Shown here in pieces: positions 1 to 64,000 of a stretch of DNA of 64,000 nt. The stretch comes from Lachnospiraceae bacterium (GTDB taxonomy: Bacteria > Bacillota > Clostridia > Lachnospirales > Lachnospiraceae), in the NCBI GenBank assembly GCA_017550165.1, contig JAFZQH010000030.1, forward strand, positions 77,798 through 141,797. Direction: 5' to 3'. Each line of letters starts with the position of its first letter. Within the stretch, counting starts at the first letter, position 1. Made by a program: the position numbers and the translations under genes. Under the pieces are notes generated by a model. The model did no database searches, was not told the origin of the DNA, and saw only the letters and a program-made list of their open reading frames with translations.

Positions 1-512
1 GGAGTCCCGGGCTGATCATGTTCCACCGGCACATAAGCGGTGATCCCTCTGGCGGGGTTTACTCCCGGGCGGGCCTCCTCTGCCCAGAACCCTTGCGGAA
101 GTATGGAACCGTAGCCAAGGATGGCAATCTTAGTTCCTTCCACATCTATAACCGGATACTGCCGGGCGATCTCTTCATTTTCCCCTGCCCCTGTAAGATA
201 GATACCTGCATCCCTGATTGTCTTAAGGGTATCCTTAAAGGCAGTACGACCGTAGTCCAGGGCGTGATTGGATGCAAATGACAGAACGTCAAATCCCGCA
301 TCCTTTATGGCATCTATACATTCAGGCCTTGATGAACATCCCATTCTTGTACAGCTGGAAAGTTCAAGATTATCCGACAGAACAGACTCCAACTGTCCGA
401 ACACCAGATCTGCCTTGTTGAAATAGTCCCTGACATTGACAAAGTATTCAAAAAAATCATCTCTGTAGAGACCTATATCGCCGGTGGCAAGGAAAGTCAG
501 TTTATCTTTCAT
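1..512 (-). CDS. CapA-family (poly-gamma-glutamate/capsule-synthesis-like metallophosphatase) protein. The N-terminal part is present and the 3' end runs off the window.
   Basis: Not in the ORF track because there is no stop in the window. Manual translation from ATG 512-510 gives MKDKLTFLATGDIGLYRDDFFEYFVNVRDYFNKADLVFGQLESVLSDN...DAGFDVLSFASNHALDYGRTA. This fits the CapA pattern (ADLvfGnLE, aNNHalDyG). Confidence 0.6.
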   Translation of the reverse strand, partial: MKDKLTFLATGDIGLYRDDFFEYFVNVRDYFNKADLVFGQLESVLSDNLELSSCTRMGCSSRPECIDAIKDAGFDVLSFASNHALDYGRTAFKDTLKTIRDAGIYLTGAGENEEIARQYPVIDVEGTKIAILGYGSILPQGFWAEEARPGVNPARGITAYVPVEHDQPGT

Positions 513-580
513 ATAATGTCAATGCCGCTCCTTTCTTTATATTTTAACCCTGCCACTGATAAAAGCGGCGTTGACCCTTA

Positions 581-612
581 AAAAAACCGGCTCAAACATG
601 AGCCGGTTTTTT
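581..612 (-). terminator. Intrinsic terminator after tctC (symmetric, so possibly bidirectional).
   Basis: AAAAAACCGGCTC-aaacat-GAGCCGGTTTTTT. An 8-bp GC-rich stem flanked by A- and T-runs, 17 nt downstream of the tctC stop. Confidence 0.7.
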
Positions 613-628
613 CTAAACAGTCATCAAA

Positions 629-1759
629 TTACTTAAGGAACAGCTTGGTCTTTTCCATGTTATCCTTAAACATCTTCATAACGTAATCGCCTGTCCAGCT
701 CTTATCCCAGTACCTTGAGCTTCCACCCTGAGCACGTTGTCTCATGTAGTATGACTTCTCATCTGTGGACTTCTCAACATCCTGAAGACCGTCGATGCAA
801 GCCTTGATCTGAGCAACTACATCATCAGGAGTTGATGCCGGAACTACCATAAATGAAGCGTTGGGAAGGTTGTACTTCTCTGCATCCTTTTCGCCGAATA
901 CATCAACAAGTGTGGGAACCTTCTTGATTATCTCGAGATTCTTATCATCCGGTGCATAGTCACTGTAATCTTTGTTAGGTCTTACATTCAATACAGCCTT
1001 AACCTTGTTGCTGGAATCAGCAAGGTAAGAAGCAGCCTTACTCTCTTCGAACATTACGATGTCGATGGTATCACCGAGAAGAGCAGAAGCTGAATCTGCT
1101 GAGCTGGTGGGTGACCAGATAACATCATCCTGTAAGCCTCTCTGATAGAACAGAGCCTTTACCTTGGAATCCATAACCTTACCGGGGATATCCATTACTG
1201 TTACAGCTGCCTTATCACCATTCTTTGCGGAATGCTCTTTGATGTACTTCTCAAGCTCATCCCATGTGTTGTAAGGTGAATTCTCCTGTGTAAGAAGCAT
1301 ACATCCGGTCATGGGGTTAGGCTGGATAAATCCGCCTACTGCTTTAAACTTGCTTGTGTCTGTCGGGTCTACGGTCCAGATACCCTGGATGTAATTACTG
1401 ATATTGTTGTTACCGAAGAGCATCATTGTAAGGCCCTTATCATCCTTGGACTCTGCAAGCTTGTTAGCTAAGTTAGCTCCGCCGCCGGCCTTGTCGATCT
1501 CGATAGTAACCTTCTTACCTGTCTTCTCTGACAGCCAATCCTTGAGTACTACAAGGTTTGCGTCTGTCTGTGATCCGGCTTCATAACCGGAGTAGATGGT
1601 GATGTCTCCGCTGGGCCATGATCCTCCTGCTGCAGCACTGCTGCCACCTGCAGCGGAACCTGAAGCTGCTTTGGATGAAGCGGCTCCACCACCGCCTCCA
1701 CAGGCAGTAAGTCCTAATGCCAGAACCGCGGATAATAGTATCGCATTCACTTTTTTCAT
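629..1759 (-). CDS. tctC: Tripartite tricarboxylate transporter (TTT) substrate-binding lipoprotein, TctC/Bug family.
   Basis: Start moved to ATG 1759 (MKKVNAILLSAVLALGLTACGG lipobox) with GGAGGAG RBS. Gly/Ser/Ala linker followed by a Bug-like domain. Lies directly downstream of tctA/tctB. Confidence 0.75.
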   Translation of the reverse strand: MKKVNAILLSAVLALGLTACGGGGGAASSKAASGSAAGGSSAAAGGSWPSGDITIYSGYEAGSQTDANLVVLKDWLSEKTGKKVTIEIDKAGGGANLANKLAESKDDKGLTMMLFGNNNISNYIQGIWTVDPTDTSKFKAVGGFIQPNPMTGCMLLTQENSPYNTWDELEKYIKEHSAKNGDKAAVTVMDIPGKVMDSKVKALFYQRGLQDDVIWSPTSSADSASALLGDTIDIVMFEESKAASYLADSSNKVKAVLNVRPNKDYSDYAPDDKNLEIIKKVPTLVDVFGEKDAEKYNLPNASFMVVPASTPDDVVAQIKACIDGLQDVEKSTDEKSYYMRQRAQGGSSRYWDKSWTGDYVMKMFKDNMEKTKLFLK

Positions 1760-1856
1760 GTTAAATCTCCTCCCTAGGTAGTTTTTCTTTTTTTTTCTGT
1801 ATATTAATCCTGTAAAAGTACAGAATTGATATCGTTTGATCTTATAGCCTGTCCGC

Positions 1857-3371
1857 CTACTCACCTGCAGCATTCTCCTTGGCTGCGGCCCTTCTCTTCT
1901 TTATGACCGGGCTTATAAGTCCGTAGAGCAGGACTAATGTTCCGGCTACAATGAAGATGCAGGATATGGGCCTGGTAAAGAAATCCATCCATCCGGTTGC
2001 AGAGCCTGCAAATCCTCTTCTGGTATACATCTCCAGCTGGGGCGTAAGTATAAAGGCCATCAGGAAGGGCAGACTTGATATTCCGAACATATCCATCAGT
2101 ACACCCAGAATACAGCTTATCAATGTAACAAAAAGACCGAAGAAGCTCATGGTTGCCATGTATCCGCCCGTAAGAGCAAGTATCACGATAATACTGTAGA
2201 GATAGTGATACGGGATCTTAAGCAGGGCCGGGAATGTGGGCATACCAATAGTTTCGTATAGGAAAACCACAATTCCGGCTAAAAGCGCTGCAATAAATAT
2301 GGTGTAAACTACGACCGGATTCTCCCTGATAAGCATAGGGCTTGCTGTTATTCCCTTGGATCCCAGCGCGGTAATAAACTGAACACAGGATGCATCTCCC
2401 GGTATACCGAGGGCGATCAGGGGGATAAGCGCACCGCCGATAGCAGCGTTATTGGCCGTCTCTGATGCGATAACGCCCATGATCTCGCCATGGCCCCATG
2501 TGGATTTATCCTTGGCAAGGATATTCTCGGTGGAATAAGCCATGATAGAAGCAACCGGTCCGCCAAGTCCCGGAAGGAAACCGATAAAGAGTCCCATAAA
2601 CCAGGAACGTATAAATCCCACAAAATTGTGGGCCAGATCCTTGCCGGGGAATCTGTATCGTCCAACCTTGATCTTTTCGCTGGATTTTGCTTTTTCATGT
2701 CTTGCATATTCAAGCATGATGATCTTGGAGGCAAATAAACCAAGCATGATGTTGATGATGTTGAGTCCGCCAAGGAAAGCAACATTCCCTCCGAAGAGGA
2801 AACGGCCACGGGCAGTGATCGGGTCCGTACCGATAGTTGCAAGGAAAATTGCAAGGCCAACGCCCAGCAGGTTCTTTGCAAGGTTTCCTTTTGACAGGCC
2901 TACAACCATAAGTATCGCACAGTAGCAGAGTGCCGCATATTCCCAGGACCCTAAAGTAACTGCCCATCTTGCGATAAAGTTACATGCAACGGTAGCAATA
3001 AGTACGGAAGGAATGGTTCCGAGAAAGTTGGATGTAACAGCTGCAGATAACGCCCTAACTGGATCACCTTGTTTGGTAAATTCGTAGCCATCGGTTACGG
3101 TGGTCATGGAAGATGCTGTTCCCGGAATACCCAGAAGGATAGATCCGATACAGCCTCCGCTCATTCCTCCTATTACGATGGAAATAAAAAGCGCCATGCA
3201 CATATTAACATCCATCTTGTATGCAATAGGAAGGAGAACTACCAGCAGTGTGCTGCTTCCCAGTCCGGGTATGGCCCCGAGGATAACGCCGGCAAGTGCA
3301 CCTGCTATTATAAACAACAGTCCCGGAAAGGTAAAGCATTCCTGAAGAACCTGAATAATAATGTCACCCAT
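1857..3371 (-). CDS. tctA: TTT large permease, TctA family.
   Basis: 504-aa polytopic membrane protein. The N-terminus (LLFIIAGALAGVILGAIPGLGSST) and the repeated GIPG/GLPG motifs are typical of TctA. Confidence 0.8.
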   Translation of the reverse strand: MGDIIIQVLQECFTFPGLLFIIAGALAGVILGAIPGLGSSTLLVVLLPIAYKMDVNMCMALFISIVIGGMSGGCIGSILLGIPGTASSMTTVTDGYEFTKQGDPVRALSAAVTSNFLGTIPSVLIATVACNFIARWAVTLGSWEYAALCYCAILMVVGLSKGNLAKNLLGVGLAIFLATIGTDPITARGRFLFGGNVAFLGGLNIINIMLGLFASKIIMLEYARHEKAKSSEKIKVGRYRFPGKDLAHNFVGFIRSWFMGLFIGFLPGLGGPVASIMAYSTENILAKDKSTWGHGEIMGVIASETANNAAIGGALIPLIALGIPGDASCVQFITALGSKGITASPMLIRENPVVVYTIFIAALLAGIVVFLYETIGMPTFPALLKIPYHYLYSIIVILALTGGYMATMSFFGLFVTLISCILGVLMDMFGISSLPFLMAFILTPQLEMYTRRGFAGSATGWMDFFTRPISCIFIVAGTLVLLYGLISPVIKKRRAAAKENAAGE

Positions 3372-3386
3372 CTTTGTCCAACCCCC

Positions 3387-3866
3387 TTATCCGAACAGCA
3401 GCCCTGTGGGCAGATCAGCCTGCAGGCCGATAACATATATGACATAAATTGCCGCACCGGCGATCACGGCATATATGAGACTCCTGATAACCCTTTTCTT
3501 CATGGGATCGTCAGGACGGCTCTGGCCCTGGAACAAAAGAGTGATTATGAACAGGACGACCGGAACGGCGATCATAAATCCCACCAGCCAGAATAAGATC
3601 ACACAAAGACAATAAACTCCGAAAATAATACCGGCGGATTTCCACTGTTCTTTGGTCAAAAACTGCTTTGATTCTTTGCCCGGCTTAATGATAAGGGCCA
3701 GTCCGCAGATAAGCATGATGGCTGCACCTATGAGGGGAAAGAGCCTTGAACCCGGGTCACCCCTTTTCTCAACTACCTGCAGCGCCATGGTCTGCATCAC
3801 TATCCATAAAGAAATAAGAACTGAAGCTATACCAAGGATCCTGTCCTTTTGATTCTGGATTTTCAT
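3387..3866 (-). CDS. tctB: TTT small permease, TctB family.
   Basis: 159 aa with four hydrophobic segments. Positioned immediately upstream of tctA (15-nt gap), as in tctCBA/tctBAC loci. Confidence 0.65.
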   Translation of the reverse strand: MKIQNQKDRILGIASVLISLWIVMQTMALQVVEKRGDPGSRLFPLIGAAIMLICGLALIIKPGKESKQFLTKEQWKSAGIIFGVYCLCVILFWLVGFMIAVPVVLFIITLLFQGQSRPDDPMKKRVIRSLIYAVIAGAAIYVIYVIGLQADLPTGLLFG

Positions 3867-3948
3867 ACTTCACCTTCCTATCTGTTAATATAATAATTAC
3901 CTCTTAAATTATGCATCATTTCATAAAATAATTCAATGTATTAAAAAT

Positions 3949-6360
3949 TTATAACTCCTGCGACATACGCTCGATAACCTCATCCTGGATACCGGGAGTA
4001 AGCCTCGTAAAATAGGCGCTGTAGCCGGCAACACGAACGATAAGCTCGGGATGTTCTTCCGGATGCTCCTTGGCATCGAGCATCTCTTCCTTATCCACTA
4101 CGTTAAACTGGATGTGCTTAGCTCCGTTAACCAGGAAGGTCTTGATAACGCCCGCCAGTTTGGCCAGGTCCTCGTCATTCTTCAATGCCGAGGGATGGAA
4201 CTTCATGTTCATCAGGGTTCCCTGATAAGGATCATGGTTAACCTTCATGGCACTCTTGAATACTGCCAGCGGACCGTTAACATCCGTTCCGTGGTCCGGT
4301 GAAAGGGATGCATCCGCTAAGATCTCTCCGCCCTTACGTCCGTCAGGAGTAGCTCCCGTAACTGCGCCGCCCGGCTGATGAGCCGAGATGGAAATGGCGT
4401 TGGGCTGTATCGTCCCGCCGTATACACAGGGGAAACTCTTGCAGATCTCTGCATATCTCTTATATACATCCGCTACAAAAGCGTCGACTTCTTCATTATC
4501 ATTACCGTACTTGGGCTGTGCCTTAAAGTCAGCCTGCATATCCTCGAAACCGACCCAGTCGGCATCCAGGGCTTCCATGAGCTGTGCCATGGTGTATTTC
4601 TTCTCCTCGAAAATGAGCTTCTTTATGGCATATAATCCGTTACCGGTATTAACGGCACCGACGGCACCCAGAACAGCGCCATTTTCAAATTCGAAACGTC
4701 TGGAGAACATATCCTTGCCCACCTTGACTCCGTCCTGCATAAGGCTCGAACGGAATACGTCCGGGAAAAGCTCCTTCTCCGCGATCATCTCAACATTCTC
4801 GCGCTCGGCAGCCATTCTCATAAGGTATCTGATCTCGTCATAGACAGCAGCCTCTACCTCATCGAAGGTCTTCATCTCCTTAACGTCGCCCACCTTCTTG
4901 CCCACCATCTCTTTGGTGTAACGGCAGTATCCGTCATGGAGGGCAATGTCCATGGCATGGGGGATGATAAAGAATGCTGCGACCTGAGTTCTGGTCTTGG
5001 CCTGGACATTACCGTCTACGCAGCCTGTACAGCACCAGTCTCTGGCGTCTTCAATGCTGAGACAGTTCTCACCGCTCTCCTTGGTAAAGAAATTAATGAA
5101 ACTCTCATCTCCCACAAATGCAGGCATGCCGATGCCGGTACGAACACATTCCAGAGCCTTCTTAAGCAAGGGTTCCGGTGTTCCCTTGTGGACACGTAAT
5201 GTAAGCGTATGGTGGGGAACATGCGTCTCTATGGCTGCGTCCAGAAGCAGGTATGTAAGATCGTTGGTAGCATCATTACCCTGTCTGTCAACTCCGCCGA
5301 TGGTCCAGTTGTACCACTTGGCCATTCCGGCATTCTTGGCTCTGTTAGCCTTGCCTGATACACGGTTAAGCTTCATGTTCTTGATGCGGAGGATCTCTAA
5401 GAGCTCAAGCACTTCGTCCTTGGTGATCCTGCCTTCTTCAATATCCTTCTTGTAGAAGGGATACATATACTGGTCAAAACGTCCTGCTGTGGAAACCGGG
5501 CTGGGGCATACCATAAGGAAGGTAAACCAGAATGCCTGCAGCGCTTCTCTAAAGGTCTCTGCAGGTTCATACGGAACCTTACGGCAGATCCTTGCCATCT
5601 CCGTAAGTTCAGCTTTACGCTTCCCGTCCTTTTCCTCTCCTGCCAGCTTCTCGCACAGGTCAGCGTATCTGTTGGCGAAACGCACCCATGCCTCAAATAC
5701 TATAACAACACCCTCCCAGAAGTTTCTCTTCTCGATGATGTCGGGTTCTTCGTAATAAATGTTCTTCAGGCATTCCTTTGCCTCATTGATGATGCTCTTA
5801 GCTCCTTCGTTAAGGATCTTTGCATAATCAACCGCAACAAGGCAGAATCCCGGCCCCAGGCCATATCCGCTCATGGCAAATCCGCCGCCTGAGCCGCCGG
5901 TCTTGTCCTTCCAGGGAGGAAGGATAACTCCGGACTTCATAAAGGGCCACAATCTCTCGTTCTCACCCAAAGATTTGCCCATCTCCTGAACGAGATTGCT
6001 GTTAGCCGTATTGCCGGCAAATCTTTCGTTGAGACGATACAGTTCTTCTTCGTCTTCCGGGGTGATGGTATATATCTCACTCTTAAGACTCTCTACCTCG
6101 TCCTTGGTCCATACTCCGTATTCATACTGCATCTCAAGTCCGAAAGGCTTGGATGCGCCGGAGCCGCAGAGAAGATCCTCAGGCTCCACAAAAATGGTGA
6201 TATTATCGAGAATGTTGGCGTGAAGCTTAGAACGGCGCAGGATAGTCGGTTCTCCCGCCGTCTGCTCCAGAGACTCATTCGCCAGTCTGAAAAGCTCGAC
6301 GCAAAGGGGGTATTTGCTGATGCGCAGGGCATCCTTCATACGTTGTACTCTTTCGGTCAT
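3949..6360 (-). CDS. Glycyl-radical enzyme of the PFL2/glycerol-dehydratase-like class; substrate unknown.
   Basis: 803 aa. C-terminal glycyl-radical motif ELIVRVAGYSAYFTRL (Gly779, codon 4024-4026). Cys loop WCCTGCVDGN (Cys447, codon 5020-5022). GGGAGGTG RBS upstream of ATG 6360. Confidence 0.9.
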   Translation of the reverse strand: MTERVQRMKDALRISKYPLCVELFRLANESLEQTAGEPTILRRSKLHANILDNITIFVEPEDLLCGSGASKPFGLEMQYEYGVWTKDEVESLKSEIYTITPEDEEELYRLNERFAGNTANSNLVQEMGKSLGENERLWPFMKSGVILPPWKDKTGGSGGGFAMSGYGLGPGFCLVAVDYAKILNEGAKSIINEAKECLKNIYYEEPDIIEKRNFWEGVVIVFEAWVRFANRYADLCEKLAGEEKDGKRKAELTEMARICRKVPYEPAETFREALQAFWFTFLMVCPSPVSTAGRFDQYMYPFYKKDIEEGRITKDEVLELLEILRIKNMKLNRVSGKANRAKNAGMAKWYNWTIGGVDRQGNDATNDLTYLLLDAAIETHVPHHTLTLRVHKGTPEPLLKKALECVRTGIGMPAFVGDESFINFFTKESGENCLSIEDARDWCCTGCVDGNVQAKTRTQVAAFFIIPHAMDIALHDGYCRYTKEMVGKKVGDVKEMKTFDEVEAAVYDEIRYLMRMAAERENVEMIAEKELFPDVFRSSLMQDGVKVGKDMFSRRFEFENGAVLGAVGAVNTGNGLYAIKKLIFEEKKYTMAQLMEALDADWVGFEDMQADFKAQPKYGNDNEEVDAFVADVYKRYAEICKSFPCVYGGTIQPNAISISAHQPGGAVTGATPDGRKGGEILADASLSPDHGTDVNGPLAVFKSAMKVNHDPYQGTLMNMKFHPSALKNDEDLAKLAGVIKTFLVNGAKHIQFNVVDKEEMLDAKEHPEEHPELIVRVAGYSAYFTRLTPGIQDEVIERMSQEL

Positions 6361-6630
6361 AAACGTACACCTCCCAATTCTCTAATAATACGCAAACCGT
6401 TATCGTTACTGCCTTTCACGACATCTTAAAACTATCATACCGGCATGACCTTTTCAACAAATGGGCCGATTGTAAAACCATATGTATTTCCCATGCACAA
6501 ATCCCGGCCTATTTTTTGTTGCTCATGCACATGTGCAAATGAAAGTGGCGATTTTTGTGGATTATCGCGGGTTTTTTACTGATAATATATTATGATATCC
6601 TTATTGAGATTACAGAATTGAGGTGTTTTG

Positions 6631-7575
6631 ATGGCAGAGAATTTCCTTACCGATGACGAGATAAAAGAACTTAGAAAAGTGAAAGGGACCATTTTCAATA
6701 TCCAGCATTACTGCATCCATGACGGCCCGGGGGTCCGGACCAATGTGTTCGTCAAGGGCTGCCCCCTGCGCTGCATATGGTGCGCTAATCCCGAGTCACA
6801 GATCACCACTCCCCAGCTTATGTACCGTTCGGATAAGTGCGTGGGCTGTGGCGCCTGTGTGGAGGCCTGTCCCCGCAAGGCCGTTACCATGGTGGACGGC
6901 AAAAGTTCTACGGACCGCGCCCTTTGCGAAGGATGCGGCAAATGCGTCAAGGTCTGCAAGCCTGAAGCCCGGGAGATCATGGGCTATTCCATTACTGCGG
7001 GAGAAGCCTTTGATAAGGTGGCAAAAGAGAAGATATTCTACGGTGATGACGGAGGACTGACTGTGACCGGCGGAGAAGCTCTGGCTCATCCCGAGTTCAC
7101 CCTGGCCCTTCTGAAACTATGCAAGAACGACGGCATCGGCACTGCCATAGAGACCTGCGGCCATGCTAAATGGGATATAGTAAAGCGGGTCCTCGCATTC
7201 TGTGATACCGTGCTTTTCGACATAAAGGAAACCGACAGCAGGAAACATGAGGAGTTTACCTGTGTCGGCAATGAACTGATCCTTGAGAATCTCGAGAGGA
7301 TCAATAATGAGCTGGACTGCGCCATATGGGTCCGTGTTCCCACTATCCCCGGCTATAATGCAGACGAGGAGAACATCCGCCGGATAGGCGAGTTAGTATC
7401 ATCCAGGATCACCAGATGCAGCCGGGTGGACCTGCTGCCCTTCCACAACCTGGGAGAGTCCAAGGCAGAGCAGCTGGACCGTGACATGAACGGTTTCCAC
7501 AGCGAAGTACCCTCCAAGGAATTCATGGACAACTTAAAGGAGATCATCCGCGGTTTCGGACTGAACTGCCCGTAA
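6631..7575 (+). CDS. Glycyl-radical enzyme activating enzyme (radical SAM).
   Basis: DGPGVRTNVFVKGCPLRCIWCANPE contains the CxxxCxxC motif. Two ferredoxin-like clusters are present (CVGCGACVEACP, CEGCGKCVKVC), as in PFL2-class activases. ATG 6631 is preceded by GAGGTG. The track start at 6628 is a TTG. Confidence 0.9.
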   Translation: MAENFLTDDEIKELRKVKGTIFNIQHYCIHDGPGVRTNVFVKGCPLRCIWCANPESQITTPQLMYRSDKCVGCGACVEACPRKAVTMVDGKSSTDRALCEGCGKCVKVCKPEAREIMGYSITAGEAFDKVAKEKIFYGDDGGLTVTGGEALAHPEFTLALLKLCKNDGIGTAIETCGHAKWDIVKRVLAFCDTVLFDIKETDSRKHEEFTCVGNELILENLERINNELDCAIWVRVPTIPGYNADEENIRRIGELVSSRITRCSRVDLLPFHNLGESKAEQLDRDMNGFHSEVPSKEFMDNLKEIIRGFGLNCP

Positions 7576-7586
7576 TCACTTACTTT

Positions 7587-10500
7587 CTATTTGTTTATAT
7601 CCGTAAGATTAAAATTCTTTATCCGCCTCATTGCTATCAGAGCATTTACCAATGCAAGGAAGGCTGCCACAACTACTCCGAAAGCGATGGCAGGCCAGCT
7701 TATGCCGGAATAGAAATGTGATGGCAGATATGAAAATACCCTGAGGTTAAAGGAAGCAGCCGCCGAGCCCAGGATGGCCCCCAGGATTATACCCACTGCG
7801 GTCAAAAAGATGGTATCCTTGTATACATACTTCTTTGCATCCTTCACGGAATACCCGTTTATCATCAGGATGATCATTTCCCTCTTCTTCTCCTCCACAT
7901 GCATTACAAGCAGATTAAGGAGCACCAGGAAAGCCATAATGACCGCAAGGGCCACAGCCACAAGGGAAATGATGGTCATCGCCGAACTCATGGCCTTAAA
8001 TGCCGTCATATTGGCATCAAGATAGTCATAAAGGGTTATAAAGCCCGGAATCTCAGACAGCTTTGCGGACAGTCTCTCCCTGTCAATACCCTCCATTTCA
8101 AGTGTAAATGAATTGGCTCGATAATCAGCTTTTGAATACTTTTCATAAGTGTCTGCCGGCATGACCATTATGATCCTTGGCAGATATGACTCAAATTCAC
8201 CGATATAAGGGATAAAGAAATGCTGTCCCGTGTTGTCGATAAATTCAATCTTGTCTCCGGGATCAATGTCGTAGGTATCGGCATATCCGTTACATACCCT
8301 TGTCCCATCGGCCAGTTCCTTGAAATGTCCTTTATCGTTTTTTAACAGAAAGCTCTCAGTGAACCTGTCATCATCAGTTACATACAGATAGCAGATATTA
8401 ACACGTCCGTCCGGGAGCACTGTCCTCATGTAGTTGGAAGAGAATGTTGAGGATGCGATATTCTCCGAATCCAACACAGCCCGGATCTTATCTTTGCATC
8501 CCTCCTCCTTGTCATCAAAAAGAATAAGCGCATCAAACTTATTAAGCTCATTAAACTCGATCACAGGGCTTCTGTCTGCATCAAGCTTGATAGCCATTCC
8601 GCACACAAGCATGGCCGTACATCCCGTGATCCCGATAAGGGTTCCCAGGACACGGCGTTTATCCGTAAAAAGGTTGTTGAACATGGTCTTTGAAAATAAA
8701 GAAAGCCTGCCCCATAACTTCGTCCGTTCGAAGCCGTGATTCTTTCCGCTGGGAGGCTGTGGGCCCGCTAAGAGCTTCACCGGATCCTGCTTTAAGATGG
8801 ATCTGCAAGCCGTAAATGTGGACAGCAAAATGATCGCCAGCTCGATGCCGCAGATCATCAGCGCATCCGTTAATGAAAAATATAACACCAAATTCCTGAA
8901 TACATAATTCTTTCCAATGGTGATCAATACAATGGGCTGGATAACTATATACCCTGCCAGGACTCCAAGGGCCGACCCGACGATGGATGCAAGCGCCCCG
9001 TAGAAGAGGTATGATCTTGTAATCTCCCCTTTATTGAGTCCCAGCGCCTTTTTGGTTCCCAGGAGCTTAATGTGGGAATATACTATCCTTGAAAGGGCGG
9101 AATAACATACCAGTATACCCACGATCAGGAACAAGGATGCGAGAGAAAATTTAACACGGCTTAATATCTCTTTGAAAGTCAATCCGGAAGCATTTGAAGG
9201 ATTATTCTCTCTTGTAAGTATCGCAGATGAATAATCCTTAAGGTTCGAGGTAGCCACCCTAAGCTGCCTTGCCGATGAACTCTCAAGAAGTTCCTTTGCC
9301 TTATCTATCTTATCCTGATACTCGCCTATCTTCTTCTTTCCGTCATCGATCTGCGCCTGGCCGGAATTGATCTGCGCCTGGCCGGAAAGAAGCTGTGCCT
9401 GGCTTTCTTCTGCCTTTTGAATAGCTTCATCCAGACTCTCATATAATTCATCGATATAATCCTCTGCCTGGGCCATGATGGTATCTTTCATGTTAAGGGC
9501 GGATCTGATCCTTGAGATAAGATCCGGCAGTTTCTTTGCCAGGCTCTTATAGTCTTTCGCCCCGGTGGCATTAAGTAATCTCGTCTTAAAGTCGTCATAT
9601 TCTTTGGCAAGATTTTGATAGCGCTCTGCCATGATATCATTTCCCAGGAGGGCATAAAATCCCGAAACCATCATGATATAAGACGGGATATTGTCGACGA
9701 TGGCGCTGAACTTATATTCTTCCATAAGCTCTTCGAGCTCCTCCGGCGAACCTACCAGCTTCTGCAACTTCGCCAGATTCTCCTTGGCATCGGGGAACAA
9801 TTCATCCAGCTTATCCTTATATGACTCAAACTGTTCCACACGATCTTCAACCTGGCTTTTTGCATTCTCAAGCATATTCCTTCCGGAATCCAGCATTTCC
9901 CTTCCTCTTTCCAGCTGGGTCCTGCTCTCACTTATCAGTTTTTCGTTCAGCTCTATGGTCTGGTTACCCTGGTCAAGCTGCCTCTGATAGTCTTCAATCT
10001 GTTCGGGAGCATTATCAAGATTATTTTTAAGAGTATTGGCTATATTAAGGATCTTTTCGTTCTTTGCTGCCGTAAGCTCCTTTACCACAACGTTGACACG
10101 GTCTTTGAAAACATCGGTTTCCCTTGCTATGCCTTCATCCGCGTAAAGGCCGTTGATATAGTCGCTTTTTACATAAACATTGCTGTATCCCGTAAAGCTC
10201 CTTGCATCAAAGCCATCAATGGGGATAAAGATTATGCATTCAACAGGTGTTCCGAGAGTTGCCGACGTCCCGTATGTCTCTGAAAATGTGCTGATGAATT
10301 CCGGAGATTCAGCCAATCCGGAAACGGTAAACGAATCGTGCTTTAAAGCCTGCATTCCGTCCGTATCCTTCGGCTCGTCATTAAGAGCCTTAAGGAGGGC
10401 TTCCATGTCCGAAAGCTTGTCCTGATTCTCAAGAAGGATTGCCAAAGCATGGGGGTGTTCATTAGCATCATGCTTAAAGGTAGTGGTATCCCCCACCTTG

Positions 10501-10925
10501 ACATCATGCTTCTCTGCCCAGTTACGTTCAACTATCACCTCATCTGACCTTGCGGGCAGATTGCCCTCCAGGTTAAAGAGGGAATTAATCTTATCCGGAA
10601 CGGTGCATATCCTTGCCTGATATTTGACGTCACCCAGGTTAAAATATCCGTAGTAGTTGTAGGTTCCTTCAACTTCAGCCACCCCATCGATCCTGCGGAT
10701 CTGTTCGATATCCTCACTTGTAAGCCCATAAGGGGATATTATCTCCAGATCCCGGAAATTATCCAGATCCTGCTCCGTCTGAAAGATCATGGTAAGAGCT
10801 GTACCTGCCCATCCCATGCCCAAAAATATCGCTACACCAAGGGCAACGAACAGGGTGATGGAGAAAAAAGATACAAATGTGCCTTTTATTGTTCTGATCA
10901 TGTCAATGATCTGTGTTTTATTCAT
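7587..10925 (-). CDS. ABC transporter permease with duplicated FtsX/MacB-type domains and a very large extracytoplasmic coiled-coil domain.
   Basis: 1112 aa. Hydrophobic segments are arranged 1+3 / 1+3. The first loop is about 550 aa and has a heptad-rich stretch (LDQGNQTIELNEKLISESRTQLERGREMLDSGR...QAQINSGQAQIDDGKKKI). The gene is 12 nt downstream of the ATPase gene. Confidence 0.75.
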   Translation of the reverse strand: MNKTQIIDMIRTIKGTFVSFFSITLFVALGVAIFLGMGWAGTALTMIFQTEQDLDNFRDLEIISPYGLTSEDIEQIRRIDGVAEVEGTYNYYGYFNLGDVKYQARICTVPDKINSLFNLEGNLPARSDEVIVERNWAEKHDVKVGDTTTFKHDANEHPHALAILLENQDKLSDMEALLKALNDEPKDTDGMQALKHDSFTVSGLAESPEFISTFSETYGTSATLGTPVECIIFIPIDGFDARSFTGYSNVYVKSDYINGLYADEGIARETDVFKDRVNVVVKELTAAKNEKILNIANTLKNNLDNAPEQIEDYQRQLDQGNQTIELNEKLISESRTQLERGREMLDSGRNMLENAKSQVEDRVEQFESYKDKLDELFPDAKENLAKLQKLVGSPEELEELMEEYKFSAIVDNIPSYIMMVSGFYALLGNDIMAERYQNLAKEYDDFKTRLLNATGAKDYKSLAKKLPDLISRIRSALNMKDTIMAQAEDYIDELYESLDEAIQKAEESQAQLLSGQAQINSGQAQIDDGKKKIGEYQDKIDKAKELLESSSARQLRVATSNLKDYSSAILTRENNPSNASGLTFKEILSRVKFSLASLFLIVGILVCYSALSRIVYSHIKLLGTKKALGLNKGEITRSYLFYGALASIVGSALGVLAGYIVIQPIVLITIGKNYVFRNLVLYFSLTDALMICGIELAIILLSTFTACRSILKQDPVKLLAGPQPPSGKNHGFERTKLWGRLSLFSKTMFNNLFTDKRRVLGTLIGITGCTAMLVCGMAIKLDADRSPVIEFNELNKFDALILFDDKEEGCKDKIRAVLDSENIASSTFSSNYMRTVLPDGRVNICYLYVTDDDRFTESFLLKNDKGHFKELADGTRVCNGYADTYDIDPGDKIEFIDNTGQHFFIPYIGEFESYLPRIIMVMPADTYEKYSKADYRANSFTLEMEGIDRERLSAKLSEIPGFITLYDYLDANMTAFKAMSSAMTIISLVAVALAVIMAFLVLLNLLVMHVEEKKREMIILMINGYSVKDAKKYVYKDTIFLTAVGIILGAILGSAAASFNLRVFSYLPSHFYSGISWPAIAFGVVVAAFLALVNALIAMRRIKNFNLTDINK

Positions 10926-10937
10926 ATCTGACCACCC

Positions 10938-12158
10938 TTACCATACAAGATCCGTTGCTTTTGCAGGTTTATGATTAACAGTTACCTCATAAAGTTTCCC
11001 GTCGCGGAAACGGATCACACGGTTAGCCATACGGGTGATCTCCTCATTGTGGGTTACCATGATAAGTGTGGTCCCCCGTTCTACTACCTGCTCAAAGGCC
11101 TGCAGCACCTCTATGCTGGTGGTATAATCAAGTGCCGCCGTAGGCTCGTCTGCAAGGATCAGCCTGGGTCTCTTCACCAGAGCCCTTGCAATGGATATAC
11201 GTTGTTGCTGCCCACCCGACATCTGGGAAGGATAATTGGCCTGTTTCTCTTTCATATGCACCAGGTCGAGAGCCTCTAAGGGGTCCATGGCATTATCCAC
11301 CAGCTCCGCTATAAGCTCTAAGTTCTGCTTGGCATTGAGATTAGGCATAAGGTTATAACTCTGGAAGACAAAGCCTATATTATCCCGTCTGTATTGGGTG
11401 AGTTCATCCGTGTTTGCATTGGACATATCCTTTCCCATAAAGGAAAATGTTCCGCTTGTGGCCTTATCCATTCCGCCGATTATGTTAAGCACAGTGGATT
11501 TGCCGCATCCGGACTCACCTAAAAGGGCAAGGAATTCGCCCTCGAATACATCAAAATTAACCCCCTTTAATACCTTGGTGATTATATCTCCGTTTTTATA
11601 CTCTCTGGTAACATTACGTACCGAGAGTATGGTCTTCCTGTCGGACCAGTTCTCGGGCGGCAGGGCCGATTCATTGATGGCCAGCTCTGTCATGACAGCC
11701 AGGAGCTGGCATACATCTGCATCATCCTCTGAAAAATAACCGGTCTCAACAGTCTTTATAAACTCTATGCAGCCGATATGCCTGGTATCATTTGAAAAAG
11801 GGACGCAGCAAAGGGAGGATACATTTATCCCCTCAAGATCCTTTTCCGTAACCGGCTCCGGAGTCTCCTGAAAATTAATGATGGTAACGGGAGACTGTTT
11901 CGCAAAAGCCTGTCCTACTGCCCCGATCCCCGGCGCATAACTGACAGAAGAAAGATCCAGCGGACAGATCCAGTAGTAGGGATGAAGTTTGGAATTATCT
12001 TTCGGGTCTGAATACCACATCACCGCATGATCTGCCGCAGAGCTTTCAAGGATGACCTGTAAGCCAACCTTCAGGGCTTCATCCAGTGTCGAGACCTTTG
12101 ATATAGCCTGCTGAACCTTTCCTATGATCTTGTAATACTTCATGGCGTTGTTATCCAT
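10938..12158 (-). CDS. ABC transporter ATP-binding protein with an N-terminal GAF-like domain.
   Basis: The C-terminal half carries Walker A GESGCGKST, signature MSGGQQQRISIA and Walker B LILADEPTAALD (MacB/LolD-like). The N-terminal ~170 aa has a GAF-like pattern (LDEALKVGLQVILESSAADHAVMWY...GIGAVGQAF...SSLCCVPF). AAGGTGG RBS. Confidence 0.8.
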   Translation of the reverse strand: MDNNAMKYYKIIGKVQQAISKVSTLDEALKVGLQVILESSAADHAVMWYSDPKDNSKLHPYYWICPLDLSSVSYAPGIGAVGQAFAKQSPVTIINFQETPEPVTEKDLEGINVSSLCCVPFSNDTRHIGCIEFIKTVETGYFSEDDADVCQLLAVMTELAINESALPPENWSDRKTILSVRNVTREYKNGDIITKVLKGVNFDVFEGEFLALLGESGCGKSTVLNIIGGMDKATSGTFSFMGKDMSNANTDELTQYRRDNIGFVFQSYNLMPNLNAKQNLELIAELVDNAMDPLEALDLVHMKEKQANYPSQMSGGQQQRISIARALVKRPRLILADEPTAALDYTTSIEVLQAFEQVVERGTTLIMVTHNEEITRMANRVIRFRDGKLYEVTVNHKPAKATDLVW

Positions 12159-12186
12159 AATTGTCCACCTTTTTATGCATTATTAT

Positions 12187-15186
12187 TTAACGAACACGGA
12201 TCCTTTTTGCACCGGTAAGGATCCCCTCGTATATAATGCCCTTGTAATTCTTATAGGGTCTTGAACGGACGTAGTAATACTTTTTGGATCTCAGATCCTT
12301 GACCTTGAGCTTGGTCTTGCCCGATCCTTTGGTGGACAGAATGACCTTATTGGCAAGGTCTTTGCCGGTTCCGTACATGAACTGATATCCCGATGCTTTT
12401 CTTACTTTAACCACTTTGACCGTAAATGCTTTCTTTGAAGCCGTAAGTGACTGGGCGGTACGGGCAAAAAACTTATAGCTGACGGGACTCCATGCACCTT
12501 TTACTTCCTTTGTTCCGTTCCTGTACACAGCCATGACCCTGAACTCGTACAATCCATTGGCCTTCAGTTTTTTCACAGTGTAGCTGTTCTTGCCCTTCGT
12601 TGACTTTGTGGTCCACTTCTTTCCGGCCTCACGATATGCGATCATATAATCAGTAGCATCCTCTGCCTTGGCCCAGCTTAATTTTATCGATCTGCTGCTG
12701 TAATACTCAGTCATTTTTACTTTGGATACATTCAAAGCATACTCAGGGTCTTCCCAGGGTGTATCCTGAGCCTTCATCCATGCCACATACAGTTCATTGT
12801 AATGTGCGCAGGGAACCTTGCCCGGCATCTGTGACATAAGAGTTGAGATCATTCTTATATTGTCTTTTACACTGAATGACCTGTCTTTTTCATATAACAA
12901 CAGCTCCATCAGTATTTGACGAAGATCCGCAGCATGATCCTTTAATGTGTCGCAATGCCTGATGACATCCTGATAGAATACGCTTCCCTTATCGTAAAAT
13001 CCCGAAGAAAGGATTGCCTGTTTTCCCTTTTCGATCACATTCTTAAGATAACCGTCAGCCGCATCATCTACCGTATTATACTTCTTAATTATATCTCCCT
13101 TGTTATCGGGATCCGTCTCCACCGTCAGGTACTTTATGAATTCCGCCAGAAATGCGGCCGCCTTATTATGGCCATCATAACTGCCTCCCGAATCTTTTCC
13201 GATGGAATCCAGAATACCGCTGAATTCTCCCGATCCCATAAACATTCCTATCATATTGTAGAGCATTATCCTGTTGGATTTGGCATTAACCGGGTCCGGA
13301 ACGGTCTTGGATCCTCCGTCACCATATGCGCATTTTACAAGCATGCTGAATACGAAGTTGCCCACAGCTTCTTTATTGTGGTCTGAATCCATGGCCTGGC
13401 TTGAATCAAAATCCGGGATGATAAGGCCGACCATGCTCTTGTATGTATCCGGTATGGCACCTATAAGCTTGGTAGAAACAGCATTAAAGGCTTCCTCCGC
13501 AGCCTTGGATCTGAACTTCAGTTTCTTTACCTTGATCTTCTGGTCATCATATTGCTGAGCAGGAGAATTGGGAACCACTTCCACTTCATATTGTTCAGCG
13601 TTGTCGACCAGATACTGGCAGAATATCTCAAAGAAGTCATCCACCGTCATGGTGCCTCGTTCAATATCCTTTCCGGTTATGAATTCCACCAGCTGCTCCA
13701 CCGTTACGGCAATGGCATCATCGTCTGAAAGACCCGGATCCTCAGCCTGAAGTTCCTTCTTGGCATAACTCAGATAACAGAAAAGACCGGTCTTGATGGC
13801 ACTCAGCTTATCCTTTTGTACACCCTCGATAAACGGGCCTATCCCCATGCCGTATATTCCGGCCAGAGACTGCAGCGTCTCCTGATAGCCTGCGCCTACA
13901 TAGGTATCTACATCTGAGGCACGACGGGCCAGGCCTTCATTGATCCTCTGGTAAAACAGTTTTGCCTGAGATGTGGCTCCGACGGTCTTTGTCGCTTCAG
14001 GATCGTCCACGAAGGAAAGGGTTGCAAGATCAAAGGTCTTCCATGTAAAGATGTCCTCATCACCTGCACCGCCGTTTTGAGTATATTGCTTGTATGCAAA
14101 GGGAGCAAACTTATTAAGCTCCTCCTTCATCCTGTTTTTCGTCTCGGCCTTCCCGTCACTGATGGGAAGTTCAACGCCGTACCGGTCATATCCCCATTTG
14201 CTCGGTGGCAGAAGGGTGATAATGTCGTAGCCCGGGGCGCAGTTCTTGATGCACCTGTAGACACCTGTGTGGGGTTGAATTATCTCACCGGCATCAGCGC
14301 CTGAATAGGTATATGCCGCTCCCTGAGAATCGTTCTTGTATCTGCTGTCCCGGCCCCCGCGATAACCTGCGACACTCAGAGCATCTTTTTTCGTAAGGTA
14401 TCCCGTTCGGATATTTCCCGGTGTTGCAAATGAGTAGCAGTATACGTTCTCTGCATCGATATTTACTCCATTGAAATAATCACCGCCACCCTCGGCAAAG
14501 AATCCCCCCAGAAGGTTGGTAACAGCGCCGCCTCTGCTGTGGCCGGTGATCCATACCTTAAGGTCTCCCGTGATATTTTTGCTCGAAATATAATCCTTTA
14601 CAAACCGTAAAATCTCATCCCTTGCTTCTTTAAAGCCCTGATGGATCCCACCTTTACCCACGGTAAAGTTGCCGACCCACTCCTGCTTATAGTTGGCGCT
14701 TCTGGGCAGCACTGCAAGAAGGGTGTAGGTTTTATTGCCCACTGTGATCTTTTTACGGGCAACTGCACATCCCACGGAATTCTCTTCTTTTTCAAGGGAG
14801 TAATACTTATTGGTCTCTATGTCGGAGAATCCGAGATCGCCAAGCAGTGCCTTGATATTATTGCTGTTGCTCGCGTGATCTCTCTCCTTGCTGTCAGTAT
14901 AGTAGCTGGCCGTGGCCATGGCAGTCTGTGCCGAAAGGGTCGCAAGATGGCGATCCACATCATAGGCTGACCCGGTAAATAATCTGTCGCTATAGGTAAA
15001 GGAGTCCCTCCCCTGGAGATTACACAGGGAGTTCTCGTTTGAAGTGAAGGTGTAGGTCCCCGTAACCGCCTCCGCCTTAGTACTGTCAATAGCAGCATAA
15101 AGCGGCGCGGGAGATGCTCCGAACATCACCGCAGCTGCAAGCACAAGACTGAAAATCCTGTTTATAATCCTTTTTGGTCTTATCAT
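12187..15186 (-). CDS. Secreted class-3 lipase / alpha-beta hydrolase with C-terminal fibronectin-III-like repeats.
   Basis: Start set at ATG 15186 (MIRPKRIINRIFSLVLAAAVMFGASPAPLYA signal peptide). Nucleophile elbow VWITGHSRGGAVTNLLG. Two C-terminal beta-rich repeats of about 90 aa (SIKLSWAKAEDATDYMIAYRE.. / FTVKVVKVRKASGYQFMYG..). Confidence 0.7.
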   Translation of the reverse strand: MIRPKRIINRIFSLVLAAAVMFGASPAPLYAAIDSTKAEAVTGTYTFTSNENSLCNLQGRDSFTYSDRLFTGSAYDVDRHLATLSAQTAMATASYYTDSKERDHASNSNNIKALLGDLGFSDIETNKYYSLEKEENSVGCAVARKKITVGNKTYTLLAVLPRSANYKQEWVGNFTVGKGGIHQGFKEARDEILRFVKDYISSKNITGDLKVWITGHSRGGAVTNLLGGFFAEGGGDYFNGVNIDAENVYCYSFATPGNIRTGYLTKKDALSVAGYRGGRDSRYKNDSQGAAYTYSGADAGEIIQPHTGVYRCIKNCAPGYDIITLLPPSKWGYDRYGVELPISDGKAETKNRMKEELNKFAPFAYKQYTQNGGAGDEDIFTWKTFDLATLSFVDDPEATKTVGATSQAKLFYQRINEGLARRASDVDTYVGAGYQETLQSLAGIYGMGIGPFIEGVQKDKLSAIKTGLFCYLSYAKKELQAEDPGLSDDDAIAVTVEQLVEFITGKDIERGTMTVDDFFEIFCQYLVDNAEQYEVEVVPNSPAQQYDDQKIKVKKLKFRSKAAEEAFNAVSTKLIGAIPDTYKSMVGLIIPDFDSSQAMDSDHNKEAVGNFVFSMLVKCAYGDGGSKTVPDPVNAKSNRIMLYNMIGMFMGSGEFSGILDSIGKDSGGSYDGHNKAAAFLAEFIKYLTVETDPDNKGDIIKKYNTVDDAADGYLKNVIEKGKQAILSSGFYDKGSVFYQDVIRHCDTLKDHAADLRQILMELLLYEKDRSFSVKDNIRMISTLMSQMPGKVPCAHYNELYVAWMKAQDTPWEDPEYALNVSKVKMTEYYSSRSIKLSWAKAEDATDYMIAYREAGKKWTTKSTKGKNSYTVKKLKANGLYEFRVMAVYRNGTKEVKGAWSPVSYKFFARTAQSLTASKKAFTVKVVKVRKASGYQFMYGTGKDLANKVILSTKGSGKTKLKVKDLRSKKYYYVRSRPYKNYKGIIYEGILTGAKRIRVR

Positions 15187-15389
15187 ATTTTTATCACTCC
15201 CCACGAACCTGATATAGGCCAATTGTACCATAAATACCCGGGGCCCTCAAGAAATTATGAGATATCGTTTCAGAACGAAACACAATATTCAGAAAATAGA
15301 TTCTTGCAAAAGGTCAAAATTGCGTAATGAGGGCATTCTGTGATATAATCACCGATATAGTTTATCATATCGTTCTTAAGGAGAAAAAC

Positions 15390-17216
15390 ATGGGTACTAT
15401 AAATTTTAACGCTTTCGGGGGCGGACCCCGGGGATTCGGCGGATTCGGAAAAGGCTTTGAAAAATTCCGTGATATGGTCAACAACGGAGGCGGAGAGAAG
15501 ACCGTAGAGCTTCGTCCCTTCAGCATACGGGCCAGGGTGATACTCTGGATACTTTTTGTTATCTGGCTGTGCGGCTCCTATTATGTGATGCTGCCTCCCA
15601 TGAACATCCACTCCACCGAAACGTGGAATTATCTTGCTTTCTGTGTTATCCTACCCGCAACACTTATCATCGGGATCCAGAATATAAGCGATACCCTTCG
15701 TAGAGGTCTGGGCCGCAAAGGCCTGAACAAGCCGGTTAAGATAGGGATCATCATTTTCATCGTTCTCCTGGCAGGCTCATTTCTCGTGAAGATATACGGC
15801 CTGGAGATCTTCCATGCCAGGGAATACGCAAGCATTCTTCAGCCGAAGGACTATGTTTTCACGGAGGATATCGACCAGTCTACCGCCGTATCCAAGATCG
15901 CTCTCATGGATACAAGCAGTGCCATCAAGTTCGGTAACAGGGAGATGGGTACCTTATCAGAACTGGTCAGCCAGTATAACGTATCTGAGAATTATGCCCA
16001 GATAGATTATAACGGCGCGCCTTTAAAGGTTTCTGCCCTTGATTATGCGGGCTTTTTCAAGTACTGGGCAAATAAGGATCACGGTGTTCCGGGATATGTG
16101 TCCGTTGACCCGGTAGGTCAGGATGCAAAGTATAATCCCCTGCCTTCCGGTATGAAATACGTACCCTCCGGCTACTTCAATGACAGGCTGGATCGTCACC
16201 TGCGTTTCCAGTTCCCCTTTAAGATATTCGGAAATATCCATTTTGAGATAGATGAAGAAGGCAAGCCTTATTATATCGCCAGCGTATACGGCTACAAGAT
16301 AGGCCTTTTCGACGGGCAGACGGTGATCGGCGCCATCGTGTGCGATCCCGTATCGGGAGACAGTACATACTACGACCTTGCGGATGTTCCCCAATGGGTG
16401 GATGATGTGTTCCCGGGAGAACTGCTGGTAACTCAGTATAACTGGAACGGTCTGTTATCCAACGGTTTCCTCAACAGCAAATTCGCAAAGCAGGGTGTTC
16501 GCCGGGCAACTCAGACCAAGAATGACGGCGGCGATGTACAGGCAGATTACGGCTATATCGCCAAGGACGGAGACATCTGGATCTATACAGGTGTTACATC
16601 CGTAAATGAAGATGCATCCAACGTAGGATTTATCCTGGTTAACCAGCGTACCGGCGACGCTCACTACTATACCATCCCCGGCGCTGATGAGAACTCGGCC
16701 ATGTCTGCCGCAGAAGGTGAGGTTCAGGAGAAGAGATATCAGGCTTCCTTCCCGTCTCTGATCAATGTGGATGAGCAGCCTACTTACGTAATGGTGCTCA
16801 AAGATGCCAGCGGTATTGTTAAGCTCTACGCCATGGTAAATGTTCAGTCATATAATATCGTTACTACGGCCTCTAACCTGGATGACTGCTTCGCCCAGTA
16901 CAGACGGCTTATAAAGGGCGGAGAGGCAACTCCGGCATCCCCGGCGTCTCCGGCGCAGCCACAGCCCGAACCCACGCCTGTAGACGAAGGCCCGGAACTC
17001 GATGCGGAGTTTACCATCAGTTCCATCCAGTACGTGGATATAAACGGAGATACATATGTATACCTGGAAGGCAACGACGGCAAGATCTACCGACAGAAGT
17101 TCGCTGATAACGAAGCTCTGATCACCTTCAGAAACGGCGACAACGTAAAAGTTAAATGCACAAAGAAAAATGACACCACCTTCAATGTAAAGAAGATCGA
17201 GAAAAAGGCGGAATGA
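15390..17216 (+). CDS. Hypothetical membrane protein with a large extracytoplasmic domain and a Pro-rich linker; family not recognised.
   Basis: Start set at ATG 15390 with AAGGAG RBS. Gly-rich N-terminus, three hydrophobic segments, a soluble domain of about 400 aa, the linker PASPASPAQPQPEPTP, then a C-terminal domain of about 70 aa. Confidence 0.6.
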   Translation: MGTINFNAFGGGPRGFGGFGKGFEKFRDMVNNGGGEKTVELRPFSIRARVILWILFVIWLCGSYYVMLPPMNIHSTETWNYLAFCVILPATLIIGIQNISDTLRRGLGRKGLNKPVKIGIIIFIVLLAGSFLVKIYGLEIFHAREYASILQPKDYVFTEDIDQSTAVSKIALMDTSSAIKFGNREMGTLSELVSQYNVSENYAQIDYNGAPLKVSALDYAGFFKYWANKDHGVPGYVSVDPVGQDAKYNPLPSGMKYVPSGYFNDRLDRHLRFQFPFKIFGNIHFEIDEEGKPYYIASVYGYKIGLFDGQTVIGAIVCDPVSGDSTYYDLADVPQWVDDVFPGELLVTQYNWNGLLSNGFLNSKFAKQGVRRATQTKNDGGDVQADYGYIAKDGDIWIYTGVTSVNEDASNVGFILVNQRTGDAHYYTIPGADENSAMSAAEGEVQEKRYQASFPSLINVDEQPTYVMVLKDASGIVKLYAMVNVQSYNIVTTASNLDDCFAQYRRLIKGGEATPASPASPAQPQPEPTPVDEGPELDAEFTISSIQYVDINGDTYVYLEGNDGKIYRQKFADNEALITFRNGDNVKVKCTKKNDTTFNVKKIEKKAE

Positions 17217-17452
17217 TCATGCGTCTTACCAGGATACGTAACCAGCTTGATATGATGGGAATAAAATATCAATACACGGAAGAAAACGATTGCGGCAGCA
17301 TTGACTTCGACCACAAGGGACTCCGATACAACATCTGGGAATACCCTGCCCCTGAACGGGGTGCTGAGAGCAATGTACGCTCAACCGGACGTCAGGAGGA
17401 TTTCAGCGGGGATTATGAGGCAGAGATTGTGGATATCTTACGACGCTGGTGA
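17213..17452 (+). CDS. Small hypothetical protein (79 aa), translationally coupled to the preceding gene.
   Basis: ATGA start/stop overlap with the 15390-17216 gene. No recognisable motif. Confidence 0.4.
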   Translation: MIMRLTRIRNQLDMMGIKYQYTEENDCGSIDFDHKGLRYNIWEYPAPERGAESNVRSTGRQEDFSGDYEAEIVDILRRW

Positions 17453-17514
17453 TGTCGGCTGTGTATAACCCTTTATCAGAGCAATAATACTTGAATAATA
17501 ACAGAGGTTTTGAA

Positions 17515-18264
17515 ATGGATATTAATGCATATTTGAAAAGGATCGGACTTGATAAGCCGGAGGTGCTCGACAAGGAATCATTGGATCGCATAATACGTGC
17601 CCACCAGTGCAGCATTCCCTTCGAGGATCTGGAGTGCAACTATCTGAAGAAAAGAGTTTATATCGATCAGGAGTCCCTGTTCGACAAGATCATCAAAAGA
17701 AACCGGGGCGGATATTGTTTCGAGCTTAATACCCTCTTTAAGGATTTTCTCGTGGAACTGGGATTTGATGCATATTCGGTATTCTGCCGCGTCAAAAGCA
17801 TGGAGCGGCCCGTTATGCACCGAGGGACATTTGTAAGATTCGAGGACGGGCTTTATTTTGCAGACGTAGGTTTCGGCGGTCCCATGCCCTTCGGCTGCGT
17901 TAAGCTGGAAGATGGGCTTAAGCAGGATATCTCCGGCGAGACCTTCTGGTTTGAAAAAGAAGATGATTACTGGTGGGGGCTTTTCAGGATCAATGAATCC
18001 GGCGAGAAGGAGAGTACCCTGTATATGACCACCCAGCCCCAGCAGGACATAGAATTCGAAGCCATGAACTTCTACTGCTGCACTAATCCGGAAGGGCGGT
18101 TTGTTACCATCACCCTGGTTAACCTGCGCACCCCCGACGGATACTATTCCATAACGGAGCGGACCTTTACCGCCAAGAAGGGTTCTGAGAAGACAGAAAA
18201 AGAGATAACCACCGACGAGGAGTTCCGGGATTATCTAAAAAAATATTTCAATATATCCTTGTGA
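17515..18264 (+). CDS. Arylamine N-acetyltransferase (NAT family).
   Basis: MDINAYLKRIGL... together with RGGYCFELNTLF (catalytic Cys), PVMHRGTFV (His) and ADVGFGG (Asp). ATG 17515 is 7 nt after AGAGG. The track start at 17491 is a TTG. Confidence 0.8.
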   Translation: MDINAYLKRIGLDKPEVLDKESLDRIIRAHQCSIPFEDLECNYLKKRVYIDQESLFDKIIKRNRGGYCFELNTLFKDFLVELGFDAYSVFCRVKSMERPVMHRGTFVRFEDGLYFADVGFGGPMPFGCVKLEDGLKQDISGETFWFEKEDDYWWGLFRINESGEKESTLYMTTQPQQDIEFEAMNFYCCTNPEGRFVTITLVNLRTPDGYYSITERTFTAKKGSEKTEKEITTDEEFRDYLKKYFNISL

Positions 18265-18268
18265 CACA

Positions 18269-18397
18269 AAGGAGACAGAGGGTCAGAAAAGGAGACAGGG
18301 GTCAGAAAAGGAGACAGAGGGTCAGACTCCTGTCTCCCTGAAAAACGGGAGACAGGAATCTGACCCCTGTCTCCTTTTCTGACCCTCTGTCTCCTTT
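18269..18397. repeat. Compound nested palindrome built from GGAGACAG(A)GGGTCAGA units. It fills the intergenic gap between two convergent genes.
   Basis: Three left arms (18271-18326). An inner hairpin CTCCTGTCTCCC-TGAAAAAC-GGGAGACAGGAATC. Two right arms TGACCCCTGTCTCC / TGACCCTCTGTCTCC. Confidence 0.9.
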
Positions 18398-18406
18398 CTT
18401 ACCCTG

Positions 18407-19225
18407 CTATACCACCCTCCTTGCCCGCTCCCTTCTCGGATCGGGTATGGTTATGGATGATAACAGTTTCTTTGTATATTCATGCTGCGGAGCATTAAAG
18501 ACCTCTTCCGTAGTTCCGGTCTCAACCAGCTTCCCCATGTACATTACCCCTACCCGGTCGCTGATAAACCTCACCACCGACAGATCATGGGCTACAAAAA
18601 GCATCGCAAACTTTCGCTGCTCCTGAATTTCTTTAAAAAGATTTATTATCTGCGCCTGTATGGATATATCAAGAGAAGCTATTGGTTCATCAGCTATGAT
18701 AAGCTGAGGATCTACCATAAGACTTCTGGCGATGGAGACACGCTGTCTCTGCCCGCCGGAGAGTTCCCCCGGGAGCTTTCCAAGGTGTTCTGCACCGAGT
18801 CCCACATCTTCCAGCATCTTAACGCACTTTTCAATGGCTGCCTTTTTATCAGGTATCCCCTGCTGAATCAGCAACGGCTCCAGCACGATATCTTCCACCT
18901 TCATCCGGGGATTAAGAGCTGCAGCCGAATCCTGAAACACTATCTGTGTCTCTTTCTTCCTTCTCTCCACATACTCTTTATCCGCAGCCTTCCCACTGAC
19001 TACTCTGCCTTTATACAGAACCTCTCCCGATGTGGGATTATATATCCCGCAAAGATCTTTCGCGATGGTGGATTTACCGCATCCTGTCTCACCCACGAGA
19101 CCAAATACCTCACCGGGCATTATGCCAAACGACACTCCGTCCACCGCCTTGACCGTATAATCACTTCGTATCGGAAAATACTGTTTAAGTTCCCGTGCCT
19201 CGCAAATGTAACTTATTTCTTCCAT
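18407..19225 (-). CDS. ABC transporter ATP-binding protein (oligopeptide/dipeptide/nickel family, OppF/DppF-like).
   Basis: Walker A GETGCGKST, signature LSGGQRQRVSIA, Walker B IIADEPIASLD. Its start overlaps the stop of the upstream ATPase gene. Confidence 0.85.
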   Translation of the reverse strand: MEEISYICEARELKQYFPIRSDYTVKAVDGVSFGIMPGEVFGLVGETGCGKSTIAKDLCGIYNPTSGEVLYKGRVVSGKAADKEYVERRKKETQIVFQDSAAALNPRMKVEDIVLEPLLIQQGIPDKKAAIEKCVKMLEDVGLGAEHLGKLPGELSGGQRQRVSIARSLMVDPQLIIADEPIASLDISIQAQIINLFKEIQEQRKFAMLFVAHDLSVVRFISDRVGVMYMGKLVETGTTEEVFNAPQHEYTKKLLSSITIPDPRRERARRVV

Positions 19226-20241
19226 CAGGCGTTCTCCCTTTTGATCAATACAGGTCTCTCCACCTTAGGTGCTCCCTCTTCCAAAAGCCATGTAGCCGCA
19301 TAATGAGTATCCGTGACTTTAAACATGGGCGGCATCTCCTCGAAATCTTTAGGGAGAGCGTATTTGTTCCTGCTGGCAAAAGCATCACCCTTAGGTGGAT
19401 TTAAAAGAGACGGGGGCATTCCCGGAATGGAGTGTAATATTCCGGTTTCCAAGGCTATCTGCGGCAATGAGGATAAAAGGCCCCATGTATAGGGATGCCT
19501 CGGGTCATAAAACATCTCTTCCACATCGCCGATCTCCACGATCTTACCCGCATACATGACCGCAACTCTGTCTGCGATCCTGGCGGCTGCGCCGAAATCA
19601 TGGGTTATAAAAACGATAGCTACCCCCGTTTTCTCACGTATCTCCAAGAGGAGGTCGAGGACCATTGACTTAACGGTAACATCCAATGCAGTAGTTACCT
19701 CATCTGCAAAGAGTATCCTGGGGTTAGATGCAAGCGCTACGGCGATCACACATCTCTGCCTCATCCCTCCTGAAAAGAAATGAGGCTGAAGATCAAATCG
19801 TTTTGCGGCGTCAGGTATCCCCACCATCTCCATTAAACCAATGGCCTCGATTTTAGCTGCCTGCTTCGTCAGCTTCTTGTGTTTTAATATCGATTCCGTA
19901 ATCTGTTTTCCAATGGGTATTGTGGGATTCAGTGTTGTCAGGGGATCCTGGAATACCATGGACATCCTGCTTCCGCGAAGGTTTCGCATCTGTTTTTCAC
20001 TGTATCCCGTGATATCTTCTCCGCAGACTATCATACGCCCGGCTTTGATCCTGGCATAATCGGGAAGCAGGTGCATTACCGACTGGCACATAACGGTTTT
20101 GCCACAGCCGGATTCACCGACAATACACAGGATCTCGCCCTGATGCAGGGTAAGGTCGACGCCCCTTACGGCCTCAACCTCTCCCTGTTTTGTATAAAAG
20201 CTTACGGTAAGATTATCAAGCTCTAATGCTATATCAGACAA
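19225..20241 (-). CDS. ABC transporter ATP-binding protein (OppD/DppD-like).
   Basis: Walker A GESGCGKT, signature FSGGMRQRCVIA, Walker B LFADEVTTALD. I prefer the TTG start at 20241, which is preceded by AGAGG at 7 nt. The track ATG at 20286 would overlap the SBP gene by 34 nt. Confidence 0.8.
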   Translation of the reverse strand: MSDIALELDNLTVSFYTKQGEVEAVRGVDLTLHQGEILCIVGESGCGKTVMCQSVMHLLPDYARIKAGRMIVCGEDITGYSEKQMRNLRGSRMSMVFQDPLTTLNPTIPIGKQITESILKHKKLTKQAAKIEAIGLMEMVGIPDAAKRFDLQPHFFSGGMRQRCVIAVALASNPRILFADEVTTALDVTVKSMVLDLLLEIREKTGVAIVFITHDFGAAARIADRVAVMYAGKIVEIGDVEEMFYDPRHPYTWGLLSSLPQIALETGILHSIPGMPPSLLNPPKGDAFASRNKYALPKDFEEMPPMFKVTDTHYAATWLLEEGAPKVERPVLIKRENA

Positions 20242-20252
20242 AGTATTACCTC

Positions 20253-21890
20253 TTATCTCGTGATAGTCCACTCTTCGATATTCCACATAACTCCTACGGA
20301 GTGGTGTCCAAGAACACGTGTTGTATCAAGACCCTTGACTCCCTTAGCTCCTACATAATTACCGTCAAGGTAAGCTACGAGAAGAACGCCGGGTGCCTTT
20401 GCATACTCAACCTCGAACTGTCCGTAGGCCTCAAGACGCTCTGCCTCGGTCTTGCCGCGGCGGCCCTTTTCAAGGAGCTCGTCTACCTTGGGATTGGAAT
20501 ACTTCATGGTATTGGAGCTTCCGTTAGTCACGAATTGCTTATAAGCCATATCCGGGTCGAACTGGGTTGCAAAACCTGCCAGGAATCCGTCATATCCGGC
20601 TTTCCAATCGAACTTTGTCACCAGGCAGACTTCCATCTCAACGCCGGCTTTCTTAAGCATGCTTGACATAAGGTTTGCTATATCAACACGCTCCTCCTCA
20701 TAATCACGGGTCTGTATACGGAAATGGAACTTCTGTCCGTTTCTTGCATATATACCGTCAGATCCCTTTTCCCAGCCAAGCTTCTTCATTTCCTCATCAA
20801 ACTTGGTAAGATCATAACTGTAGATGTCAGCTTCCTTATTGGATCCTAAGGGGTTCTTCTGTATCGGGCTGTATGCAGCCTGTCCCTGATTGTTCAGAAC
20901 GCTCTTGATGATAGCATCCTTATCAAGGGCATAATTCAATACGCCTATAGAATCCTTATTATTTTTCCAGAAGTCAGATTCCATAGCCATGGAAGCTCCT
21001 CTGTAATCTGCCGTTGCAAAATCCCATGTATTGAAGTTGGCATTGTCTTTGAACTTAGCCGCATAGTTAGCATTAAGCCATGCAAGGTCAGCCTCGCCCG
21101 ACTGGATCATGGTCGCCTTGGTGCTTTCTACTGCAACAGTCTTATAAACGATCCTGTCAATGTTGGGAACCTTGTCATAATAATCGGTATTCTTTTCAAG
21201 AGTGATCATGCCGCCTGTTGTATCCCAGCTTACGAACTTATATCTTCCCGTTCCAACAGGCTTTTTGTTAAATTCATCTGTGCTGATCTCTTTTCCTTCA
21301 AGAAGGTGCTTGGGGATAATGCCGATGGTGAAGTATCCCAGCATGTTGGCATTATACTTTTTCATCTTGATCTCGACATTGTTGTCATCTACAACCTTGA
21401 TGCTTTCAATATCTTCATAGTCCGTTGTGAGCGAATTGGAAAGATTTTTATCTTCAGTCAGCTCTTTATAGGTAAACTCAACGTCTTTAGCCGAGAAGTC
21501 CTTGCCGTCATGCCACTTAACGCCTTTTCTTAAAGCAAACTTGTAAGTAAGGCTTGCTTCATCAAAATCAACCTTCTCAGCCAGGTCATTTACCGGCTTT
21601 CCGTTCTTGTCATACTTCATAAGACCGGAGAAGATAACGTCAGTAAGCTCATCATGATTAGTAAGTACCGGATTGATGGAATCCTCATTCTCTCCTGCAT
21701 ATACGAGAGTGTTGGACATATCGCTGCCGGCCCCCGCCGAAGATGCCGCAGACGAACCTGCTGAAGCCGCAGCGCTGCTTGCTGCTGCAGTACTTCCTGC
21801 TCCTCCGCTGCCACCGCATCCTGCCAGCCCGATGCACAATACGGCCGCAGCCGCAAGTGCAACAATTGAATTCATTTTCCTGTTTCTCAT
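20253..21890 (-). CDS. ABC transporter substrate-binding lipoprotein, family 5 (peptide/nickel).
   Basis: Lipobox CIGLAGCGG, Ser/Ala linker, family-5 SBP-like body (VKWHDGKDFSAKDVEFTY). GGAGG RBS. Confidence 0.8.
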   Translation of the reverse strand: MRNRKMNSIVALAAAAVLCIGLAGCGGSGGAGSTAAASSAAASAGSSAASSAGAGSDMSNTLVYAGENEDSINPVLTNHDELTDVIFSGLMKYDKNGKPVNDLAEKVDFDEASLTYKFALRKGVKWHDGKDFSAKDVEFTYKELTEDKNLSNSLTTDYEDIESIKVVDDNNVEIKMKKYNANMLGYFTIGIIPKHLLEGKEISTDEFNKKPVGTGRYKFVSWDTTGGMITLEKNTDYYDKVPNIDRIVYKTVAVESTKATMIQSGEADLAWLNANYAAKFKDNANFNTWDFATADYRGASMAMESDFWKNNKDSIGVLNYALDKDAIIKSVLNNQGQAAYSPIQKNPLGSNKEADIYSYDLTKFDEEMKKLGWEKGSDGIYARNGQKFHFRIQTRDYEEERVDIANLMSSMLKKAGVEMEVCLVTKFDWKAGYDGFLAGFATQFDPDMAYKQFVTNGSSNTMKYSNPKVDELLEKGRRGKTEAERLEAYGQFEVEYAKAPGVLLVAYLDGNYVGAKGVKGLDTTRVLGHHSVGVMWNIEEWTITR

Positions 21891-21918
21891 GTTTTTCCTC
21901 CTTTTTTGCTTGTAATTA

Positions 21919-22746
21919 TTATAAATTGCTTGACTTTCTGTTAACCTCTTTTCTCAGATGGTTTCCGATATTGGTTATGCAGATAAGGGTTATTACAAGG
22001 AACAATCCGGGGATAAGGATGACCCACCATGTGTTCATGATAAGTGCCTTATTTGCAAGGGAGAGCATACTCCCCCATGATAATATGTCGAGAGGAAGCC
22101 CCAATCCCAGAAAGCTTAATGTCGATTCAGCCGTTATACATGCCCCTATTGATGAGACCACGACAAACATGATGGCCGAAAGGAAATTGGGGATAAGATG
22201 TCTTCTCATTACATAGAGAAAACTTCCTCCTATACTCCTTGCATATAGGACATACTCACTGTTCCTTATCTGACGGACCTCGCTCCTGACGATCCTGGCC
22301 AGAGCGAACCAACCGGTTATAGCCACTATCACCGACATGGAGAAAACGTCCTTGGCCGGGAAGATGGCTGTCAGTATCAGGGTCATCAGTATGGAGGGGA
22401 TACTCCCGCATAATTCAACAAAACGCATCATTACGGAATCAACCTTATCACCGGAGATCCCGCTGATACATCCGTATATGACACCTATTACCGTTATGAT
22501 CGCCGCTCCAAGGACTCCTATCATGATAGATGTCCTTCCCCCAAAGAACATTATCGAAAATAAGTCCCGCCCCAAGGAGTCCGTGCCAAATAGATACTCT
22601 GTATCAGGAGCGCGATTCAATGCGTCAAGATAATACTGTGACGGATCATGGTTTGTTATAAAAGGGGCGAAAATACAACAGATTATTATTATTCCAAGGA
22701 TAATTATCGATACTATCGGTTTTCCTTTATCTCTTTGAACTACCAT
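21919..22746 (-). CDS. ABC transporter permease (OppC/DppC-like).
   Basis: 275 aa with 6 predicted TM segments. Its start overlaps the stop of the upstream permease gene. Confidence 0.8.
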   Translation of the reverse strand: MVVQRDKGKPIVSIIILGIIIICCIFAPFITNHDPSQYYLDALNRAPDTEYLFGTDSLGRDLFSIMFFGGRTSIMIGVLGAAIITVIGVIYGCISGISGDKVDSVMMRFVELCGSIPSILMTLILTAIFPAKDVFSMSVIVAITGWFALARIVRSEVRQIRNSEYVLYARSIGGSFLYVMRRHLIPNFLSAIMFVVVSSIGACITAESTLSFLGLGLPLDILSWGSMLSLANKALIMNTWWVILIPGLFLVITLICITNIGNHLRKEVNRKSSNL

Positions 22747-23729
22747 TTAATAGTCCCCATTTCTTTCATTCTCGGGTCTATCTCCTCATTTATGGTCTGA
22801 GCGATAAAGCTTGCCGCAAATACGGCTGCTCCCGTGATAAGAACAACAACCATCAGAAGGTTATAGTCGTGGTATTTGGCGCTTTCAACAGCCAAACCAC
22901 CAATGCCGGGATAATTAAACACCGATTCCACCACAACAGTTCCCCCGGTAACATGAGGAATTGATATTGCCATGATGCTGACTATGGTGGGGGCAACATT
23001 CCGGAGACAATGCTTCCAGACAATCTCTCTCCTGGTACAGCCCTTTGATTTGGCCAAGAGTACATAATCCTTCCTGACCTCGTCTAAGAGCTTGTTTCTT
23101 ATCATATAGCCGTAATACCAGAGATGGCTGGCTATCATTACGATAAGAGGCAGAACCATATGAATCATACGGTTGCCCACATCATTTGCCTTGCCCACAT
23201 CATAAGCCCCACTGCTGGGAAGCCAGCCCAGATTGATACTGAAAATGAGTACAAGGACCACCCCCAACCAGAAGGCCGGGGTGTAGTACAATACAGTACC
23301 CACCTTGCAAATGAGCTTATCAATGAACTTGTCCTCATGCAGGACACAGAACACAGCCAGGACTGTTGCCAGGACAAATATAACTATATATGCCGTTACT
23401 CCCAGCAAAAGAGAGTTGCCTATAAGGGGGCTAACCACGTCAATTACCGGCATCTTATATTTAAAGGAGAGTCCGAAATCACCCCCCAAGGCATTCACAA
23501 ACCATCGTCCGTACTGGGTCAGGATATCCGAATCAAGTCCCAGCCGCTCTCTGGCCATTTGCTTCTCAACCTCGCTCATGGTATCCAGCTTGTCCCCGTA
23601 AAATGACTGGAGCGGATCCCCCGGAGCCAGCCTTGCCAGGCAGAAAGCTACCAGCGACAGTACAAACAACACAACAACGAATAACAATATTCTCTTTATT
23701 ATCTTTTTTATGACCGGATGTTTCTTCAC
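22740..23729 (-). CDS. ABC transporter permease (OppB/DppB-like).
   Basis: 329 aa. LARLAPGDPLQSFYG N-terminal motif typical of OppB/DppB. GTG start with AAGGAAG RBS. Confidence 0.8.
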   Translation of the reverse strand: MKKHPVIKKIIKRILLFVVVLFVLSLVAFCLARLAPGDPLQSFYGDKLDTMSEVEKQMARERLGLDSDILTQYGRWFVNALGGDFGLSFKYKMPVIDVVSPLIGNSLLLGVTAYIVIFVLATVLAVFCVLHEDKFIDKLICKVGTVLYYTPAFWLGVVLVLIFSINLGWLPSSGAYDVGKANDVGNRMIHMVLPLIVMIASHLWYYGYMIRNKLLDEVRKDYVLLAKSKGCTRREIVWKHCLRNVAPTIVSIMAISIPHVTGGTVVVESVFNYPGIGGLAVESAKYHDYNLLMVVVLITGAAVFAASFIAQTINEEIDPRMKEMGTIKW

Positions 23730-23871
23730 GATAAATCTTCCTTTAAAGCAAAAAACAGCAAGACAAGAATGAATTTACTCAACATGTCTTACTGTTCATC
23801 ATCCCCGTTTTGTTCCTTGGGAGATTGTATCATCTTTCATTTTTGTATATAAGCCCCTGTAGGGGATATTT

Positions 23872-23920
23872 TTTTAAAAAAAGGAAGAGACAGGGATCAT
23901 GTCATTGGCCTCTGTCTCTT
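23872..23920 (-). terminator. Intrinsic terminator, probably for the MATE gene. It is a degenerate member of the GACAGGG palindrome family.
   Basis: On the minus strand: AAGAGACAG-(18-nt loop)-CTGTCTCTT followed by CCTTTTTTT. Confidence 0.5.
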
Positions 23921-24048
23921 TCTATATGGAAGGTAAATTTTAAAATAAGAACGATTTATTAATCGAACTATCTATGATTATACCTATAGATAATCCCTCC
24001 ACAAGCCCCGTGGGGGGATATTTTAGGGATATTTTTTTAAAAATATTT

Positions 24049-25410
24049 TCAGTCCGGTGACAGTTTTTTGACCTTTAGAAGAAACAGCGCCGTAAATGTG
24101 CCTCCCGCCACGATCCATGAAGCGATATATATCCATACTATGCACTCCATAGTTCCAAACATGGGCAGGATAAACCATATTGAGAATACTCTCAGAAGAC
24201 ATATGGTTGTTACGGTTGTTATCATTGAAAGAAAAGTGTGTCCCAAACCACAGGTCACCCCGGAAAATGCCTCTGCAAACGAATAAAAGAAATAGAACGG
24301 ACACATCATGGACATATACTTTACTACCAAAGGAAGGATTTCTCCCGCATCCTTTGATGAGATAAACCATGTTCCGAAGAATCCGGAACCGAGGAACAAT
24401 ACAAGGCTAATGAAAGCTACTGTTCCGGCGGACATCAGAGTCCCCGATATGGCGCCTTTCTTTACACGTTCAGGCTGGCCGGCGCCCAGATTCTGGGCTG
24501 TGTATGTGGTAAGGGCCGGTGACATGGAATCAGCAACAAGCCAGATCAGGAGATCCAGCTTTCCGCAGATCCCCCATGCCGCAATGGCATCAGTGCCCAT
24601 TGTGTTAACACTTGCCTGTATTATTGAATTAGCTATGGGAAAAAGAATAGACTGTATGCCAAGTGGAAGTCCCTTCCTCAGGAGTTCTCCGATACGATCC
24701 GTGGGGAATCCTCCTTCATCACGTTTGATCAGGTCTCCCTCCATGGATCTGTTAAGAAGATAAAGAACTGCCACAGCGCTTATGATCTGTGCCGCAACGG
24801 TAGCTATTCCGGCACCGGCAACACCCATCCCGAATACTCCTACCAACAGAAGATCACCTGTGATATTAACTGCGCAGCAAAGAATAAGAACGTAGAGCGG
24901 ACGCTTCGTATCACCGAATGCACGGAGTATTCCCGCTGTCATATTGTAAAGGACCATTGACCATATACCGCCGAAGAAAATGGTGGTATACACAGTTGTA
25001 GGCTCAAGTATGTCTGCCGGTATGGACATTACCCCCATGAGCCATGGCGTGATAAAGATACCCACTACGGTGAAAACCACTCCCAGGATAATACCCACTG
25101 TCAGCGCCGCATGAACCGATTTTTTCAGATTCCTTTTATCTTTCGCTCCGAAAGCCCGTGATATAAGGATGGTGGCGCCTGCCGAGATACCATTCATGAA
25201 ATTAAGTGGGAATCTGAAAAGAGTGGCAACGGAATTGATCGCGGCAAGACCTACTTTACCCGCATACTGTCCCACTATAATGGAATCGGTCATTGTATAA
25301 AGCTGCTGTATAAGATTCCCCAGCATCATGGGGATTATAAACATGAGTATTGCCGTGGTTATATTACCTGATGTAAGATCAACCGTGCCCTTTTTTGTTC
25401 CGCCCGACAA
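24049..25410 (-). CDS. MATE family efflux transporter.
   Basis: 453 aa with 12 predicted TM segments. N-terminal sequence ILMFIIPMMLGNLIQQLYTMTDSIIVGQY is typical of MatE. TTG start with GGAGG RBS. Confidence 0.85.
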   Translation of the reverse strand: MSGGTKKGTVDLTSGNITTAILMFIIPMMLGNLIQQLYTMTDSIIVGQYAGKVGLAAINSVATLFRFPLNFMNGISAGATILISRAFGAKDKRNLKKSVHAALTVGIILGVVFTVVGIFITPWLMGVMSIPADILEPTTVYTTIFFGGIWSMVLYNMTAGILRAFGDTKRPLYVLILCCAVNITGDLLLVGVFGMGVAGAGIATVAAQIISAVAVLYLLNRSMEGDLIKRDEGGFPTDRIGELLRKGLPLGIQSILFPIANSIIQASVNTMGTDAIAAWGICGKLDLLIWLVADSMSPALTTYTAQNLGAGQPERVKKGAISGTLMSAGTVAFISLVLFLGSGFFGTWFISSKDAGEILPLVVKYMSMMCPFYFFYSFAEAFSGVTCGLGHTFLSMITTVTTICLLRVFSIWFILPMFGTMECIVWIYIASWIVAGGTFTALFLLKVKKLSPD

Positions 25411-25531
25411 GTAATTATCCTCCGTATCTTTGCGACTATGATTGCTCCTGCTTTACTGCCCTGATACATAAAGAATTATAATTATGCCGGGTATCTGCGC
25501 AACCCCCCTGGGGGGATAATTATTTTTAAAA

Positions 25532-25616
25532 AGGAGACAGGGGTCAAAAGGAGACAGGGGTCAGATTCCTGTCTCCCGTTTTTCAGGGAGACCGGAGTCT
25601 GACCCTCTGTCTCCTT
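25532..25616. repeat. Compound palindrome, an inverted copy of the 18269-18397 element.
   Basis: GGAGACAGGGGTCA x2, then GATTCCTGTCTCCC-GTTTTTCA-GGGAGACCGGAGTC, then TGACCCTCTGTCTCC. It matches the reverse complement of 18269-18397 at about 95% over about 90 nt. Confidence 0.9.
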
Positions 25617-25726
25617 TTTTTTAATTCACCTATCAAAACGGTTGTATTTCGGGTAAGAATGTGCTATCATAATCCAAAGCGGTTTTAAATATATATTTTT
25701 ATTACGCTATTACGGAGGTGCGATAC

Positions 25727-26530
25727 ATGACTATAGAAGAAATGAAGAAAAGAAAAAAAGAACTGGGCTATTCAAACAAGATGATATCGGAGCTTTCCGG
25801 AGTGCCCTTAGGCACCATTCAAAAGGTGTTCAGCGGTGAGACTTCTTCACCCAGACACGACACCATCAAGGCATTGACAGAGGTTCTCTCTTCCGATTAT
25901 ATGATGGTTAACGAGCCGGAACCTGTGTATGGGACTTCGCCGAGAAAACCGCCCTATGAGTATTCCGGAGAAAGGACCATAGCGGAATACGAGGCCCTAC
26001 CTGAGGGAACCAGGGTAGAGCTTATAGATGGTAAGTTTTATGACATGGCGGGACCGACCACTATTCATCAAACCTTGATTGCCAAGCTTGTATCCATCTT
26101 TGAGCATCACGTGGAAAAAAACAATGGACGGTGTATTCCCATGCCTGCGCCAACAGATGTACAGTTGAAAAAAGATGAGCCTACCATTCTCCAGCCTGAT
26201 GTTGTAGTGGTATGCGACAGAGATAAAATCAAGCGAAAGAGGATCATAGGTGCTCCGGATCTGGTTATCGAGATCGTTTCCCCGAATTACGCTTCAAAGG
26301 ATGTGCTTATTAAGTACTTAAAATACAAAGAAGCAGGAGTTCGTGAATACTGGATCATTTTCCCGGAAGAAAAGACTATCATGGTATACGATTTTGCAAA
26401 ATCCCCTGACCCGATGCATTTTTCTTTCGAAGACAGTGTTCCCGTGGGCATCTGGGACGGGGAATGCCTTGTTGATTTTAAACAAATATATGAACAGATA
26501 GAGTTTATGTATATGCTGGAGGATGAATAA
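25727..26530 (+). CDS. XRE-type HTH domain fused to a Uma2-family (DUF820, PD-(D/E)XK) endonuclease domain.
   Basis: The N-terminus (LGYSNKMISELSGVPLGTIQKVFSG) is HTH-like. The C-terminal region has ELIDGKFYDMAGPT, PDVVVVC and APDLVIEIVSP, which is the Uma2 pattern. ATG 25727 lies 8 nt after GGAGG. Confidence 0.7.
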   Translation: MTIEEMKKRKKELGYSNKMISELSGVPLGTIQKVFSGETSSPRHDTIKALTEVLSSDYMMVNEPEPVYGTSPRKPPYEYSGERTIAEYEALPEGTRVELIDGKFYDMAGPTTIHQTLIAKLVSIFEHHVEKNNGRCIPMPAPTDVQLKKDEPTILQPDVVVVCDRDKIKRKRIIGAPDLVIEIVSPNYASKDVLIKYLKYKEAGVREYWIIFPEEKTIMVYDFAKSPDPMHFSFEDSVPVGIWDGECLVDFKQIYEQIEFMYMLEDE

Positions 26531-26531
26531 C

Positions 26532-26567
26532 AAAAAGGAGACAGGGGTCAGACCCCTGTCTCCTTTT
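26532..26567. terminator. Bidirectional intrinsic terminator (GGAGACAGGGGTC palindrome).
   Basis: AAAAAGGAGACAGGGGTC-A-GACCCCTGTCTCCTTTT, located between convergent genes. Confidence 0.8.
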
Positions 26568-26581
26568 CTGACATTATCACC

Positions 26582-28261
26582 TTATGATTTCAATTCAAAC
26601 TTGTCTACCAGCTCTTTCAGATACTTGGCGTGATTGCTCATTTCGTAGCTAAGTGCCAGTGATTCCTCAGATGTGGCTGCATTATTCTGACCGGCAGATG
26701 CGATCTGGCCGATATCGGTGGACATGCCCTTAACGGAATCGGCATGAACAGTGGAATCATCTGCGATGGTCTTAACCTTATCGGCTATTCCCTGAACCTC
26801 GGAAACCATTTTGCCGAGCTCCTCGGCTGTAGAGTTAGCCACCGTGATACCTGTGTTGACATTATGCAGTGATGTATTGATCAGTTCGGCAGTGCTCTGG
26901 GCCGCCTGAGCCGTCTGGCCCGCCAGCTGCGATACTTCGGAAGCAACAACCGCGAAGCCCTTTCCTGCCTCACCTGCCCTGGCAGCCTCAATGCTGGCAT
27001 TAAGTGACAGCAGATTGGTCTGGGATGCAATGCTGTTGATGGTATCGATGATCTTGGAGATCTCCCTTGAAGAATCGGATATGGCGTTCATTGCATCCAC
27101 AACTTCCTGCATCTTCCTGTCTCCTGCAACGATGTTCTCGGCAACGATGGTAGCCTCTCTTGCAATTCCTTCAGCTTCCGTGGAATTGGTATTGATCTCT
27201 TTGTTGATCTTGTTAACGTTAACTTCCAGCTCATCAACGATAAGAGCCTGATTTGTAACGGTATCCGCAAGATTCTGGCCGGCACCTGCCAACTGTTCAG
27301 ATGCTTCCGAAACCATCTTGGATACCTGCATGATCTCTTGCATGGATTCTGAGATCTTCTTCGTGAAGTCTTCAACAGCAGTCTGTATATCCCTGAAATC
27401 TCCATCGAAATCTTCTTCGAAGGTTACATTAAAATTACCGTCTGCCATGGTAGACATTACTTCACTTATCTTATCTATATAGTATACTAGGGCAGAAACC
27501 GCAGCCCTGAGCCGGTCGGCAACTCTTCCGATCTCATTATCCTTATCATAGTCAATCTCAACATGAACATTTCCTTTTGCAATCTCTTCAGATGCATCGA
27601 TAAGAACCTGAAGGTCTCCTTCAATTCCCTTTATAAGAGCCGAACTCTTCTTGCGGGTGATGGATACTATGATAATGAGGGCAATGATGAGAACTATAAC
27701 AGCAGCCACCGTGATGGCCAGGATCAGAATATATTTGTTATGAGCCTCCGATTCTGCCAGCTTGCCCGTCTCGTCCAGGGCATCTGCCAATGTCTCTGAT
27801 ACGTCATTCAGAGTGGAGTTGTAATACTCCAAAGCCTCTTTGGTCTTGCCGTTCTCAACAAGGGTCAGCATTTCAAATGATGCAGTCTCCACAGCCTTCC
27901 AATCCTTCTCAAGCTCGCTGCCCAGGCTGGCGTTGTTCAGGTTCTTGGAAATGGTTCCGAAATAACCGCTGATCTTGGTGAATCGCTTCTCCAGATCTTC
28001 TCTCTGCGCAGCAGTAACCTCTTTATCGTTGGAGGACAGCGCAAAAAGCAAACGTTTATTGATCGTCTGAACATCTTTACGTATCTCCATCTGATACTTC
28101 TCAGTTACGAACTGAACATTGTAAAAGGTGTAGAGGTTAAATGCGATGACTGCAAGAAAAATGAGCATCAGAACAGAACTGATGAGAAAGGTTCTGATGG
28201 TTGAGCCGGAAAAACCATTCAAGGCACCGGCAATGGTAGTTTTGCTAGCTTTCTTTTCCAT
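26582..28261 (-). CDS. Methyl-accepting chemotaxis protein.
   Basis: N-terminal TM, sensor domain, second TM, HAMP, then the conserved signalling hairpin [37 protein letters not shown]. Confidence 0.9.
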
Positions 28262-28439
28262 ATGGACCTCCTTAAATAAAGTAAAGCCCTCCTGAATAGT
28301 TTCCTGTTGCTAATTATATATTCTCAAGTGTGTTTTGTCTATAATACAAAACATAAAAAGATTTAATAAATATCCCCCCGGGGAGGTTGTGGAAAGCCTT
28401 CTGCCCAAGTATACTACTCGTTGGACAGGAGGATTTATT

Positions 28440-29213
28440 ATGGATTCACATCTTTTCAATGATAATGCCGGATATTGGGCAAACAGGGCTTATGGATATT
28501 CTGTCGTCAATCAGGAAGAGCTGTCGGGCATTCAGCATCTAACCTGGTCTGAGTTTCTGTCAGAAAGAATTGATGATCATTTTCCGGGAAGGACAAGAGA
28601 GAGCATAAAGATACTTGATATCGGATGCGGTCCGGGATTTATCTCCATTATACTTACCGAGCAGGGCTACTCTGTTACGGCAGCAGATCTGACGGAAGAA
28701 ATGCTTGAGCATGCAAGATACAATGCCGGGACTCTTCGTGGAAGGATATCATTTGAAACGCAGAATGCACAGGATCTTTCCTTTGAAGATGGTACCTTTG
28801 ACGTTGTCTTTTCAAGGAATCTCACATGGAATCTTCCCGAACCGGAAAAAGCTTATTCCGAGTGGATGAGAGTTCTTAAGAGAGACGGCCTTCTTCTTGT
28901 GTTCGATGCCAACTGGTATAACTACCTAAGGGATGACGAACTAAAGAATGCCTATGATGAGGATCGGGCCAATGTTAATGCGGCCGACTTTGAGGACTAC
29001 AATATCGGAGCAGATTTTGACAAGATGGAGGATATTGCAAGACAGCTTCCCCTTACGGGTGAAAGCAGGCCTTTATGGGATATTGAGCTGCTGCGGAGCA
29101 TGGGGGCTTCGAAGGCATCATTTATTGAAAATGTAGGAGACATACTGTACTCGGAGAAGGAGAAGGTTAATTACAGATCGACACCCATGTTCATGGTGGA
29201 AGCCGTTAAATAA
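28440..29213 (+). CDS. Class I SAM-dependent methyltransferase.
   Basis: Motif I ILDIGCGPGF; FDVVFSRNLTWNL. ATG 28440 lies 7 nt after AGGAGG. The longer track ORF begins at a non-ATG codon further upstream. Confidence 0.75.
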   Translation: MDSHLFNDNAGYWANRAYGYSVVNQEELSGIQHLTWSEFLSERIDDHFPGRTRESIKILDIGCGPGFISIILTEQGYSVTAADLTEEMLEHARYNAGTLRGRISFETQNAQDLSFEDGTFDVVFSRNLTWNLPEPEKAYSEWMRVLKRDGLLLVFDANWYNYLRDDELKNAYDEDRANVNAADFEDYNIGADFDKMEDIARQLPLTGESRPLWDIELLRSMGASKASFIENVGDILYSEKEKVNYRSTPMFMVEAVK

Positions 29214-29229
29214 GGAAAGGGTTATCAAA

Positions 29230-30009
29230 ATGAGCGAATTGAATCTAATTTCCTTTGAAGAGGAATCACCGGAGATAAAAGACCGGGTAGAGAAATATTG
29301 GACCAAGAGGGCCTCGACTTTTTTTGAGCAGAGGCGGGCCGAGATTGAGAGTGATAAGGCGAATATATGGGTCGAAGGGATCCTGTCCCATATCCCGGAA
29401 GATAAAGGCATTAAGATCCTGGACGTGGGATGCGGAGCCGGATTTTTCCCTGTTATCCTTGGACGCCTGGGATATGACGTAACAGGGATCGATCTTACGG
29501 AGGAAATGATCTGTTACGCTGACAAGATGTTAGACCTGTATAATATCGACAGGACCAGGGTAAGGGTCATGCAGGGAGATGCGGAGGCTCCTGCATTTCC
29601 GGATGACTCCTTTGATGTCATCGTGACCCGTAATCTGACATGGACCCTGCCCCATCCGATAGAAGCCTATAAGCAGTGGGGGCGTATCTTAAAAAAAGGC
29701 GGGATCCTGCTGAACTTCGATGCGGAGTATGCCAAGGGGATACACTCCGGAACCGGACATAAGTACGACTCCCTGAATAATCCGGCACATGCCATGATAG
29801 GCAAGGAACTTAATGAAGAGTGCCATAAGATCTATCACATGCTTACCATAAGCTCCCTTGACAGGCCGGAATGGGACGTTGAGGTGCTTACAAATGTGGG
29901 ATTTAAAGAAATAGAACTGGACAAATGTTTCTATGTCAAAGCCTTCTCCACCTGTGACCGGTTCTATATCCCGAATCATCTGTTTATGATCAAGGCAAAA
30001 AAACAATAA
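29230..30009 (+). CDS. Class I SAM-dependent methyltransferase, a tandem paralog of the preceding gene.
   Basis: Motif I ILDVGCGAGF; FDVIVTRNLTWTL. Same architecture as 28440-29213. Confidence 0.75.
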   Translation: MSELNLISFEEESPEIKDRVEKYWTKRASTFFEQRRAEIESDKANIWVEGILSHIPEDKGIKILDVGCGAGFFPVILGRLGYDVTGIDLTEEMICYADKMLDLYNIDRTRVRVMQGDAEAPAFPDDSFDVIVTRNLTWTLPHPIEAYKQWGRILKKGGILLNFDAEYAKGIHSGTGHKYDSLNNPAHAMIGKELNEECHKIYHMLTISSLDRPEWDVEVLTNVGFKEIELDKCFYVKAFSTCDRFYIPNHLFMIKAKKQ

Positions 30010-30023
30010 GAAAAGCATATTAT

Positions 30024-30056
30024 AAAAGGAGACAGGGGTCTGGCCCCTGTCTTTTT
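30024..30056. terminator. Bidirectional intrinsic terminator (palindrome family member).
   Basis: AAAAGGAGACAGGGG-tctgg-CCCCTGTCTTTTT, located between convergent genes. Confidence 0.75.
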
Positions 30057-30057
30057 C

Positions 30058-30636
30058 TTAGAACACATACTCCCACACGATCAGCGAGCCGTCTTCACCG
30101 CTTAATCCCATGGGGAACAATCTGTCCTTTCCTGTGGCATCAGTGTACATATATCCTACCGTGGGAATCGTTTCGCCGAACTCCAGTTTTTCAGAAACCG
30201 GTTTATCAGGGTTTAGCGTAGTGGGGGTATTTGCGTTTTCATATAAGAGTTCAAAATGGCCGTCATCGTCTATAAATTTGGCAGAGAGTTTGACGATGCG
30301 GAAATTCTTCACCGATTTTTTCGCTGTAAACACAACTGTCGGACCATCATTTTTCAATTCGGCGATCACGTCCGAGCTGTCTCCGGAGATCAATTCCCCG
30401 GCAGAAGACTCTTTCGTCCATTGTGACGAGCTGCTTTGCGCGGATGAGGATCGCACAGAAGATGACTGTGCTGAAGATGACTCAGAAATGCTTTGCGATG
30501 AAGAAGACTGCGCAGCAATTGTGCTTGCAGAGGATCCCTTTGATGAAGACGACGGAGCAGGATTCGCGGAACCGCAGCCGGCAACTGTATAGGAAATCAT
30601 CATAAGGATCATGATCTGTGCAATTCTTTTTTTCAT
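30058..30636 (-). CDS. Lipoprotein with a Ser-rich linker; function unknown.
   Basis: Lipobox YTVAGCGS, a poly-Ser/Gln linker of about 60 aa, then a C-terminal domain of about 110 aa. Confidence 0.6.
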   Translation of the reverse strand: MKKRIAQIMILMMISYTVAGCGSANPAPSSSSKGSSASTIAAQSSSSQSISESSSAQSSSVRSSSAQSSSSQWTKESSAGELISGDSSDVIAELKNDGPTVVFTAKKSVKNFRIVKLSAKFIDDDGHFELLYENANTPTTLNPDKPVSEKLEFGETIPTVGYMYTDATGKDRLFPMGLSGEDGSLIVWEYVF

Positions 30637-30740
30637 ATGAGAACACCTCGCTTTATCTATTATTATCTTGTATTATAGCACTATTTGCTGTATTATATCC
30701 TACGGTTATTAAAATAAATCAATAAAGGATTAAAAATGTA

Positions 30741-32075
30741 ATGAAAAAGAATTTGACTTTATCACAGATCATATCCCTGTCCGTCATGCTATTCGGCATG
30801 TTCTTCGGTGCAGGTAATCTTATATTCCCGGTATATATGGGACAGATGGCAGGAAGCAATTATCTTCCGGCCACCTTGGGATTTATCATATCAGGAGTGG
30901 CGTTGCCGATGCTGGGTCTTGTAGCGCTGGGCAAAAGCCGTTGCGAAGGACTTCACGAACTCAGTAGCAGAGTGGGTAAAGGATACGGCTTGTTTTTTAC
31001 CTGCTTGCTCTACCTTACCATCGGACCCTTCTTTTCTATCCCGAGATGCGCATCCACCTCATTCTCAGCCGGAGTAGCAGCCATATTTCCCGGGGTAGAT
31101 GTGACCATCCTTACCCTGATCTTTACGCTTATTTTCTTCGGACTGGCTCTTTTTATCGCATTGAAGCCCGGAGATATCCTTACATACATAGGAAAAATCT
31201 TGACGCCGGCATTCCTGATAAGCCTCGGAGTCCTTATAGTAGTGTCATTTGTTAATCCCATGGGTGATGTCGCTGCTATCGCGCCTATGGGAGACTACGC
31301 AGGCAATGCATTCCCTACCGGGATCCTGGAAGGCTATAATACCATGGATGCTCTGGCAAGCCTGGCTTTCGGTATAGTTGTGGTTCATGTTATAAGGGAT
31401 CTGGGTGTAAAGGATTCTGACGCCATAGCCTCCAACACCATGAAGGCCGGTGTGATCAGCGGCCTCATCATGGCTGTGCTCTATGCCCTGATCATAGTGA
31501 TGGGTGCAAGAAGCCTAGGAGCCGTTCAGATAGGGACTAACGGAAGTGAAGCGTTAAATGCCATATCAAGCCACTACTTCGGCAGATACGGCATTATCCT
31601 GCTTGTAGTCATAGTTACCCTGGCATGCTTCAAGACAGCAACCGGCCTTATCATAAGCTGTTCCCAGGCTTTTGTGGCCATGTTCCCGAAGAGTTTTTCA
31701 TATAAGACCTGGGCCATTCTTTTTTCGGGGATCTCCTTCGTTATAGCCAACTTCGGATTAAATGCCATTATCAAATGGTCCGTTCCGGTGCTGATGTTCT
31801 TATATCCCCTGTCCATCACTCTCATTTTGCTGTCCTTATTCGGCAAGTTTTTTAACTACAGCAAGACGGTATACGTGTGGACCACTGTTTTTGCACTGAT
31901 ATCGGCGCTATTAGATCTTATAAATGCCCTGCCTCCCGAAGCTGCAGTGCTGAACCTGGGGTGGCTTACGGAATTAGCTTCAAAGTATGTTCCCTTCTAC
32001 ACAATAGGACTGGGCTGGATAGTGCCCAGCATCATAGGGTTTATTATAGGGCTGATACTAAACAAAGATAAATGA
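30741..32075 (+). CDS. brnQ: Branched-chain amino acid transport system II carrier protein.
   Basis: N-terminal MLFGMFFGAGNLIFPVYMGQMAG is the LIVCS signature. 444 aa, about 12 predicted TM segments. Confidence 0.85.
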   Translation: MKKNLTLSQIISLSVMLFGMFFGAGNLIFPVYMGQMAGSNYLPATLGFIISGVALPMLGLVALGKSRCEGLHELSSRVGKGYGLFFTCLLYLTIGPFFSIPRCASTSFSAGVAAIFPGVDVTILTLIFTLIFFGLALFIALKPGDILTYIGKILTPAFLISLGVLIVVSFVNPMGDVAAIAPMGDYAGNAFPTGILEGYNTMDALASLAFGIVVVHVIRDLGVKDSDAIASNTMKAGVISGLIMAVLYALIIVMGARSLGAVQIGTNGSEALNAISSHYFGRYGIILLVVIVTLACFKTATGLIISCSQAFVAMFPKSFSYKTWAILFSGISFVIANFGLNAIIKWSVPVLMFLYPLSITLILLSLFGKFFNYSKTVYVWTTVFALISALLDLINALPPEAAVLNLGWLTELASKYVPFYTIGLGWIVPSIIGFIIGLILNKDK

Positions 32076-32843
32076 ATTATTCTCATAAATCTCTTTGAAA
32101 TCGACCATGCATTCCCCGTTCCATATCCCTACGGGAACCTTATCATCAAAGGTATATTGAACCGGTATCTCTGACTTTGTAAAATCATAAACCCATACCC
32201 TCATTTCTATCGGAAAGACTATCCAGTATTCCTTAACACCCGCGTCTCTGTACTTATTCAGTTTGATGGCGATATCTTTTGTGGCTGTAGACGGAGATAT
32301 AACCTCAACGACCAGATCCGGTGCGCCTACAACCCACTTGTAATTAATCTTGTCTCTATCGCAAACCACAAATACATCAGGAATAACAACGGTTTTATCG
32401 TCCTTGTCAAGCTGAACATCCGTTGGTGCACAAAAGGGTATGCACTTCCCCCGGTTCTCGGCAACAAAATGCATTAAGCGATAATAGATATCAAGAGCAA
32501 TCCTTTGGTGTAAGACCGATGGCGAAGCCATATCATATATCTTACCGTCTATAAGTTCACACCGAACATCATCCGGGAGTGCCTCGCGATCTGCGATCGT
32601 ATAGTTGTCATAAGCGTGTGAAAGCCTTAAAGGCTTCACATTATATGCCGGTTCCGGCTCATTAACAGTCGTCTGCGGAGAAAGCGCCTCCTCCAAGGCC
32701 ATAATAGTAGAATACCTGGGGAAAGAGGTCTCCCCGCTGAAAATCTTCTGGATAGTTCCCTCCGGCACCCCGGAAATCTCCGAAAGCATCTTGATGGAGT
32801 ATCCCAGTTCTGCCTTCCTTTGTTTCATTTCCTGTATTGTCAT
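32058..32843 (-). CDS. XRE-type HTH fused to a Uma2-family endonuclease domain, a paralog of 25727-26530.
   Basis: MTIQEMKQRKAELGYSIKMLSEISGVPEGTIQKIFSG, followed by ELIDGKIYDMASPS, PDVFVVC and APDLVVEVISP. By eye about 55-60% identical to the other copy. Confidence 0.7.
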   Translation of the reverse strand: MTIQEMKQRKAELGYSIKMLSEISGVPEGTIQKIFSGETSFPRYSTIMALEEALSPQTTVNEPEPAYNVKPLRLSHAYDNYTIADREALPDDVRCELIDGKIYDMASPSVLHQRIALDIYYRLMHFVAENRGKCIPFCAPTDVQLDKDDKTVVIPDVFVVCDRDKINYKWVVGAPDLVVEVISPSTATKDIAIKLNKYRDAGVKEYWIVFPIEMRVWVYDFTKSEIPVQYTFDDKVPVGIWNGECMVDFKEIYENNSFIFV

Positions 32844-32973
32844 GCCTATCGCCTCCTTGATACCATATTTCTACCGTTTACGGTGATATTATAACATGAA
32901 TGATTGCTGTATGCAATTATGGACTTACCGTACAAGGCAGATTTTCGGTGCAAGAAGATCGCCTGCTTTGGGG

Positions 32974-33002
32974 TTGACTTTAACGCTATTTCATTTTATC
33001 AT
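32974..33002 (+). promoter_or_regulatory. Putative sigma-A promoter of mntP.
   Basis: TTGACT, 17-nt spacer, TATCAT, about 45 nt upstream of ATG 33047. Confidence 0.45.
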
Positions 33003-33046
33003 GAGATGAATTTCCGGCATTTATTTGCTGTATTCAGGGGTTTATT

Positions 33047-33628
33047 ATGGGTTTGTTTATAGTATTTCTCCTTACGGGGATAGGTCTTGCCATGGATGCT
33101 TTTGCGGTATCCATCTGCAAGGGTCTGGGAATGAGAAAAGTCAACAAGATACAGGCTGTGGTCATAGGTCTGTTTTTCGGCGGTTTTCAGGCACTGATGC
33201 CTACTATCGGCTGGTTTCTTGGCACGGGATTTGAGCAGTACATCACCAGCATCGATCATTGGATCGCATTCGGACTGCTGGTGTTTATTGGTATTAAGAT
33301 GATCGTGGAGGCATTTAAACCGGAGGATGATATCCCGGATGAGGCGATGGGTCAGCCCCTTGATATTAAAGAAATGTTCACTCTTGCAGTTGCCACCAGC
33401 ATAGATGCCCTTGCAGTAGGCATATCCTTTGCATTCTTGAATTACCCCATAGGAATAGCCGCCGCCGTTATCGGTGTAACCACTTTTGTTATATCTATCG
33501 GCGGAGTATATATAGGAAACTTTTTCGGCACCAGATATAAAAAGAAGGCCGAGATCGCAGGCGGGATAATCCTTTGTCTCATTGGACTTAAGATACTCCT
33601 TGAACACTTGGGAGTACTGCCGTTTTAG
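33047..33628 (+). CDS. mntP: Manganese efflux pump MntP.
   Basis: 193 aa with 6 predicted TM segments. LAMDAFAVSI and SIDALAVGISF duplicated DUF204 motifs. Confidence 0.8.
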   Translation: MGLFIVFLLTGIGLAMDAFAVSICKGLGMRKVNKIQAVVIGLFFGGFQALMPTIGWFLGTGFEQYITSIDHWIAFGLLVFIGIKMIVEAFKPEDDIPDEAMGQPLDIKEMFTLAVATSIDALAVGISFAFLNYPIGIAAAVIGVTTFVISIGGVYIGNFFGTRYKKKAEIAGGIILCLIGLKILLEHLGVLPF

Positions 33629-33647
33629 ATCATGGGAGAATTGATCA

Positions 33648-34607
33648 ATGAATGAGATTTTAAAAGCTGTCATAATGCTCGTTATAGGCTTCGTTTTACT
33701 GATAAAGGGAGCCGATTTTTTCGTGGACGGAAGTGCCTCTGTGGCCAGAAGATTTCGGGTTCCTCCCATTATCATCGGCCTGACCATAGTTGCCATGGGC
33801 ACTTCGTTGCCGGAGTGTGCCGTGAGTATATCGGCTTCCATTACCAATAACAATACTTTGGCCGTAAGCAATGTCACCGGCTCAAACATCTTTAACCTCA
33901 TGATGGTGTGTGGTGTATGTGCCCTTTTCAGGCCGCTTCCCGTAGAGATCGGCACATTGAAAAAGGAATTCCCTTTTTCCATAGCGTGCGCAGCACTTCT
34001 GCTGGGTCTGGGATACTGGGGAATGTCCCTGGATAGGGTAGACGGGATCATATTCTGTGTGATATTTATCCTCTTCCTTCTGTGGATGGTCCGCTCTGCC
34101 ATAAAAGCCCGCAAAGAGATGCCCGGGGTCGAGCATGAAGGGGAAGAAGCTGCTTTCATCCTGCCCATGTGGCAATGCGCCCTGTGCATAGTGGGCGGCG
34201 CCATAGCCATCGCTGTGGGCGGCGACTGGGTTGTAGACAGTGCCGTCACCATCGCGACTGCTTTTAACATCAGTCAGACCATCATAGGCCTTACCATTGT
34301 TGCTTTAGGGACTTCCCTGCCGGAGCTGGTGACGGGTATCGTCGCAGCCCGCAAGGGAGAAGTGGATATGGCCATGGGCAATGTCATCGGCTCCAACATT
34401 TTCAATATTCTCTTTGTTCTCGGAGCGGCATCTGTGGTAAGCCCTATCCCCTTCCTCATGGAGAATGTCTATGACATCATTATTCTCCTGGTCGTAAGCC
34501 TGCTGGTGTGGGTATACGGATGGACAAAAAAAGAGATCACCCGCATGGAAGGTCTCTCGATGGTAATAGTCTATATAGCGTATACTGTGTATATATGTAT
34601 CAGATAG
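33648..34607 (+). CDS. Calcium/sodium antiporter (CaCA family, YrbG-like).
   Basis: Two alpha-repeats (GLTIVAMGTSLPE and GLTIVALGTSLPELV) and GADFFVDGSAS near the N-terminus. Confidence 0.85.
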   Translation: MNEILKAVIMLVIGFVLLIKGADFFVDGSASVARRFRVPPIIIGLTIVAMGTSLPECAVSISASITNNNTLAVSNVTGSNIFNLMMVCGVCALFRPLPVEIGTLKKEFPFSIACAALLLGLGYWGMSLDRVDGIIFCVIFILFLLWMVRSAIKARKEMPGVEHEGEEAAFILPMWQCALCIVGGAIAIAVGGDWVVDSAVTIATAFNISQTIIGLTIVALGTSLPELVTGIVAARKGEVDMAMGNVIGSNIFNILFVLGAASVVSPIPFLMENVYDIIILLVVSLLVWVYGWTKKEITRMEGLSMVIVYIAYTVYICIR

Positions 34608-34608
34608 C

Positions 34609-34634
34609 GAAGGAGACAGTGACCTGTCTCCTTC
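34609..34634. terminator. Hairpin between convergent genes (palindrome family member).
   Basis: GAAGGAGACAG-tgac-CTGTCTCCTTC. There are only weak T-tracts on either side. Confidence 0.5.
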
Positions 34635-34637
34635 ATT

Positions 34638-35552
34638 TTATCCTTGTTTTTCCTGTTTCGCTTCTTTTTCAAGCTTCTTTTGTTTCTTGCGCTCCTTCTT
34701 CCGAGCCTGCTTGTCAGCATACATCTCTTTATCGGCACGCTCCATGGCCGCCATAAAGCTGTCCTTGGATGATGTCATATCCGTAAGTCCCAGGGATACC
34801 TGCAAGGGCTCTCCTTTAACACTGAGAAGCTTAGAGGCTTCCACCATGCGGTCAACTATCTGCTGCCCCTGATGCAGGTCATGATGAGGAAGGACTATAA
34901 GGAACTCGTCTCCTCCCGTACGGAACATGATGGCCTCATCAGGAACGCAGATCCTGAACATGGATGCCGCCAAACGGATAAACTCATCTCCTATAAGATG
35001 TCCGTATGTATCATTGATCCTTTTGAGTTCGTCGCAGTCGGCTGAAATGAGGCAAAGAGGGAACATATTGCTCTTCATCTCTTCCAGGACCCAGGAATTA
35101 AGATAACGTCTGTTAAACAAGCCGGTGAGCATATCGGTCTTGGCGTAGTTCTCCAGCTCTTTCTCCATCTTAACCCGGGCGGTAACATCATTAATGATGC
35201 CGACGATGCCCATGATCTCACCATTCTCATCCCATACCGGGCGCTTGGTGATCTCCAGGTACTCCGTAACACCGTCAATATTGTTCTCCGTGATATAACT
35301 GCAGCCCTTTCCCGTCTCCAGGATACGCTTATCCTGTTCATAGGCAAGCCGGGCATTCTCCTGATCCTTACGGACCTCCAGATCGGTCTTCCCTCTGATG
35401 GTCCAGTTGGGATCGTCACCGACCTTGATATGTCTCCAGTAATGAGTACAGAAAACGTACCTGCACTCCGTATCCTTAAACATAATGTTGGAGGGCAGCT
35501 CTCTCAAGATTCTCTCAACAAAGTTGATGTCCTCCGGAATAAACTTGCTCAT
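34638..35552 (-). CDS. PAS-domain diguanylate cyclase (GGDEF).
   Basis: N-terminal PAS-like region. GGDEF domain with RTGGDEFLIVL and LTGLFNRRYL. Confidence 0.85.
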   Translation of the reverse strand: MSKFIPEDINFVERILRELPSNIMFKDTECRYVFCTHYWRHIKVGDDPNWTIRGKTDLEVRKDQENARLAYEQDKRILETGKGCSYITENNIDGVTEYLEITKRPVWDENGEIMGIVGIINDVTARVKMEKELENYAKTDMLTGLFNRRYLNSWVLEEMKSNMFPLCLISADCDELKRINDTYGHLIGDEFIRLAASMFRICVPDEAIMFRTGGDEFLIVLPHHDLHQGQQIVDRMVEASKLLSVKGEPLQVSLGLTDMTSSKDSFMAAMERADKEMYADKQARKKERKKQKKLEKEAKQEKQG

Positions 35553-35553
35553 A

Positions 35554-36012
35554 TTACTTGTATGCTCCTCCGTTATAGGTGCCGCCTGTTACTACTGAAA
35601 AATGGAATATGGGCTTATCGACCCGCTTGATGCTGATCCGCATATGGGGCATGCCTGCCGGGCAGAAGATAAGGCTGCTCTTGGTCAGGATATGATGCTC
35701 CCCGTTAATGGTAACGTCAAGCTCCGCATGAAGGTTGTAAGGATCGTCCGGGTCGCAACCGAAGAAACCTATTATCTCATCATCATCATGCTGATGCTCT
35801 TCAAATACAGGGTCTTTCTCAGGCACTGCATAATACCACGCCGTATTCATCTGAAAAGCACCGGGGCATACGTTCTTATCTATCCAAAGGATCCTGTGGG
35901 AGAACTTCTTATACATCTCCTGAAACTCCGGTGTACCGGTCTGAGGCGCCTGAAGATCCTGGATAATATATTTGCCGTATTCACCCTCGTTGTTCATATA
36001 AGTCTTGTCCAT
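35554..36012 (-). CDS. Cupin-domain protein.
   Basis: Cupin motif 1 (HQHDDDEIIGFFG) and motif 2 (PAGMPH). ATG 36012 has a GGAGAGGG RBS. Its stop lies 1 nt before the GGDEF gene start. Confidence 0.6.
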   Translation of the reverse strand: MDKTYMNNEGEYGKYIIQDLQAPQTGTPEFQEMYKKFSHRILWIDKNVCPGAFQMNTAWYYAVPEKDPVFEEHQHDDDEIIGFFGCDPDDPYNLHAELDVTINGEHHILTKSSLIFCPAGMPHMRISIKRVDKPIFHFSVVTGGTYNGGAYK

Positions 36013-36092
36013 ATAACCCTCTCCTTTCAAGCCTGTATCACATGAATAATATCTTTTGTCAACGGAGTCCCCATAATCCGCTCTTATATAAA

Positions 36093-36121
36093 ATTATAGT
36101 TTATCCCCTTGATATTTACAA
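36093..36121 (-). promoter_or_regulatory. Putative sigma-A promoter for the cupin-GGDEF pair.
   Basis: On the minus strand: TTGTAA, 17-nt spacer, TATAAT, about 80 nt upstream of ATG 36012. Confidence 0.4.
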
Positions 36122-36164
36122 TCACATATCGTGATTTAATTAATTCTTCATAAACAGGTTCCCA

Positions 36165-37061
36165 TCAGAAACCGTGACCGCCGCCTCCGCCTGAGAAGCC
36201 GCCGCCTCCGCCACCGCCTGAGAAGCCACCGCCTCCGCCTGAGAAGCCGTGACCGCCGCCTCCGCCTGAAGATTCAACATGTCTGGTCTTTTTCTCCGAA
36301 AGCACTATCATTGCTTTGGGCTCACCGATCTCGAACTTCTTCTCCGCAGTCTCGTCAAAGACATTGCTCTCTCCGGATTTCCTTATCCTTGTCCTGAAGT
36401 TGGCTATCATAAATACAAGTATCAGGGCAAATGCCATGGAAAGAAGGGCATTGCACAAATGCTTCATGGGCTCAGGGATCATTCCGCCCGCAAGGATGGT
36501 ACCGATCTGATCAAAGACCTTGGCGGCGCAGTCATAATACTTCTTCTTCGACGCCAGCCGGTATACATTATCCGTTATGGTGTCTGCCTTGCTCCTTGTG
36601 ACGGTGCTGTATATCCTGCCGCCGGAGTAAATGAATATCTGCCGGTTATCCATGTCAATGAGGAAGAGAGTCCCGCTGGTCAGGCCGATAAGCTCCTTAT
36701 ATCTCTTCTCCGCATACCGGTCTGCAGAGGTGGAGTTCTTGTTAATGGTGACAAATGCCACGCTGCCGTACTGGGTTATGGGCTGCATGTGAGCCACCAA
36801 TGCCTGTCTCTCCTGGTCTGTAAGGAGGTTTGCGCCATCTTCTACGTAGATCTTCCCGGTCCCGGAGTTCTGATCGTTTGCGGTAGCGGTGATCTCATTT
36901 ACAAAGTCCACTGCCACAGGGGCGAACATCACCACAACTGCTGCAATGGCAGCCAGTACCCAAACAAATGCCGGGGCTTTTTTAAGCTTCTTTATAAAGC
37001 TGTTCGTATTCTGCTTCTTCGGCTTTTGAGCCTGTTTTTTCTTTTTCTTTGCCACGATCAT
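36165..37061 (-). CDS. TPM-domain protein with a TM segment and a Gly-rich C-terminal tail.
   Basis: YVEDGANLLTDQERQALVAHM...SVAFVTI is TPM/YgcG-like. The tail is GGGGGHGFSGGGGGFSGGGGGGGFSGGGGGHGF. ATGA overlap with the upstream gene. Confidence 0.65.
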   Translation of the reverse strand: MIVAKKKKKQAQKPKKQNTNSFIKKLKKAPAFVWVLAAIAAVVVMFAPVAVDFVNEITATANDQNSGTGKIYVEDGANLLTDQERQALVAHMQPITQYGSVAFVTINKNSTSADRYAEKRYKELIGLTSGTLFLIDMDNRQIFIYSGGRIYSTVTRSKADTITDNVYRLASKKKYYDCAAKVFDQIGTILAGGMIPEPMKHLCNALLSMAFALILVFMIANFRTRIRKSGESNVFDETAEKKFEIGEPKAMIVLSEKKTRHVESSGGGGGHGFSGGGGGFSGGGGGGGFSGGGGGHGF

Positions 37062-38647
37062 TCACCCCCTCTTTTCTCAGTAAACAGGGGGATGTCCCTC
37101 ATGGTGTAACGGTTCTGGATCCTTACTACGTCAAAGGCCGTAAGGACGATCATTATAATGGAAAATATGGCTGCCGTGTAGAAGGCCATATCATTCACAG
37201 TTCCGATGCCGTATACATATGCTCCCAGCACCATGGCGGCAATGGGTTTTATCAGGGTCAGTATCTTCCGGTAAATGGGCGCTTTTTTTACCTTGACCCC
37301 GAGACCCCGGGTAGAAGATCCCGAACGGGCGGCGGAAATGAACAGCACCGCTATGGCTACCGGAAAAAAAGCTATCCCCACAAAGCCGAATATAGGTATG
37401 TCTTCGGAAATGGCTCCGATCAATCCTGTGACAAAGAGTATAAGCACTACTTTGAGTACCAGATGGGAGTTCTTTCCCTTGTTCTTCTTACGAGCCTTGT
37501 CCTGTACCTTGTCCACATCCACCCCGGTGTAGCCGGCATCATCATAATGCATGATCCGGCGATGGGTATCATTAAGAAGGTTGTTGGCAACTAAGAAGGC
37601 CACAAACGACAGGAATGTTGTGGCGAAGAGCATTTTCCCCGGTGTAAGGGTAAGAAAAATGTTCAGTATCACGGAGAAGAGCGCTGCAATGATAAGGCTT
37701 ACCCCCAGGTATTTCTTAAAGTCAATGGGGATATCCACAACCAGCTCGCCGGTGTCGCCGTTTACCGCAGCGTAATTGATCCTCTTCTTGTTCCTGTAGG
37801 AGAGGAACCACACCGGGAGCAGGGACGAGAAGTACTCTCCCTTCAGTTCATAGTTATTGACTATGTCCGATGAATCGAAATCCACGTTATGGATATTCAT
37901 CTTGCCGTCCTTTACCACAGACTGCTTGATGACATTGGCGTATTTATCCGCATAGAGCTCTGCCGGAACGTCACTGCTGTCCGCATAGTATCCGGCAAGA
38001 TATGGCTCCTTGAATTGTTTAAGTTTCTTTTTCGTAAAGGGGCAAAGCGCCCGGCTCATGTTATCCGGAAATGAGCTGGAAGCGTCTACTGGGATAAAAT
38101 CATACTCTGCCTTGATGGGAGCTTCCTCCACCCTGTATGTCCGAAAGACGTCGTATTTCTTTCCATGCTCCCTCTCTACGGTGTTGGAGGTTCCCTCTCC
38201 CGTATACTTGATGTCGTAGCTGTATCTCAACAGGTGGAAGGGCATATAGATACCGCGGAATTTCTCCACTGTGGCATCCTCGTCCATCCATTTTGGCGCC
38301 AGAAGGATGCTGTCAACCCGGTCCCTGTAGATCCGTGCCGCCTCCTCCTTCTGAACTGAGAAAGGTATGATATAATCCGGCTTCTTCTCCTGTACTATGC
38401 GGTTCCGCAACAGAACCGAGGATCCGCAGTAGCTGCAGAAGGTGGCCATGGTAGTGTCTGTGCTGTAGATCACCGCGCCGCACTGGGTGCAGGAAAGCTC
38501 ATTGGTGACGTAGTAGCCCTCTTTGGTCTGGGCCCTCTCGTAGTCTTCAATGGTTATGGTGCTGCCGCAGTATTCGCACTGCATGGACTGCTGATCCGGA
38601 TCGAATGATATGTCTGCCCCGCAGTGGGGGCATCGGAATGCAACCAT
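37058..38647 (-). CDS. Zinc-ribbon-containing polytopic membrane protein; function unknown.
   Basis: The N-terminus has CPHCG..CEYCG and CTQCG..CSYCG. This is followed by a soluble region of about 230 aa and then about 6 hydrophobic segments. Confidence 0.6.
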   Translation of the reverse strand: MVAFRCPHCGADISFDPDQQSMQCEYCGSTITIEDYERAQTKEGYYVTNELSCTQCGAVIYSTDTTMATFCSYCGSSVLLRNRIVQEKKPDYIIPFSVQKEEAARIYRDRVDSILLAPKWMDEDATVEKFRGIYMPFHLLRYSYDIKYTGEGTSNTVEREHGKKYDVFRTYRVEEAPIKAEYDFIPVDASSSFPDNMSRALCPFTKKKLKQFKEPYLAGYYADSSDVPAELYADKYANVIKQSVVKDGKMNIHNVDFDSSDIVNNYELKGEYFSSLLPVWFLSYRNKKRINYAAVNGDTGELVVDIPIDFKKYLGVSLIIAALFSVILNIFLTLTPGKMLFATTFLSFVAFLVANNLLNDTHRRIMHYDDAGYTGVDVDKVQDKARKKNKGKNSHLVLKVVLILFVTGLIGAISEDIPIFGFVGIAFFPVAIAVLFISAARSGSSTRGLGVKVKKAPIYRKILTLIKPIAAMVLGAYVYGIGTVNDMAFYTAAIFSIIMIVLTAFDVVRIQNRYTMRDIPLFTEKRGGE

Positions 38648-38669
38648 TTTGTTCCTCCAAATCTTTTAT

Positions 38670-40304
38670 TTATTCCTCATTTTCACGTGCTACCAGATTC
38701 TCTGCCCCGAAGATCTTACGGAGCTTGGGCTTCTCGATCTTGCCGGTGGCATTTCTGGGGATATCGGCAAATATAACTTCCTTCGGTCTCTTGTAACGCT
38801 GCATTCCCAGACAGAACTCGTCGATCTCTTCTCTGGTGCAGGTCATGCCCTCCTTGATCTCGATAATGGCAGCGGTCTTCTCCCCGTTACGCTTGTCGGG
38901 AAGGCCGATGACAGCCACATCCTTGACCTTGTCGAACTTGCGGATGAAATTCTCGATCTCCACGGGATAGATGTTCTCGCCACCGGAAATGATGACATCC
39001 TTCTTACGGTCAACAAGGAAATAAAAACCGTCTTCGTCCTGCTTAGCCATGTCTCCCGTAAGAAGCCAGCCGTCTTTTAATACTTCCGCGGTGGCCTCTT
39101 CGTTATTGTAATAGCAGGTCATGACTCCGGGACCCTTTACACAAAGTTCTCCGACCTCGCCCTGCTTAACCTCTTGGCCGTTGTCAGCGATGATCTTGCA
39201 TTCCCAGCGGTATCCCGGAATACCGATGGCGCCTACCTTGTGGATATTCTCCACTCCCAGATGAACGCACCCGGGACCTGTGGACTCGGAGAGACCGTAG
39301 TTGGTATCATAATCATGATCCGGGAAGTAAGTCTTCCATCTCTTGATAAGTGAGGGCGGCACGGGCTGGGCGCCGATGTGCATGAGCCTCCACTGCTTAG
39401 TCTCGTAAGTCTCAAGGGAAATGTCTCCCCGATCCAAGGCATCCAGTATATCCTGACACCAGGGGACCAAAAGCCATACTATGGTGCAGTTCTCATTTGA
39501 TACGGCAGACATGATATCTTCAGGCGACGTTCCCTTTAAGAGAACAGCCCTGCTGCCTGCCACCAGGGATCCCATCCAGTGGAACTTGGCCCCGGTGTGA
39601 TACAGGGGCGGAATGCAAAGGAAGCAGTCACCTCTTCCGGTACTGTGGTGCTTTTGCTCCATCTGAGCCGCCTGAGTAAGGCTCTGGTGCTTATGAAGGA
39701 TCGCTTTGGGAAAACCGGTGGTACCGGATGAAAAGTAAATGGCGCCGTAATCGTCCTCGTAAATGGGCACATTAGGAGGCATGGAGGAGCAGTTGGCCAC
39801 CATCTCCAGATAGCTTTCCGCGAAGCTGGGGCAGTTATCTCCCACATAGATAAGAAGCCTGTTTTTCATAAGTTTCTCCGCGTTCTGCTCTATACGTCCT
39901 ATAAATTCCGGTCCGAACACGATGATATCCACTTCCGCCAGTTCGGCACAGTATAATATCTCGTCAGCATCATATCTGAAATTAAAAGGCACTGCGATAC
40001 AGCCCGCCTTCAATACTCCGAAATAAATGGGCAGCCACTCCAGGCAGTTATACATGATGATGGCTACCTTCTGGCCCTTCCTCATGCCTCTGGCCAGGAT
40101 CATATTGGCGAAGCGGTTGGCTTTCTCGTCAAATACGCTCCAGGTGATCTCCCGGCGGTAGGGTTCCTCACTGGTGGGCTGCATCAGCTCGTACTCCCTC
40201 CAGGTGATCCTCCTGGTCTCCTTCTCCCCCGGGTTAAGCTCCACCAGAGCAACCTCGTTAGGATATTGTCTCGCATTTCTCTCAAGATATTCTATAACAG
40301 GCAT
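38670..40304 (-). CDS. AMP-dependent acyl-CoA synthetase/ligase.
   Basis: AMP-binding motif YFSSGTTGFPKAILH; GWLLTGDMA; adenylate-forming C-terminal IPRNATGKI. Confidence 0.85.
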   Translation of the reverse strand: MPVIEYLERNARQYPNEVALVELNPGEKETRRITWREYELMQPTSEEPYRREITWSVFDEKANRFANMILARGMRKGQKVAIIMYNCLEWLPIYFGVLKAGCIAVPFNFRYDADEILYCAELAEVDIIVFGPEFIGRIEQNAEKLMKNRLLIYVGDNCPSFAESYLEMVANCSSMPPNVPIYEDDYGAIYFSSGTTGFPKAILHKHQSLTQAAQMEQKHHSTGRGDCFLCIPPLYHTGAKFHWMGSLVAGSRAVLLKGTSPEDIMSAVSNENCTIVWLLVPWCQDILDALDRGDISLETYETKQWRLMHIGAQPVPPSLIKRWKTYFPDHDYDTNYGLSESTGPGCVHLGVENIHKVGAIGIPGYRWECKIIADNGQEVKQGEVGELCVKGPGVMTCYYNNEEATAEVLKDGWLLTGDMAKQDEDGFYFLVDRKKDVIISGGENIYPVEIENFIRKFDKVKDVAVIGLPDKRNGEKTAAIIEIKEGMTCTREEIDEFCLGMQRYKRPKEVIFADIPRNATGKIEKPKLRKIFGAENLVARENEE

Positions 40305-40447
40305 GATAGCAGTCCTTTCTTTTAAGTCACTTTCTCGCTTTAAAGTGTAACGCTTTAAATCGTCCCACTAACTTAAAATTGTACCACGGGACAACCTCAA
40401 ATACAAGAGGAGACGGAAAGGGACGGGGGCATACGCCTGCCTCCTCC

Positions 40448-40475
40448 TTGCTTATTTTTATTATTGTGCTATACT
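40448..40475 (+). promoter_or_regulatory. Putative sigma-A promoter of rubrerythrin.
   Basis: TTGCTT, 16-nt spacer, TGC-TATACT (extended -10), about 40 nt upstream of ATG 40517. Confidence 0.4.
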
Positions 40476-40516
40476 TTACTTCACAATATTGTTTTTTGTG
40501 AAAGGAGAATGGTGAT

Positions 40517-41056
40517 ATGGCTAACAAGTACGCAGGAACTAAGACTGAAAAGAACTTACTGGAGGCCTTTGCGGGGGAGTCCCAGGCAAGAAACAAGTAC
40601 ACATATTTTGCTTCCAAGGCAAAAAAAGAGGGATACGAGCAGATATCCGCCCTCTTCCTTAAGACGGCTGACAATGAGAAGGAACATGCGAAAATGTGGT
40701 TCAAGGAGCTGGAAGGCATCGGTGATACTGCAGAGAACCTTAAGGCTGCAGCTGACGGTGAAAACTTCGAGTGGACCGATATGTATGAAGGCTTCGCAAA
40801 GACCGCCGAGGAAGAAGGTTTCCCGGAACTGGCTAAGAAATTCCGCCTGGTAGCTGCCATCGAGAAGCACCATGAGGAGAGATACCGTGCACTCCTTAAG
40901 AACGTTGAAGCTCAGGAAGTATTCAAGAAGAGCGAAGTCAAGGTATGGGAGTGCAGGAACTGCGGACATATCGTTGTTGGAGAGAAGGCTCCCGATGTAT
41001 GTCCCACATGCGACCACCCACAGGCATATTTCGAAGTTAACGCAGAAAACTATTAA
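40517..41056 (+). CDS. rbr: Rubrerythrin.
   Basis: [23 protein letters not shown] ferritin-like di-iron domain, plus a C-terminal rubredoxin-like CRNCG...CPTCDHP. Confidence 0.9.
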
Positions 41057-41075
41057 AACATATGATCATACATTA

Positions 41076-41106
41076 GATAAGACAGGGGACCGTCCCCTGT
41101 CTTATC
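41076..41106. terminator. Bidirectional hairpin (AAGACAGGGGAC subtype).
   Basis: GATAAGACAGGGGAC-C-GTCCCCTGTCTTATC, located between convergent genes. Confidence 0.6.
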
Positions 41107-41119
41107 CTGATATTATTCG

Positions 41120-43699
41120 TTACTTTTTCTTCTTGGAAGTAACTGTTATCTTGCAGGTACCGAACTGTCCGCTGCCGTCTGTAGCAAACGCGGTCACATA
41201 AGCTTCTCCTGCAGCTTTTCCCTTGACATTTCCGTTCTTGTCAACGGTAACCTTAGAAGGATCGGATGTCTCCCATCTAAGTTTCTTGTTGGCCGCATTG
41301 GAGGGCTTGATGGTAGCCTTCAGTTTTGCCTTTTTCCCTACTGCAACCTTAGTATCCTTGAGAGTAATGGATTTAATCCTGACAAGTTCCACCTTAACCT
41401 TAACTGACTGGCTTGCTCCGCCGCCGTCTGCAGCAGTTGCGGTAATGGTCACAGTACCCTCTTTCTTGCCTTTCACTACACCCTTCTGGGTCACGGAAGC
41501 GATATTGGGGTCGCTGGACTCCCATATGAGCTTCTTATTGGCTGCCTTGGTGGGCTTAACGGTGGCCTTTATGGTAACCGTGCCCTTCAGCTTTTTAATG
41601 GTATAGGATTTCTTGTCAAATTTAATGCTGGTAACCAGCTTAGCCGTAGTTACTGTTACCTTGCATGTTGCCACTACCTTGTTCTTTATGTTCTTTACTC
41701 TGATCTCGGCTTTCCCGTTGGCTAATGCCTTAACCAAACCGGTCTGGTCAACTGTTGCAACCCCGGGTTTACTGCTCTCCCAGGTAATGTATGCTCCTTT
41801 AGGCTTAACTGTGGCCGTGAGCTTGCCGGTGGTGCCCTTGTTCATCTTCAAGGATGTGGGCTTTAATGTGACAGTTGCCGGATTGGGATCCGGAACAGTT
41901 GCCGTAAATGTTGCCTTTTTTCCACCGTCTGCCGTGGTTGCCGTAATGGTTGTGGTTCCCGGTTTTAAAGCCTTGACCGTAGCCTTAAGGGGATTGCCGC
42001 TGACCGGAGTTACCGTTGCAACAGCCGTGTTGGAACTGGTCCAGTTAACCGTCTTAATGGTGGCATCGGCAGGACTTATGGTAGCAGTCAGGGTTACCGG
42101 GGTATTGATCTCCACAAGACCGGAGGTCTTATCAAGTTTAATGCCGGTAACGTCGACGTTGTTGACGGTAACTTTACATGTTGCAGTATAACCGCCATCT
42201 GCCGTAGTGACGATAATGTTTGTTGATCCCTTTTTAAGGGCAGTAACCGTGGCTTTTAAACCATTAGATGTTACCTTTGCAACACTCGCATCGGTGCTTC
42301 TCCAGGAAACATTCTGGTTCCCGGCATAGGTTGGATTAAGGGTTGCCGTCAGTTCCACTGACGGATTTCTTCCCATAGTAAGGGTAGCACTGGTCTGACT
42401 CAGCGAAACACCCTTAACCGGAGTAAGTTCAACAGGGGCACTTGCATAATCAGTCAGTTTAATATTTTCTTCGCGATTGTGTACCTTCTCTGCAAAGAAA
42501 TATATGTGACGTCCTGTCAGATCACAGCCGGAGATATCAAATGAAGGCTCTCCGGAAAGAGTATTTGTCGCTTTTGTAAAATATCCTCTAATCTTGGCAT
42601 TCGGATCATTATAAGCCCCTTCTGTAACTATCACAGAGATATGATCAAAACTTCCGCCGGCTGTATAGGGAATAGTTAATAAATTCCCCGATATTGTCGG
42701 GCTTTTTCCACTCTGAAGCTGTGCGGTTATTGAACTGTCTTTTACCGTGAGCTTGTACTCACCTTTGTTCGACCCATCAGTTTCTTTAATCCTTGTGGCA
42801 AACAAAACCTTTGAAAGGTCAATATTAAAAGCCGGGCTTATGCCTGGTCCAAATTTTTGATTACTTATATCAGCATCAGGATAATAGGTTTGGTCCGCAT
42901 AGTATGCTCCAATGTGACCCTCATAATATAAACAAGCTACAGGTCCATCGGATAAAGGGCTTCTCAACCACCAGTGTCTGTAATGATCAAAGGCCGTTTC
43001 ATACTCTGTTTCAGAACCGGCAGTCCCATAATTACACAGCTTTTTTCGATTATTTACATAGGAAACCCCATTAGAATATCCATAGTTCCTATTTGTCGCC
43101 TCCTGTCCGTCCAGCAGAAAAACAGTGTCCTCATTCAGAGGCGCATAAAAAATAGCTGGGTTATCCAAAGATCCCGAAGTATCGCTATTTCTTGTACTCT
43201 TTGCTATAGCATTTCTCTCTGCAGGAGAAAAATAAGAATCGTCTAAAAGAAAGGCAGCCGAATTAAGCTTTGCTTTAATGCTGCTGTCCTTCCATACATT
43301 TGTAAGCGGAACATGGTCATCAAACTTATCCTTCCATAACACCCAGTCACAGTCAAGGAGCATGGTCTTTCCGCCGTAATCTTCTGTATATGGCGCAAGG
43401 ACACGATATTTTATCGGTTCCTTAGCATGGGCGTTCCCGAGATAATCTTTATCATATTGTCCGAACCATACATAGCTTCCGGTCCATACTGCATCTTTAT
43501 TAGCCGGAGCAGTCGGAGCATCAATACCGCTCGTTCCCAATGTAGTATTAGTTGCACTCTTCGTAAACTCTACGTCAGCATGCACCATAGCCGGGTTCGC
43601 TATCCCTCCCATAAGGGTCAGGGCCATGGAAAACGCCGTTATATTGGTGATGGCACGTTTGATCAGGCCTCTCTCATTATTCTTTCTCATTCTTTTCAT
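41120..43699 (-). CDS. Secreted or cell-surface protein with an N-terminal DUF6273-like domain and about six Big_2 (bacterial Ig-like) repeats.
   Basis: Signal peptide (AFSMALTLMGGIANPAMVHA). Repeated units of about 85 aa of the form VxSVxLxxxxxxLxxGxxxxLxATVxPxxAxNKxLxWxSSDxxxATV. Confidence 0.7.
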   Translation of the reverse strand: MKRMRKNNERGLIKRAITNITAFSMALTLMGGIANPAMVHADVEFTKSATNTTLGTSGIDAPTAPANKDAVWTGSYVWFGQYDKDYLGNAHAKEPIKYRVLAPYTEDYGGKTMLLDCDWVLWKDKFDDHVPLTNVWKDSSIKAKLNSAAFLLDDSYFSPAERNAIAKSTRNSDTSGSLDNPAIFYAPLNEDTVFLLDGQEATNRNYGYSNGVSYVNNRKKLCNYGTAGSETEYETAFDHYRHWWLRSPLSDGPVACLYYEGHIGAYYADQTYYPDADISNQKFGPGISPAFNIDLSKVLFATRIKETDGSNKGEYKLTVKDSSITAQLQSGKSPTISGNLLTIPYTAGGSFDHISVIVTEGAYNDPNAKIRGYFTKATNTLSGEPSFDISGCDLTGRHIYFFAEKVHNREENIKLTDYASAPVELTPVKGVSLSQTSATLTMGRNPSVELTATLNPTYAGNQNVSWRSTDASVAKVTSNGLKATVTALKKGSTNIIVTTADGGYTATCKVTVNNVDVTGIKLDKTSGLVEINTPVTLTATISPADATIKTVNWTSSNTAVATVTPVSGNPLKATVKALKPGTTTITATTADGGKKATFTATVPDPNPATVTLKPTSLKMNKGTTGKLTATVKPKGAYITWESSKPGVATVDQTGLVKALANGKAEIRVKNIKNKVVATCKVTVTTAKLVTSIKFDKKSYTIKKLKGTVTIKATVKPTKAANKKLIWESSDPNIASVTQKGVVKGKKEGTVTITATAADGGGASQSVKVKVELVRIKSITLKDTKVAVGKKAKLKATIKPSNAANKKLRWETSDPSKVTVDKNGNVKGKAAGEAYVTAFATDGSGQFGTCKITVTSKKKK

Positions 43700-43904
43700 T
43701 CACTCCTCTTCATTTCCGTAAATTATTAAACTACCCCGGGAAAGTCGTCCATGGCTTTCCCCACGCCTTTTATTCTACCACAGAGTCACCCTCTCGTCAC
43801 TTGTTATTTTATTTCCTGTGATGATCCTGTCACCTTTCCCCCGTATCTTTTCCCTCATTTACCCCTTATCTTCTTTAAAATATTCTTTATTGAAATATAT
43901 GGTG

Positions 43905-43933
43905 TTGTTAAGATGAATTTAATGGTTTATAAT
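43905..43933 (+). promoter_or_regulatory. Putative sigma-A promoter of the EAL/HDOD gene.
   Basis: TTGTTA, 17-nt spacer, TATAAT, about 30 nt upstream of ATG 43962. Confidence 0.45.
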
Positions 43934-43961
43934 GGATATGGTTAAAGGAGGAGGAAGATAC

Positions 43962-45185
43962 ATGCTAGCAACACTTATCCCGCTTTTTGATAATTCAATG
44001 AACGTCATTGCTTACTCCGTCTTTGCACAGAGGGAGAATCTGCTGGCCAACCCGGGCTTACTGGGCACCAGGCATCTTGATATGGCTGCGACGGTCCAGG
44101 GCTTCGAGATCGTCAACAATATGGGGATCGACTCCCTGACAGATGATCGATGCGTTTTCATTGAGGTTAACAACGTTTCCATTTTTTCGAACATAGAGGA
44201 CGCATGCCACGCCAGTCCTTCAAAAGTGATCCTGCTGGCAGACAAGTCCATTGAGCCCAATGATGAGTATATCCAGAGGATGACCCAGCTAAAGGAAAGA
44301 GGGTTTTCTCTTGCCATCAAGGGCCTGGCTTATAACCAGTTTGATGAATATTCATACATGCTCAAGCTCATGGATTATATCCTCTTGGATCCCAAGCGCA
44401 TGAACATCAATGTGGCCAAGTCTTATTTCTCCGCACATTTCCCCAATCTGAAGCTGGTTGCGGTGGATGTTAATTCCCGGGAGGAATATGAGGCGCTGAC
44501 GGAGAAGGAAGGCTACGCTCTCTACGAGGGTGAGTTCTTCAGAGTTCCCATTACATCAGGTGATACCGAGGTTGCCCCCTTGAAGGCGACTTATATAGAA
44601 CTTCTTAACGTGGTCAATGCTCCGGACTTCGAGCTGACGGAAGCAGCGGATGTCATTTCCAGGGATACCGCCCTCGTAATCTCCCTGCTGGAGATCGTTA
44701 ACAGGATGTCCCGCAACTCTGAGATCACTTCCGTAAGACATGCTGCGGCTATGCTGGGACAGAAGGAGCTTAAGAAATGGATCAACACTGCCCTTACCAA
44801 AGAGCTTTGCGCCGACAGGCCCAGTGAGATCACCAGGCTGTCCCTGCTTCGGGCCAAATTTGCCGAGAATCTGGCCCCCGTATTCGAAAAGGCCATGTTC
44901 TCAGGAGAACTTTTCCTTATGGGACTTTTCTCCGTGCTGGACATCATCCTTGACAAGCCTATGGAAGAAGCCCTTTCCATGGTCCAGGTCAGCAAGGAGA
45001 TCCACACCGCTCTGGTGGAGCGTAAAGGTGAATTCGCAACGGTGCTTAAGTTCATAGAGGCTTATGAGAACGCTTCATTCCAGGAAGCATCCAGACAGAT
45101 GATGCTGCTCCAGATCAGTGATGACAAGGTCTACACCGCCTATGTTGATGTACTGAAATGGTACAGCGATATGTTCCTTAAGTAA
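43962..45185 (+). CDS. EAL-like (apparently degenerate) plus HDOD domain signalling protein (YuxH/COG3434-like).
   Basis: ATG 43962 follows AAAGGAGGAGG. The N-terminus (LIPLFDNSMNVIAYSVFAQ) parallels the QPIF..V.AYELLYR region of YuxH-type EAL domains. The C-terminus has an HDOD-like region (ISRDTALVISLLEIVNRMS...AAAMLGQKELKKW). Confidence 0.6.
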   Translation: MLATLIPLFDNSMNVIAYSVFAQRENLLANPGLLGTRHLDMAATVQGFEIVNNMGIDSLTDDRCVFIEVNNVSIFSNIEDACHASPSKVILLADKSIEPNDEYIQRMTQLKERGFSLAIKGLAYNQFDEYSYMLKLMDYILLDPKRMNINVAKSYFSAHFPNLKLVAVDVNSREEYEALTEKEGYALYEGEFFRVPITSGDTEVAPLKATYIELLNVVNAPDFELTEAADVISRDTALVISLLEIVNRMSRNSEITSVRHAAAMLGQKELKKWINTALTKELCADRPSEITRLSLLRAKFAENLAPVFEKAMFSGELFLMGLFSVLDIILDKPMEEALSMVQVSKEIHTALVERKGEFATVLKFIEAYENASFQEASRQMMLLQISDDKVYTAYVDVLKWYSDMFLK

Positions 45186-45203
45186 GATAACAGCGAGTTT
45201 TTC

Positions 45204-45231
45204 AGGGGTCCGGCAGTGACCCCTTTTTTTT
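45204..45231 (+). terminator. Intrinsic terminator.
   Basis: AGGGGTC-cggcagt-GACCCCT followed by TTTTTTTT. Confidence 0.7.
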
Positions 45232-45274
45232 ATCTGCAAAAGAGTGTATAATGTAGGGCACGGGGGGGAGTAAT

Positions 45275-46684
45275 TTGAATAACAAAACCAGATTTCATTC
45301 TATTTCCAGAAGGCTGCCCATAACCATAGCAGTCAGTTTTCTGATCTTGATCGCTATTTTCGTATCTGTTACCTATATTCACGTTGAAAAGCGTATGATC
45401 GAAGAGTACCGCCGGATGGCCGACGGTGTCACCAATCTTATGATAGCGGACCTGGATCCGGATAAGATGGATTATTATATCGAAAAGAATTACAGTTCAC
45501 CGGAGTACATGTCCATTATGAAGCACTATTACCTGCTCAAGGACAACACTCCCGATGTGTTCTATATGTATGTCTATCGTTTCTATAAGGAAGGAAATGA
45601 ACCTGCAGGCACCATAATCATCGACCTGGAGGACGAGTATACCGATACCCCCAACCAGGTGAGCATAGACTGGGTCGGTGGGAAATACGAGGTTCTTGAG
45701 CCATTTGCCTCCAAGATCGATGAACTGATCGGAAGCCCTGATCCCGTATATGAGACGGCTTTTTCCGAAGAAGACGGCTATCTTCTTTCCTTTGCTAAAC
45801 CCATTTTCAATAAGGAAGGCAAATACGTGGCCAGTGCATGCGTGGATTTTTCCATGCAGGAGCTTCACGGCCAGAATATCCGGTTTATCATCACACTGGC
45901 CGCCATCCTGTTAGCAGCAGGCCTGATCATCCTGATCCTTTCCATAGCTGTCCTTAGGCATATGGTCACCACCCCGCTGCTGGCCATTTCCGACACTGTC
46001 TCCGGCTTTAAGTATGATACCGAGGAGGATCGAAAGGAGAATCTTGAGAAGCTTCAAGGCCTGAACCTTCATTCCCGTAACGAGATCGGGACCCTCTATG
46101 ATGCTCTGCTGACAGCCGAAAAGGACAGTTCCTATTACATGAGCAATTACATCAAGGCTGAGGATGAGATCAGTGTCAAGAACGAGACCATCCACACCCT
46201 GGGCAACCTGGCCCTGCGGGACGAAATGACCAATGTGGGCAACAAAGCCGCATTTACCTCCCAGATCACCGACATCCGGGACGATGATGAATACGGTATT
46301 GTCCTTATGGACGCCAATAACCTGAAGATGATAAATGATAACTACGGCCATGATGCCGGAGATGAGTACATTAAAGGCTGCTGTGATATATTATGCAGCG
46401 TGTTCTCCCATTCTCCGGTGTTCAGGATCGGCGGCGACGAATTTGCCGTGATCCTTAAAGGCCGCGACTATAACGAGCGCCACGAACTGGTGGATAAGAT
46501 CAGAGCCAGATTTGAAGAGACATGGGCAGCAAATGAAGATGATCCCGTCCACAGATATTCTGCCTCAATAGGTATCGCCGACTCTACCAGTTGCAGAAGT
46601 CCCAGAGAGACCATTAAGACCGCGGATGATAACATGTACGAAGATAAGAAGGCATTTAAGGAGAAGTATGGAAGCTACAGATAA
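45275..46684 (+). CDS. Membrane-anchored sensor diguanylate cyclase (GGDEF).
   Basis: TTG start after GGGGGAG. TM, extracytoplasmic domain of about 170 aa, second TM, then GGDEF with RIGGDEFAVIL. Confidence 0.8.
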   Translation: MNNKTRFHSISRRLPITIAVSFLILIAIFVSVTYIHVEKRMIEEYRRMADGVTNLMIADLDPDKMDYYIEKNYSSPEYMSIMKHYYLLKDNTPDVFYMYVYRFYKEGNEPAGTIIIDLEDEYTDTPNQVSIDWVGGKYEVLEPFASKIDELIGSPDPVYETAFSEEDGYLLSFAKPIFNKEGKYVASACVDFSMQELHGQNIRFIITLAAILLAAGLIILILSIAVLRHMVTTPLLAISDTVSGFKYDTEEDRKENLEKLQGLNLHSRNEIGTLYDALLTAEKDSSYYMSNYIKAEDEISVKNETIHTLGNLALRDEMTNVGNKAAFTSQITDIRDDDEYGIVLMDANNLKMINDNYGHDAGDEYIKGCCDILCSVFSHSPVFRIGGDEFAVILKGRDYNERHELVDKIRARFEETWAANEDDPVHRYSASIGIADSTSCRSPRETIKTADDNMYEDKKAFKEKYGSYR

Positions 46685-48827
46685 ACCCTCAAAAAACATA
46701 TCCGTCCTTGATGAATACTCTAATAAGGTCTTCAAGTTAGTCCTCCTGATCGTGCCCATATTCTTTATATGCGGTAATATAACCATGACCATTTTGCACT
46801 ATAACGGCAGCTACCCGGATATCAACGATATCGCCCTGTGGTGCGCCAATACGGTGGATGTCTGTTATATGGCCATTGCCATTTACCTTATAAAGACCAG
46901 CTATGATGAGGCCGGTTTTCTTATCCCGCGCAAGCTCAAAGCGGCCAAGATGATCCTGATGTTCATGGTAGTACTGCAATGGAACATGAACTCATATATA
47001 TGTCCTTTTACGGATTTCTGGGCCTATGCCCCCCTCTTTGTCATAGTTGTGGCCTTTTTCTTTGATATGAGGCTTGTCGGCCTGACAACAATGCTGATCA
47101 TTGTATCCCTGCTGATCTCATGGGGGATCAACGGTAACCGGCTTCTTCCGGCACATGACCCGTTTTTCACTCTCAACCTTATATTCCGCGGTGTCTGTCT
47201 GGTCTTCACCCTCCTGTCCGTTAACATAGTGACCTGGTTTGGTAAGGTCTTCATCATCGAAGCGGTGGCTTTCCGTGAGAAAGAGCGGGAGATGCGGGAG
47301 ATTTCCATGGAATACGAAAGAGAAGTCCGTATGAAGTCCGATTTCCTTGCAAATATGTCCCACGAGATAAGGACTCCCATGAATGCGGTCATCGGTATGG
47401 CTGAGATCGCCATGCGGGAAAACCTGCCTCCCAATGCCGTTGACTGTCTGACCCAGATCCAGAAATCCGGCCGCAACCTCCTTAACATCATTAATGATAT
47501 CCTTGATTTTTCCAAGATAGAATCAGGGAAAATGGAAATCGTCCCGGAGAGATATGAACCCTCAAGTGAATTGAACGATATCTCTAACGTGCTGGCCACA
47601 AGGGTCGGCGATAAGAATTTGAAGCTGTATTTCATCGTTGATCCTGACATTCCCCATGCCCTGGAGGGTGATGCCATGCGTATCCGCCAGGTTATCATCA
47701 ATCTTGCCAACAATGCCATCAAATTTACTCAGGAAGGCAGCGTAGGAGTTACAGTAACCTGTGAAAACAAAGGAGAAGATGAAGTATCCCTGACTTTCCA
47801 CATCAAGGATACGGGTATCGGGATCATGGAAGAGGATGTTGAGAAGATATTTACCAGCTTCCAGCAGGTGGATTCCCGCAGGAACAGATCTGTTGAGGGC
47901 ACAGGTCTGGGCCTTGCCATATCCAAGCGTCTGGTAGAGGCCATGGGAGGGTCCATCGGTCTGGAGACCAAGTACGGAGAAGGATCAGATTTCTGGTTTA
48001 CTATTCCCCAAAAGGTATTGGATCCTCAGCCTGATATTAAGATCACAGATCAATTCTGGAGAAGGGGTCTGGTGATCAATGACGATCCTCCAAGGGTCGG
48101 GCTCTTCAAAGATATTCTGGAGAATATCGGCATGTCAGTGGAGATCATGACCGATACCGGTGGGTATAGACCTGCCACCGGGTACAAGGATTATCTCTTC
48201 TTTGATTACAGGCGCTATACGGAGGGTATTCACGAATTCCTTGAAGACAATCCGGATGTGACGGGAATTGCCCTCATTGAATTCAATTCCTCATTTAAAT
48301 CAGATCTCCCCAATCTGCGCACGCTGCGGCGCCCTGTAGCAACGCCTAAGATAGAGCGGCTTCTCTTTGAGGACAAGGAGACCGACGGCCCCGCATTTGA
48401 TGTTGAAGAGGCTTATTCCGCCAACTTTACGGCACCGAACGCCAAGATCCTTATCGTTGACGATAACGAGATCAATATCGCCATTACAGAAGGGCTGCTT
48501 TCTCTCCTGAATATGAATGTGGATTCCGCCATGAGCGGAAAAGAGGCCATAGATAAGATAGGCCGGGAGGACTATGATATTGTGCTGATGGATCACATGA
48601 TGCCTGAGATGGACGGTGTGGACGCCACCAAGATCATCCGCCGGACCAAGAGCGAGGATGAGCTGGTGATCATTGCCCTGTCGGCCAATGCCATAGCAGA
48701 AGCCCAGAAGATGTTCCTGGAGTCGGGCATGAACGATTTCGTTGCAAAACCCATAGACATCAAAGTTCTGGTATCAAAGATCAAGAAGTGGCTTCCTGAA
48801 GAAAAGATTGTAAAAGGGTCTCAATGA
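46668..48827 (+). CDS. Hybrid sensor histidine kinase / response regulator.
   Basis: ATG 46668 follows AAGGAGAAG and overlaps the upstream stop by 17 nt. Multi-TM N-terminus. HisKA FLANMSHEIRTPMNAV. HATPase (GTGLGLAISKRLVE). C-terminal receiver (ILIVDDNEIN...DIVLMDHMMPEMDG). Confidence 0.85.
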   Translation: MEATDKPSKNISVLDEYSNKVFKLVLLIVPIFFICGNITMTILHYNGSYPDINDIALWCANTVDVCYMAIAIYLIKTSYDEAGFLIPRKLKAAKMILMFMVVLQWNMNSYICPFTDFWAYAPLFVIVVAFFFDMRLVGLTTMLIIVSLLISWGINGNRLLPAHDPFFTLNLIFRGVCLVFTLLSVNIVTWFGKVFIIEAVAFREKEREMREISMEYEREVRMKSDFLANMSHEIRTPMNAVIGMAEIAMRENLPPNAVDCLTQIQKSGRNLLNIINDILDFSKIESGKMEIVPERYEPSSELNDISNVLATRVGDKNLKLYFIVDPDIPHALEGDAMRIRQVIINLANNAIKFTQEGSVGVTVTCENKGEDEVSLTFHIKDTGIGIMEEDVEKIFTSFQQVDSRRNRSVEGTGLGLAISKRLVEAMGGSIGLETKYGEGSDFWFTIPQKVLDPQPDIKITDQFWRRGLVINDDPPRVGLFKDILENIGMSVEIMTDTGGYRPATGYKDYLFFDYRRYTEGIHEFLEDNPDVTGIALIEFNSSFKSDLPNLRTLRRPVATPKIERLLFEDKETDGPAFDVEEAYSANFTAPNAKILIVDDNEINIAITEGLLSLLNMNVDSAMSGKEAIDKIGREDYDIVLMDHMMPEMDGVDATKIIRRTKSEDELVIIALSANAIAEAQKMFLESGMNDFVAKPIDIKVLVSKIKKWLPEEKIVKGSQ

Positions 48828-48829
48828 AT

Positions 48830-48855
48830 GAGGCAGGGGTTTGATCCCCTGCCTC
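48830..48855. terminator. Hairpin between convergent genes.
   Basis: GAGGCAGGGG-tttgat-CCCCTGCCTC. No strong T-run. Confidence 0.45.
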
Positions 48856-48869
48856 TGCTGTTGGTCATT

Positions 48870-49619
48870 TTATTTCAGTTTAAGTGATTCGATAAATGCC
48901 TTGCCTTCACCGTCTGTGTAGGTAACCTTCTCATCGTCTTTAAGCTTGTTATTGAAGCCTATCTCAACGTATGCTGTCTCTTTTCCTTCGGAAAGATATG
49001 CGGTTACCAGATATGTCCTGTCATTGTAATCATCCTTGATGGTCAGGGTCTGGAATTCGTAATTACCGATCTTAACCTTCTCGCCGTCTTTTCTCTCGGC
49101 CTTGCCTGAGTTGCCGTGCATTCTGTAGCACTCATTGGCTGCTTCCTCGATGGTCTCAAGCTTCTTTGCCTTTCCTGTGGATGAAAGCTCGGGGCCTACC
49201 ATACGTGTGGTTGATACTTCGAAGATGATAGCGCCTGTGCTCTTCTTGCCCATGTGCATTACTACGCTTCCGGTTGAGCCGCTTGCGTTGTAGGTATATA
49301 CTTCCCACTTAATGCCTTCGGGAACCTTGAAATCCGCATATCTGCATGACAGCTCTGAGGGGCCGTCGCCCTTAAGGCCTTTCTTGAATTCCCCGTCATC
49401 AGCTGCTGAGCTGGCTGCTGCGGAGCTTCCTGCTGCTGAACTTGCTGCCGCTGAACTAGCCGCTGCTGAGCTTACTGCTGCTGAGCTGGCTGCTGCCGAG
49501 CTTCCTGCTGCAGAACTCTTAGCTGCTGAACTTCCTGATCCGCCACTGCCACCGCAGGCTGTCAGTAAACCTGTAGCCAGAACAGCTGATAATGCCAATA
49601 CTGCTATCTTCTTTCTCAT
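48870..49619 (-). CDS. Lipoprotein with an (SSAAx)n linker; function unknown.
   Basis: ATG 49619 has an AAGGAG RBS. Lipobox LLTACGG, a Ser/Ala linker, then a domain of about 175 aa. Confidence 0.6.
   Translation of the reverse strand: MRKKIAVLALSAVLATGLLTACGGSGGSGSSAAKSSAAGSSAAASSAAVSSAAASSAAASSAAGSSAAASSAADDGEFKKGLKGDGPSELSCRYADFKVPEGIKWEVYTYNASGSTGSVVMHMGKKSTGAIIFEVSTTRMVGPELSSTGKAKKLETIEEAANECYRMHGNSGKAERKDGEKVKIGNYEFQTLTIKDDYNDRTYLVTAYLSEGKETAYVEIGFNNKLKDDEKVTYTDGEGKAFIESLKLK
49401..49532 (-). repeat. In-frame tandem repeat of about 9 x 15 nt, encoding (S-S-A-A-A/G/V)n.
   Basis: Repeated gctgctgagct(g/t)gc-like units. The protein reads SSAAKSSAAGSSAAASSAAVSSAAASSAAASSAAGSSAAASSAA. Confidence 0.8.
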
Positions 49620-49716
49620 TTCATAAACTCCTTTCCCTCGTTTGGTCATCCTCATGACCAAAGTACTACCCTATCAGTATTGCACATTTGTTCCGAAAGA
49701 ACAAGCATTGTTTTTC

Positions 49717-49864
49717 AGATGTGCCAAGGGACGGTTTAAGACAGGGGACGGTTCTCTGTCTTATGGCTCGATTGCCCGCAATCGAGCCGCACGGAGAGAT
49801 TGCTAGTGACTAGAAGAAGACAGAGAACCGTCCCCTGTCTTAAACCGTCCCCCTGTCACATCTT
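49717..49864. repeat. Long inverted repeat with a central hairpin (MITE-like or structured element) upstream of bioY.
   Basis: A perfect 35-bp arm GGGACGGTTTAAGACAGGGGACGGTTCTCTGTCTT (49728-49762) and its exact reverse complement (49817-49851). The 54-bp spacer contains GGCTCGATTG-cccg-CAATCGAGCC. The arms extend imperfectly by about 12 bp on each side. Confidence 0.9.
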
Positions 49865-49919
49865 GACAGACAATGCCCTTTGGAGTAGTGTATGTACTCG
49901 AAAAGGAGAATCTCTTAAT

Positions 49920-50444
49920 ATGCAGATCAGAAGAATGACATCCATCGCACTGGTAACGGCTGTGATGTGCCTTATCAGTCCCTTTATGATATATATACCC
50001 GTAAGCCCTGTCCCTGTTTCATTTTCGGTGTTTACCGTATTTATTGCGGTCTATGTGCTGGATATGAGAGACGGTCTCATTGCCTGTGGTCTTTATGTAC
50101 TGCTGGGGCTGGTGGGTCTGCCTGTGTTCTCGGGTTTTACGGGTGGAGCCGGTAAGCTTCTGGGGCCTACGGGAGGATATATTATCGGGTATTTTCTGAT
50201 TATCCTTATAGCATCCCCTCTTGTCCATCGCACTGCTGATCTGCGGTTACACGGCCTGGCCCTGATAGCCGGGGTTGCCGCCTGCTATGCCTTGGGAACA
50301 CTGTGGCTGGCCATTTCCACCGGATTATCCTTTGATAAGGCTCTCCTTGCCGGAGTTATACCTTTTATCCCTGCAGACCTTGTGAAGACAGCTGCCATTC
50401 TGGTGGCCGGACCACAGCTGAAGCGAGCTATCTACTCTTCTTGA
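49920..50444 (+). CDS. bioY: Biotin transporter BioY (ECF S-component).
   Basis: ATG 49920 follows AAAGGAGAA. VPVSFSVFTVFIAVYVL...GLVGLPVFSGFTGGAGKLLGPTGGYIIGYF is the BioY signature. Confidence 0.85.
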   Translation: MQIRRMTSIALVTAVMCLISPFMIYIPVSPVPVSFSVFTVFIAVYVLDMRDGLIACGLYVLLGLVGLPVFSGFTGGAGKLLGPTGGYIIGYFLIILIASPLVHRTADLRLHGLALIAGVAACYALGTLWLAISTGLSFDKALLAGVIPFIPADLVKTAAILVAGPQLKRAIYSS

Positions 50445-50524
50445 CAGAATCCTATAATAGGACTAATATATAGGCATAAAAGAGCTACCGAGTAAGCGGT
50501 TAGCCTTTGATGGTTTTAGTTACA

Positions 50525-50560
50525 AAATAACCACTTCGGCCATGAAGTGGTTATTTTTTT
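50525..50560. terminator. Strong hairpin terminator. It would serve plus-strand bioY or an antisense RNA, and is weaker on the minus strand for the mini-ORF.
   Basis: AATAACCACTTC-ggccat-GAAGTGGTTATT followed by TTTTTT on the plus strand. On the minus strand the stem is followed by TTTTGT. Confidence 0.75.
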
Positions 50561-50646
50561 AGGTACTTACCAAAATAGATTCCCAAACTGAATACAGTCA
50601 GGGTATATCCAAGACCAGTAATAAAGTCTATTACGTCCATTGGCAT
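50551..50646 (-). CDS. 31-codon hydrophobic mini-ORF, a candidate type I toxin.
   Basis: MPMDVIDFITGLGYTLTVFSLGIYFGKYLKK. GGAGGGGGG RBS about 6 nt upstream. A TTACAA-16-TAATAT promoter lies at 50725-50752 on the minus strand. The stop codon lies inside the terminator stem. Below the ORF-track size cut-off. Confidence 0.45.
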   Translation of the reverse strand: MPMDVIDFITGLGYTLTVFSLGIYFGKYLKK

Positions 50647-50829
50647 CACCCCCCTCCACATTTCTCCCAATAATCAGGATTATGCTTCGGCTAACCACTT
50701 ACCGCGCACGGCAGCTCGATGAATATATTAACATAATTTCTAGTTATTGTAAATACATTTTTTGTAAATAATTCCGCTTGAAGTAAACTCTCCTCCAACT
50801 TATTTCCTTCTTCTTTACTGTGCTTTTTT

Positions 50830-51259
50830 TCAGCGTAAGCAGCTGGCGGACATAAATAAGAATCCTGATGCTATCGGATCGCTGTTTGAGGAATATGAGA
50901 AAATCTTCAACAAACTTGACTCCGAACAGGAAAACGGCAACTTGTCAGCCCTGTCATACAGTGCTATTATAAGGTTGACACATTCAGTAGCATATAAGCT
51001 TACCATGAAGCATAGCAATGTCCAGAAGAAAGTGGGTGATTTCATGGGTGGAAAAGTACTTGATCTTCCGGAGTTTCGTATCTACGATCAGGGTGTAAAT
51101 GATGGAATATCTCAGGGCAGAGCTGAGGGAATATCTCAGGGCAGAGTCGAGGGAATATCTCAGGGCAGAGCCGAGGGAGAAAAAGAACGCCAACAGCTTG
51201 CGGATGAGAATTCAAGATTAAAAGCCGAAATTGAAAGTTTAAGAAAAAATCATTTTTAA
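50830..51259 (+). pseudogene. Possible C-terminal remnant of an Rpn/YhgA-like (PD-(D/E)XK transposase-family) protein.
   Basis: The frame is open from 50768 but has no credible start and no nuclease domain. The tail ...MGGKVLDLPEFRIYDQGVNDGISQGRAEGISQGRVEGISQGRAEGEKERQ resembles the (E/Q)G-repeat C-termini of Rpn-family proteins. This is recognised from memory only. Confidence 0.3.
51104..51175 (+). repeat. 3 x 24-bp perfect-phase tandem repeat.
   Basis: ggaatatctcagggcagag(c/t/c)(t/c/c)gag repeated three times, encoding GISQGR(A/V)E. Confidence 0.95.
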
Positions 51260-51282
51260 GACCCGGCGGGCTAACGCCCACC

Positions 51283-52017
51283 TCACAATACCCCGAACAG
51301 TTCCGTCATATCTGCATCATTTATTATCCGGTCGGTTTTTACGTCTGCGTTTTTAAGCATCTTTTCAACACTGTTTTCCAACGCTACTCCGATAAACCTG
51401 TCTGGATCTATTCCCCTAAGATTGAAAAAATAAAATGGGTTCTCATCAAAGCGGATACCTATCCCGTACATAACTGCTGCCACATGTTTACACATCATGG
51501 CCCAGTCAGGGCAGCTGCAGTTAAAAGAAATCTCCCGGGGATTAGGAAAGAGACCGCCCTCTTCGGTAAAAATGTCCTTAAGCTCCTCCGGAAACTCTCC
51601 CCGGACCAGTGTTTCCAGGCTTTCAATACGGCTTGTGCAACGGTCTATTATCTTCTGACAGTTCTCTTCCGTAAGCCTTCCTATGCGGATCTCCACCTTG
51701 TAGGGAGTCCTTCTTCGTCCCTGTACCTTGGCCATTACGTGACCATCCGTGATCTGCAGGTCTATAACCGCACCGGATCTCACATATCCTTTCCCCCGGT
51801 CCAGTCGGCTGGCATAGTCAGCATATTGTTCGAGATTGTTGCACCATGCCTGTCCCCACCAGCTTTCGCAGACAGCGCCTCTTTTTGTGGTGCATTTAAC
51901 AGGATCAAAGGACTTTCCTTTATTCCCTGCACGCCTTACGCTCTCTCTGGCTCTTTCCTTAAGTTCAGCCACAGAAGGTTGTGAATAAACGGTCGTGTCA
52001 TCCCAATATCTTCTCAT
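51283..52017 (-). CDS. SWIM zinc-finger domain protein.
   Basis: CSCPDWAMMCKHVAAVMY matches the SWIM CxC...CxH signature. 244 aa. Its start lies 1 nt after the stop of the helicase fragment. Confidence 0.7.
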   Translation of the reverse strand: MRRYWDDTTVYSQPSVAELKERARESVRRAGNKGKSFDPVKCTTKRGAVCESWWGQAWCNNLEQYADYASRLDRGKGYVRSGAVIDLQITDGHVMAKVQGRRRTPYKVEIRIGRLTEENCQKIIDRCTSRIESLETLVRGEFPEELKDIFTEEGGLFPNPREISFNCSCPDWAMMCKHVAAVMYGIGIRFDENPFYFFNLRGIDPDRFIGVALENSVEKMLKNADVKTDRIINDADMTELFGVL

Positions 52018-52018
52018 A

Positions 52019-52474
52019 TTAAATCTCCAGTTTCATGAGGTTCATTATTTCTTCATTGCTCATTTCCGTGATCCACTGCTCTCCGCCCCCGGCTCCTATA
52101 ACATTTTCAGCCAGCTCCCTCTTTTCCCGGAGCATACGGTCGATCTTCTCCTCAATAGTCCCTGTTGCCACAAACCTGTGAACGATCACACTCTTATCCT
52201 GGCCTATCCTGTACGCACGGTCAGTTGCCTGGTTTTCCACAGCCGGATTCCACCAGCGGTCAAAATGGATCACATGATTTGCAGCAGTAAGGTTCAATCC
52301 GGTTCCTCCGGCCTTCAATGACAGGATCATAAACGGAACATATTCCTCACCGTTAAACTTATCCACCAGCTTCTGCCGGCGGGATACGGGAACCCCTCCG
52401 TGTATCACAAGACCCTCACTCTCAAATATATTTTCCAGAAATCTCTTAAGGTAAGGAATTATCTCTTTATGCAA
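52019..52474 (-). pseudogene. Truncated SNF2-family helicase; only the C-terminal ~150 aa (helicase-C lobe) is present.
   Basis: GGTGLNLTAANHVIHFDRWWNPAVENQATDRAYRIGQDKSVIVHRFV covers SNF2 motifs V-VI. The track start is a TTG with an in-frame TAA two codons upstream. The ATPase N-lobe is absent, and the MATE gene stop lies only 45 nt away. Confidence 0.7.
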
Positions 52475-52519
52475 GAATTATTTCTGCGCAAGATCTCCAA
52501 TCCCCGTTGCGAACATTTT

Positions 52520-53884
52520 CTATTCTGCCGCATTCTTGATCTTTTTATTGATGATAACAAAGAAAATGATGGTGAAAAGCGTTGCGGCCAGGGCCCAAGT
52601 GATGGGATAGACCGCTGCAAGGGACTGGATAGTCCCGAAGACTCGTGAAAAGACAGCCAGGAGTGCAACCCTTATGACGCACTGGCTGGTGATAACGATG
52701 GCCATGGAGCTGATGGAATAGCCCATGCCTCGGATAAAGCCCCCCATGACTTCAAGGATGGGATAGATCCAATATAGGGGGAAGCTTACTCCCGCAAGAG
52801 TGATGGCCACATCTACAACACTCTGGTCCTTAATGAACCAGGTGAAAACAGTCCTGGGAGAAAGCAGGATGGCAAATGCGATACATGCAACAACCCCGCA
52901 GCCCATAGCCGCATTTATAATAGCGCCCTTGCGGATACGACGCAGCTGTCCGGCACCGTAATTCTGGCCGGAGAAAGTAGTCCCCGCCTGACCAAAGGCT
53001 ACAATGGGCAGCCACAGGAGGTTTTCCACCTTGTAATAAGCCGCAAAGGCAGCAACGGAAGTCTCTCCGAAGGAATTGATATAGTACTGGACCATTACAT
53101 TTGAAAAAGTGATAACGATGGTCTGCAGCCCGGTGGGAAGCCCGATCCGCAGCACAGACTTAAGGATAGCCCCGTCGATATGCAGTTTTCTCAGATCCAG
53201 CTGTAATTCCTGGCTTGGAGAAGAGGCCTTGATCCCGATGAGCAATGCTGAAAGAGCCTGAGTGATGGTGGTTGCTATGGCAACGCCTGCTACGCCCATG
53301 GGGATCCACACGATAAAAGTAAAATCAAGAAGCACATTAAGAAGCCCGCAGACAACCAGAACCCGGAAAGGAGTCTGGGAATCGCCGCTGGCTCTTACAC
53401 CGCCGCATACCATGTTATAGAACACAACCATGGGAACACTGATAAGATAGATCCTGATGTATAATACGGCTTCGCCCATAACTTCTGTAGGAGTCCGGAG
53501 AATGCCGAGGATCTGCGGCGCAAAGATCTCACCTAAGATCATCACCGTCAGGCCACCGATGATACCGAACATTACGGAAGAATGAAGGGTCTTCTCTCCC
53601 TTCTCCTTATCATGGGCGCCTATGGCCTGAGCCGCCACAACGCTGGTTCCCACAGAGATGCCGGAGAACAATCCGATGGTCATGGAGATAAGAGTGGCGC
53701 TGGCACCTACCGCAGCCGCCGATGTCTTAGTAAGGAAATTCCCCACGAAAAGAAAATCAACCGTATTATATAATTGTTGAAAGATACTGCTTCCGATAAG
53801 GGGCAGGATGAACATGATCATAGGGCCTGCAATGGGACCCTGAGTCATGTCGATCATTCTTTTTTTCTTAACAACTTCACTCAT
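52520..53884 (-). CDS. MATE family efflux transporter.
   Basis: 454 aa with 12 predicted TM segments. N-terminal GPIAGPMIMFILPLIGSSIFQQLYNTVDFLFVGNF. It starts 9 nt downstream of the P-type ATPase stop. Confidence 0.85.
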   Translation of the reverse strand: MSEVVKKKRMIDMTQGPIAGPMIMFILPLIGSSIFQQLYNTVDFLFVGNFLTKTSAAAVGASATLISMTIGLFSGISVGTSVVAAQAIGAHDKEKGEKTLHSSVMFGIIGGLTVMILGEIFAPQILGILRTPTEVMGEAVLYIRIYLISVPMVVFYNMVCGGVRASGDSQTPFRVLVVCGLLNVLLDFTFIVWIPMGVAGVAIATTITQALSALLIGIKASSPSQELQLDLRKLHIDGAILKSVLRIGLPTGLQTIVITFSNVMVQYYINSFGETSVAAFAAYYKVENLLWLPIVAFGQAGTTFSGQNYGAGQLRRIRKGAIINAAMGCGVVACIAFAILLSPRTVFTWFIKDQSVVDVAITLAGVSFPLYWIYPILEVMGGFIRGMGYSISSMAIVITSQCVIRVALLAVFSRVFGTIQSLAAVYPITWALAATLFTIIFFVIINKKIKNAAE

Positions 53885-53893
53885 TGTTTTATT

Positions 53894-55816
53894 CTATATT
53901 TTCTTGACGAAGAGACAACGTATTGCGTTGAGGACGGCCAGGATCATTACGCCTACGTCGGCGATGATGGCGATCCACATGTTGGCGATGCCGAGGGCTG
54001 CCAGTATGAGGCAGACAACCTTGACACCCAGCGCAAATCCGATATTCTGCTTAACAATAGCAAGGCATTTTCTTGAGATCTTGATAGCCTTGGCGATCTT
54101 TAAGGGGTCATCATCCATAAGGACGATGTCCGCAGCCTCGATGGCCGCATCAGACCCCAGAGCCCCCATGGCTATACCGATATCAGCCCTGGAAAGAACA
54201 GGAGCGTCATTGATGCCGTCACCCACAAAGGCAAGGCGATCCTTACCGGTGCACTCTGAAAGGAGTTCTTCCACGCAGTTTACCTTGTCGGCCGGCAGAA
54301 GCTCGGCGCGGAAGTCCGTAAGACCTACATCTGCAGCGACCTTCTCGGCAACAGCCCTGGCATCTCCCGTAAGCATAACGGTCTTTCTGACACCGACACT
54401 CCTTAACGCAGCCATGGCTTCCTTTGAATTCTCCTTCAGCTGGTCGGAAATAACGATATGTCCGCAGTACTCCTTATCAAGAGCAACATGTATGATAGTT
54501 CCCACATGGTGGCAGGGTTTGTATTCTATACCGAGACTGTCCATCATCTTTTCATTGCCAAGCTCCACCTCACGTCCGTCAACCTTGGCGGAAATGCCGT
54601 GCCCGCTGATCTCCTTAACGTCCGTAACCCTGGTCTGGTCTATATGTTTACCGTAAGCCTCCCTAAGACTTCTGCTTATGGGATGAGAGCTGTGGCACTC
54701 AGCCAATGCCGCATACTCCAGCAACTGATGGTCATCTAAAGGGCTGTGGTGAACAGCCGTAACCTCGAAATTACCCTTAGTGATGGTACCGGTCTTATCA
54801 AATGCAACTACCCTGACCTGTGACAGGGTCTCAAGATAATTGGAACCCTTGACAAGCACACCCTGATTGCTTGCCCCGCCGATACCCGCAAAGAAACTAA
54901 GAGGGATACTGATAACAACAGCGCAGGGACAGCTTATTACAAGGAAGGTACATGCACGCAGTACCCAGTCTCCCCAGAGGGCGAAATTGTCTGCATAGCC
55001 GCCCATTCCTATTCCCGTAACCATGATAAATATGGGCGGGATGATCGCCAATGCCAACGCGGCATAGCATACGATGGGTGTATAATATTTCGCGAATTTG
55101 GAAATGAAGTTCTCAGACTTGGACTTCCTTGAAGCCGCATTTTCAACAAGATCCACGATCTTGGATGCCGTAGACTCGTCAAACTCCGTAGTAGTCCTGA
55201 TCTTAAGGACGCCGGTCATGTTGACGGAGCCGCTAAGTACTTCATCGTCAACCTCAACCTCCCTGGGCTTGCTCTCGCCCGTCAGCGCCGCAGTATTAAG
55301 GGAAGAATTACCTTCCACTACTACACCGTCGATGGGGACCTTCTCACCGGGCTTGACAACAATGATGGAGCCAACCTCAACCTCATCGGGATCCACCTGT
55401 TCAAGCTGACCGTCTACCTCGATATTGGCGTAGTCAGGCCTGATATCCATAAGGTCTGTGATGTTCTTCCTGCTCTTACCGATGGCGTAGCTCTGGAAGA
55501 GCTCACCCACCTGGTAAAGGAGCATAACAGCCACACCCTCGCCATACTGGCCCAGAACGATGGCTCCGATGGTGGCTATGGTCATCAGGAAATTCTCGTC
55601 AAAGACCTGCTTATTCCTGATACCGTTAAATGCTTTCCGCAATATGTCATGTCCCACCAGAAGATAGGGAACCAAAAACATTATGATGATAGCCCATTGG
55701 GGGATGTCGATGGAAATGAATCCGTGCTCCCTTCCCTCCAGGATGATAAAAAGCGGTACAAAGAATATTGCCGATATAATTATCCTTATAAGAAGATTCT
55801 TCTGTTTCTTGTTCAT
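53894..55816 (-). CDS. Heavy-metal translocating P1B-type ATPase (Zn/Cd/Co-like).
   Basis: ATG 55816 has a GAGGAA RBS. SCPCAVVISIP (CPC), DKTGTITKG, SSHPIS, GDGINDAP. TM7 Lys (ALGVKVV) and TM8 ADVG are as in Zn/Cd pumps. There is no fused N-terminal HMA domain. Confidence 0.85.
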   Translation of the reverse strand: MNKKQKNLLIRIIISAIFFVPLFIILEGREHGFISIDIPQWAIIIMFLVPYLLVGHDILRKAFNGIRNKQVFDENFLMTIATIGAIVLGQYGEGVAVMLLYQVGELFQSYAIGKSRKNITDLMDIRPDYANIEVDGQLEQVDPDEVEVGSIIVVKPGEKVPIDGVVVEGNSSLNTAALTGESKPREVEVDDEVLSGSVNMTGVLKIRTTTEFDESTASKIVDLVENAASRKSKSENFISKFAKYYTPIVCYAALALAIIPPIFIMVTGIGMGGYADNFALWGDWVLRACTFLVISCPCAVVISIPLSFFAGIGGASNQGVLVKGSNYLETLSQVRVVAFDKTGTITKGNFEVTAVHHSPLDDHQLLEYAALAECHSSHPISRSLREAYGKHIDQTRVTDVKEISGHGISAKVDGREVELGNEKMMDSLGIEYKPCHHVGTIIHVALDKEYCGHIVISDQLKENSKEAMAALRSVGVRKTVMLTGDARAVAEKVAADVGLTDFRAELLPADKVNCVEELLSECTGKDRLAFVGDGINDAPVLSRADIGIAMGALGSDAAIEAADIVLMDDDPLKIAKAIKISRKCLAIVKQNIGFALGVKVVCLILAALGIANMWIAIIADVGVMILAVLNAIRCLFVKKI

Positions 55817-55914
55817 ATAATTTCCTCGCCCATGAGACATAAGGCACCGACCCCTACTGTCTCCATAAAAACCGGCAGCGGAGGGTGTCTCCTCCGTCTG
55901 CCGGCAAAATCAGT

Positions 55915-56133
55915 CTAGATATAAACCTCGCAGTCTTCCTCAACCTTCTTGCAGTTGTCGCGAACATTCTTCATAACGGAGTCAACATCGGCTCCCTCAT
56001 CAAACTCAACCTTCATCTTCAAGGTCATGAAGCTTACGGAACAATCCTTAACTCCGTCTGTCTTCTTAGCAGCGTCCTCCATAAGGTTAGCACAGTTAGC
56101 ACAGTCAACATCGATCTTGTAGCTCTTCTTCAT
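55915..56133 (-). CDS. Heavy-metal-associated (HMA) domain metallochaperone-like protein.
   Basis: 72 aa. MKKSYKIDVDCANCANLMEDAAKK contains the CxxC metal-binding motif. Confidence 0.75.
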   Translation of the reverse strand: MKKSYKIDVDCANCANLMEDAAKKTDGVKDCSVSFMTLKMKVEFDEGADVDSVMKNVRDNCKKVEEDCEVYI

Positions 56134-56189
56134 ATGATACCTCCTAAAAAAACAACTATTGATTATGATATAAAGAACATCTTTGTTTC

Positions 56190-56217
56190 ATATGAACATA
56201 TTATCATATGTTAATAT
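56190..56217. promoter_or_regulatory. Candidate ArsR/SmtB-type operator upstream of the HMA-ATPase operon.
   Basis: ATATGAACATAT-tatc-ATATGTTAATAT. An 11/12 inverted repeat with a TGAACA core, about 60-80 nt upstream of ATG 56133. Confidence 0.35.
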
Positions 56218-56292
56218 GTTTTGCAAGTGCCTTTTTTTTTCTTTATGTGACAAAAGGACCGTCCCCTTGTCACATTCCCTTGTCACATTTTG

Positions 56293-57252
56293 CTAATGCA
56301 TGCAATGACAAGAGATCAGATGCCCCGGCTCAATCTCCCGAAGCTGGGGTTTTTCTTCGGCGCAGATACCTTCACAGCACTCACACCTGTCCCTGAAAGG
56401 ACATCCTGCCGGCACATCCAGAGGACTGGGGGGCTCGCCCTTGACAACCTCGATCTTCTTCGAAAAATCCATCTTGGTATCAAATACAGATCCCAGCAGG
56501 GCTTTGGAATAGGGGTGGGTCGCCTTCTCCGATATATCCTCTCCCGGCATGATCTCAACGATATTGCCCAGGTACATGACTGCCACCTGATGGGCAAATG
56601 ACTGGATAAAGCCCAGGTCATGGCAAATGAAGCCGATGGTTATATCCTTCTCTCTCTGAAGTTTTGTAATAAGCTCTATGATGCTCTTTTGAACGGAAAC
56701 ATCCAGGGCACTGGTAGCCTCGTCCATAATGATGATCTCCGGCTCAAGTGCCAGAGCTCTTGCTATAGCCACACGCTGGCGCTGTCCTCCTGACATGTTG
56801 TGAGGATACCTGTCTGCAAAATCTCCCGGAAGTTCTACCATTTCAAGAAGCCTTCTTGCTTCCTTATCCACCTCTCTCCCGCTGATACGACCATAGTTAA
56901 GGAGAGGTTCGCAGACTATCTCCTTGATCTTCATCTTGGGATTAAAGGATGTGGTAGGATCCTGAAATACCATCTGGATATGCTGCCGCATCTTGTGAAG
57001 CTCACTGCCCTTTATATGGGACACATCCTTGCCGTTAAAGATTATCTCCCCTTCACTCGGCCTTTCCATCCATACCAGCAGCTTCATAAAGGAAGATTTA
57101 CCGCAGCCTGACTCACCCACAAGCCCCAGGGTCTTTCCTTTATAGAACTTAAGATTTATATCATTGCAGGCGGTCAGCTCTCTTCCGTCCTCTTCAAGGA
57201 AACGCTTGGTAACATGTTTTGCTTCAAGTATCACGTCTTTTTCATCAAACAT
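56293..57252 (-). CDS. ABC transporter ATP-binding protein (OppF/NikE-like, with a C-terminal oligopeptide-type extension).
   Basis: Start set at ATG 57252 (8-nt overlap with the upstream stop). Walker A GESGCGKSS, signature MSGGQRQRVAIA, Walker B IIMDEATSALD. Cys-rich C-terminus (CPFRDRCECCEGIC). Confidence 0.85.
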   Translation of the reverse strand: MFDEKDVILEAKHVTKRFLEEDGRELTACNDINLKFYKGKTLGLVGESGCGKSSFMKLLVWMERPSEGEIIFNGKDVSHIKGSELHKMRQHIQMVFQDPTTSFNPKMKIKEIVCEPLLNYGRISGREVDKEARRLLEMVELPGDFADRYPHNMSGGQRQRVAIARALALEPEIIIMDEATSALDVSVQKSIIELITKLQREKDITIGFICHDLGFIQSFAHQVAVMYLGNIVEIMPGEDISEKATHPYSKALLGSVFDTKMDFSKKIEVVKGEPPSPLDVPAGCPFRDRCECCEGICAEEKPQLREIEPGHLISCHCMH

Positions 57253-58033
57253 AGCGCGCACCTCCCAAAGACGGCACAGCATCCATAAGCATGGTCGTAT
57301 AAGGATTGGTGGACTTATTGAGTATCTGGTCACGATCGCCCTGTTCGACGATCTCTCCATCCTTCATGACCACTATCTTATCGCCCATGTATGCCGCAAC
57401 ACCTATATTATGTGTAACAATGATTATACTTGTCCCGTACTCATCCCGAAGTTCCATCATCTGACGGACTATCTGGGCCTGAGTAGTAACATCCAATGCG
57501 GATGTGGGCTCATCTGCCAGCAGGAGCTTGGGCTGGTATGTCATACCCATGGCTATCCCGACACGCTGGCGCATACCGCCTGATAACTGGAAAGGATATG
57601 ATCTCATAACACGTTCCGAATCAGGAAGGCGCATGCGTTCAAGCATCATTTTCCCCTTTTCCCATGCATCCTTCTTGGTTATCTTCTCATGAGTCCTGAT
57701 ATACTCCACGTATGTGTGTCCGATCCTCCGGGTCTGGTTCATCATGGCACCGGAATCCTGAAAGATCATGGAGATATCATGACCCCTTAAGTCCCTCCAG
57801 TGCTTCCTGTCGAACCGAAGGAGGTTCTGTCCGTCATAGAATATATCACCGGCCGTAACCTGACCCTGTCCGGAGAGAAGACCCAGTACCGCACGGATAA
57901 CGGTGGTCTTGCCGCTTCCGGACTCACCTACTATACTGCAGATCTCCCCCTCGTCAAGAGTGAGGTTGCAGTCCTTTACTATAAGCATCTTGCCGTAGGA
58001 GATGTCAACATGCTTAAGCTCTAATAGTGCCAT
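57245..58033 (-). CDS. ABC transporter ATP-binding protein (OppD/NikD-like).
   Basis: Walker A GESGSGKTT, signature LSGGMRQRVGIA, Walker B LLADEPTSALD. Confidence 0.85.
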   Translation of the reverse strand: MALLELKHVDISYGKMLIVKDCNLTLDEGEICSIVGESGSGKTTVIRAVLGLLSGQGQVTAGDIFYDGQNLLRFDRKHWRDLRGHDISMIFQDSGAMMNQTRRIGHTYVEYIRTHEKITKKDAWEKGKMMLERMRLPDSERVMRSYPFQLSGGMRQRVGIAMGMTYQPKLLLADEPTSALDVTTQAQIVRQMMELRDEYGTSIIIVTHNIGVAAYMGDKIVVMKDGEIVEQGDRDQILNKSTNPYTTMLMDAVPSLGGARYV

Positions 58034-58047
58034 TGCTGATACCTCCT

Positions 58048-58890
58048 TTATTCTGCTGTCTTAGGATCCAGGATGTCGCGCAGTGAATCTCCCAGCATGT
58101 TAAATATTACAACCGTGATAAATATGGCAAGGCCGGGGAATATCATCATCCAGGGTGCATATTGGATATAGTTACGTCCTTCATTAAGCATATAGCCCCA
58201 TTCCGGCGTAGGAGGCGTTGCTCCGAACCCCAGGAATGAAAGAGCTGCCAGCTCCATCATCATGGTTCCCACGTCAGTTGCTGCCGTGATCACAAGGGTA
58301 GGCAGCGCATTGGGAAGCATGTATTTGCGCAGCATGTATCCGGTCTTGGAGCCGGTAACCGTGGCTGCTGCCACATAGTCCGTATGCCTTATCTTCATGG
58401 TAAGGCTTCGGGCAAGCCTCGCGTACTTAGGCCAACTGACCAGAGAAATGGCTATAATGGCATTGATCGTACTGGTTCCCATTATTCCCGCTACTGCAAT
58501 GGCAAGGACCAGGCCGGGGAAGGCCATCATCATATCTGCGATACGCATGATAACGGCATCAAGGATACCTCCGAAATATCCTGCCAGAACTCCGAGGATA
58601 GTCCCCACGATGAAAATGATGATTATAAGTGCAAATGTAGCCGAAAGGGATACCCTTGCTCCATACATTACCCTTGTGAAAACATCCCTGCCCATCTTAT
58701 CCGTACCGAAGGGGTGTGCATCGTTAGGCGCCAGAATGGCGTCTGCCAGGTTACCCTTGGTGGGATCGGCTCCTCCTGTTATGACAGGAGCAAGTATAGC
58801 CATAATGATAACTACAATACCAAGAAAGGCAAATATGGTAAATGAGGGGTATCTCAAAAAAAAGTTCTTTTTCTTTTCCATACTTATCAC
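58048..58890 (-). CDS. ABC transporter permease (OppC/NikC-like).
   Basis: 280 aa with 6 predicted TM segments. GTGA overlap with the upstream permease gene. ATG 58881 is an alternative start. Confidence 0.8.
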   Translation of the reverse strand: MISMEKKKNFFLRYPSFTIFAFLGIVVIIMAILAPVITGGADPTKGNLADAILAPNDAHPFGTDKMGRDVFTRVMYGARVSLSATFALIIIIFIVGTILGVLAGYFGGILDAVIMRIADMMMAFPGLVLAIAVAGIMGTSTINAIIAISLVSWPKYARLARSLTMKIRHTDYVAAATVTGSKTGYMLRKYMLPNALPTLVITAATDVGTMMMELAALSFLGFGATPPTPEWGYMLNEGRNYIQYAPWMMIFPGLAIFITVVIFNMLGDSLRDILDPKTAE

Positions 58891-59825
58891 CGCCTTATCC
58901 TGATCCTGGGATCAATATAGTTATATGAGATGTCAACTATGAGGTTGACCACCATGTATATCACCGATACCCATAGAACGTAGCCCTGTATCAGATAATA
59001 ATCCGAAGACTTGATGGCATTGACTGCAAGATTGCCCAACCCCGGGTACGAAAACACAACTTCAACAACACTGGTTCCTCCAAGCAGCGATCCGATGGAG
59101 ATACCCAGCATGGTGATAAGGGGCAGGAATGAATTGGGAAGAACGTTAAACCATAATATCTTCCACTCCGGAACACCTCTTGCCCTAAGACCTACAACAT
59201 AATCAGAGCCAAGCTCCTCCAATACGGCCGTACGAACCTGTCTCGTATACTTTGCCGACATGGCGATGGCAAGTGTCACCGCCGGCAGGATCAGATCCTG
59301 GAAAGAGCCGGATGACGCCACCACATTAAACCAGCGCAATTGAACACAGAAGAATAATATGAGCATAAGCCCTACCCAGAAGTTGGGGAGTGACACCCCG
59401 AAAAAGGTCACTGCCCGGACCACATAATCTATGGGTTTATTCCGGTAGACCGCAGAAAGTATGCCCAATGGCACCGAGATAATGATCATTATCACCAGCG
59501 ATGCGATGGTCAGCTGCAGCGTCGGCCAAAGCCTTGCCATCAGCAACTCACCTACCGGTTTGTCCAAACTGTAGGATTCACCGAAATCCCCATGAAGGCA
59601 TCCGGCTATCCATCTCCCGTACCTTACAAAGAACGGGTCATTGAACCCCATCGCCTCCCGTGCCTCTTCAATCTGTGCTTCCGTAGGCTGTATCCCTGTT
59701 GAAAGGAACATATTCCTTACAGGATCTCCGGGAGACATGTATGTAAGCAGGAATGTAAGAAAACTGATACCTATAAGAACTATAAGCATCTGAAGAAGTC
59801 TGTTCCCAAGCTTCTTAATACTCAA
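58887..59825 (-). CDS. ABC transporter permease (OppB/NikB-like).
   Basis: 312 aa. YMSPGDPVRNMF N-terminal motif. TTG start with GGGAGGG RBS. Confidence 0.8.
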   Translation of the reverse strand: MSIKKLGNRLLQMLIVLIGISFLTFLLTYMSPGDPVRNMFLSTGIQPTEAQIEEAREAMGFNDPFFVRYGRWIAGCLHGDFGESYSLDKPVGELLMARLWPTLQLTIASLVIMIIISVPLGILSAVYRNKPIDYVVRAVTFFGVSLPNFWVGLMLILFFCVQLRWFNVVASSGSFQDLILPAVTLAIAMSAKYTRQVRTAVLEELGSDYVVGLRARGVPEWKILWFNVLPNSFLPLITMLGISIGSLLGGTSVVEVVFSYPGLGNLAVNAIKSSDYYLIQGYVLWVSVIYMVVNLIVDISYNYIDPRIRIRR

Positions 59826-60001
59826 TTTCTTTCCCTCCCATCTGTAAACTTATAAATGGTCTCTACTATCCGATATGATCATATACCCGGGCTTTGCCAT
59901 ATCCTGACCATATGATCGTACCGGATAAAGAAAACTAATCAATTCCGAGGGCGCCATAAGCGCCCCCGAAACTGAATGATAAACTGATATACGTCTGTTG
60001 A

Positions 60002-61639
60002 TTAATTAGCAGGAGCTATGTCAACTGTTACCCAATAGAAGTCCATGGGATACATCTGAACTCCCTTTACATTCTTGGAATATGCCATGGATGCTGTGTA
60101 GTATCCGTCTACTATCATTGCAGCATCGTCAAGAAGGATCTGCTGCATTTTCTCGATGATAGCCGGACGCTTTGAGGTATCCATTTCCTTCTGAAGCTCC
60201 TCATAAAGCTTGTCATACTCATCATTCTTGTATGCACAGTAGTTAGCTTCAGACTTGCTGTACCAGTTGTCAAGGAAGGCTTCCGGATCTCCTGTGGGAA
60301 CTGTCTGCCAGTTGTTGTTGTTAAGGTCATACTCACCTGCTGTAAGCTTGCTCCACTGATCATCTCCTGAACCGTAGTCAGCAGTTACCTTGATGCCAAC
60401 TTCCTTCAGATACTGGATATAAGCATCTGAGAAATCATTGAGAAGACGGCTCTCATAAGATACAAGCTTAAGGTCGATCTCTTTACCGTCTACCTCACGG
60501 TTTCCGTCTCCGTTAGTATCCTTGATACCTGCATCGTCAAGGATCTTCTTAGCCTTCTCAACATCATACTTGTAGGGATCGTTTGCATTGATCTTATCGC
60601 TTCCGTAACTTAAGGTTGTGGGAAGGATAGCAGCACCTGCTACATATAATCCGCCGATGGTGTTGGACTTGCAGATCGCTTCATTATCAATTGCAGTAAG
60701 GATAGCCTGGCGAAGAGCCTTGTTCTTCAATACACCCTTCTGGTTCATGTACGCAAATCCTGTACGGATACCTGCTCCGATATCAAGTGTAAAGTTGGAG
60801 TCGGCCTGGATTGACTGGATATCTGCTGCATTGGAGATATTCTCAACGAAATCAACCTGTCCTGACTTCAGTGCATTAGCCTTTGCTGCTGCATCTGCCA
60901 TGAATATGATGGAAAGGTTTTCATAAGGAACGGTGCCTCCCCAATAATTCTTGTTAGCTTCCATCTCGAAACCAACCTGATCCTTGAATGACTTTACTAC
61001 ATAGGGACCTGTACCGATGATTCCTGTATCAAAATCTGTAGTCTCTTTAACATTAACGATGGTCGTAATAGGCTGAGCAAGGTTTGCTGCCAGGTTCAAT
61101 ACGGCATTAGGTAATGTGATGGTAAGAGTGTTAGCTGCATCATCAGCTTTTACTTCTGCCTCGTAGGGAAGATATTTCTTGATATTTCCGCCTTTTTCGA
61201 TCTTAGCATCATTCTTTGCCTGCTCACGAACCCAGTCAAGGGATTCCTTAACCTTTGTAGCAGTCATATCTGTTCCGTTGGAGAACTTAACGCCCTTCTT
61301 CAGAGTGATGGTCCAGGTCTTGTGATCGTCTGAACCCTCACACTTCTCAGCAAGCCAGGGTTGAACAGTAGCCTGCTTGTCAAACTTGAATAATGTCTCT
61401 CCCACACCTATACGCATGCAGTTCCATGCAGTATTTGTCTCAAGAGACGGGTTGATCTTACCGTTACTGAATGTTGTACATCCGAACTTCAGTGTCTTGC
61501 TTGATGCTGCAGCACCTGACGCTGCACCTGAGCCTGACGCTGCTGCAGATGATCCGGTGGTTCCTCCGCCACCGCCGCAGCCTGCAAGCATTGCCACGGT
61601 CAAAAGACCGCAGATCACAGTTGTGATTCTTTTTTTCAT
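60002..61639 (-). CDS. ABC transporter substrate-binding lipoprotein, family 5 (peptide/nickel/opine).
   Basis: Start set at ATG 61639 (MKKRITTVICGLLTVAMLAGCGG lipobox). Gly/Ser/Ala linker followed by a family-5 SBP body. Confidence 0.8.
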   Translation of the reverse strand: MKKRITTVICGLLTVAMLAGCGGGGGTTGSSAAASGSGAASGAAASSKTLKFGCTTFSNGKINPSLETNTAWNCMRIGVGETLFKFDKQATVQPWLAEKCEGSDDHKTWTITLKKGVKFSNGTDMTATKVKESLDWVREQAKNDAKIEKGGNIKKYLPYEAEVKADDAANTLTITLPNAVLNLAANLAQPITTIVNVKETTDFDTGIIGTGPYVVKSFKDQVGFEMEANKNYWGGTVPYENLSIIFMADAAAKANALKSGQVDFVENISNAADIQSIQADSNFTLDIGAGIRTGFAYMNQKGVLKNKALRQAILTAIDNEAICKSNTIGGLYVAGAAILPTTLSYGSDKINANDPYKYDVEKAKKILDDAGIKDTNGDGNREVDGKEIDLKLVSYESRLLNDFSDAYIQYLKEVGIKVTADYGSGDDQWSKLTAGEYDLNNNNWQTVPTGDPEAFLDNWYSKSEANYCAYKNDEYDKLYEELQKEMDTSKRPAIIEKMQQILLDDAAMIVDGYYTASMAYSKNVKGVQMYPMDFYWVTVDIAPAN

Positions 61640-61698
61640 CTTCTTTACCTTCCTTTTTCCTTTGTTGATCTTAAATGATCCTGCAGAGCAATACACGC

Positions 61699-61728
61699 AA
61701 AAAAACCGCATACCTCTCGGTATACGGT
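61699..61728 (-). terminator. Intrinsic terminator in the leader, acting as the expression platform of the cobalamin riboswitch.
   Basis: On the minus strand: ACCGTATACC-gaga-GGTATGCGGT followed by TTTTTT, 60 nt upstream of the SBP start codon. Confidence 0.75.
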
Positions 61729-61869
61729 AACTTGCCTGCAACAATGATCCCTCGGTCCGCCGCGCAACCCTCCCAGAGGGAAAACTCCCATCTTCCCAAT
61801 CAGGCGGACTCCGTAACGAAACCGGTCATCGATATGTGCCAGCACCACCCTGCCTCGAGGTTTAAATGC

Positions 61870-62016
61870 TTACAAACAGAAAGCAGGTCTCCTGACTTGT
61901 GAGACTGAATCCGCCGCGCCTTCCCATATGAGTTGACCTCACACAGTGGCATGATACGGCAGATAACTCACTTACAGTTGCGGGACAGTTCAGGATTCTC
62001 ACCTGATTCCCTTTTC
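61870..62016 (-). ncRNA. Cobalamin (B12) riboswitch aptamer.
   Basis: The minus strand reads AAAAGGGAATCAGGTGAGAATCCTGAACTGTCCCGCAACTGTAAGT...GCCACTG...GGGAAGGCG...CAAGTCAGGAGACCTGC. This is the classic conserved core plus the B12 box (61883-61897). A possible TTGACT-17-TAGGTT promoter lies at 62064-62092. The ends are approximate. Confidence 0.85.
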
Positions 62017-62117
62017 ACGTGCATTGCACGCACTTCCTGTCGTTTTGCCGATTACTCGTCCCTAACCTAGCACAAAAGTGCCAAAAAGTCAAGAGTTATC
62101 TGATATTTCACCCAATC

Positions 62118-62146
62118 TTGACGCAATTTGCTCAATATGGTATCTT
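62118..62146 (+). promoter_or_regulatory. Putative sigma-A promoter of trkH.
   Basis: TTGACG, 17-nt spacer, (TGG)TATCTT, about 80 nt upstream of GTG 62226. Confidence 0.35.
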
Positions 62147-62225
62147 AATACCGAACCTCAATCGGTTAACGCAACATTTGTATGAACGGGGTTTTTCCTT
62201 TAAGGGTAAAGGGGAGTTTAATAAG

Positions 62226-63560
62226 GTGAATAGTCAGTTTTTCGGAAACAAGCTATCTTCCTTTCAGATAATAATAATCGGTTTTTTATCAGTCATCCTT
62301 GCAGGGGCACTTTTACTGATGCTGCCCATATCATCAGCATCAGGTGCAGTGACTCCCTTTAAGGATGCTTTATTTACGTCTACTTCCGCTGTATGTGTGA
62401 CAGGGCTGGTGGTCTACGACACGGCTACATACTGGTCCCTCTTCGGACAGGCCATCATCCTGATCCTGATCCAGCTGGGAGGCTTAGGTATCATCTCCGT
62501 GATAGCCTTCGTTGCCACCATATCCGGAAGGAGGATATCCCTGTTAGAACGAAGCATGCTCCAGGATACCTTGTCTACCCATCAGATAGGCGGTATCGTC
62601 AAGCTGGTCAGTTTCGTATTTAAAGTAGTATTTGCTGCAGAGCTCATCGGAGCCCTCATCATGATGCCTGTCTTCATACAATATAACGGCGTCTCCGGGA
62701 TCTGGCTGTCGATCTTCCACTCGGTTTCCGCTCTCTGCAATGCCGGTTTTGATATAATGGGATCCAGGACAGGGCCTTTTTCATCCCTCACCTTTTTTGC
62801 CGACAACCCTGTCATAGTCCTTACCATCTGTTTCCTTATAGTGTTCGGTGGTATCGGCTTCCTGACATGGGATGATATAGTGACCCACAGACAGCATTTA
62901 CATAAGTATCGTATGCAGAGCAAGGTAATATTGGTTACGACCTTTATCCTTATAGTTGTCCCGGCGGTTACCCTCTTTTTCGGTGAATTCGGTGATCACC
63001 CCTTCGGTGAAAGGGTATTGTTGTCACTGTTCCAGTCCGTAACTCCCAGGACGGCCGGTTTTAACACTGCAGACCTGTCCCTCCTCTCCGGTCCGGGACG
63101 GTCTCTGACCATAATCCTGATGCTGATAGGAGGTTCGCCGGGATCCACGGCAGGCGGTATCAAGACCACCTCCATAGCTGTAATGTTTTCCAATGCAAGG
63201 GCTGTATTTTTAAGAAAAAAGAGCGCCACACTCTTTTCCAGGCGTTTAGAGGAGATAGCCATAAGGAATGCTTTCACCCTGTTGATGCTGTATGTTTTCC
63301 TTTCAATAACAGGCGCTGCACTTATAAGCATGATGGATCATCAGCCAATGGGAGCCTGCCTGTTCGAAACAGTTTCAGCCATAGGAACTGTAGGATTATC
63401 GCTTGGCCTGACGCCTCATCTGGGCGCCCTGTCCCATGTGATCCTGATCCTGCTCATGTTCCTGGGACGTGTAGGCGGAATGACCATGATGTACGCTGCA
63501 TTAAGCACGAGGAATGCTGAGGTTTCCCAGTTCCCCGTGGAGAAGATAACAGTAGGTTGA
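62226..63560 (+). CDS. trkH: TrkH/KtrB-family potassium uptake membrane protein.
   Basis: GTG 62226 follows AGGGGAG. Repeated selectivity-filter-like motifs (CVTGL, CNAGF, RTAGF, GTVGLS). The upstream part of the track ORF has no membrane character. Confidence 0.8.
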   Translation: MNSQFFGNKLSSFQIIIIGFLSVILAGALLLMLPISSASGAVTPFKDALFTSTSAVCVTGLVVYDTATYWSLFGQAIILILIQLGGLGIISVIAFVATISGRRISLLERSMLQDTLSTHQIGGIVKLVSFVFKVVFAAELIGALIMMPVFIQYNGVSGIWLSIFHSVSALCNAGFDIMGSRTGPFSSLTFFADNPVIVLTICFLIVFGGIGFLTWDDIVTHRQHLHKYRMQSKVILVTTFILIVVPAVTLFFGEFGDHPFGERVLLSLFQSVTPRTAGFNTADLSLLSGPGRSLTIILMLIGGSPGSTAGGIKTTSIAVMFSNARAVFLRKKSATLFSRRLEEIAIRNAFTLLMLYVFLSITGAALISMMDHQPMGACLFETVSAIGTVGLSLGLTPHLGALSHVILILLMFLGRVGGMTMMYAALSTRNAEVSQFPVEKITVG

Positions 63561-63588
63561 TCAGTAATACTATATCGGAGGCAATAAT

Positions 63589-64000
63589 ATGAAATCAATA
63601 CTTCTTATAGGTTTAAACAATTTCGGATTTATCCTGGCCAAGCAACTTCACAGTCTCGGACATGAGATAATGGCCATTGATATCAATGAAGAGCGGGTCA
63701 ACAGCATCCTTCCCCTGGTTACGGATGCCCAGATCGGAGACAGCACAAATGAAGCCTTCTTAAAGTCTCTGGGCGTGAACAATTTTGATGTCTGCATAGT
63801 TACCATAAGCAGCAATTTCCAAAGTTCTCTGGAGACTACCTCTCTTCTTAAGGAACTTGGGGGCAAGCTGGTGGTATCACGTGCCAACAGGGAGGTTCAG
63901 GCCAAATTCCTGCTTCGGAACGGAGCAGATGAAGTAATCATCCCCGAGAAACAGATCGCCGAATGGGCTGCTATCCGTTACGGCTCCAACCACGTTTTAG
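63589..64000 (+). CDS. trkA: TrkA/KtrA-type RCK N-domain protein; the 3' end runs off the window.
   Basis: Manual translation gives MKSILLIGLNNFGFILAKQLHSLGHEIMAIDINEERVNS...NFDVCIVTISSNFQSSLETTSLLKELG. This is closely KtrA-like. CGGAGG RBS. Confidence 0.75.
   Translation, partial: MKSILLIGLNNFGFILAKQLHSLGHEIMAIDINEERVNSILPLVTDAQIGDSTNEAFLKSLGVNNFDVCIVTISSNFQSSLETTSLLKELGGKLVVSRANREVQAKFLLRNGADEVIIPEKQIAEWAAIRYGSNHVL

Follow-up and report, generated by a model that had tools for sequence, protein, structure and literature searches.

A real, widely distributed and unstudied branch of the glycyl radical enzymes (GREs), oxygen-sensitive catalysts of anaerobes from the gut and elsewhere, is marked by a Cys-x-Asp motif where better-known relatives carry Cys-x-Glu. 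It consistently adjoins organic-acid uptake systems and therefore probably degrades a carboxylic acid outside the known GRE substrates. The member described here lies in a window of 64,000 nt, the whole stretch of DNA analysed, from a Lachnospiraceae bacterium (assembly GCA_017550165.1, contig JAFZQH010000030.1, positions 77,798 to 141,797), and all coordinates refer to this window. We favour, with slightly less than even confidence, a radical elimination in which Asp449 serves as base and the substrate is an imported hydroxy-(poly)carboxylate, the locus being a regulated organic-acid catabolic module. GREs are behind major reactions of gut microbes, such as the release of trimethylamine from choline and of H2S from sulfonates, the formation of p-cresol and skatole, and the use of hydroxyproline. 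A 2026 review nevertheless lists whole GRE clades still without function. The present clade is common and is set apart by a catalytic motif of its own and by a specific set of neighbouring genes that has been put together again and again. Through these neighbours the function becomes directly testable, since the soluble binding protein can report its ligand and the ligand gives the GRE substrate. Solving it would add imported carboxylic acids as a GRE substrate class, show whether Asp can stand in for the 'essential' Glu, and give first functions to the cytosolic PGA_cap and PrpD-like proteins of anaerobes.

Open reading frame and motif checks place four genes in a row on the minus strand: the GRE (803 aa, 3949..6360), which we call type A of the Cys-x-Asp clade, the small membrane subunit TctB (159 aa, 3387..3866; Pfam PF07331, 6.5e-17), the large membrane subunit TctA (504 aa, 1857..3371; Pfam PF01970, 2.5e-105) and a divergent TctC/Bug-family solute-binding lipoprotein (376 aa, 629..1759; lipobox LTAC) that starts at an ATG behind the ribosome-binding site GGGAGGAG. 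The successive gaps measure 82, 15 and 97 nt and, when scanned, held no terminator, and an intrinsic terminator on the same strand (581..612; -29.5 kcal/mol, z = -7.85, followed by a T-run) lies downstream of the binding-protein gene. From its layout, the row is likely to be co-transcribed. The open reading frames, motifs, gene order, gaps and terminator given in the original prediction agree with ours at every coordinate. Between the GRE and a divergent gene lies a promoter region (6361..6630) with TGCACA / TGCACATGTGCA repeats at 6494-6499 and 6526-6537. Of 76 orthologous loci, 14 have at least two copies of TGCACA/TGTGCA upstream of the GRE (binomial p ~1e-13, computed against a uniform-composition expectation).

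The divergent gene encodes a GRE-activating radical SAM enzyme (314 aa, 6631..7575, plus strand; TIGR02494, 9e-97), whose start codon is the ATG at 6631 and not the TTG at 6628. It belongs to the ferredoxin-like-insert class, with CX3CX2C at residue 44 and CX2CX2CX3C at residues 70 and 99. The two extra Fe-S clusters remarked upon earlier are thus borne out as motifs, although such motifs are normal for activases of non-PFL GREs. An activase accompanies the GRE in 54 of the 80 orthologous loci.

The GRE itself combines a PFL-like barrel (Pfam PFL-like, 6e-151) with a C-terminal glycine-radical domain (Gly_radical, 2e-29) bearing the RVxG[FWY] signature, here RVAGYSAYF with the radical site Gly779 (4024..4026, minus strand). 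Its AlphaFold2 model (pLDDT 91.7) superposes on all solved GREs with a TM of about 0.9 in Foldseek. The nearest characterised member is Clostridium butyricum glycerol dehydratase (1R8W/1R9D; 34% identity, TM 0.91-0.93), which together with propanediol dehydratase (5I2A, 9RCO) provides the best match in sequence (8e-137) and in fold. With these two enzymes, at 30-34% identity, the GRE shares the Cys-to-Gly architecture, an acidic Cys+2 residue and an activase class with two auxiliary cluster motifs. By full-length similarity and by fold, 1,2-eliminases (glycerol dehydratase, propanediol dehydratase and CutC) rank first. The protein stays under every NCBIfam equivalog cut-off, and targeted searches and the June 2026 review yielded no literature on the clade, so that the enzyme was rightly called uncharacterised, with no high identity to any characterised GRE.

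These comparisons also bear on the reading that the GRE decarboxylates an imported carboxylic or polycarboxylic acid by radical chemistry. Here the thiyl radical would oxidise or activate the substrate beside a carboxylate, CO2 would leave, and Asp449 would relay a proton to Cys447, much as is reportedly proposed for Glu505 of 4-hydroxyphenylacetate decarboxylase. On the Cys-loop segment, the PDB entry that matches best is the arylacetate decarboxylase 7E7L (32% identity by fold search), and the NCBIfam indoleacetate decarboxylase model (2e-141) comes close to the best eliminase models. However, eliminases lead over the full length and in fold, and sequence similarity to decarboxylases is no higher than to eliminases. 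We regard decarboxylation as unlikely, and its further evidence is taken up with the pocket and the neighbourhood.

The Cys loop reads C447-V-D449-G-N451 (5008..5022, minus strand), with the Cys447 codon at 5020-5022 and that of Asp449 at 5014-5016. In HMMER alignments with CutC, glycerol and propanediol dehydratase and arylacetate decarboxylase, Cys447 falls on the catalytic Cys, and Asp449 takes the position of the Glu at Cys+2. The pair corresponds to C489/E491 of CutC and C433/E435 of glycerol dehydratase, and to a Leu rather than Glu at Cys+2 of 7E7L. The Cys447-to-Gly779 spacing of 332 residues is identical to that of CutC (5FAU, 5A0U; TM 0.91); CutC differs in that identity is 29%, its trimethylammonium-binding residues are not conserved here, and the locus has no cut-type microcompartment. 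Of about 80 orthologues taken from the 221 matching GTDB species, only two depart from TGCVDGN, reading GCVDAN. Among the 16 nearest clusters at 50% identity, 12 show GC[VIL]D. Cys447 is invariant in all relatives, and an acidic Cys+2 residue is invariant as well. The placement of Asp449 at the general-base Glu position thus holds in the alignments, and the Asp is fixed across the clade in place of the Cys-x-Glu of GRE 1,2-eliminases and isomerases, whose Glu forms a hydrogen bond with the substrate hydroxyl and deprotonates it. Among the characterised eliminases and isomerases, Cys+2 is without exception a Glu and never an Asp (PMC13450708). The oddity noted at this position is therefore genuine against characterised enzymes but less so in the wider superfamily, where non-Glu residues are common among uncharacterised GREs.

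Cys-x-Asp marks a wider superclade, in which a Gly-rich insertion (residues 150-176, WKDKTGGSGGGFAMSGYGLGPGFCLVA; 5833..5913, minus strand) sits at the His164 substrate-binding loop of glycerol dehydratase, about 17 residues taking the place of the His-bearing loop. The insertion is found in types A, B and C and in other Cys-x-Asp clusters and is a gap in Cys-x-Glu GREs. It is conserved together with Arg340, Lys342, Arg457 and His661 in the Cys-x-Asp clade only. In a hand-mapped alignment, which is approximate near His164 because of the insertion, the polar diol-binding residues of the B12-independent glycerol/diol dehydratases (His164, Ser282 and Asp447 in glycerol dehydratase numbering) are replaced by Leu174, the Val in CPSPVSTAG and Val460.

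The same approximate mapping bears on a role as C-S lyase acting on sulfolactate or another carboxy-sulfonate, a dianion that would enter through the TTT system (an importer of this type for sulfolactate has reportedly been described) and be split into sulfite and pyruvate, as by isethionate sulfite-lyase or HpsG. The literature reports TTT systems alongside sulfonate-degrading GRE pathways, the NCBIfam model for HpsG ranks second among the family matches (1e-143, far under its cut-off), and pyruvate would need no dedicated downstream enzyme. Yet the Arg/Gln/Arg triad that anchors the sulfonate and defines all three solved C-S lyases (IslA, IseG and HpsG) maps to Leu174, Asp178 and Ile656, no sulfite reductase or exporter family recurs in the 80 loci, and the hosts are fermentative Firmicutes rather than sulfite respirers. 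We consider this chemistry very improbable, and with it the sulfonate option of the original prediction becomes unlikely. Given Leu, Val and Val at the diol-binding positions and Leu174 and Ile656 at those of the triad arginines, the core pocket looks rather hydrophobic for a polycarboxylate, a feature that would better suit a decarboxylase.

TctA and TctB are TTT subunits by their Pfam matches, and the binding protein joins them through its relatives and predicted fold. Its own sequence has no match in Pfam, NCBIfam or the PDB, so that the earlier label 'tctC' does not follow from it directly. Relatives at 54-57% identity match PF03401, however, and with its AlphaFold2 model (pLDDT 80.6) the top 17 Foldseek matches are all TTT binding proteins (MatC, BugD, Bug27, TphC, AdpC; E 1e-14 to 1e-12). 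These neighbours include forms bound to malate (MatC), terephthalate and oxoadipate. Compared with the TTT systems of MatC (6HKE), BugD, TphC and AdpC, the TctA and TctB Pfam families and the Bug fold are the same, whereas the binding protein is at most 18% identical to the solved Bug/TctC proteins, is missed by Pfam and is a lipoprotein of a Gram-positive host. Its family is very small, with 14 clusters in 5.8 billion proteins, and the four other members in the fetched loci (L024, L039, L062, L065) all lie within tctBAC sets adjoining a GRE.

GRE orthologues at 66-95% identity were recovered in 80 species loci, and among the 221 matching GTDB species are isolates cultured from the human and mouse gut, for example Clostridium sp. 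AF32-12BH, Hominifimenecus microfluidus and Murimonas intestini. TTT genes stand beside the GRE in only 6 of the 80 loci, compared with 32 for CitMHS/MatC; GRE plus tctBAC is accordingly not a conserved unit. Rather, five anion-uptake systems (TTT, CitMHS/MatC, MFS, TRAP DctP and Opp-type) swap beside Cys-x-Asp GREs, so that organic-acid import is the constant theme. Because other species put other carriers in the place of TTT, the imported organic anion originally proposed is strengthened and remains the best reading of the substrate. The low count of TTT loci, and weak promoter-like matches in the 82-nt and 97-nt gaps, could instead suggest that the adjacency is incidental, the transporter serving another pathway and the GRE substrate entering otherwise. 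We find this highly improbable, as at least five other genomes, from distant taxa, also combine TTT genes with this module in differing orders, the gaps are short and lack a terminator, and the tiny binding-protein family keeps to tctBAC sets beside GREs. Moreover, PucR, CitMHS, TTT, PGA_cap and PrpD are all absent from 62 control loci of other GREs (771 kb).

Further conserved partners lie beyond window position 1, outside the view of the original prediction: a PGA_cap protein, a PrpD-like protein and a PucR regulator. Paralogous Cys-x-Asp GREs also lie outside that view. The 5' part of the gene for the PGA_cap protein, an MslH-like metallo-enzyme, is in the window (1..512, minus strand; Pfam PGA_cap, 5e-64), where the window start truncates it; the whole gene occupies 15849-16985 of locus L004. 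Its nearest PDB and NCBIfam match, MslH, is an epimerase (PMC10406935). Among the species loci, 16 of 80 have PGA_cap adjoining a Cys-x-Asp GRE, as do 3 of 18 metagenome loci, and none of the 62 control loci has it. For the PrpD-like protein, iminodisuccinate epimerase and cis-aconitate decarboxylase are nearest, and esterase or lactonase-like genes also recur. The set of GRE, PrpD-like, PGA_cap and TctBAC reappears in Blautia, Spirochaetia and Clostridiales with varying gene order.

Neighbour annotation covered the larger, recurrent families of the 80 loci, and among these there is no BMC shell, aldehyde dehydrogenase, sulfite-handling or dedicated downstream enzyme, in line with what had been claimed for the locus. 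In contrast to the microcompartment and aldehyde-handling genes of glycerol and propanediol dehydratases, anion transporters are found here. A decarboxylase would need no downstream enzymes. A weak URO-D-like gene (decarboxylase/methyltransferase fold) is adjacent in 12 loci, and genes for enoate reductase, 2-hydroxyacyl-CoA dehydratase and CoA-transferase, as are typically found where aromatic acids are fermented, each occur in 6 to 12 of the 80, all of which would agree with decarboxylation. Set against this, no small Fe-S subunit of the kind found in 4-hydroxyphenylacetate decarboxylase (HPAD) is among the recurrent neighbours, epimerase- and esterase-like partners better suit stereochemically complex hydroxy-acids, and the genomic context differs from that of 7E7L and other GRE decarboxylases. 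To our knowledge, known GRE decarboxylases use membrane-permeant arylacetates, with no link to di-/tricarboxylate-type or other anion carriers.

For the favoured elimination, we infer the following course. The TctC-like lipoprotein would catch an extracellular carboxylate and TctAB would carry it in. The activase would set a radical on Gly779 that moves to Cys447, which in turn would take a hydrogen from a substrate carbon that bears a hydroxyl. Asp449, where a Glu usually stands, would accept the hydroxyl proton as a neighbouring group (water, possibly an amine or a ring bond) departs, leaving a keto-acid that could enter central metabolism directly. The PrpD-like and PGA_cap (MslH-like) proteins, and the esterases or lactonases of other species, would probably convert stereoisomers, esters and lactones into the isomer accepted by the GRE. 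Elimination accords with the intact Gly and Cys loops, the cognate activase, the eliminases as nearest relatives and the acidic Cys+2 residue. Carboxylate import is favoured by the interchanging carriers, by the ligands of the binding protein's structural neighbours, and by the insertion and the Arg, Lys and His residues confined to the clade; the recurring gene set and its absence from the control loci also speak for this reading. Counting against it are Asp in the position of Glu, the hydrophobic-looking, hand-mapped core pocket, the decarboxylase matches on the Cys loop and in NCBIfam, and the presence of PrpD-like and PGA_cap partners in only about 10-20% of orthologous loci. In addition, hydroxy-acids whose alpha-hydrogen is activated usually lose water by non-radical routes.

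It is conceivable, if doubtful, that Cys-x-Asp GREs catalyse a reaction type new to the superfamily, with plant- or host-derived aliphatic hydroxy-, amino- or poly-carboxylic acids as substrates. A hydroxy-tricarboxylate or cyclic polyol acid might, for instance, undergo radical dehydration or ring/lactone opening, or a polycarboxylate might lose CO2 in a Kolbe-type decarboxylation. If true, this would constitute a new anaerobic organic-acid route in gut and digester communities, with dedicated PrpD-like and MslH-like epimerases.

Finally, some genomes carry islands of up to three Cys-x-Asp GRE paralogues, each with its own PucR-type regulator, and such paralogues may act on related isomers. 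The arrangement recalls HypD, HplG, HpyG and HpzG, paralogous GREs that act on stereoisomers of one carboxylate-bearing substrate; the analogy is purely organisational, these hydroxyproline-family enzymes being 26-29% identical to the GRE and all Cys-x-Glu.

The finding is genuine, and it should be framed less as the pairing of a glycyl radical enzyme (GRE) with a tripartite tricarboxylate transporter (TTT) than as a superclade of GREs with Asp at Cys+2 (Cys-x-Asp) residing in a specific, modular organic-acid neighbourhood. The GRE of the window is an 803-aa ORF on the minus strand (3949-6360), matching the Pfam PFL-like (6e-151) and Gly_radical (2e-29) models, with Gly779 in RVAGYSAYF and the thiyl Cys447 in TGCVDG. 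It is followed on the same strand by TctB (3387-3866; Pfam 6.5e-17), TctA (1857-3371; Pfam 2.5e-105) and a TctC-like lipoprotein of 376 aa (629-1759), with gaps of 82, 15 and 97 nt, and a terminator hairpin with a T-run (581-612, minus strand; -29.5 kcal/mol, z = -7.85) lies after this last gene. All these coordinates, motifs and gaps hold as originally predicted. The binding-protein ORF as mechanically called (629-1873) has 38 codons too many at its start and runs into tctA; its true start is the ATG at 1759, preceded by GGGAGGAG, and a Gly/Ser/Ala-rich linker begins the mature protein (residues ~25-376) after the lipobox Cys. The activase, divergent from the GRE, has its best start at the ATG at 6631 (TIGR02494, 9e-97) and contains one CX3CX2C and two CX2CX2CX3C motifs. 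The motifs of the two extra Fe-S clusters singled out by the original prediction are indeed present, but they do not set this activase apart, as activases of non-PFL GREs normally carry this very set.

The best PDB sequence match of the GRE is the Clostridium butyricum glycerol dehydratase (8e-137), followed by CutC, propanediol dehydratase and arylacetate decarboxylase, and a search of NCBIfam brought no equivalog model anywhere near its cut-off. The AlphaFold2 model is confident (pLDDT 91.7, pTM 0.92) and superposes on every solved GRE with a TM of ~0.9. Identity is highest to the glycerol dehydratase (34%), with arylacetate decarboxylase at 32%, propanediol dehydratase (including 9RCO) at 30-31%, CutC at 29% and HypD at 26%. 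Membership of a characterised family was rejected, since the GRE falls under all NCBIfam equivalog cut-offs and no solved GRE is more than 34% identical to it; PDB 9RCO, considered as a newly solved close relative, proved to be a propanediol dehydratase with GCVEP. Close relatives are annotated publicly only as 'pyruvate formate lyase family protein' or 'hypothetical'. Nothing was found on any Cys-x-Asp GRE in targeted literature searches or the 2026 review, nor, apart from sulfonate papers, on a GRE with PucR, PrpD or TTT partners, and the description of the enzyme as uncharacterised is upheld. That June 2026 review, which lists all characterised GREs, states that Cys-x-Glu is retained in all eliminases and isomerases (PMC13450708). 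When HMMER aligned the GRE with CutC, glycerol dehydratase, propanediol dehydratase and arylacetate decarboxylase, Cys447 fell each time on the catalytic Cys and Asp449 on Cys+2, in agreement with the proposed Asp at the base position.

A search over one genome per GTDB species returned 221 GRE relatives, the best 80 of which (66-95% identity) were used as loci. Among these 80, the hosts span Lachnospiraceae, Oscillospiraceae, Eggerthellaceae, Coriobacteriaceae, Anaerovoracaceae, Spirochaetia, Fusibacter, Acidaminobacter and Youngiibacter, from digesters and the guts of human, mouse, ruminant, horse and chicken; nearly all orthologues read TGCVDGN (GCVDAN in two) and almost all RVAGYSAYF. Within the same loci there are often paralogues, 43-51% identical, that read GCLDLN or GCLDAN. 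When 1.84 billion cluster representatives were searched exhaustively, 12 of the 16 closest clusters at 50% identity had GC[VIL]D, and past E ~1e-138 came a plateau of generic GREs, mostly Cys-x-Glu with many other Cys+2 residues too. Asp at Cys+2 is thus a clade signature, unusual beside characterised enzymes but not within GRE sequence space as a whole. A Gly-rich insertion (residues ~150-176) and Arg340, Lys342, Trp349, Asn451, Arg457 and His661 are also conserved across the superclade, and none of them in other GREs.

When the pocket was mapped by hand through sequence alignments, the residues with which glycerol dehydratase binds glycerol (His164, Ser282 and Asp447) corresponded to Leu, Val and Val in the GRE. 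The hydrophobic core pocket of this mapping, together with arylacetate decarboxylase being the best match for the Cys-loop segment, speaks for the main rival reading, a radical decarboxylase, which we regard as doubtful. The sulfonate-binding Arg/Gln/Arg of C-S lyases fall, in an approximate hand mapping, on Leu174, Asp178 and Ile656, and a C-S lyase acting on a carboxy-sulfonate is very unlikely.

The window begins within the module, and a longer copy of its contig (L004, where window position x is 16361 - x) reveals three further genes past the terminator, encoding a PGA_cap protein (window 1-512 holds the first 170 codons of its gene), a PrpD-like protein and a PucR-type regulator. In family HMM searches over the 80 species loci, the activase was found in 54, PucR in 46, a CitMHS/MatC-type carrier in 32, PGA_cap in 16, CocE/NonD and BD-FAE esterase in 14, URO-D-like and CoA-transferase genes in 12 each, PrpD-like in nine and TctA in six; MFS, TRAP DctP and Opp-type systems also adjoin Cys-x-Asp GREs. 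The TTT is a minority solution, since TctA was found in so few loci compared with the CitMHS/MatC carriers, and the expectation that GRE and tctABC form a conserved unit was abandoned in favour of a GRE with any anion carrier, the carriers varying across loci. Where the TTT does occur, it is joined to the same module: URO-D-like, GRE, PrpD, PGA_cap and TctBAC in two Blautia MAGs; GRE, PGA_cap and TctBAC in a Clostridiales MAG; TctBAC, PrpD, PGA_cap and GRE in a Spirochaetia MAG; and TctBAC and GRE in an Anaerovoracaceae MAG. With these arrangements in view, an adjacency of TTT genes and GRE by mere chance is very unlikely. Islands of two or three Cys-x-Asp GREs (GCVDGN, GCLDLN or GCLDAN) share a single activase and have a separate PucR-type gene for each GRE (relatives' loci L007, L021, L032, L064, L070, L090, L093 and L101). 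Divergent environmental-metagenome members, sought with generic Gly-loop patterns (~19 of 80 loci informative), are again tandem and neighbour PGA_cap, PrpD, MFS, TRAP, GntR/FCD and a phosphotriesterase-family (lactonase-like) gene. In 62 loci of other GREs from the same scan (771 kb), taken as a control, there were zero PucR, CitMHS, TTT, PGA_cap or PrpD matches, with the activase present in 46. As predicted, aldehyde dehydrogenase, BMC shell and sulfite-handling genes are absent from the recurring annotated neighbour families.

The 'tctC' product itself matched nothing in Pfam, NCBIfam or PDB sequence searches, and its family is tiny (14 clusters in a collection of 5.8 billion proteins). About half of its relatives, at 45-57% identity, match PF03401. 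The top 17 structural neighbours of its model (pLDDT 80.6) are all TTT binding proteins (E 1e-14 to 1e-12, then a gap of at least four orders of magnitude), including malate-bound MatC, BugD, Bug27, 2DVZ, TphC, the terephthalate-binding protein and oxoadipate-bound AdpC; the liganded ones hold malate, terephthalate or oxoadipate. Given the PF03401 relatives and these neighbours, the protein is a genuine but highly divergent TctC.

The best matches of the PrpD-like protein are iminodisuccinate epimerase (2e-34) and cis-aconitate decarboxylase (2e-30), with 2-methylcitrate dehydratase far behind (5e-9); all three are polycarboxylate enzymes. For the PGA_cap protein, MslH is the sole relative that is solved or curated; this Ca-dependent enzyme epimerises a C-terminal residue at its alpha-carbon (PMC10406935). 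Read by eye, the PGA_cap sequence retains that fold's GD, E, NHxxD, HxxxH and HH motifs. Genes for esterases and lactonase-like proteins also recur near the GREs (CocE/NonD and BD-FAE, carboxylesterase, 'Esterase', a beta-lactamase-fold and a phosphotriesterase-family protein). In 12 species loci a ~360-aa protein directly beside the GRE has a weak, partial URO-D/MtaA-CmuA methyltransferase-like match (E ~1e-6; for example L062 2596-3711, L065 8821-9894, L064, L068 and L070).

Overall, the constant features number four: the GRE has an acidic residue at Cys+2, some kind of anion importer accompanies it, the module has its own regulator, and there is no fixed downstream enzyme. The variable ones are putative epimerases, esterases or lactonases. 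The simplest reading, which we hold tentatively and at somewhat less than even confidence, is that the importer would bring in a hydroxy-(poly)carboxylate, from which the GRE would make a central keto-acid in one radical step; isomers or esterified forms would be channelled to the GRE by the accessory enzymes, and paralogous GREs would handle related isomers. Together with the uncharacterised GRE and the Asp at the base position, the imported anion makes up the core claim of the original prediction, which stands. What probability remains falls to chemistry so far unseen in GREs. Tartrate isomers, hydroxycitrate/isocitrate, 3-hydroxyaspartate, quinate, aconitate/itaconate, sulfolactate and carnitine were weighed as substrates and none gained support; sulfolactate is disfavoured because the sulfonate triad is missing, and carnitine because the transporter is of the wrong type. 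The function should be readily testable, since the binding protein is soluble, and cultured hosts exist, such as Clostridium sp. AF32-12BH, Hominifimenecus microfluidus and Murimonas intestini DSM 26524.

Upstream of the GRE, the intergenic region shared with the activase contains TGCACA at 6494-6499 and the perfect palindrome TGCACATGTGCA at 6526-6537. Of 76 loci with an orthologous GRE, 14 have at least two TGCACA/TGTGCA copies, often 23 bp apart, upstream of it (enrichment p ~1e-13 against a uniform-composition expectation), and the most shared 8-mer there is AAATGTGC; judged from sequence, the repeats may be the operator of the PucR-type regulator. Another GRE group has the Gly-loop variant RL[HEK]G[YF]H[VI]Q[YF] in place of RVAGYSA.F, together with GCVETAV (metagenome loci L105, L107-L109, L112-L114, L116, L119, L120, L122-L124, L127, L130, L131, L140 and L154), several of its contigs being labelled human gut metagenome. 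Two apparently 'conserved' neighbour clusters, of 360 and 465 aa, proved to run antisense to the activase and CitMHS genes in high-GC genomes and were discarded; antisense ORFs of up to 877 aa lie over GRE, activase and CitMHS in L029, L026, L032, L033 and other high-GC relatives, and such spurious families are an artefact of GC-rich coding sequence. Finally, past the activase (7587-15231, minus strand), the L004 annotation gives a 1112-aa FtsX/MacB-type permease, a 406-aa GAF and ABC ATPase protein, to our knowledge an unusual fusion, and a 1014-aa Lipase_3 and fibronectin-III protein, all of which appear unrelated to the GRE module.
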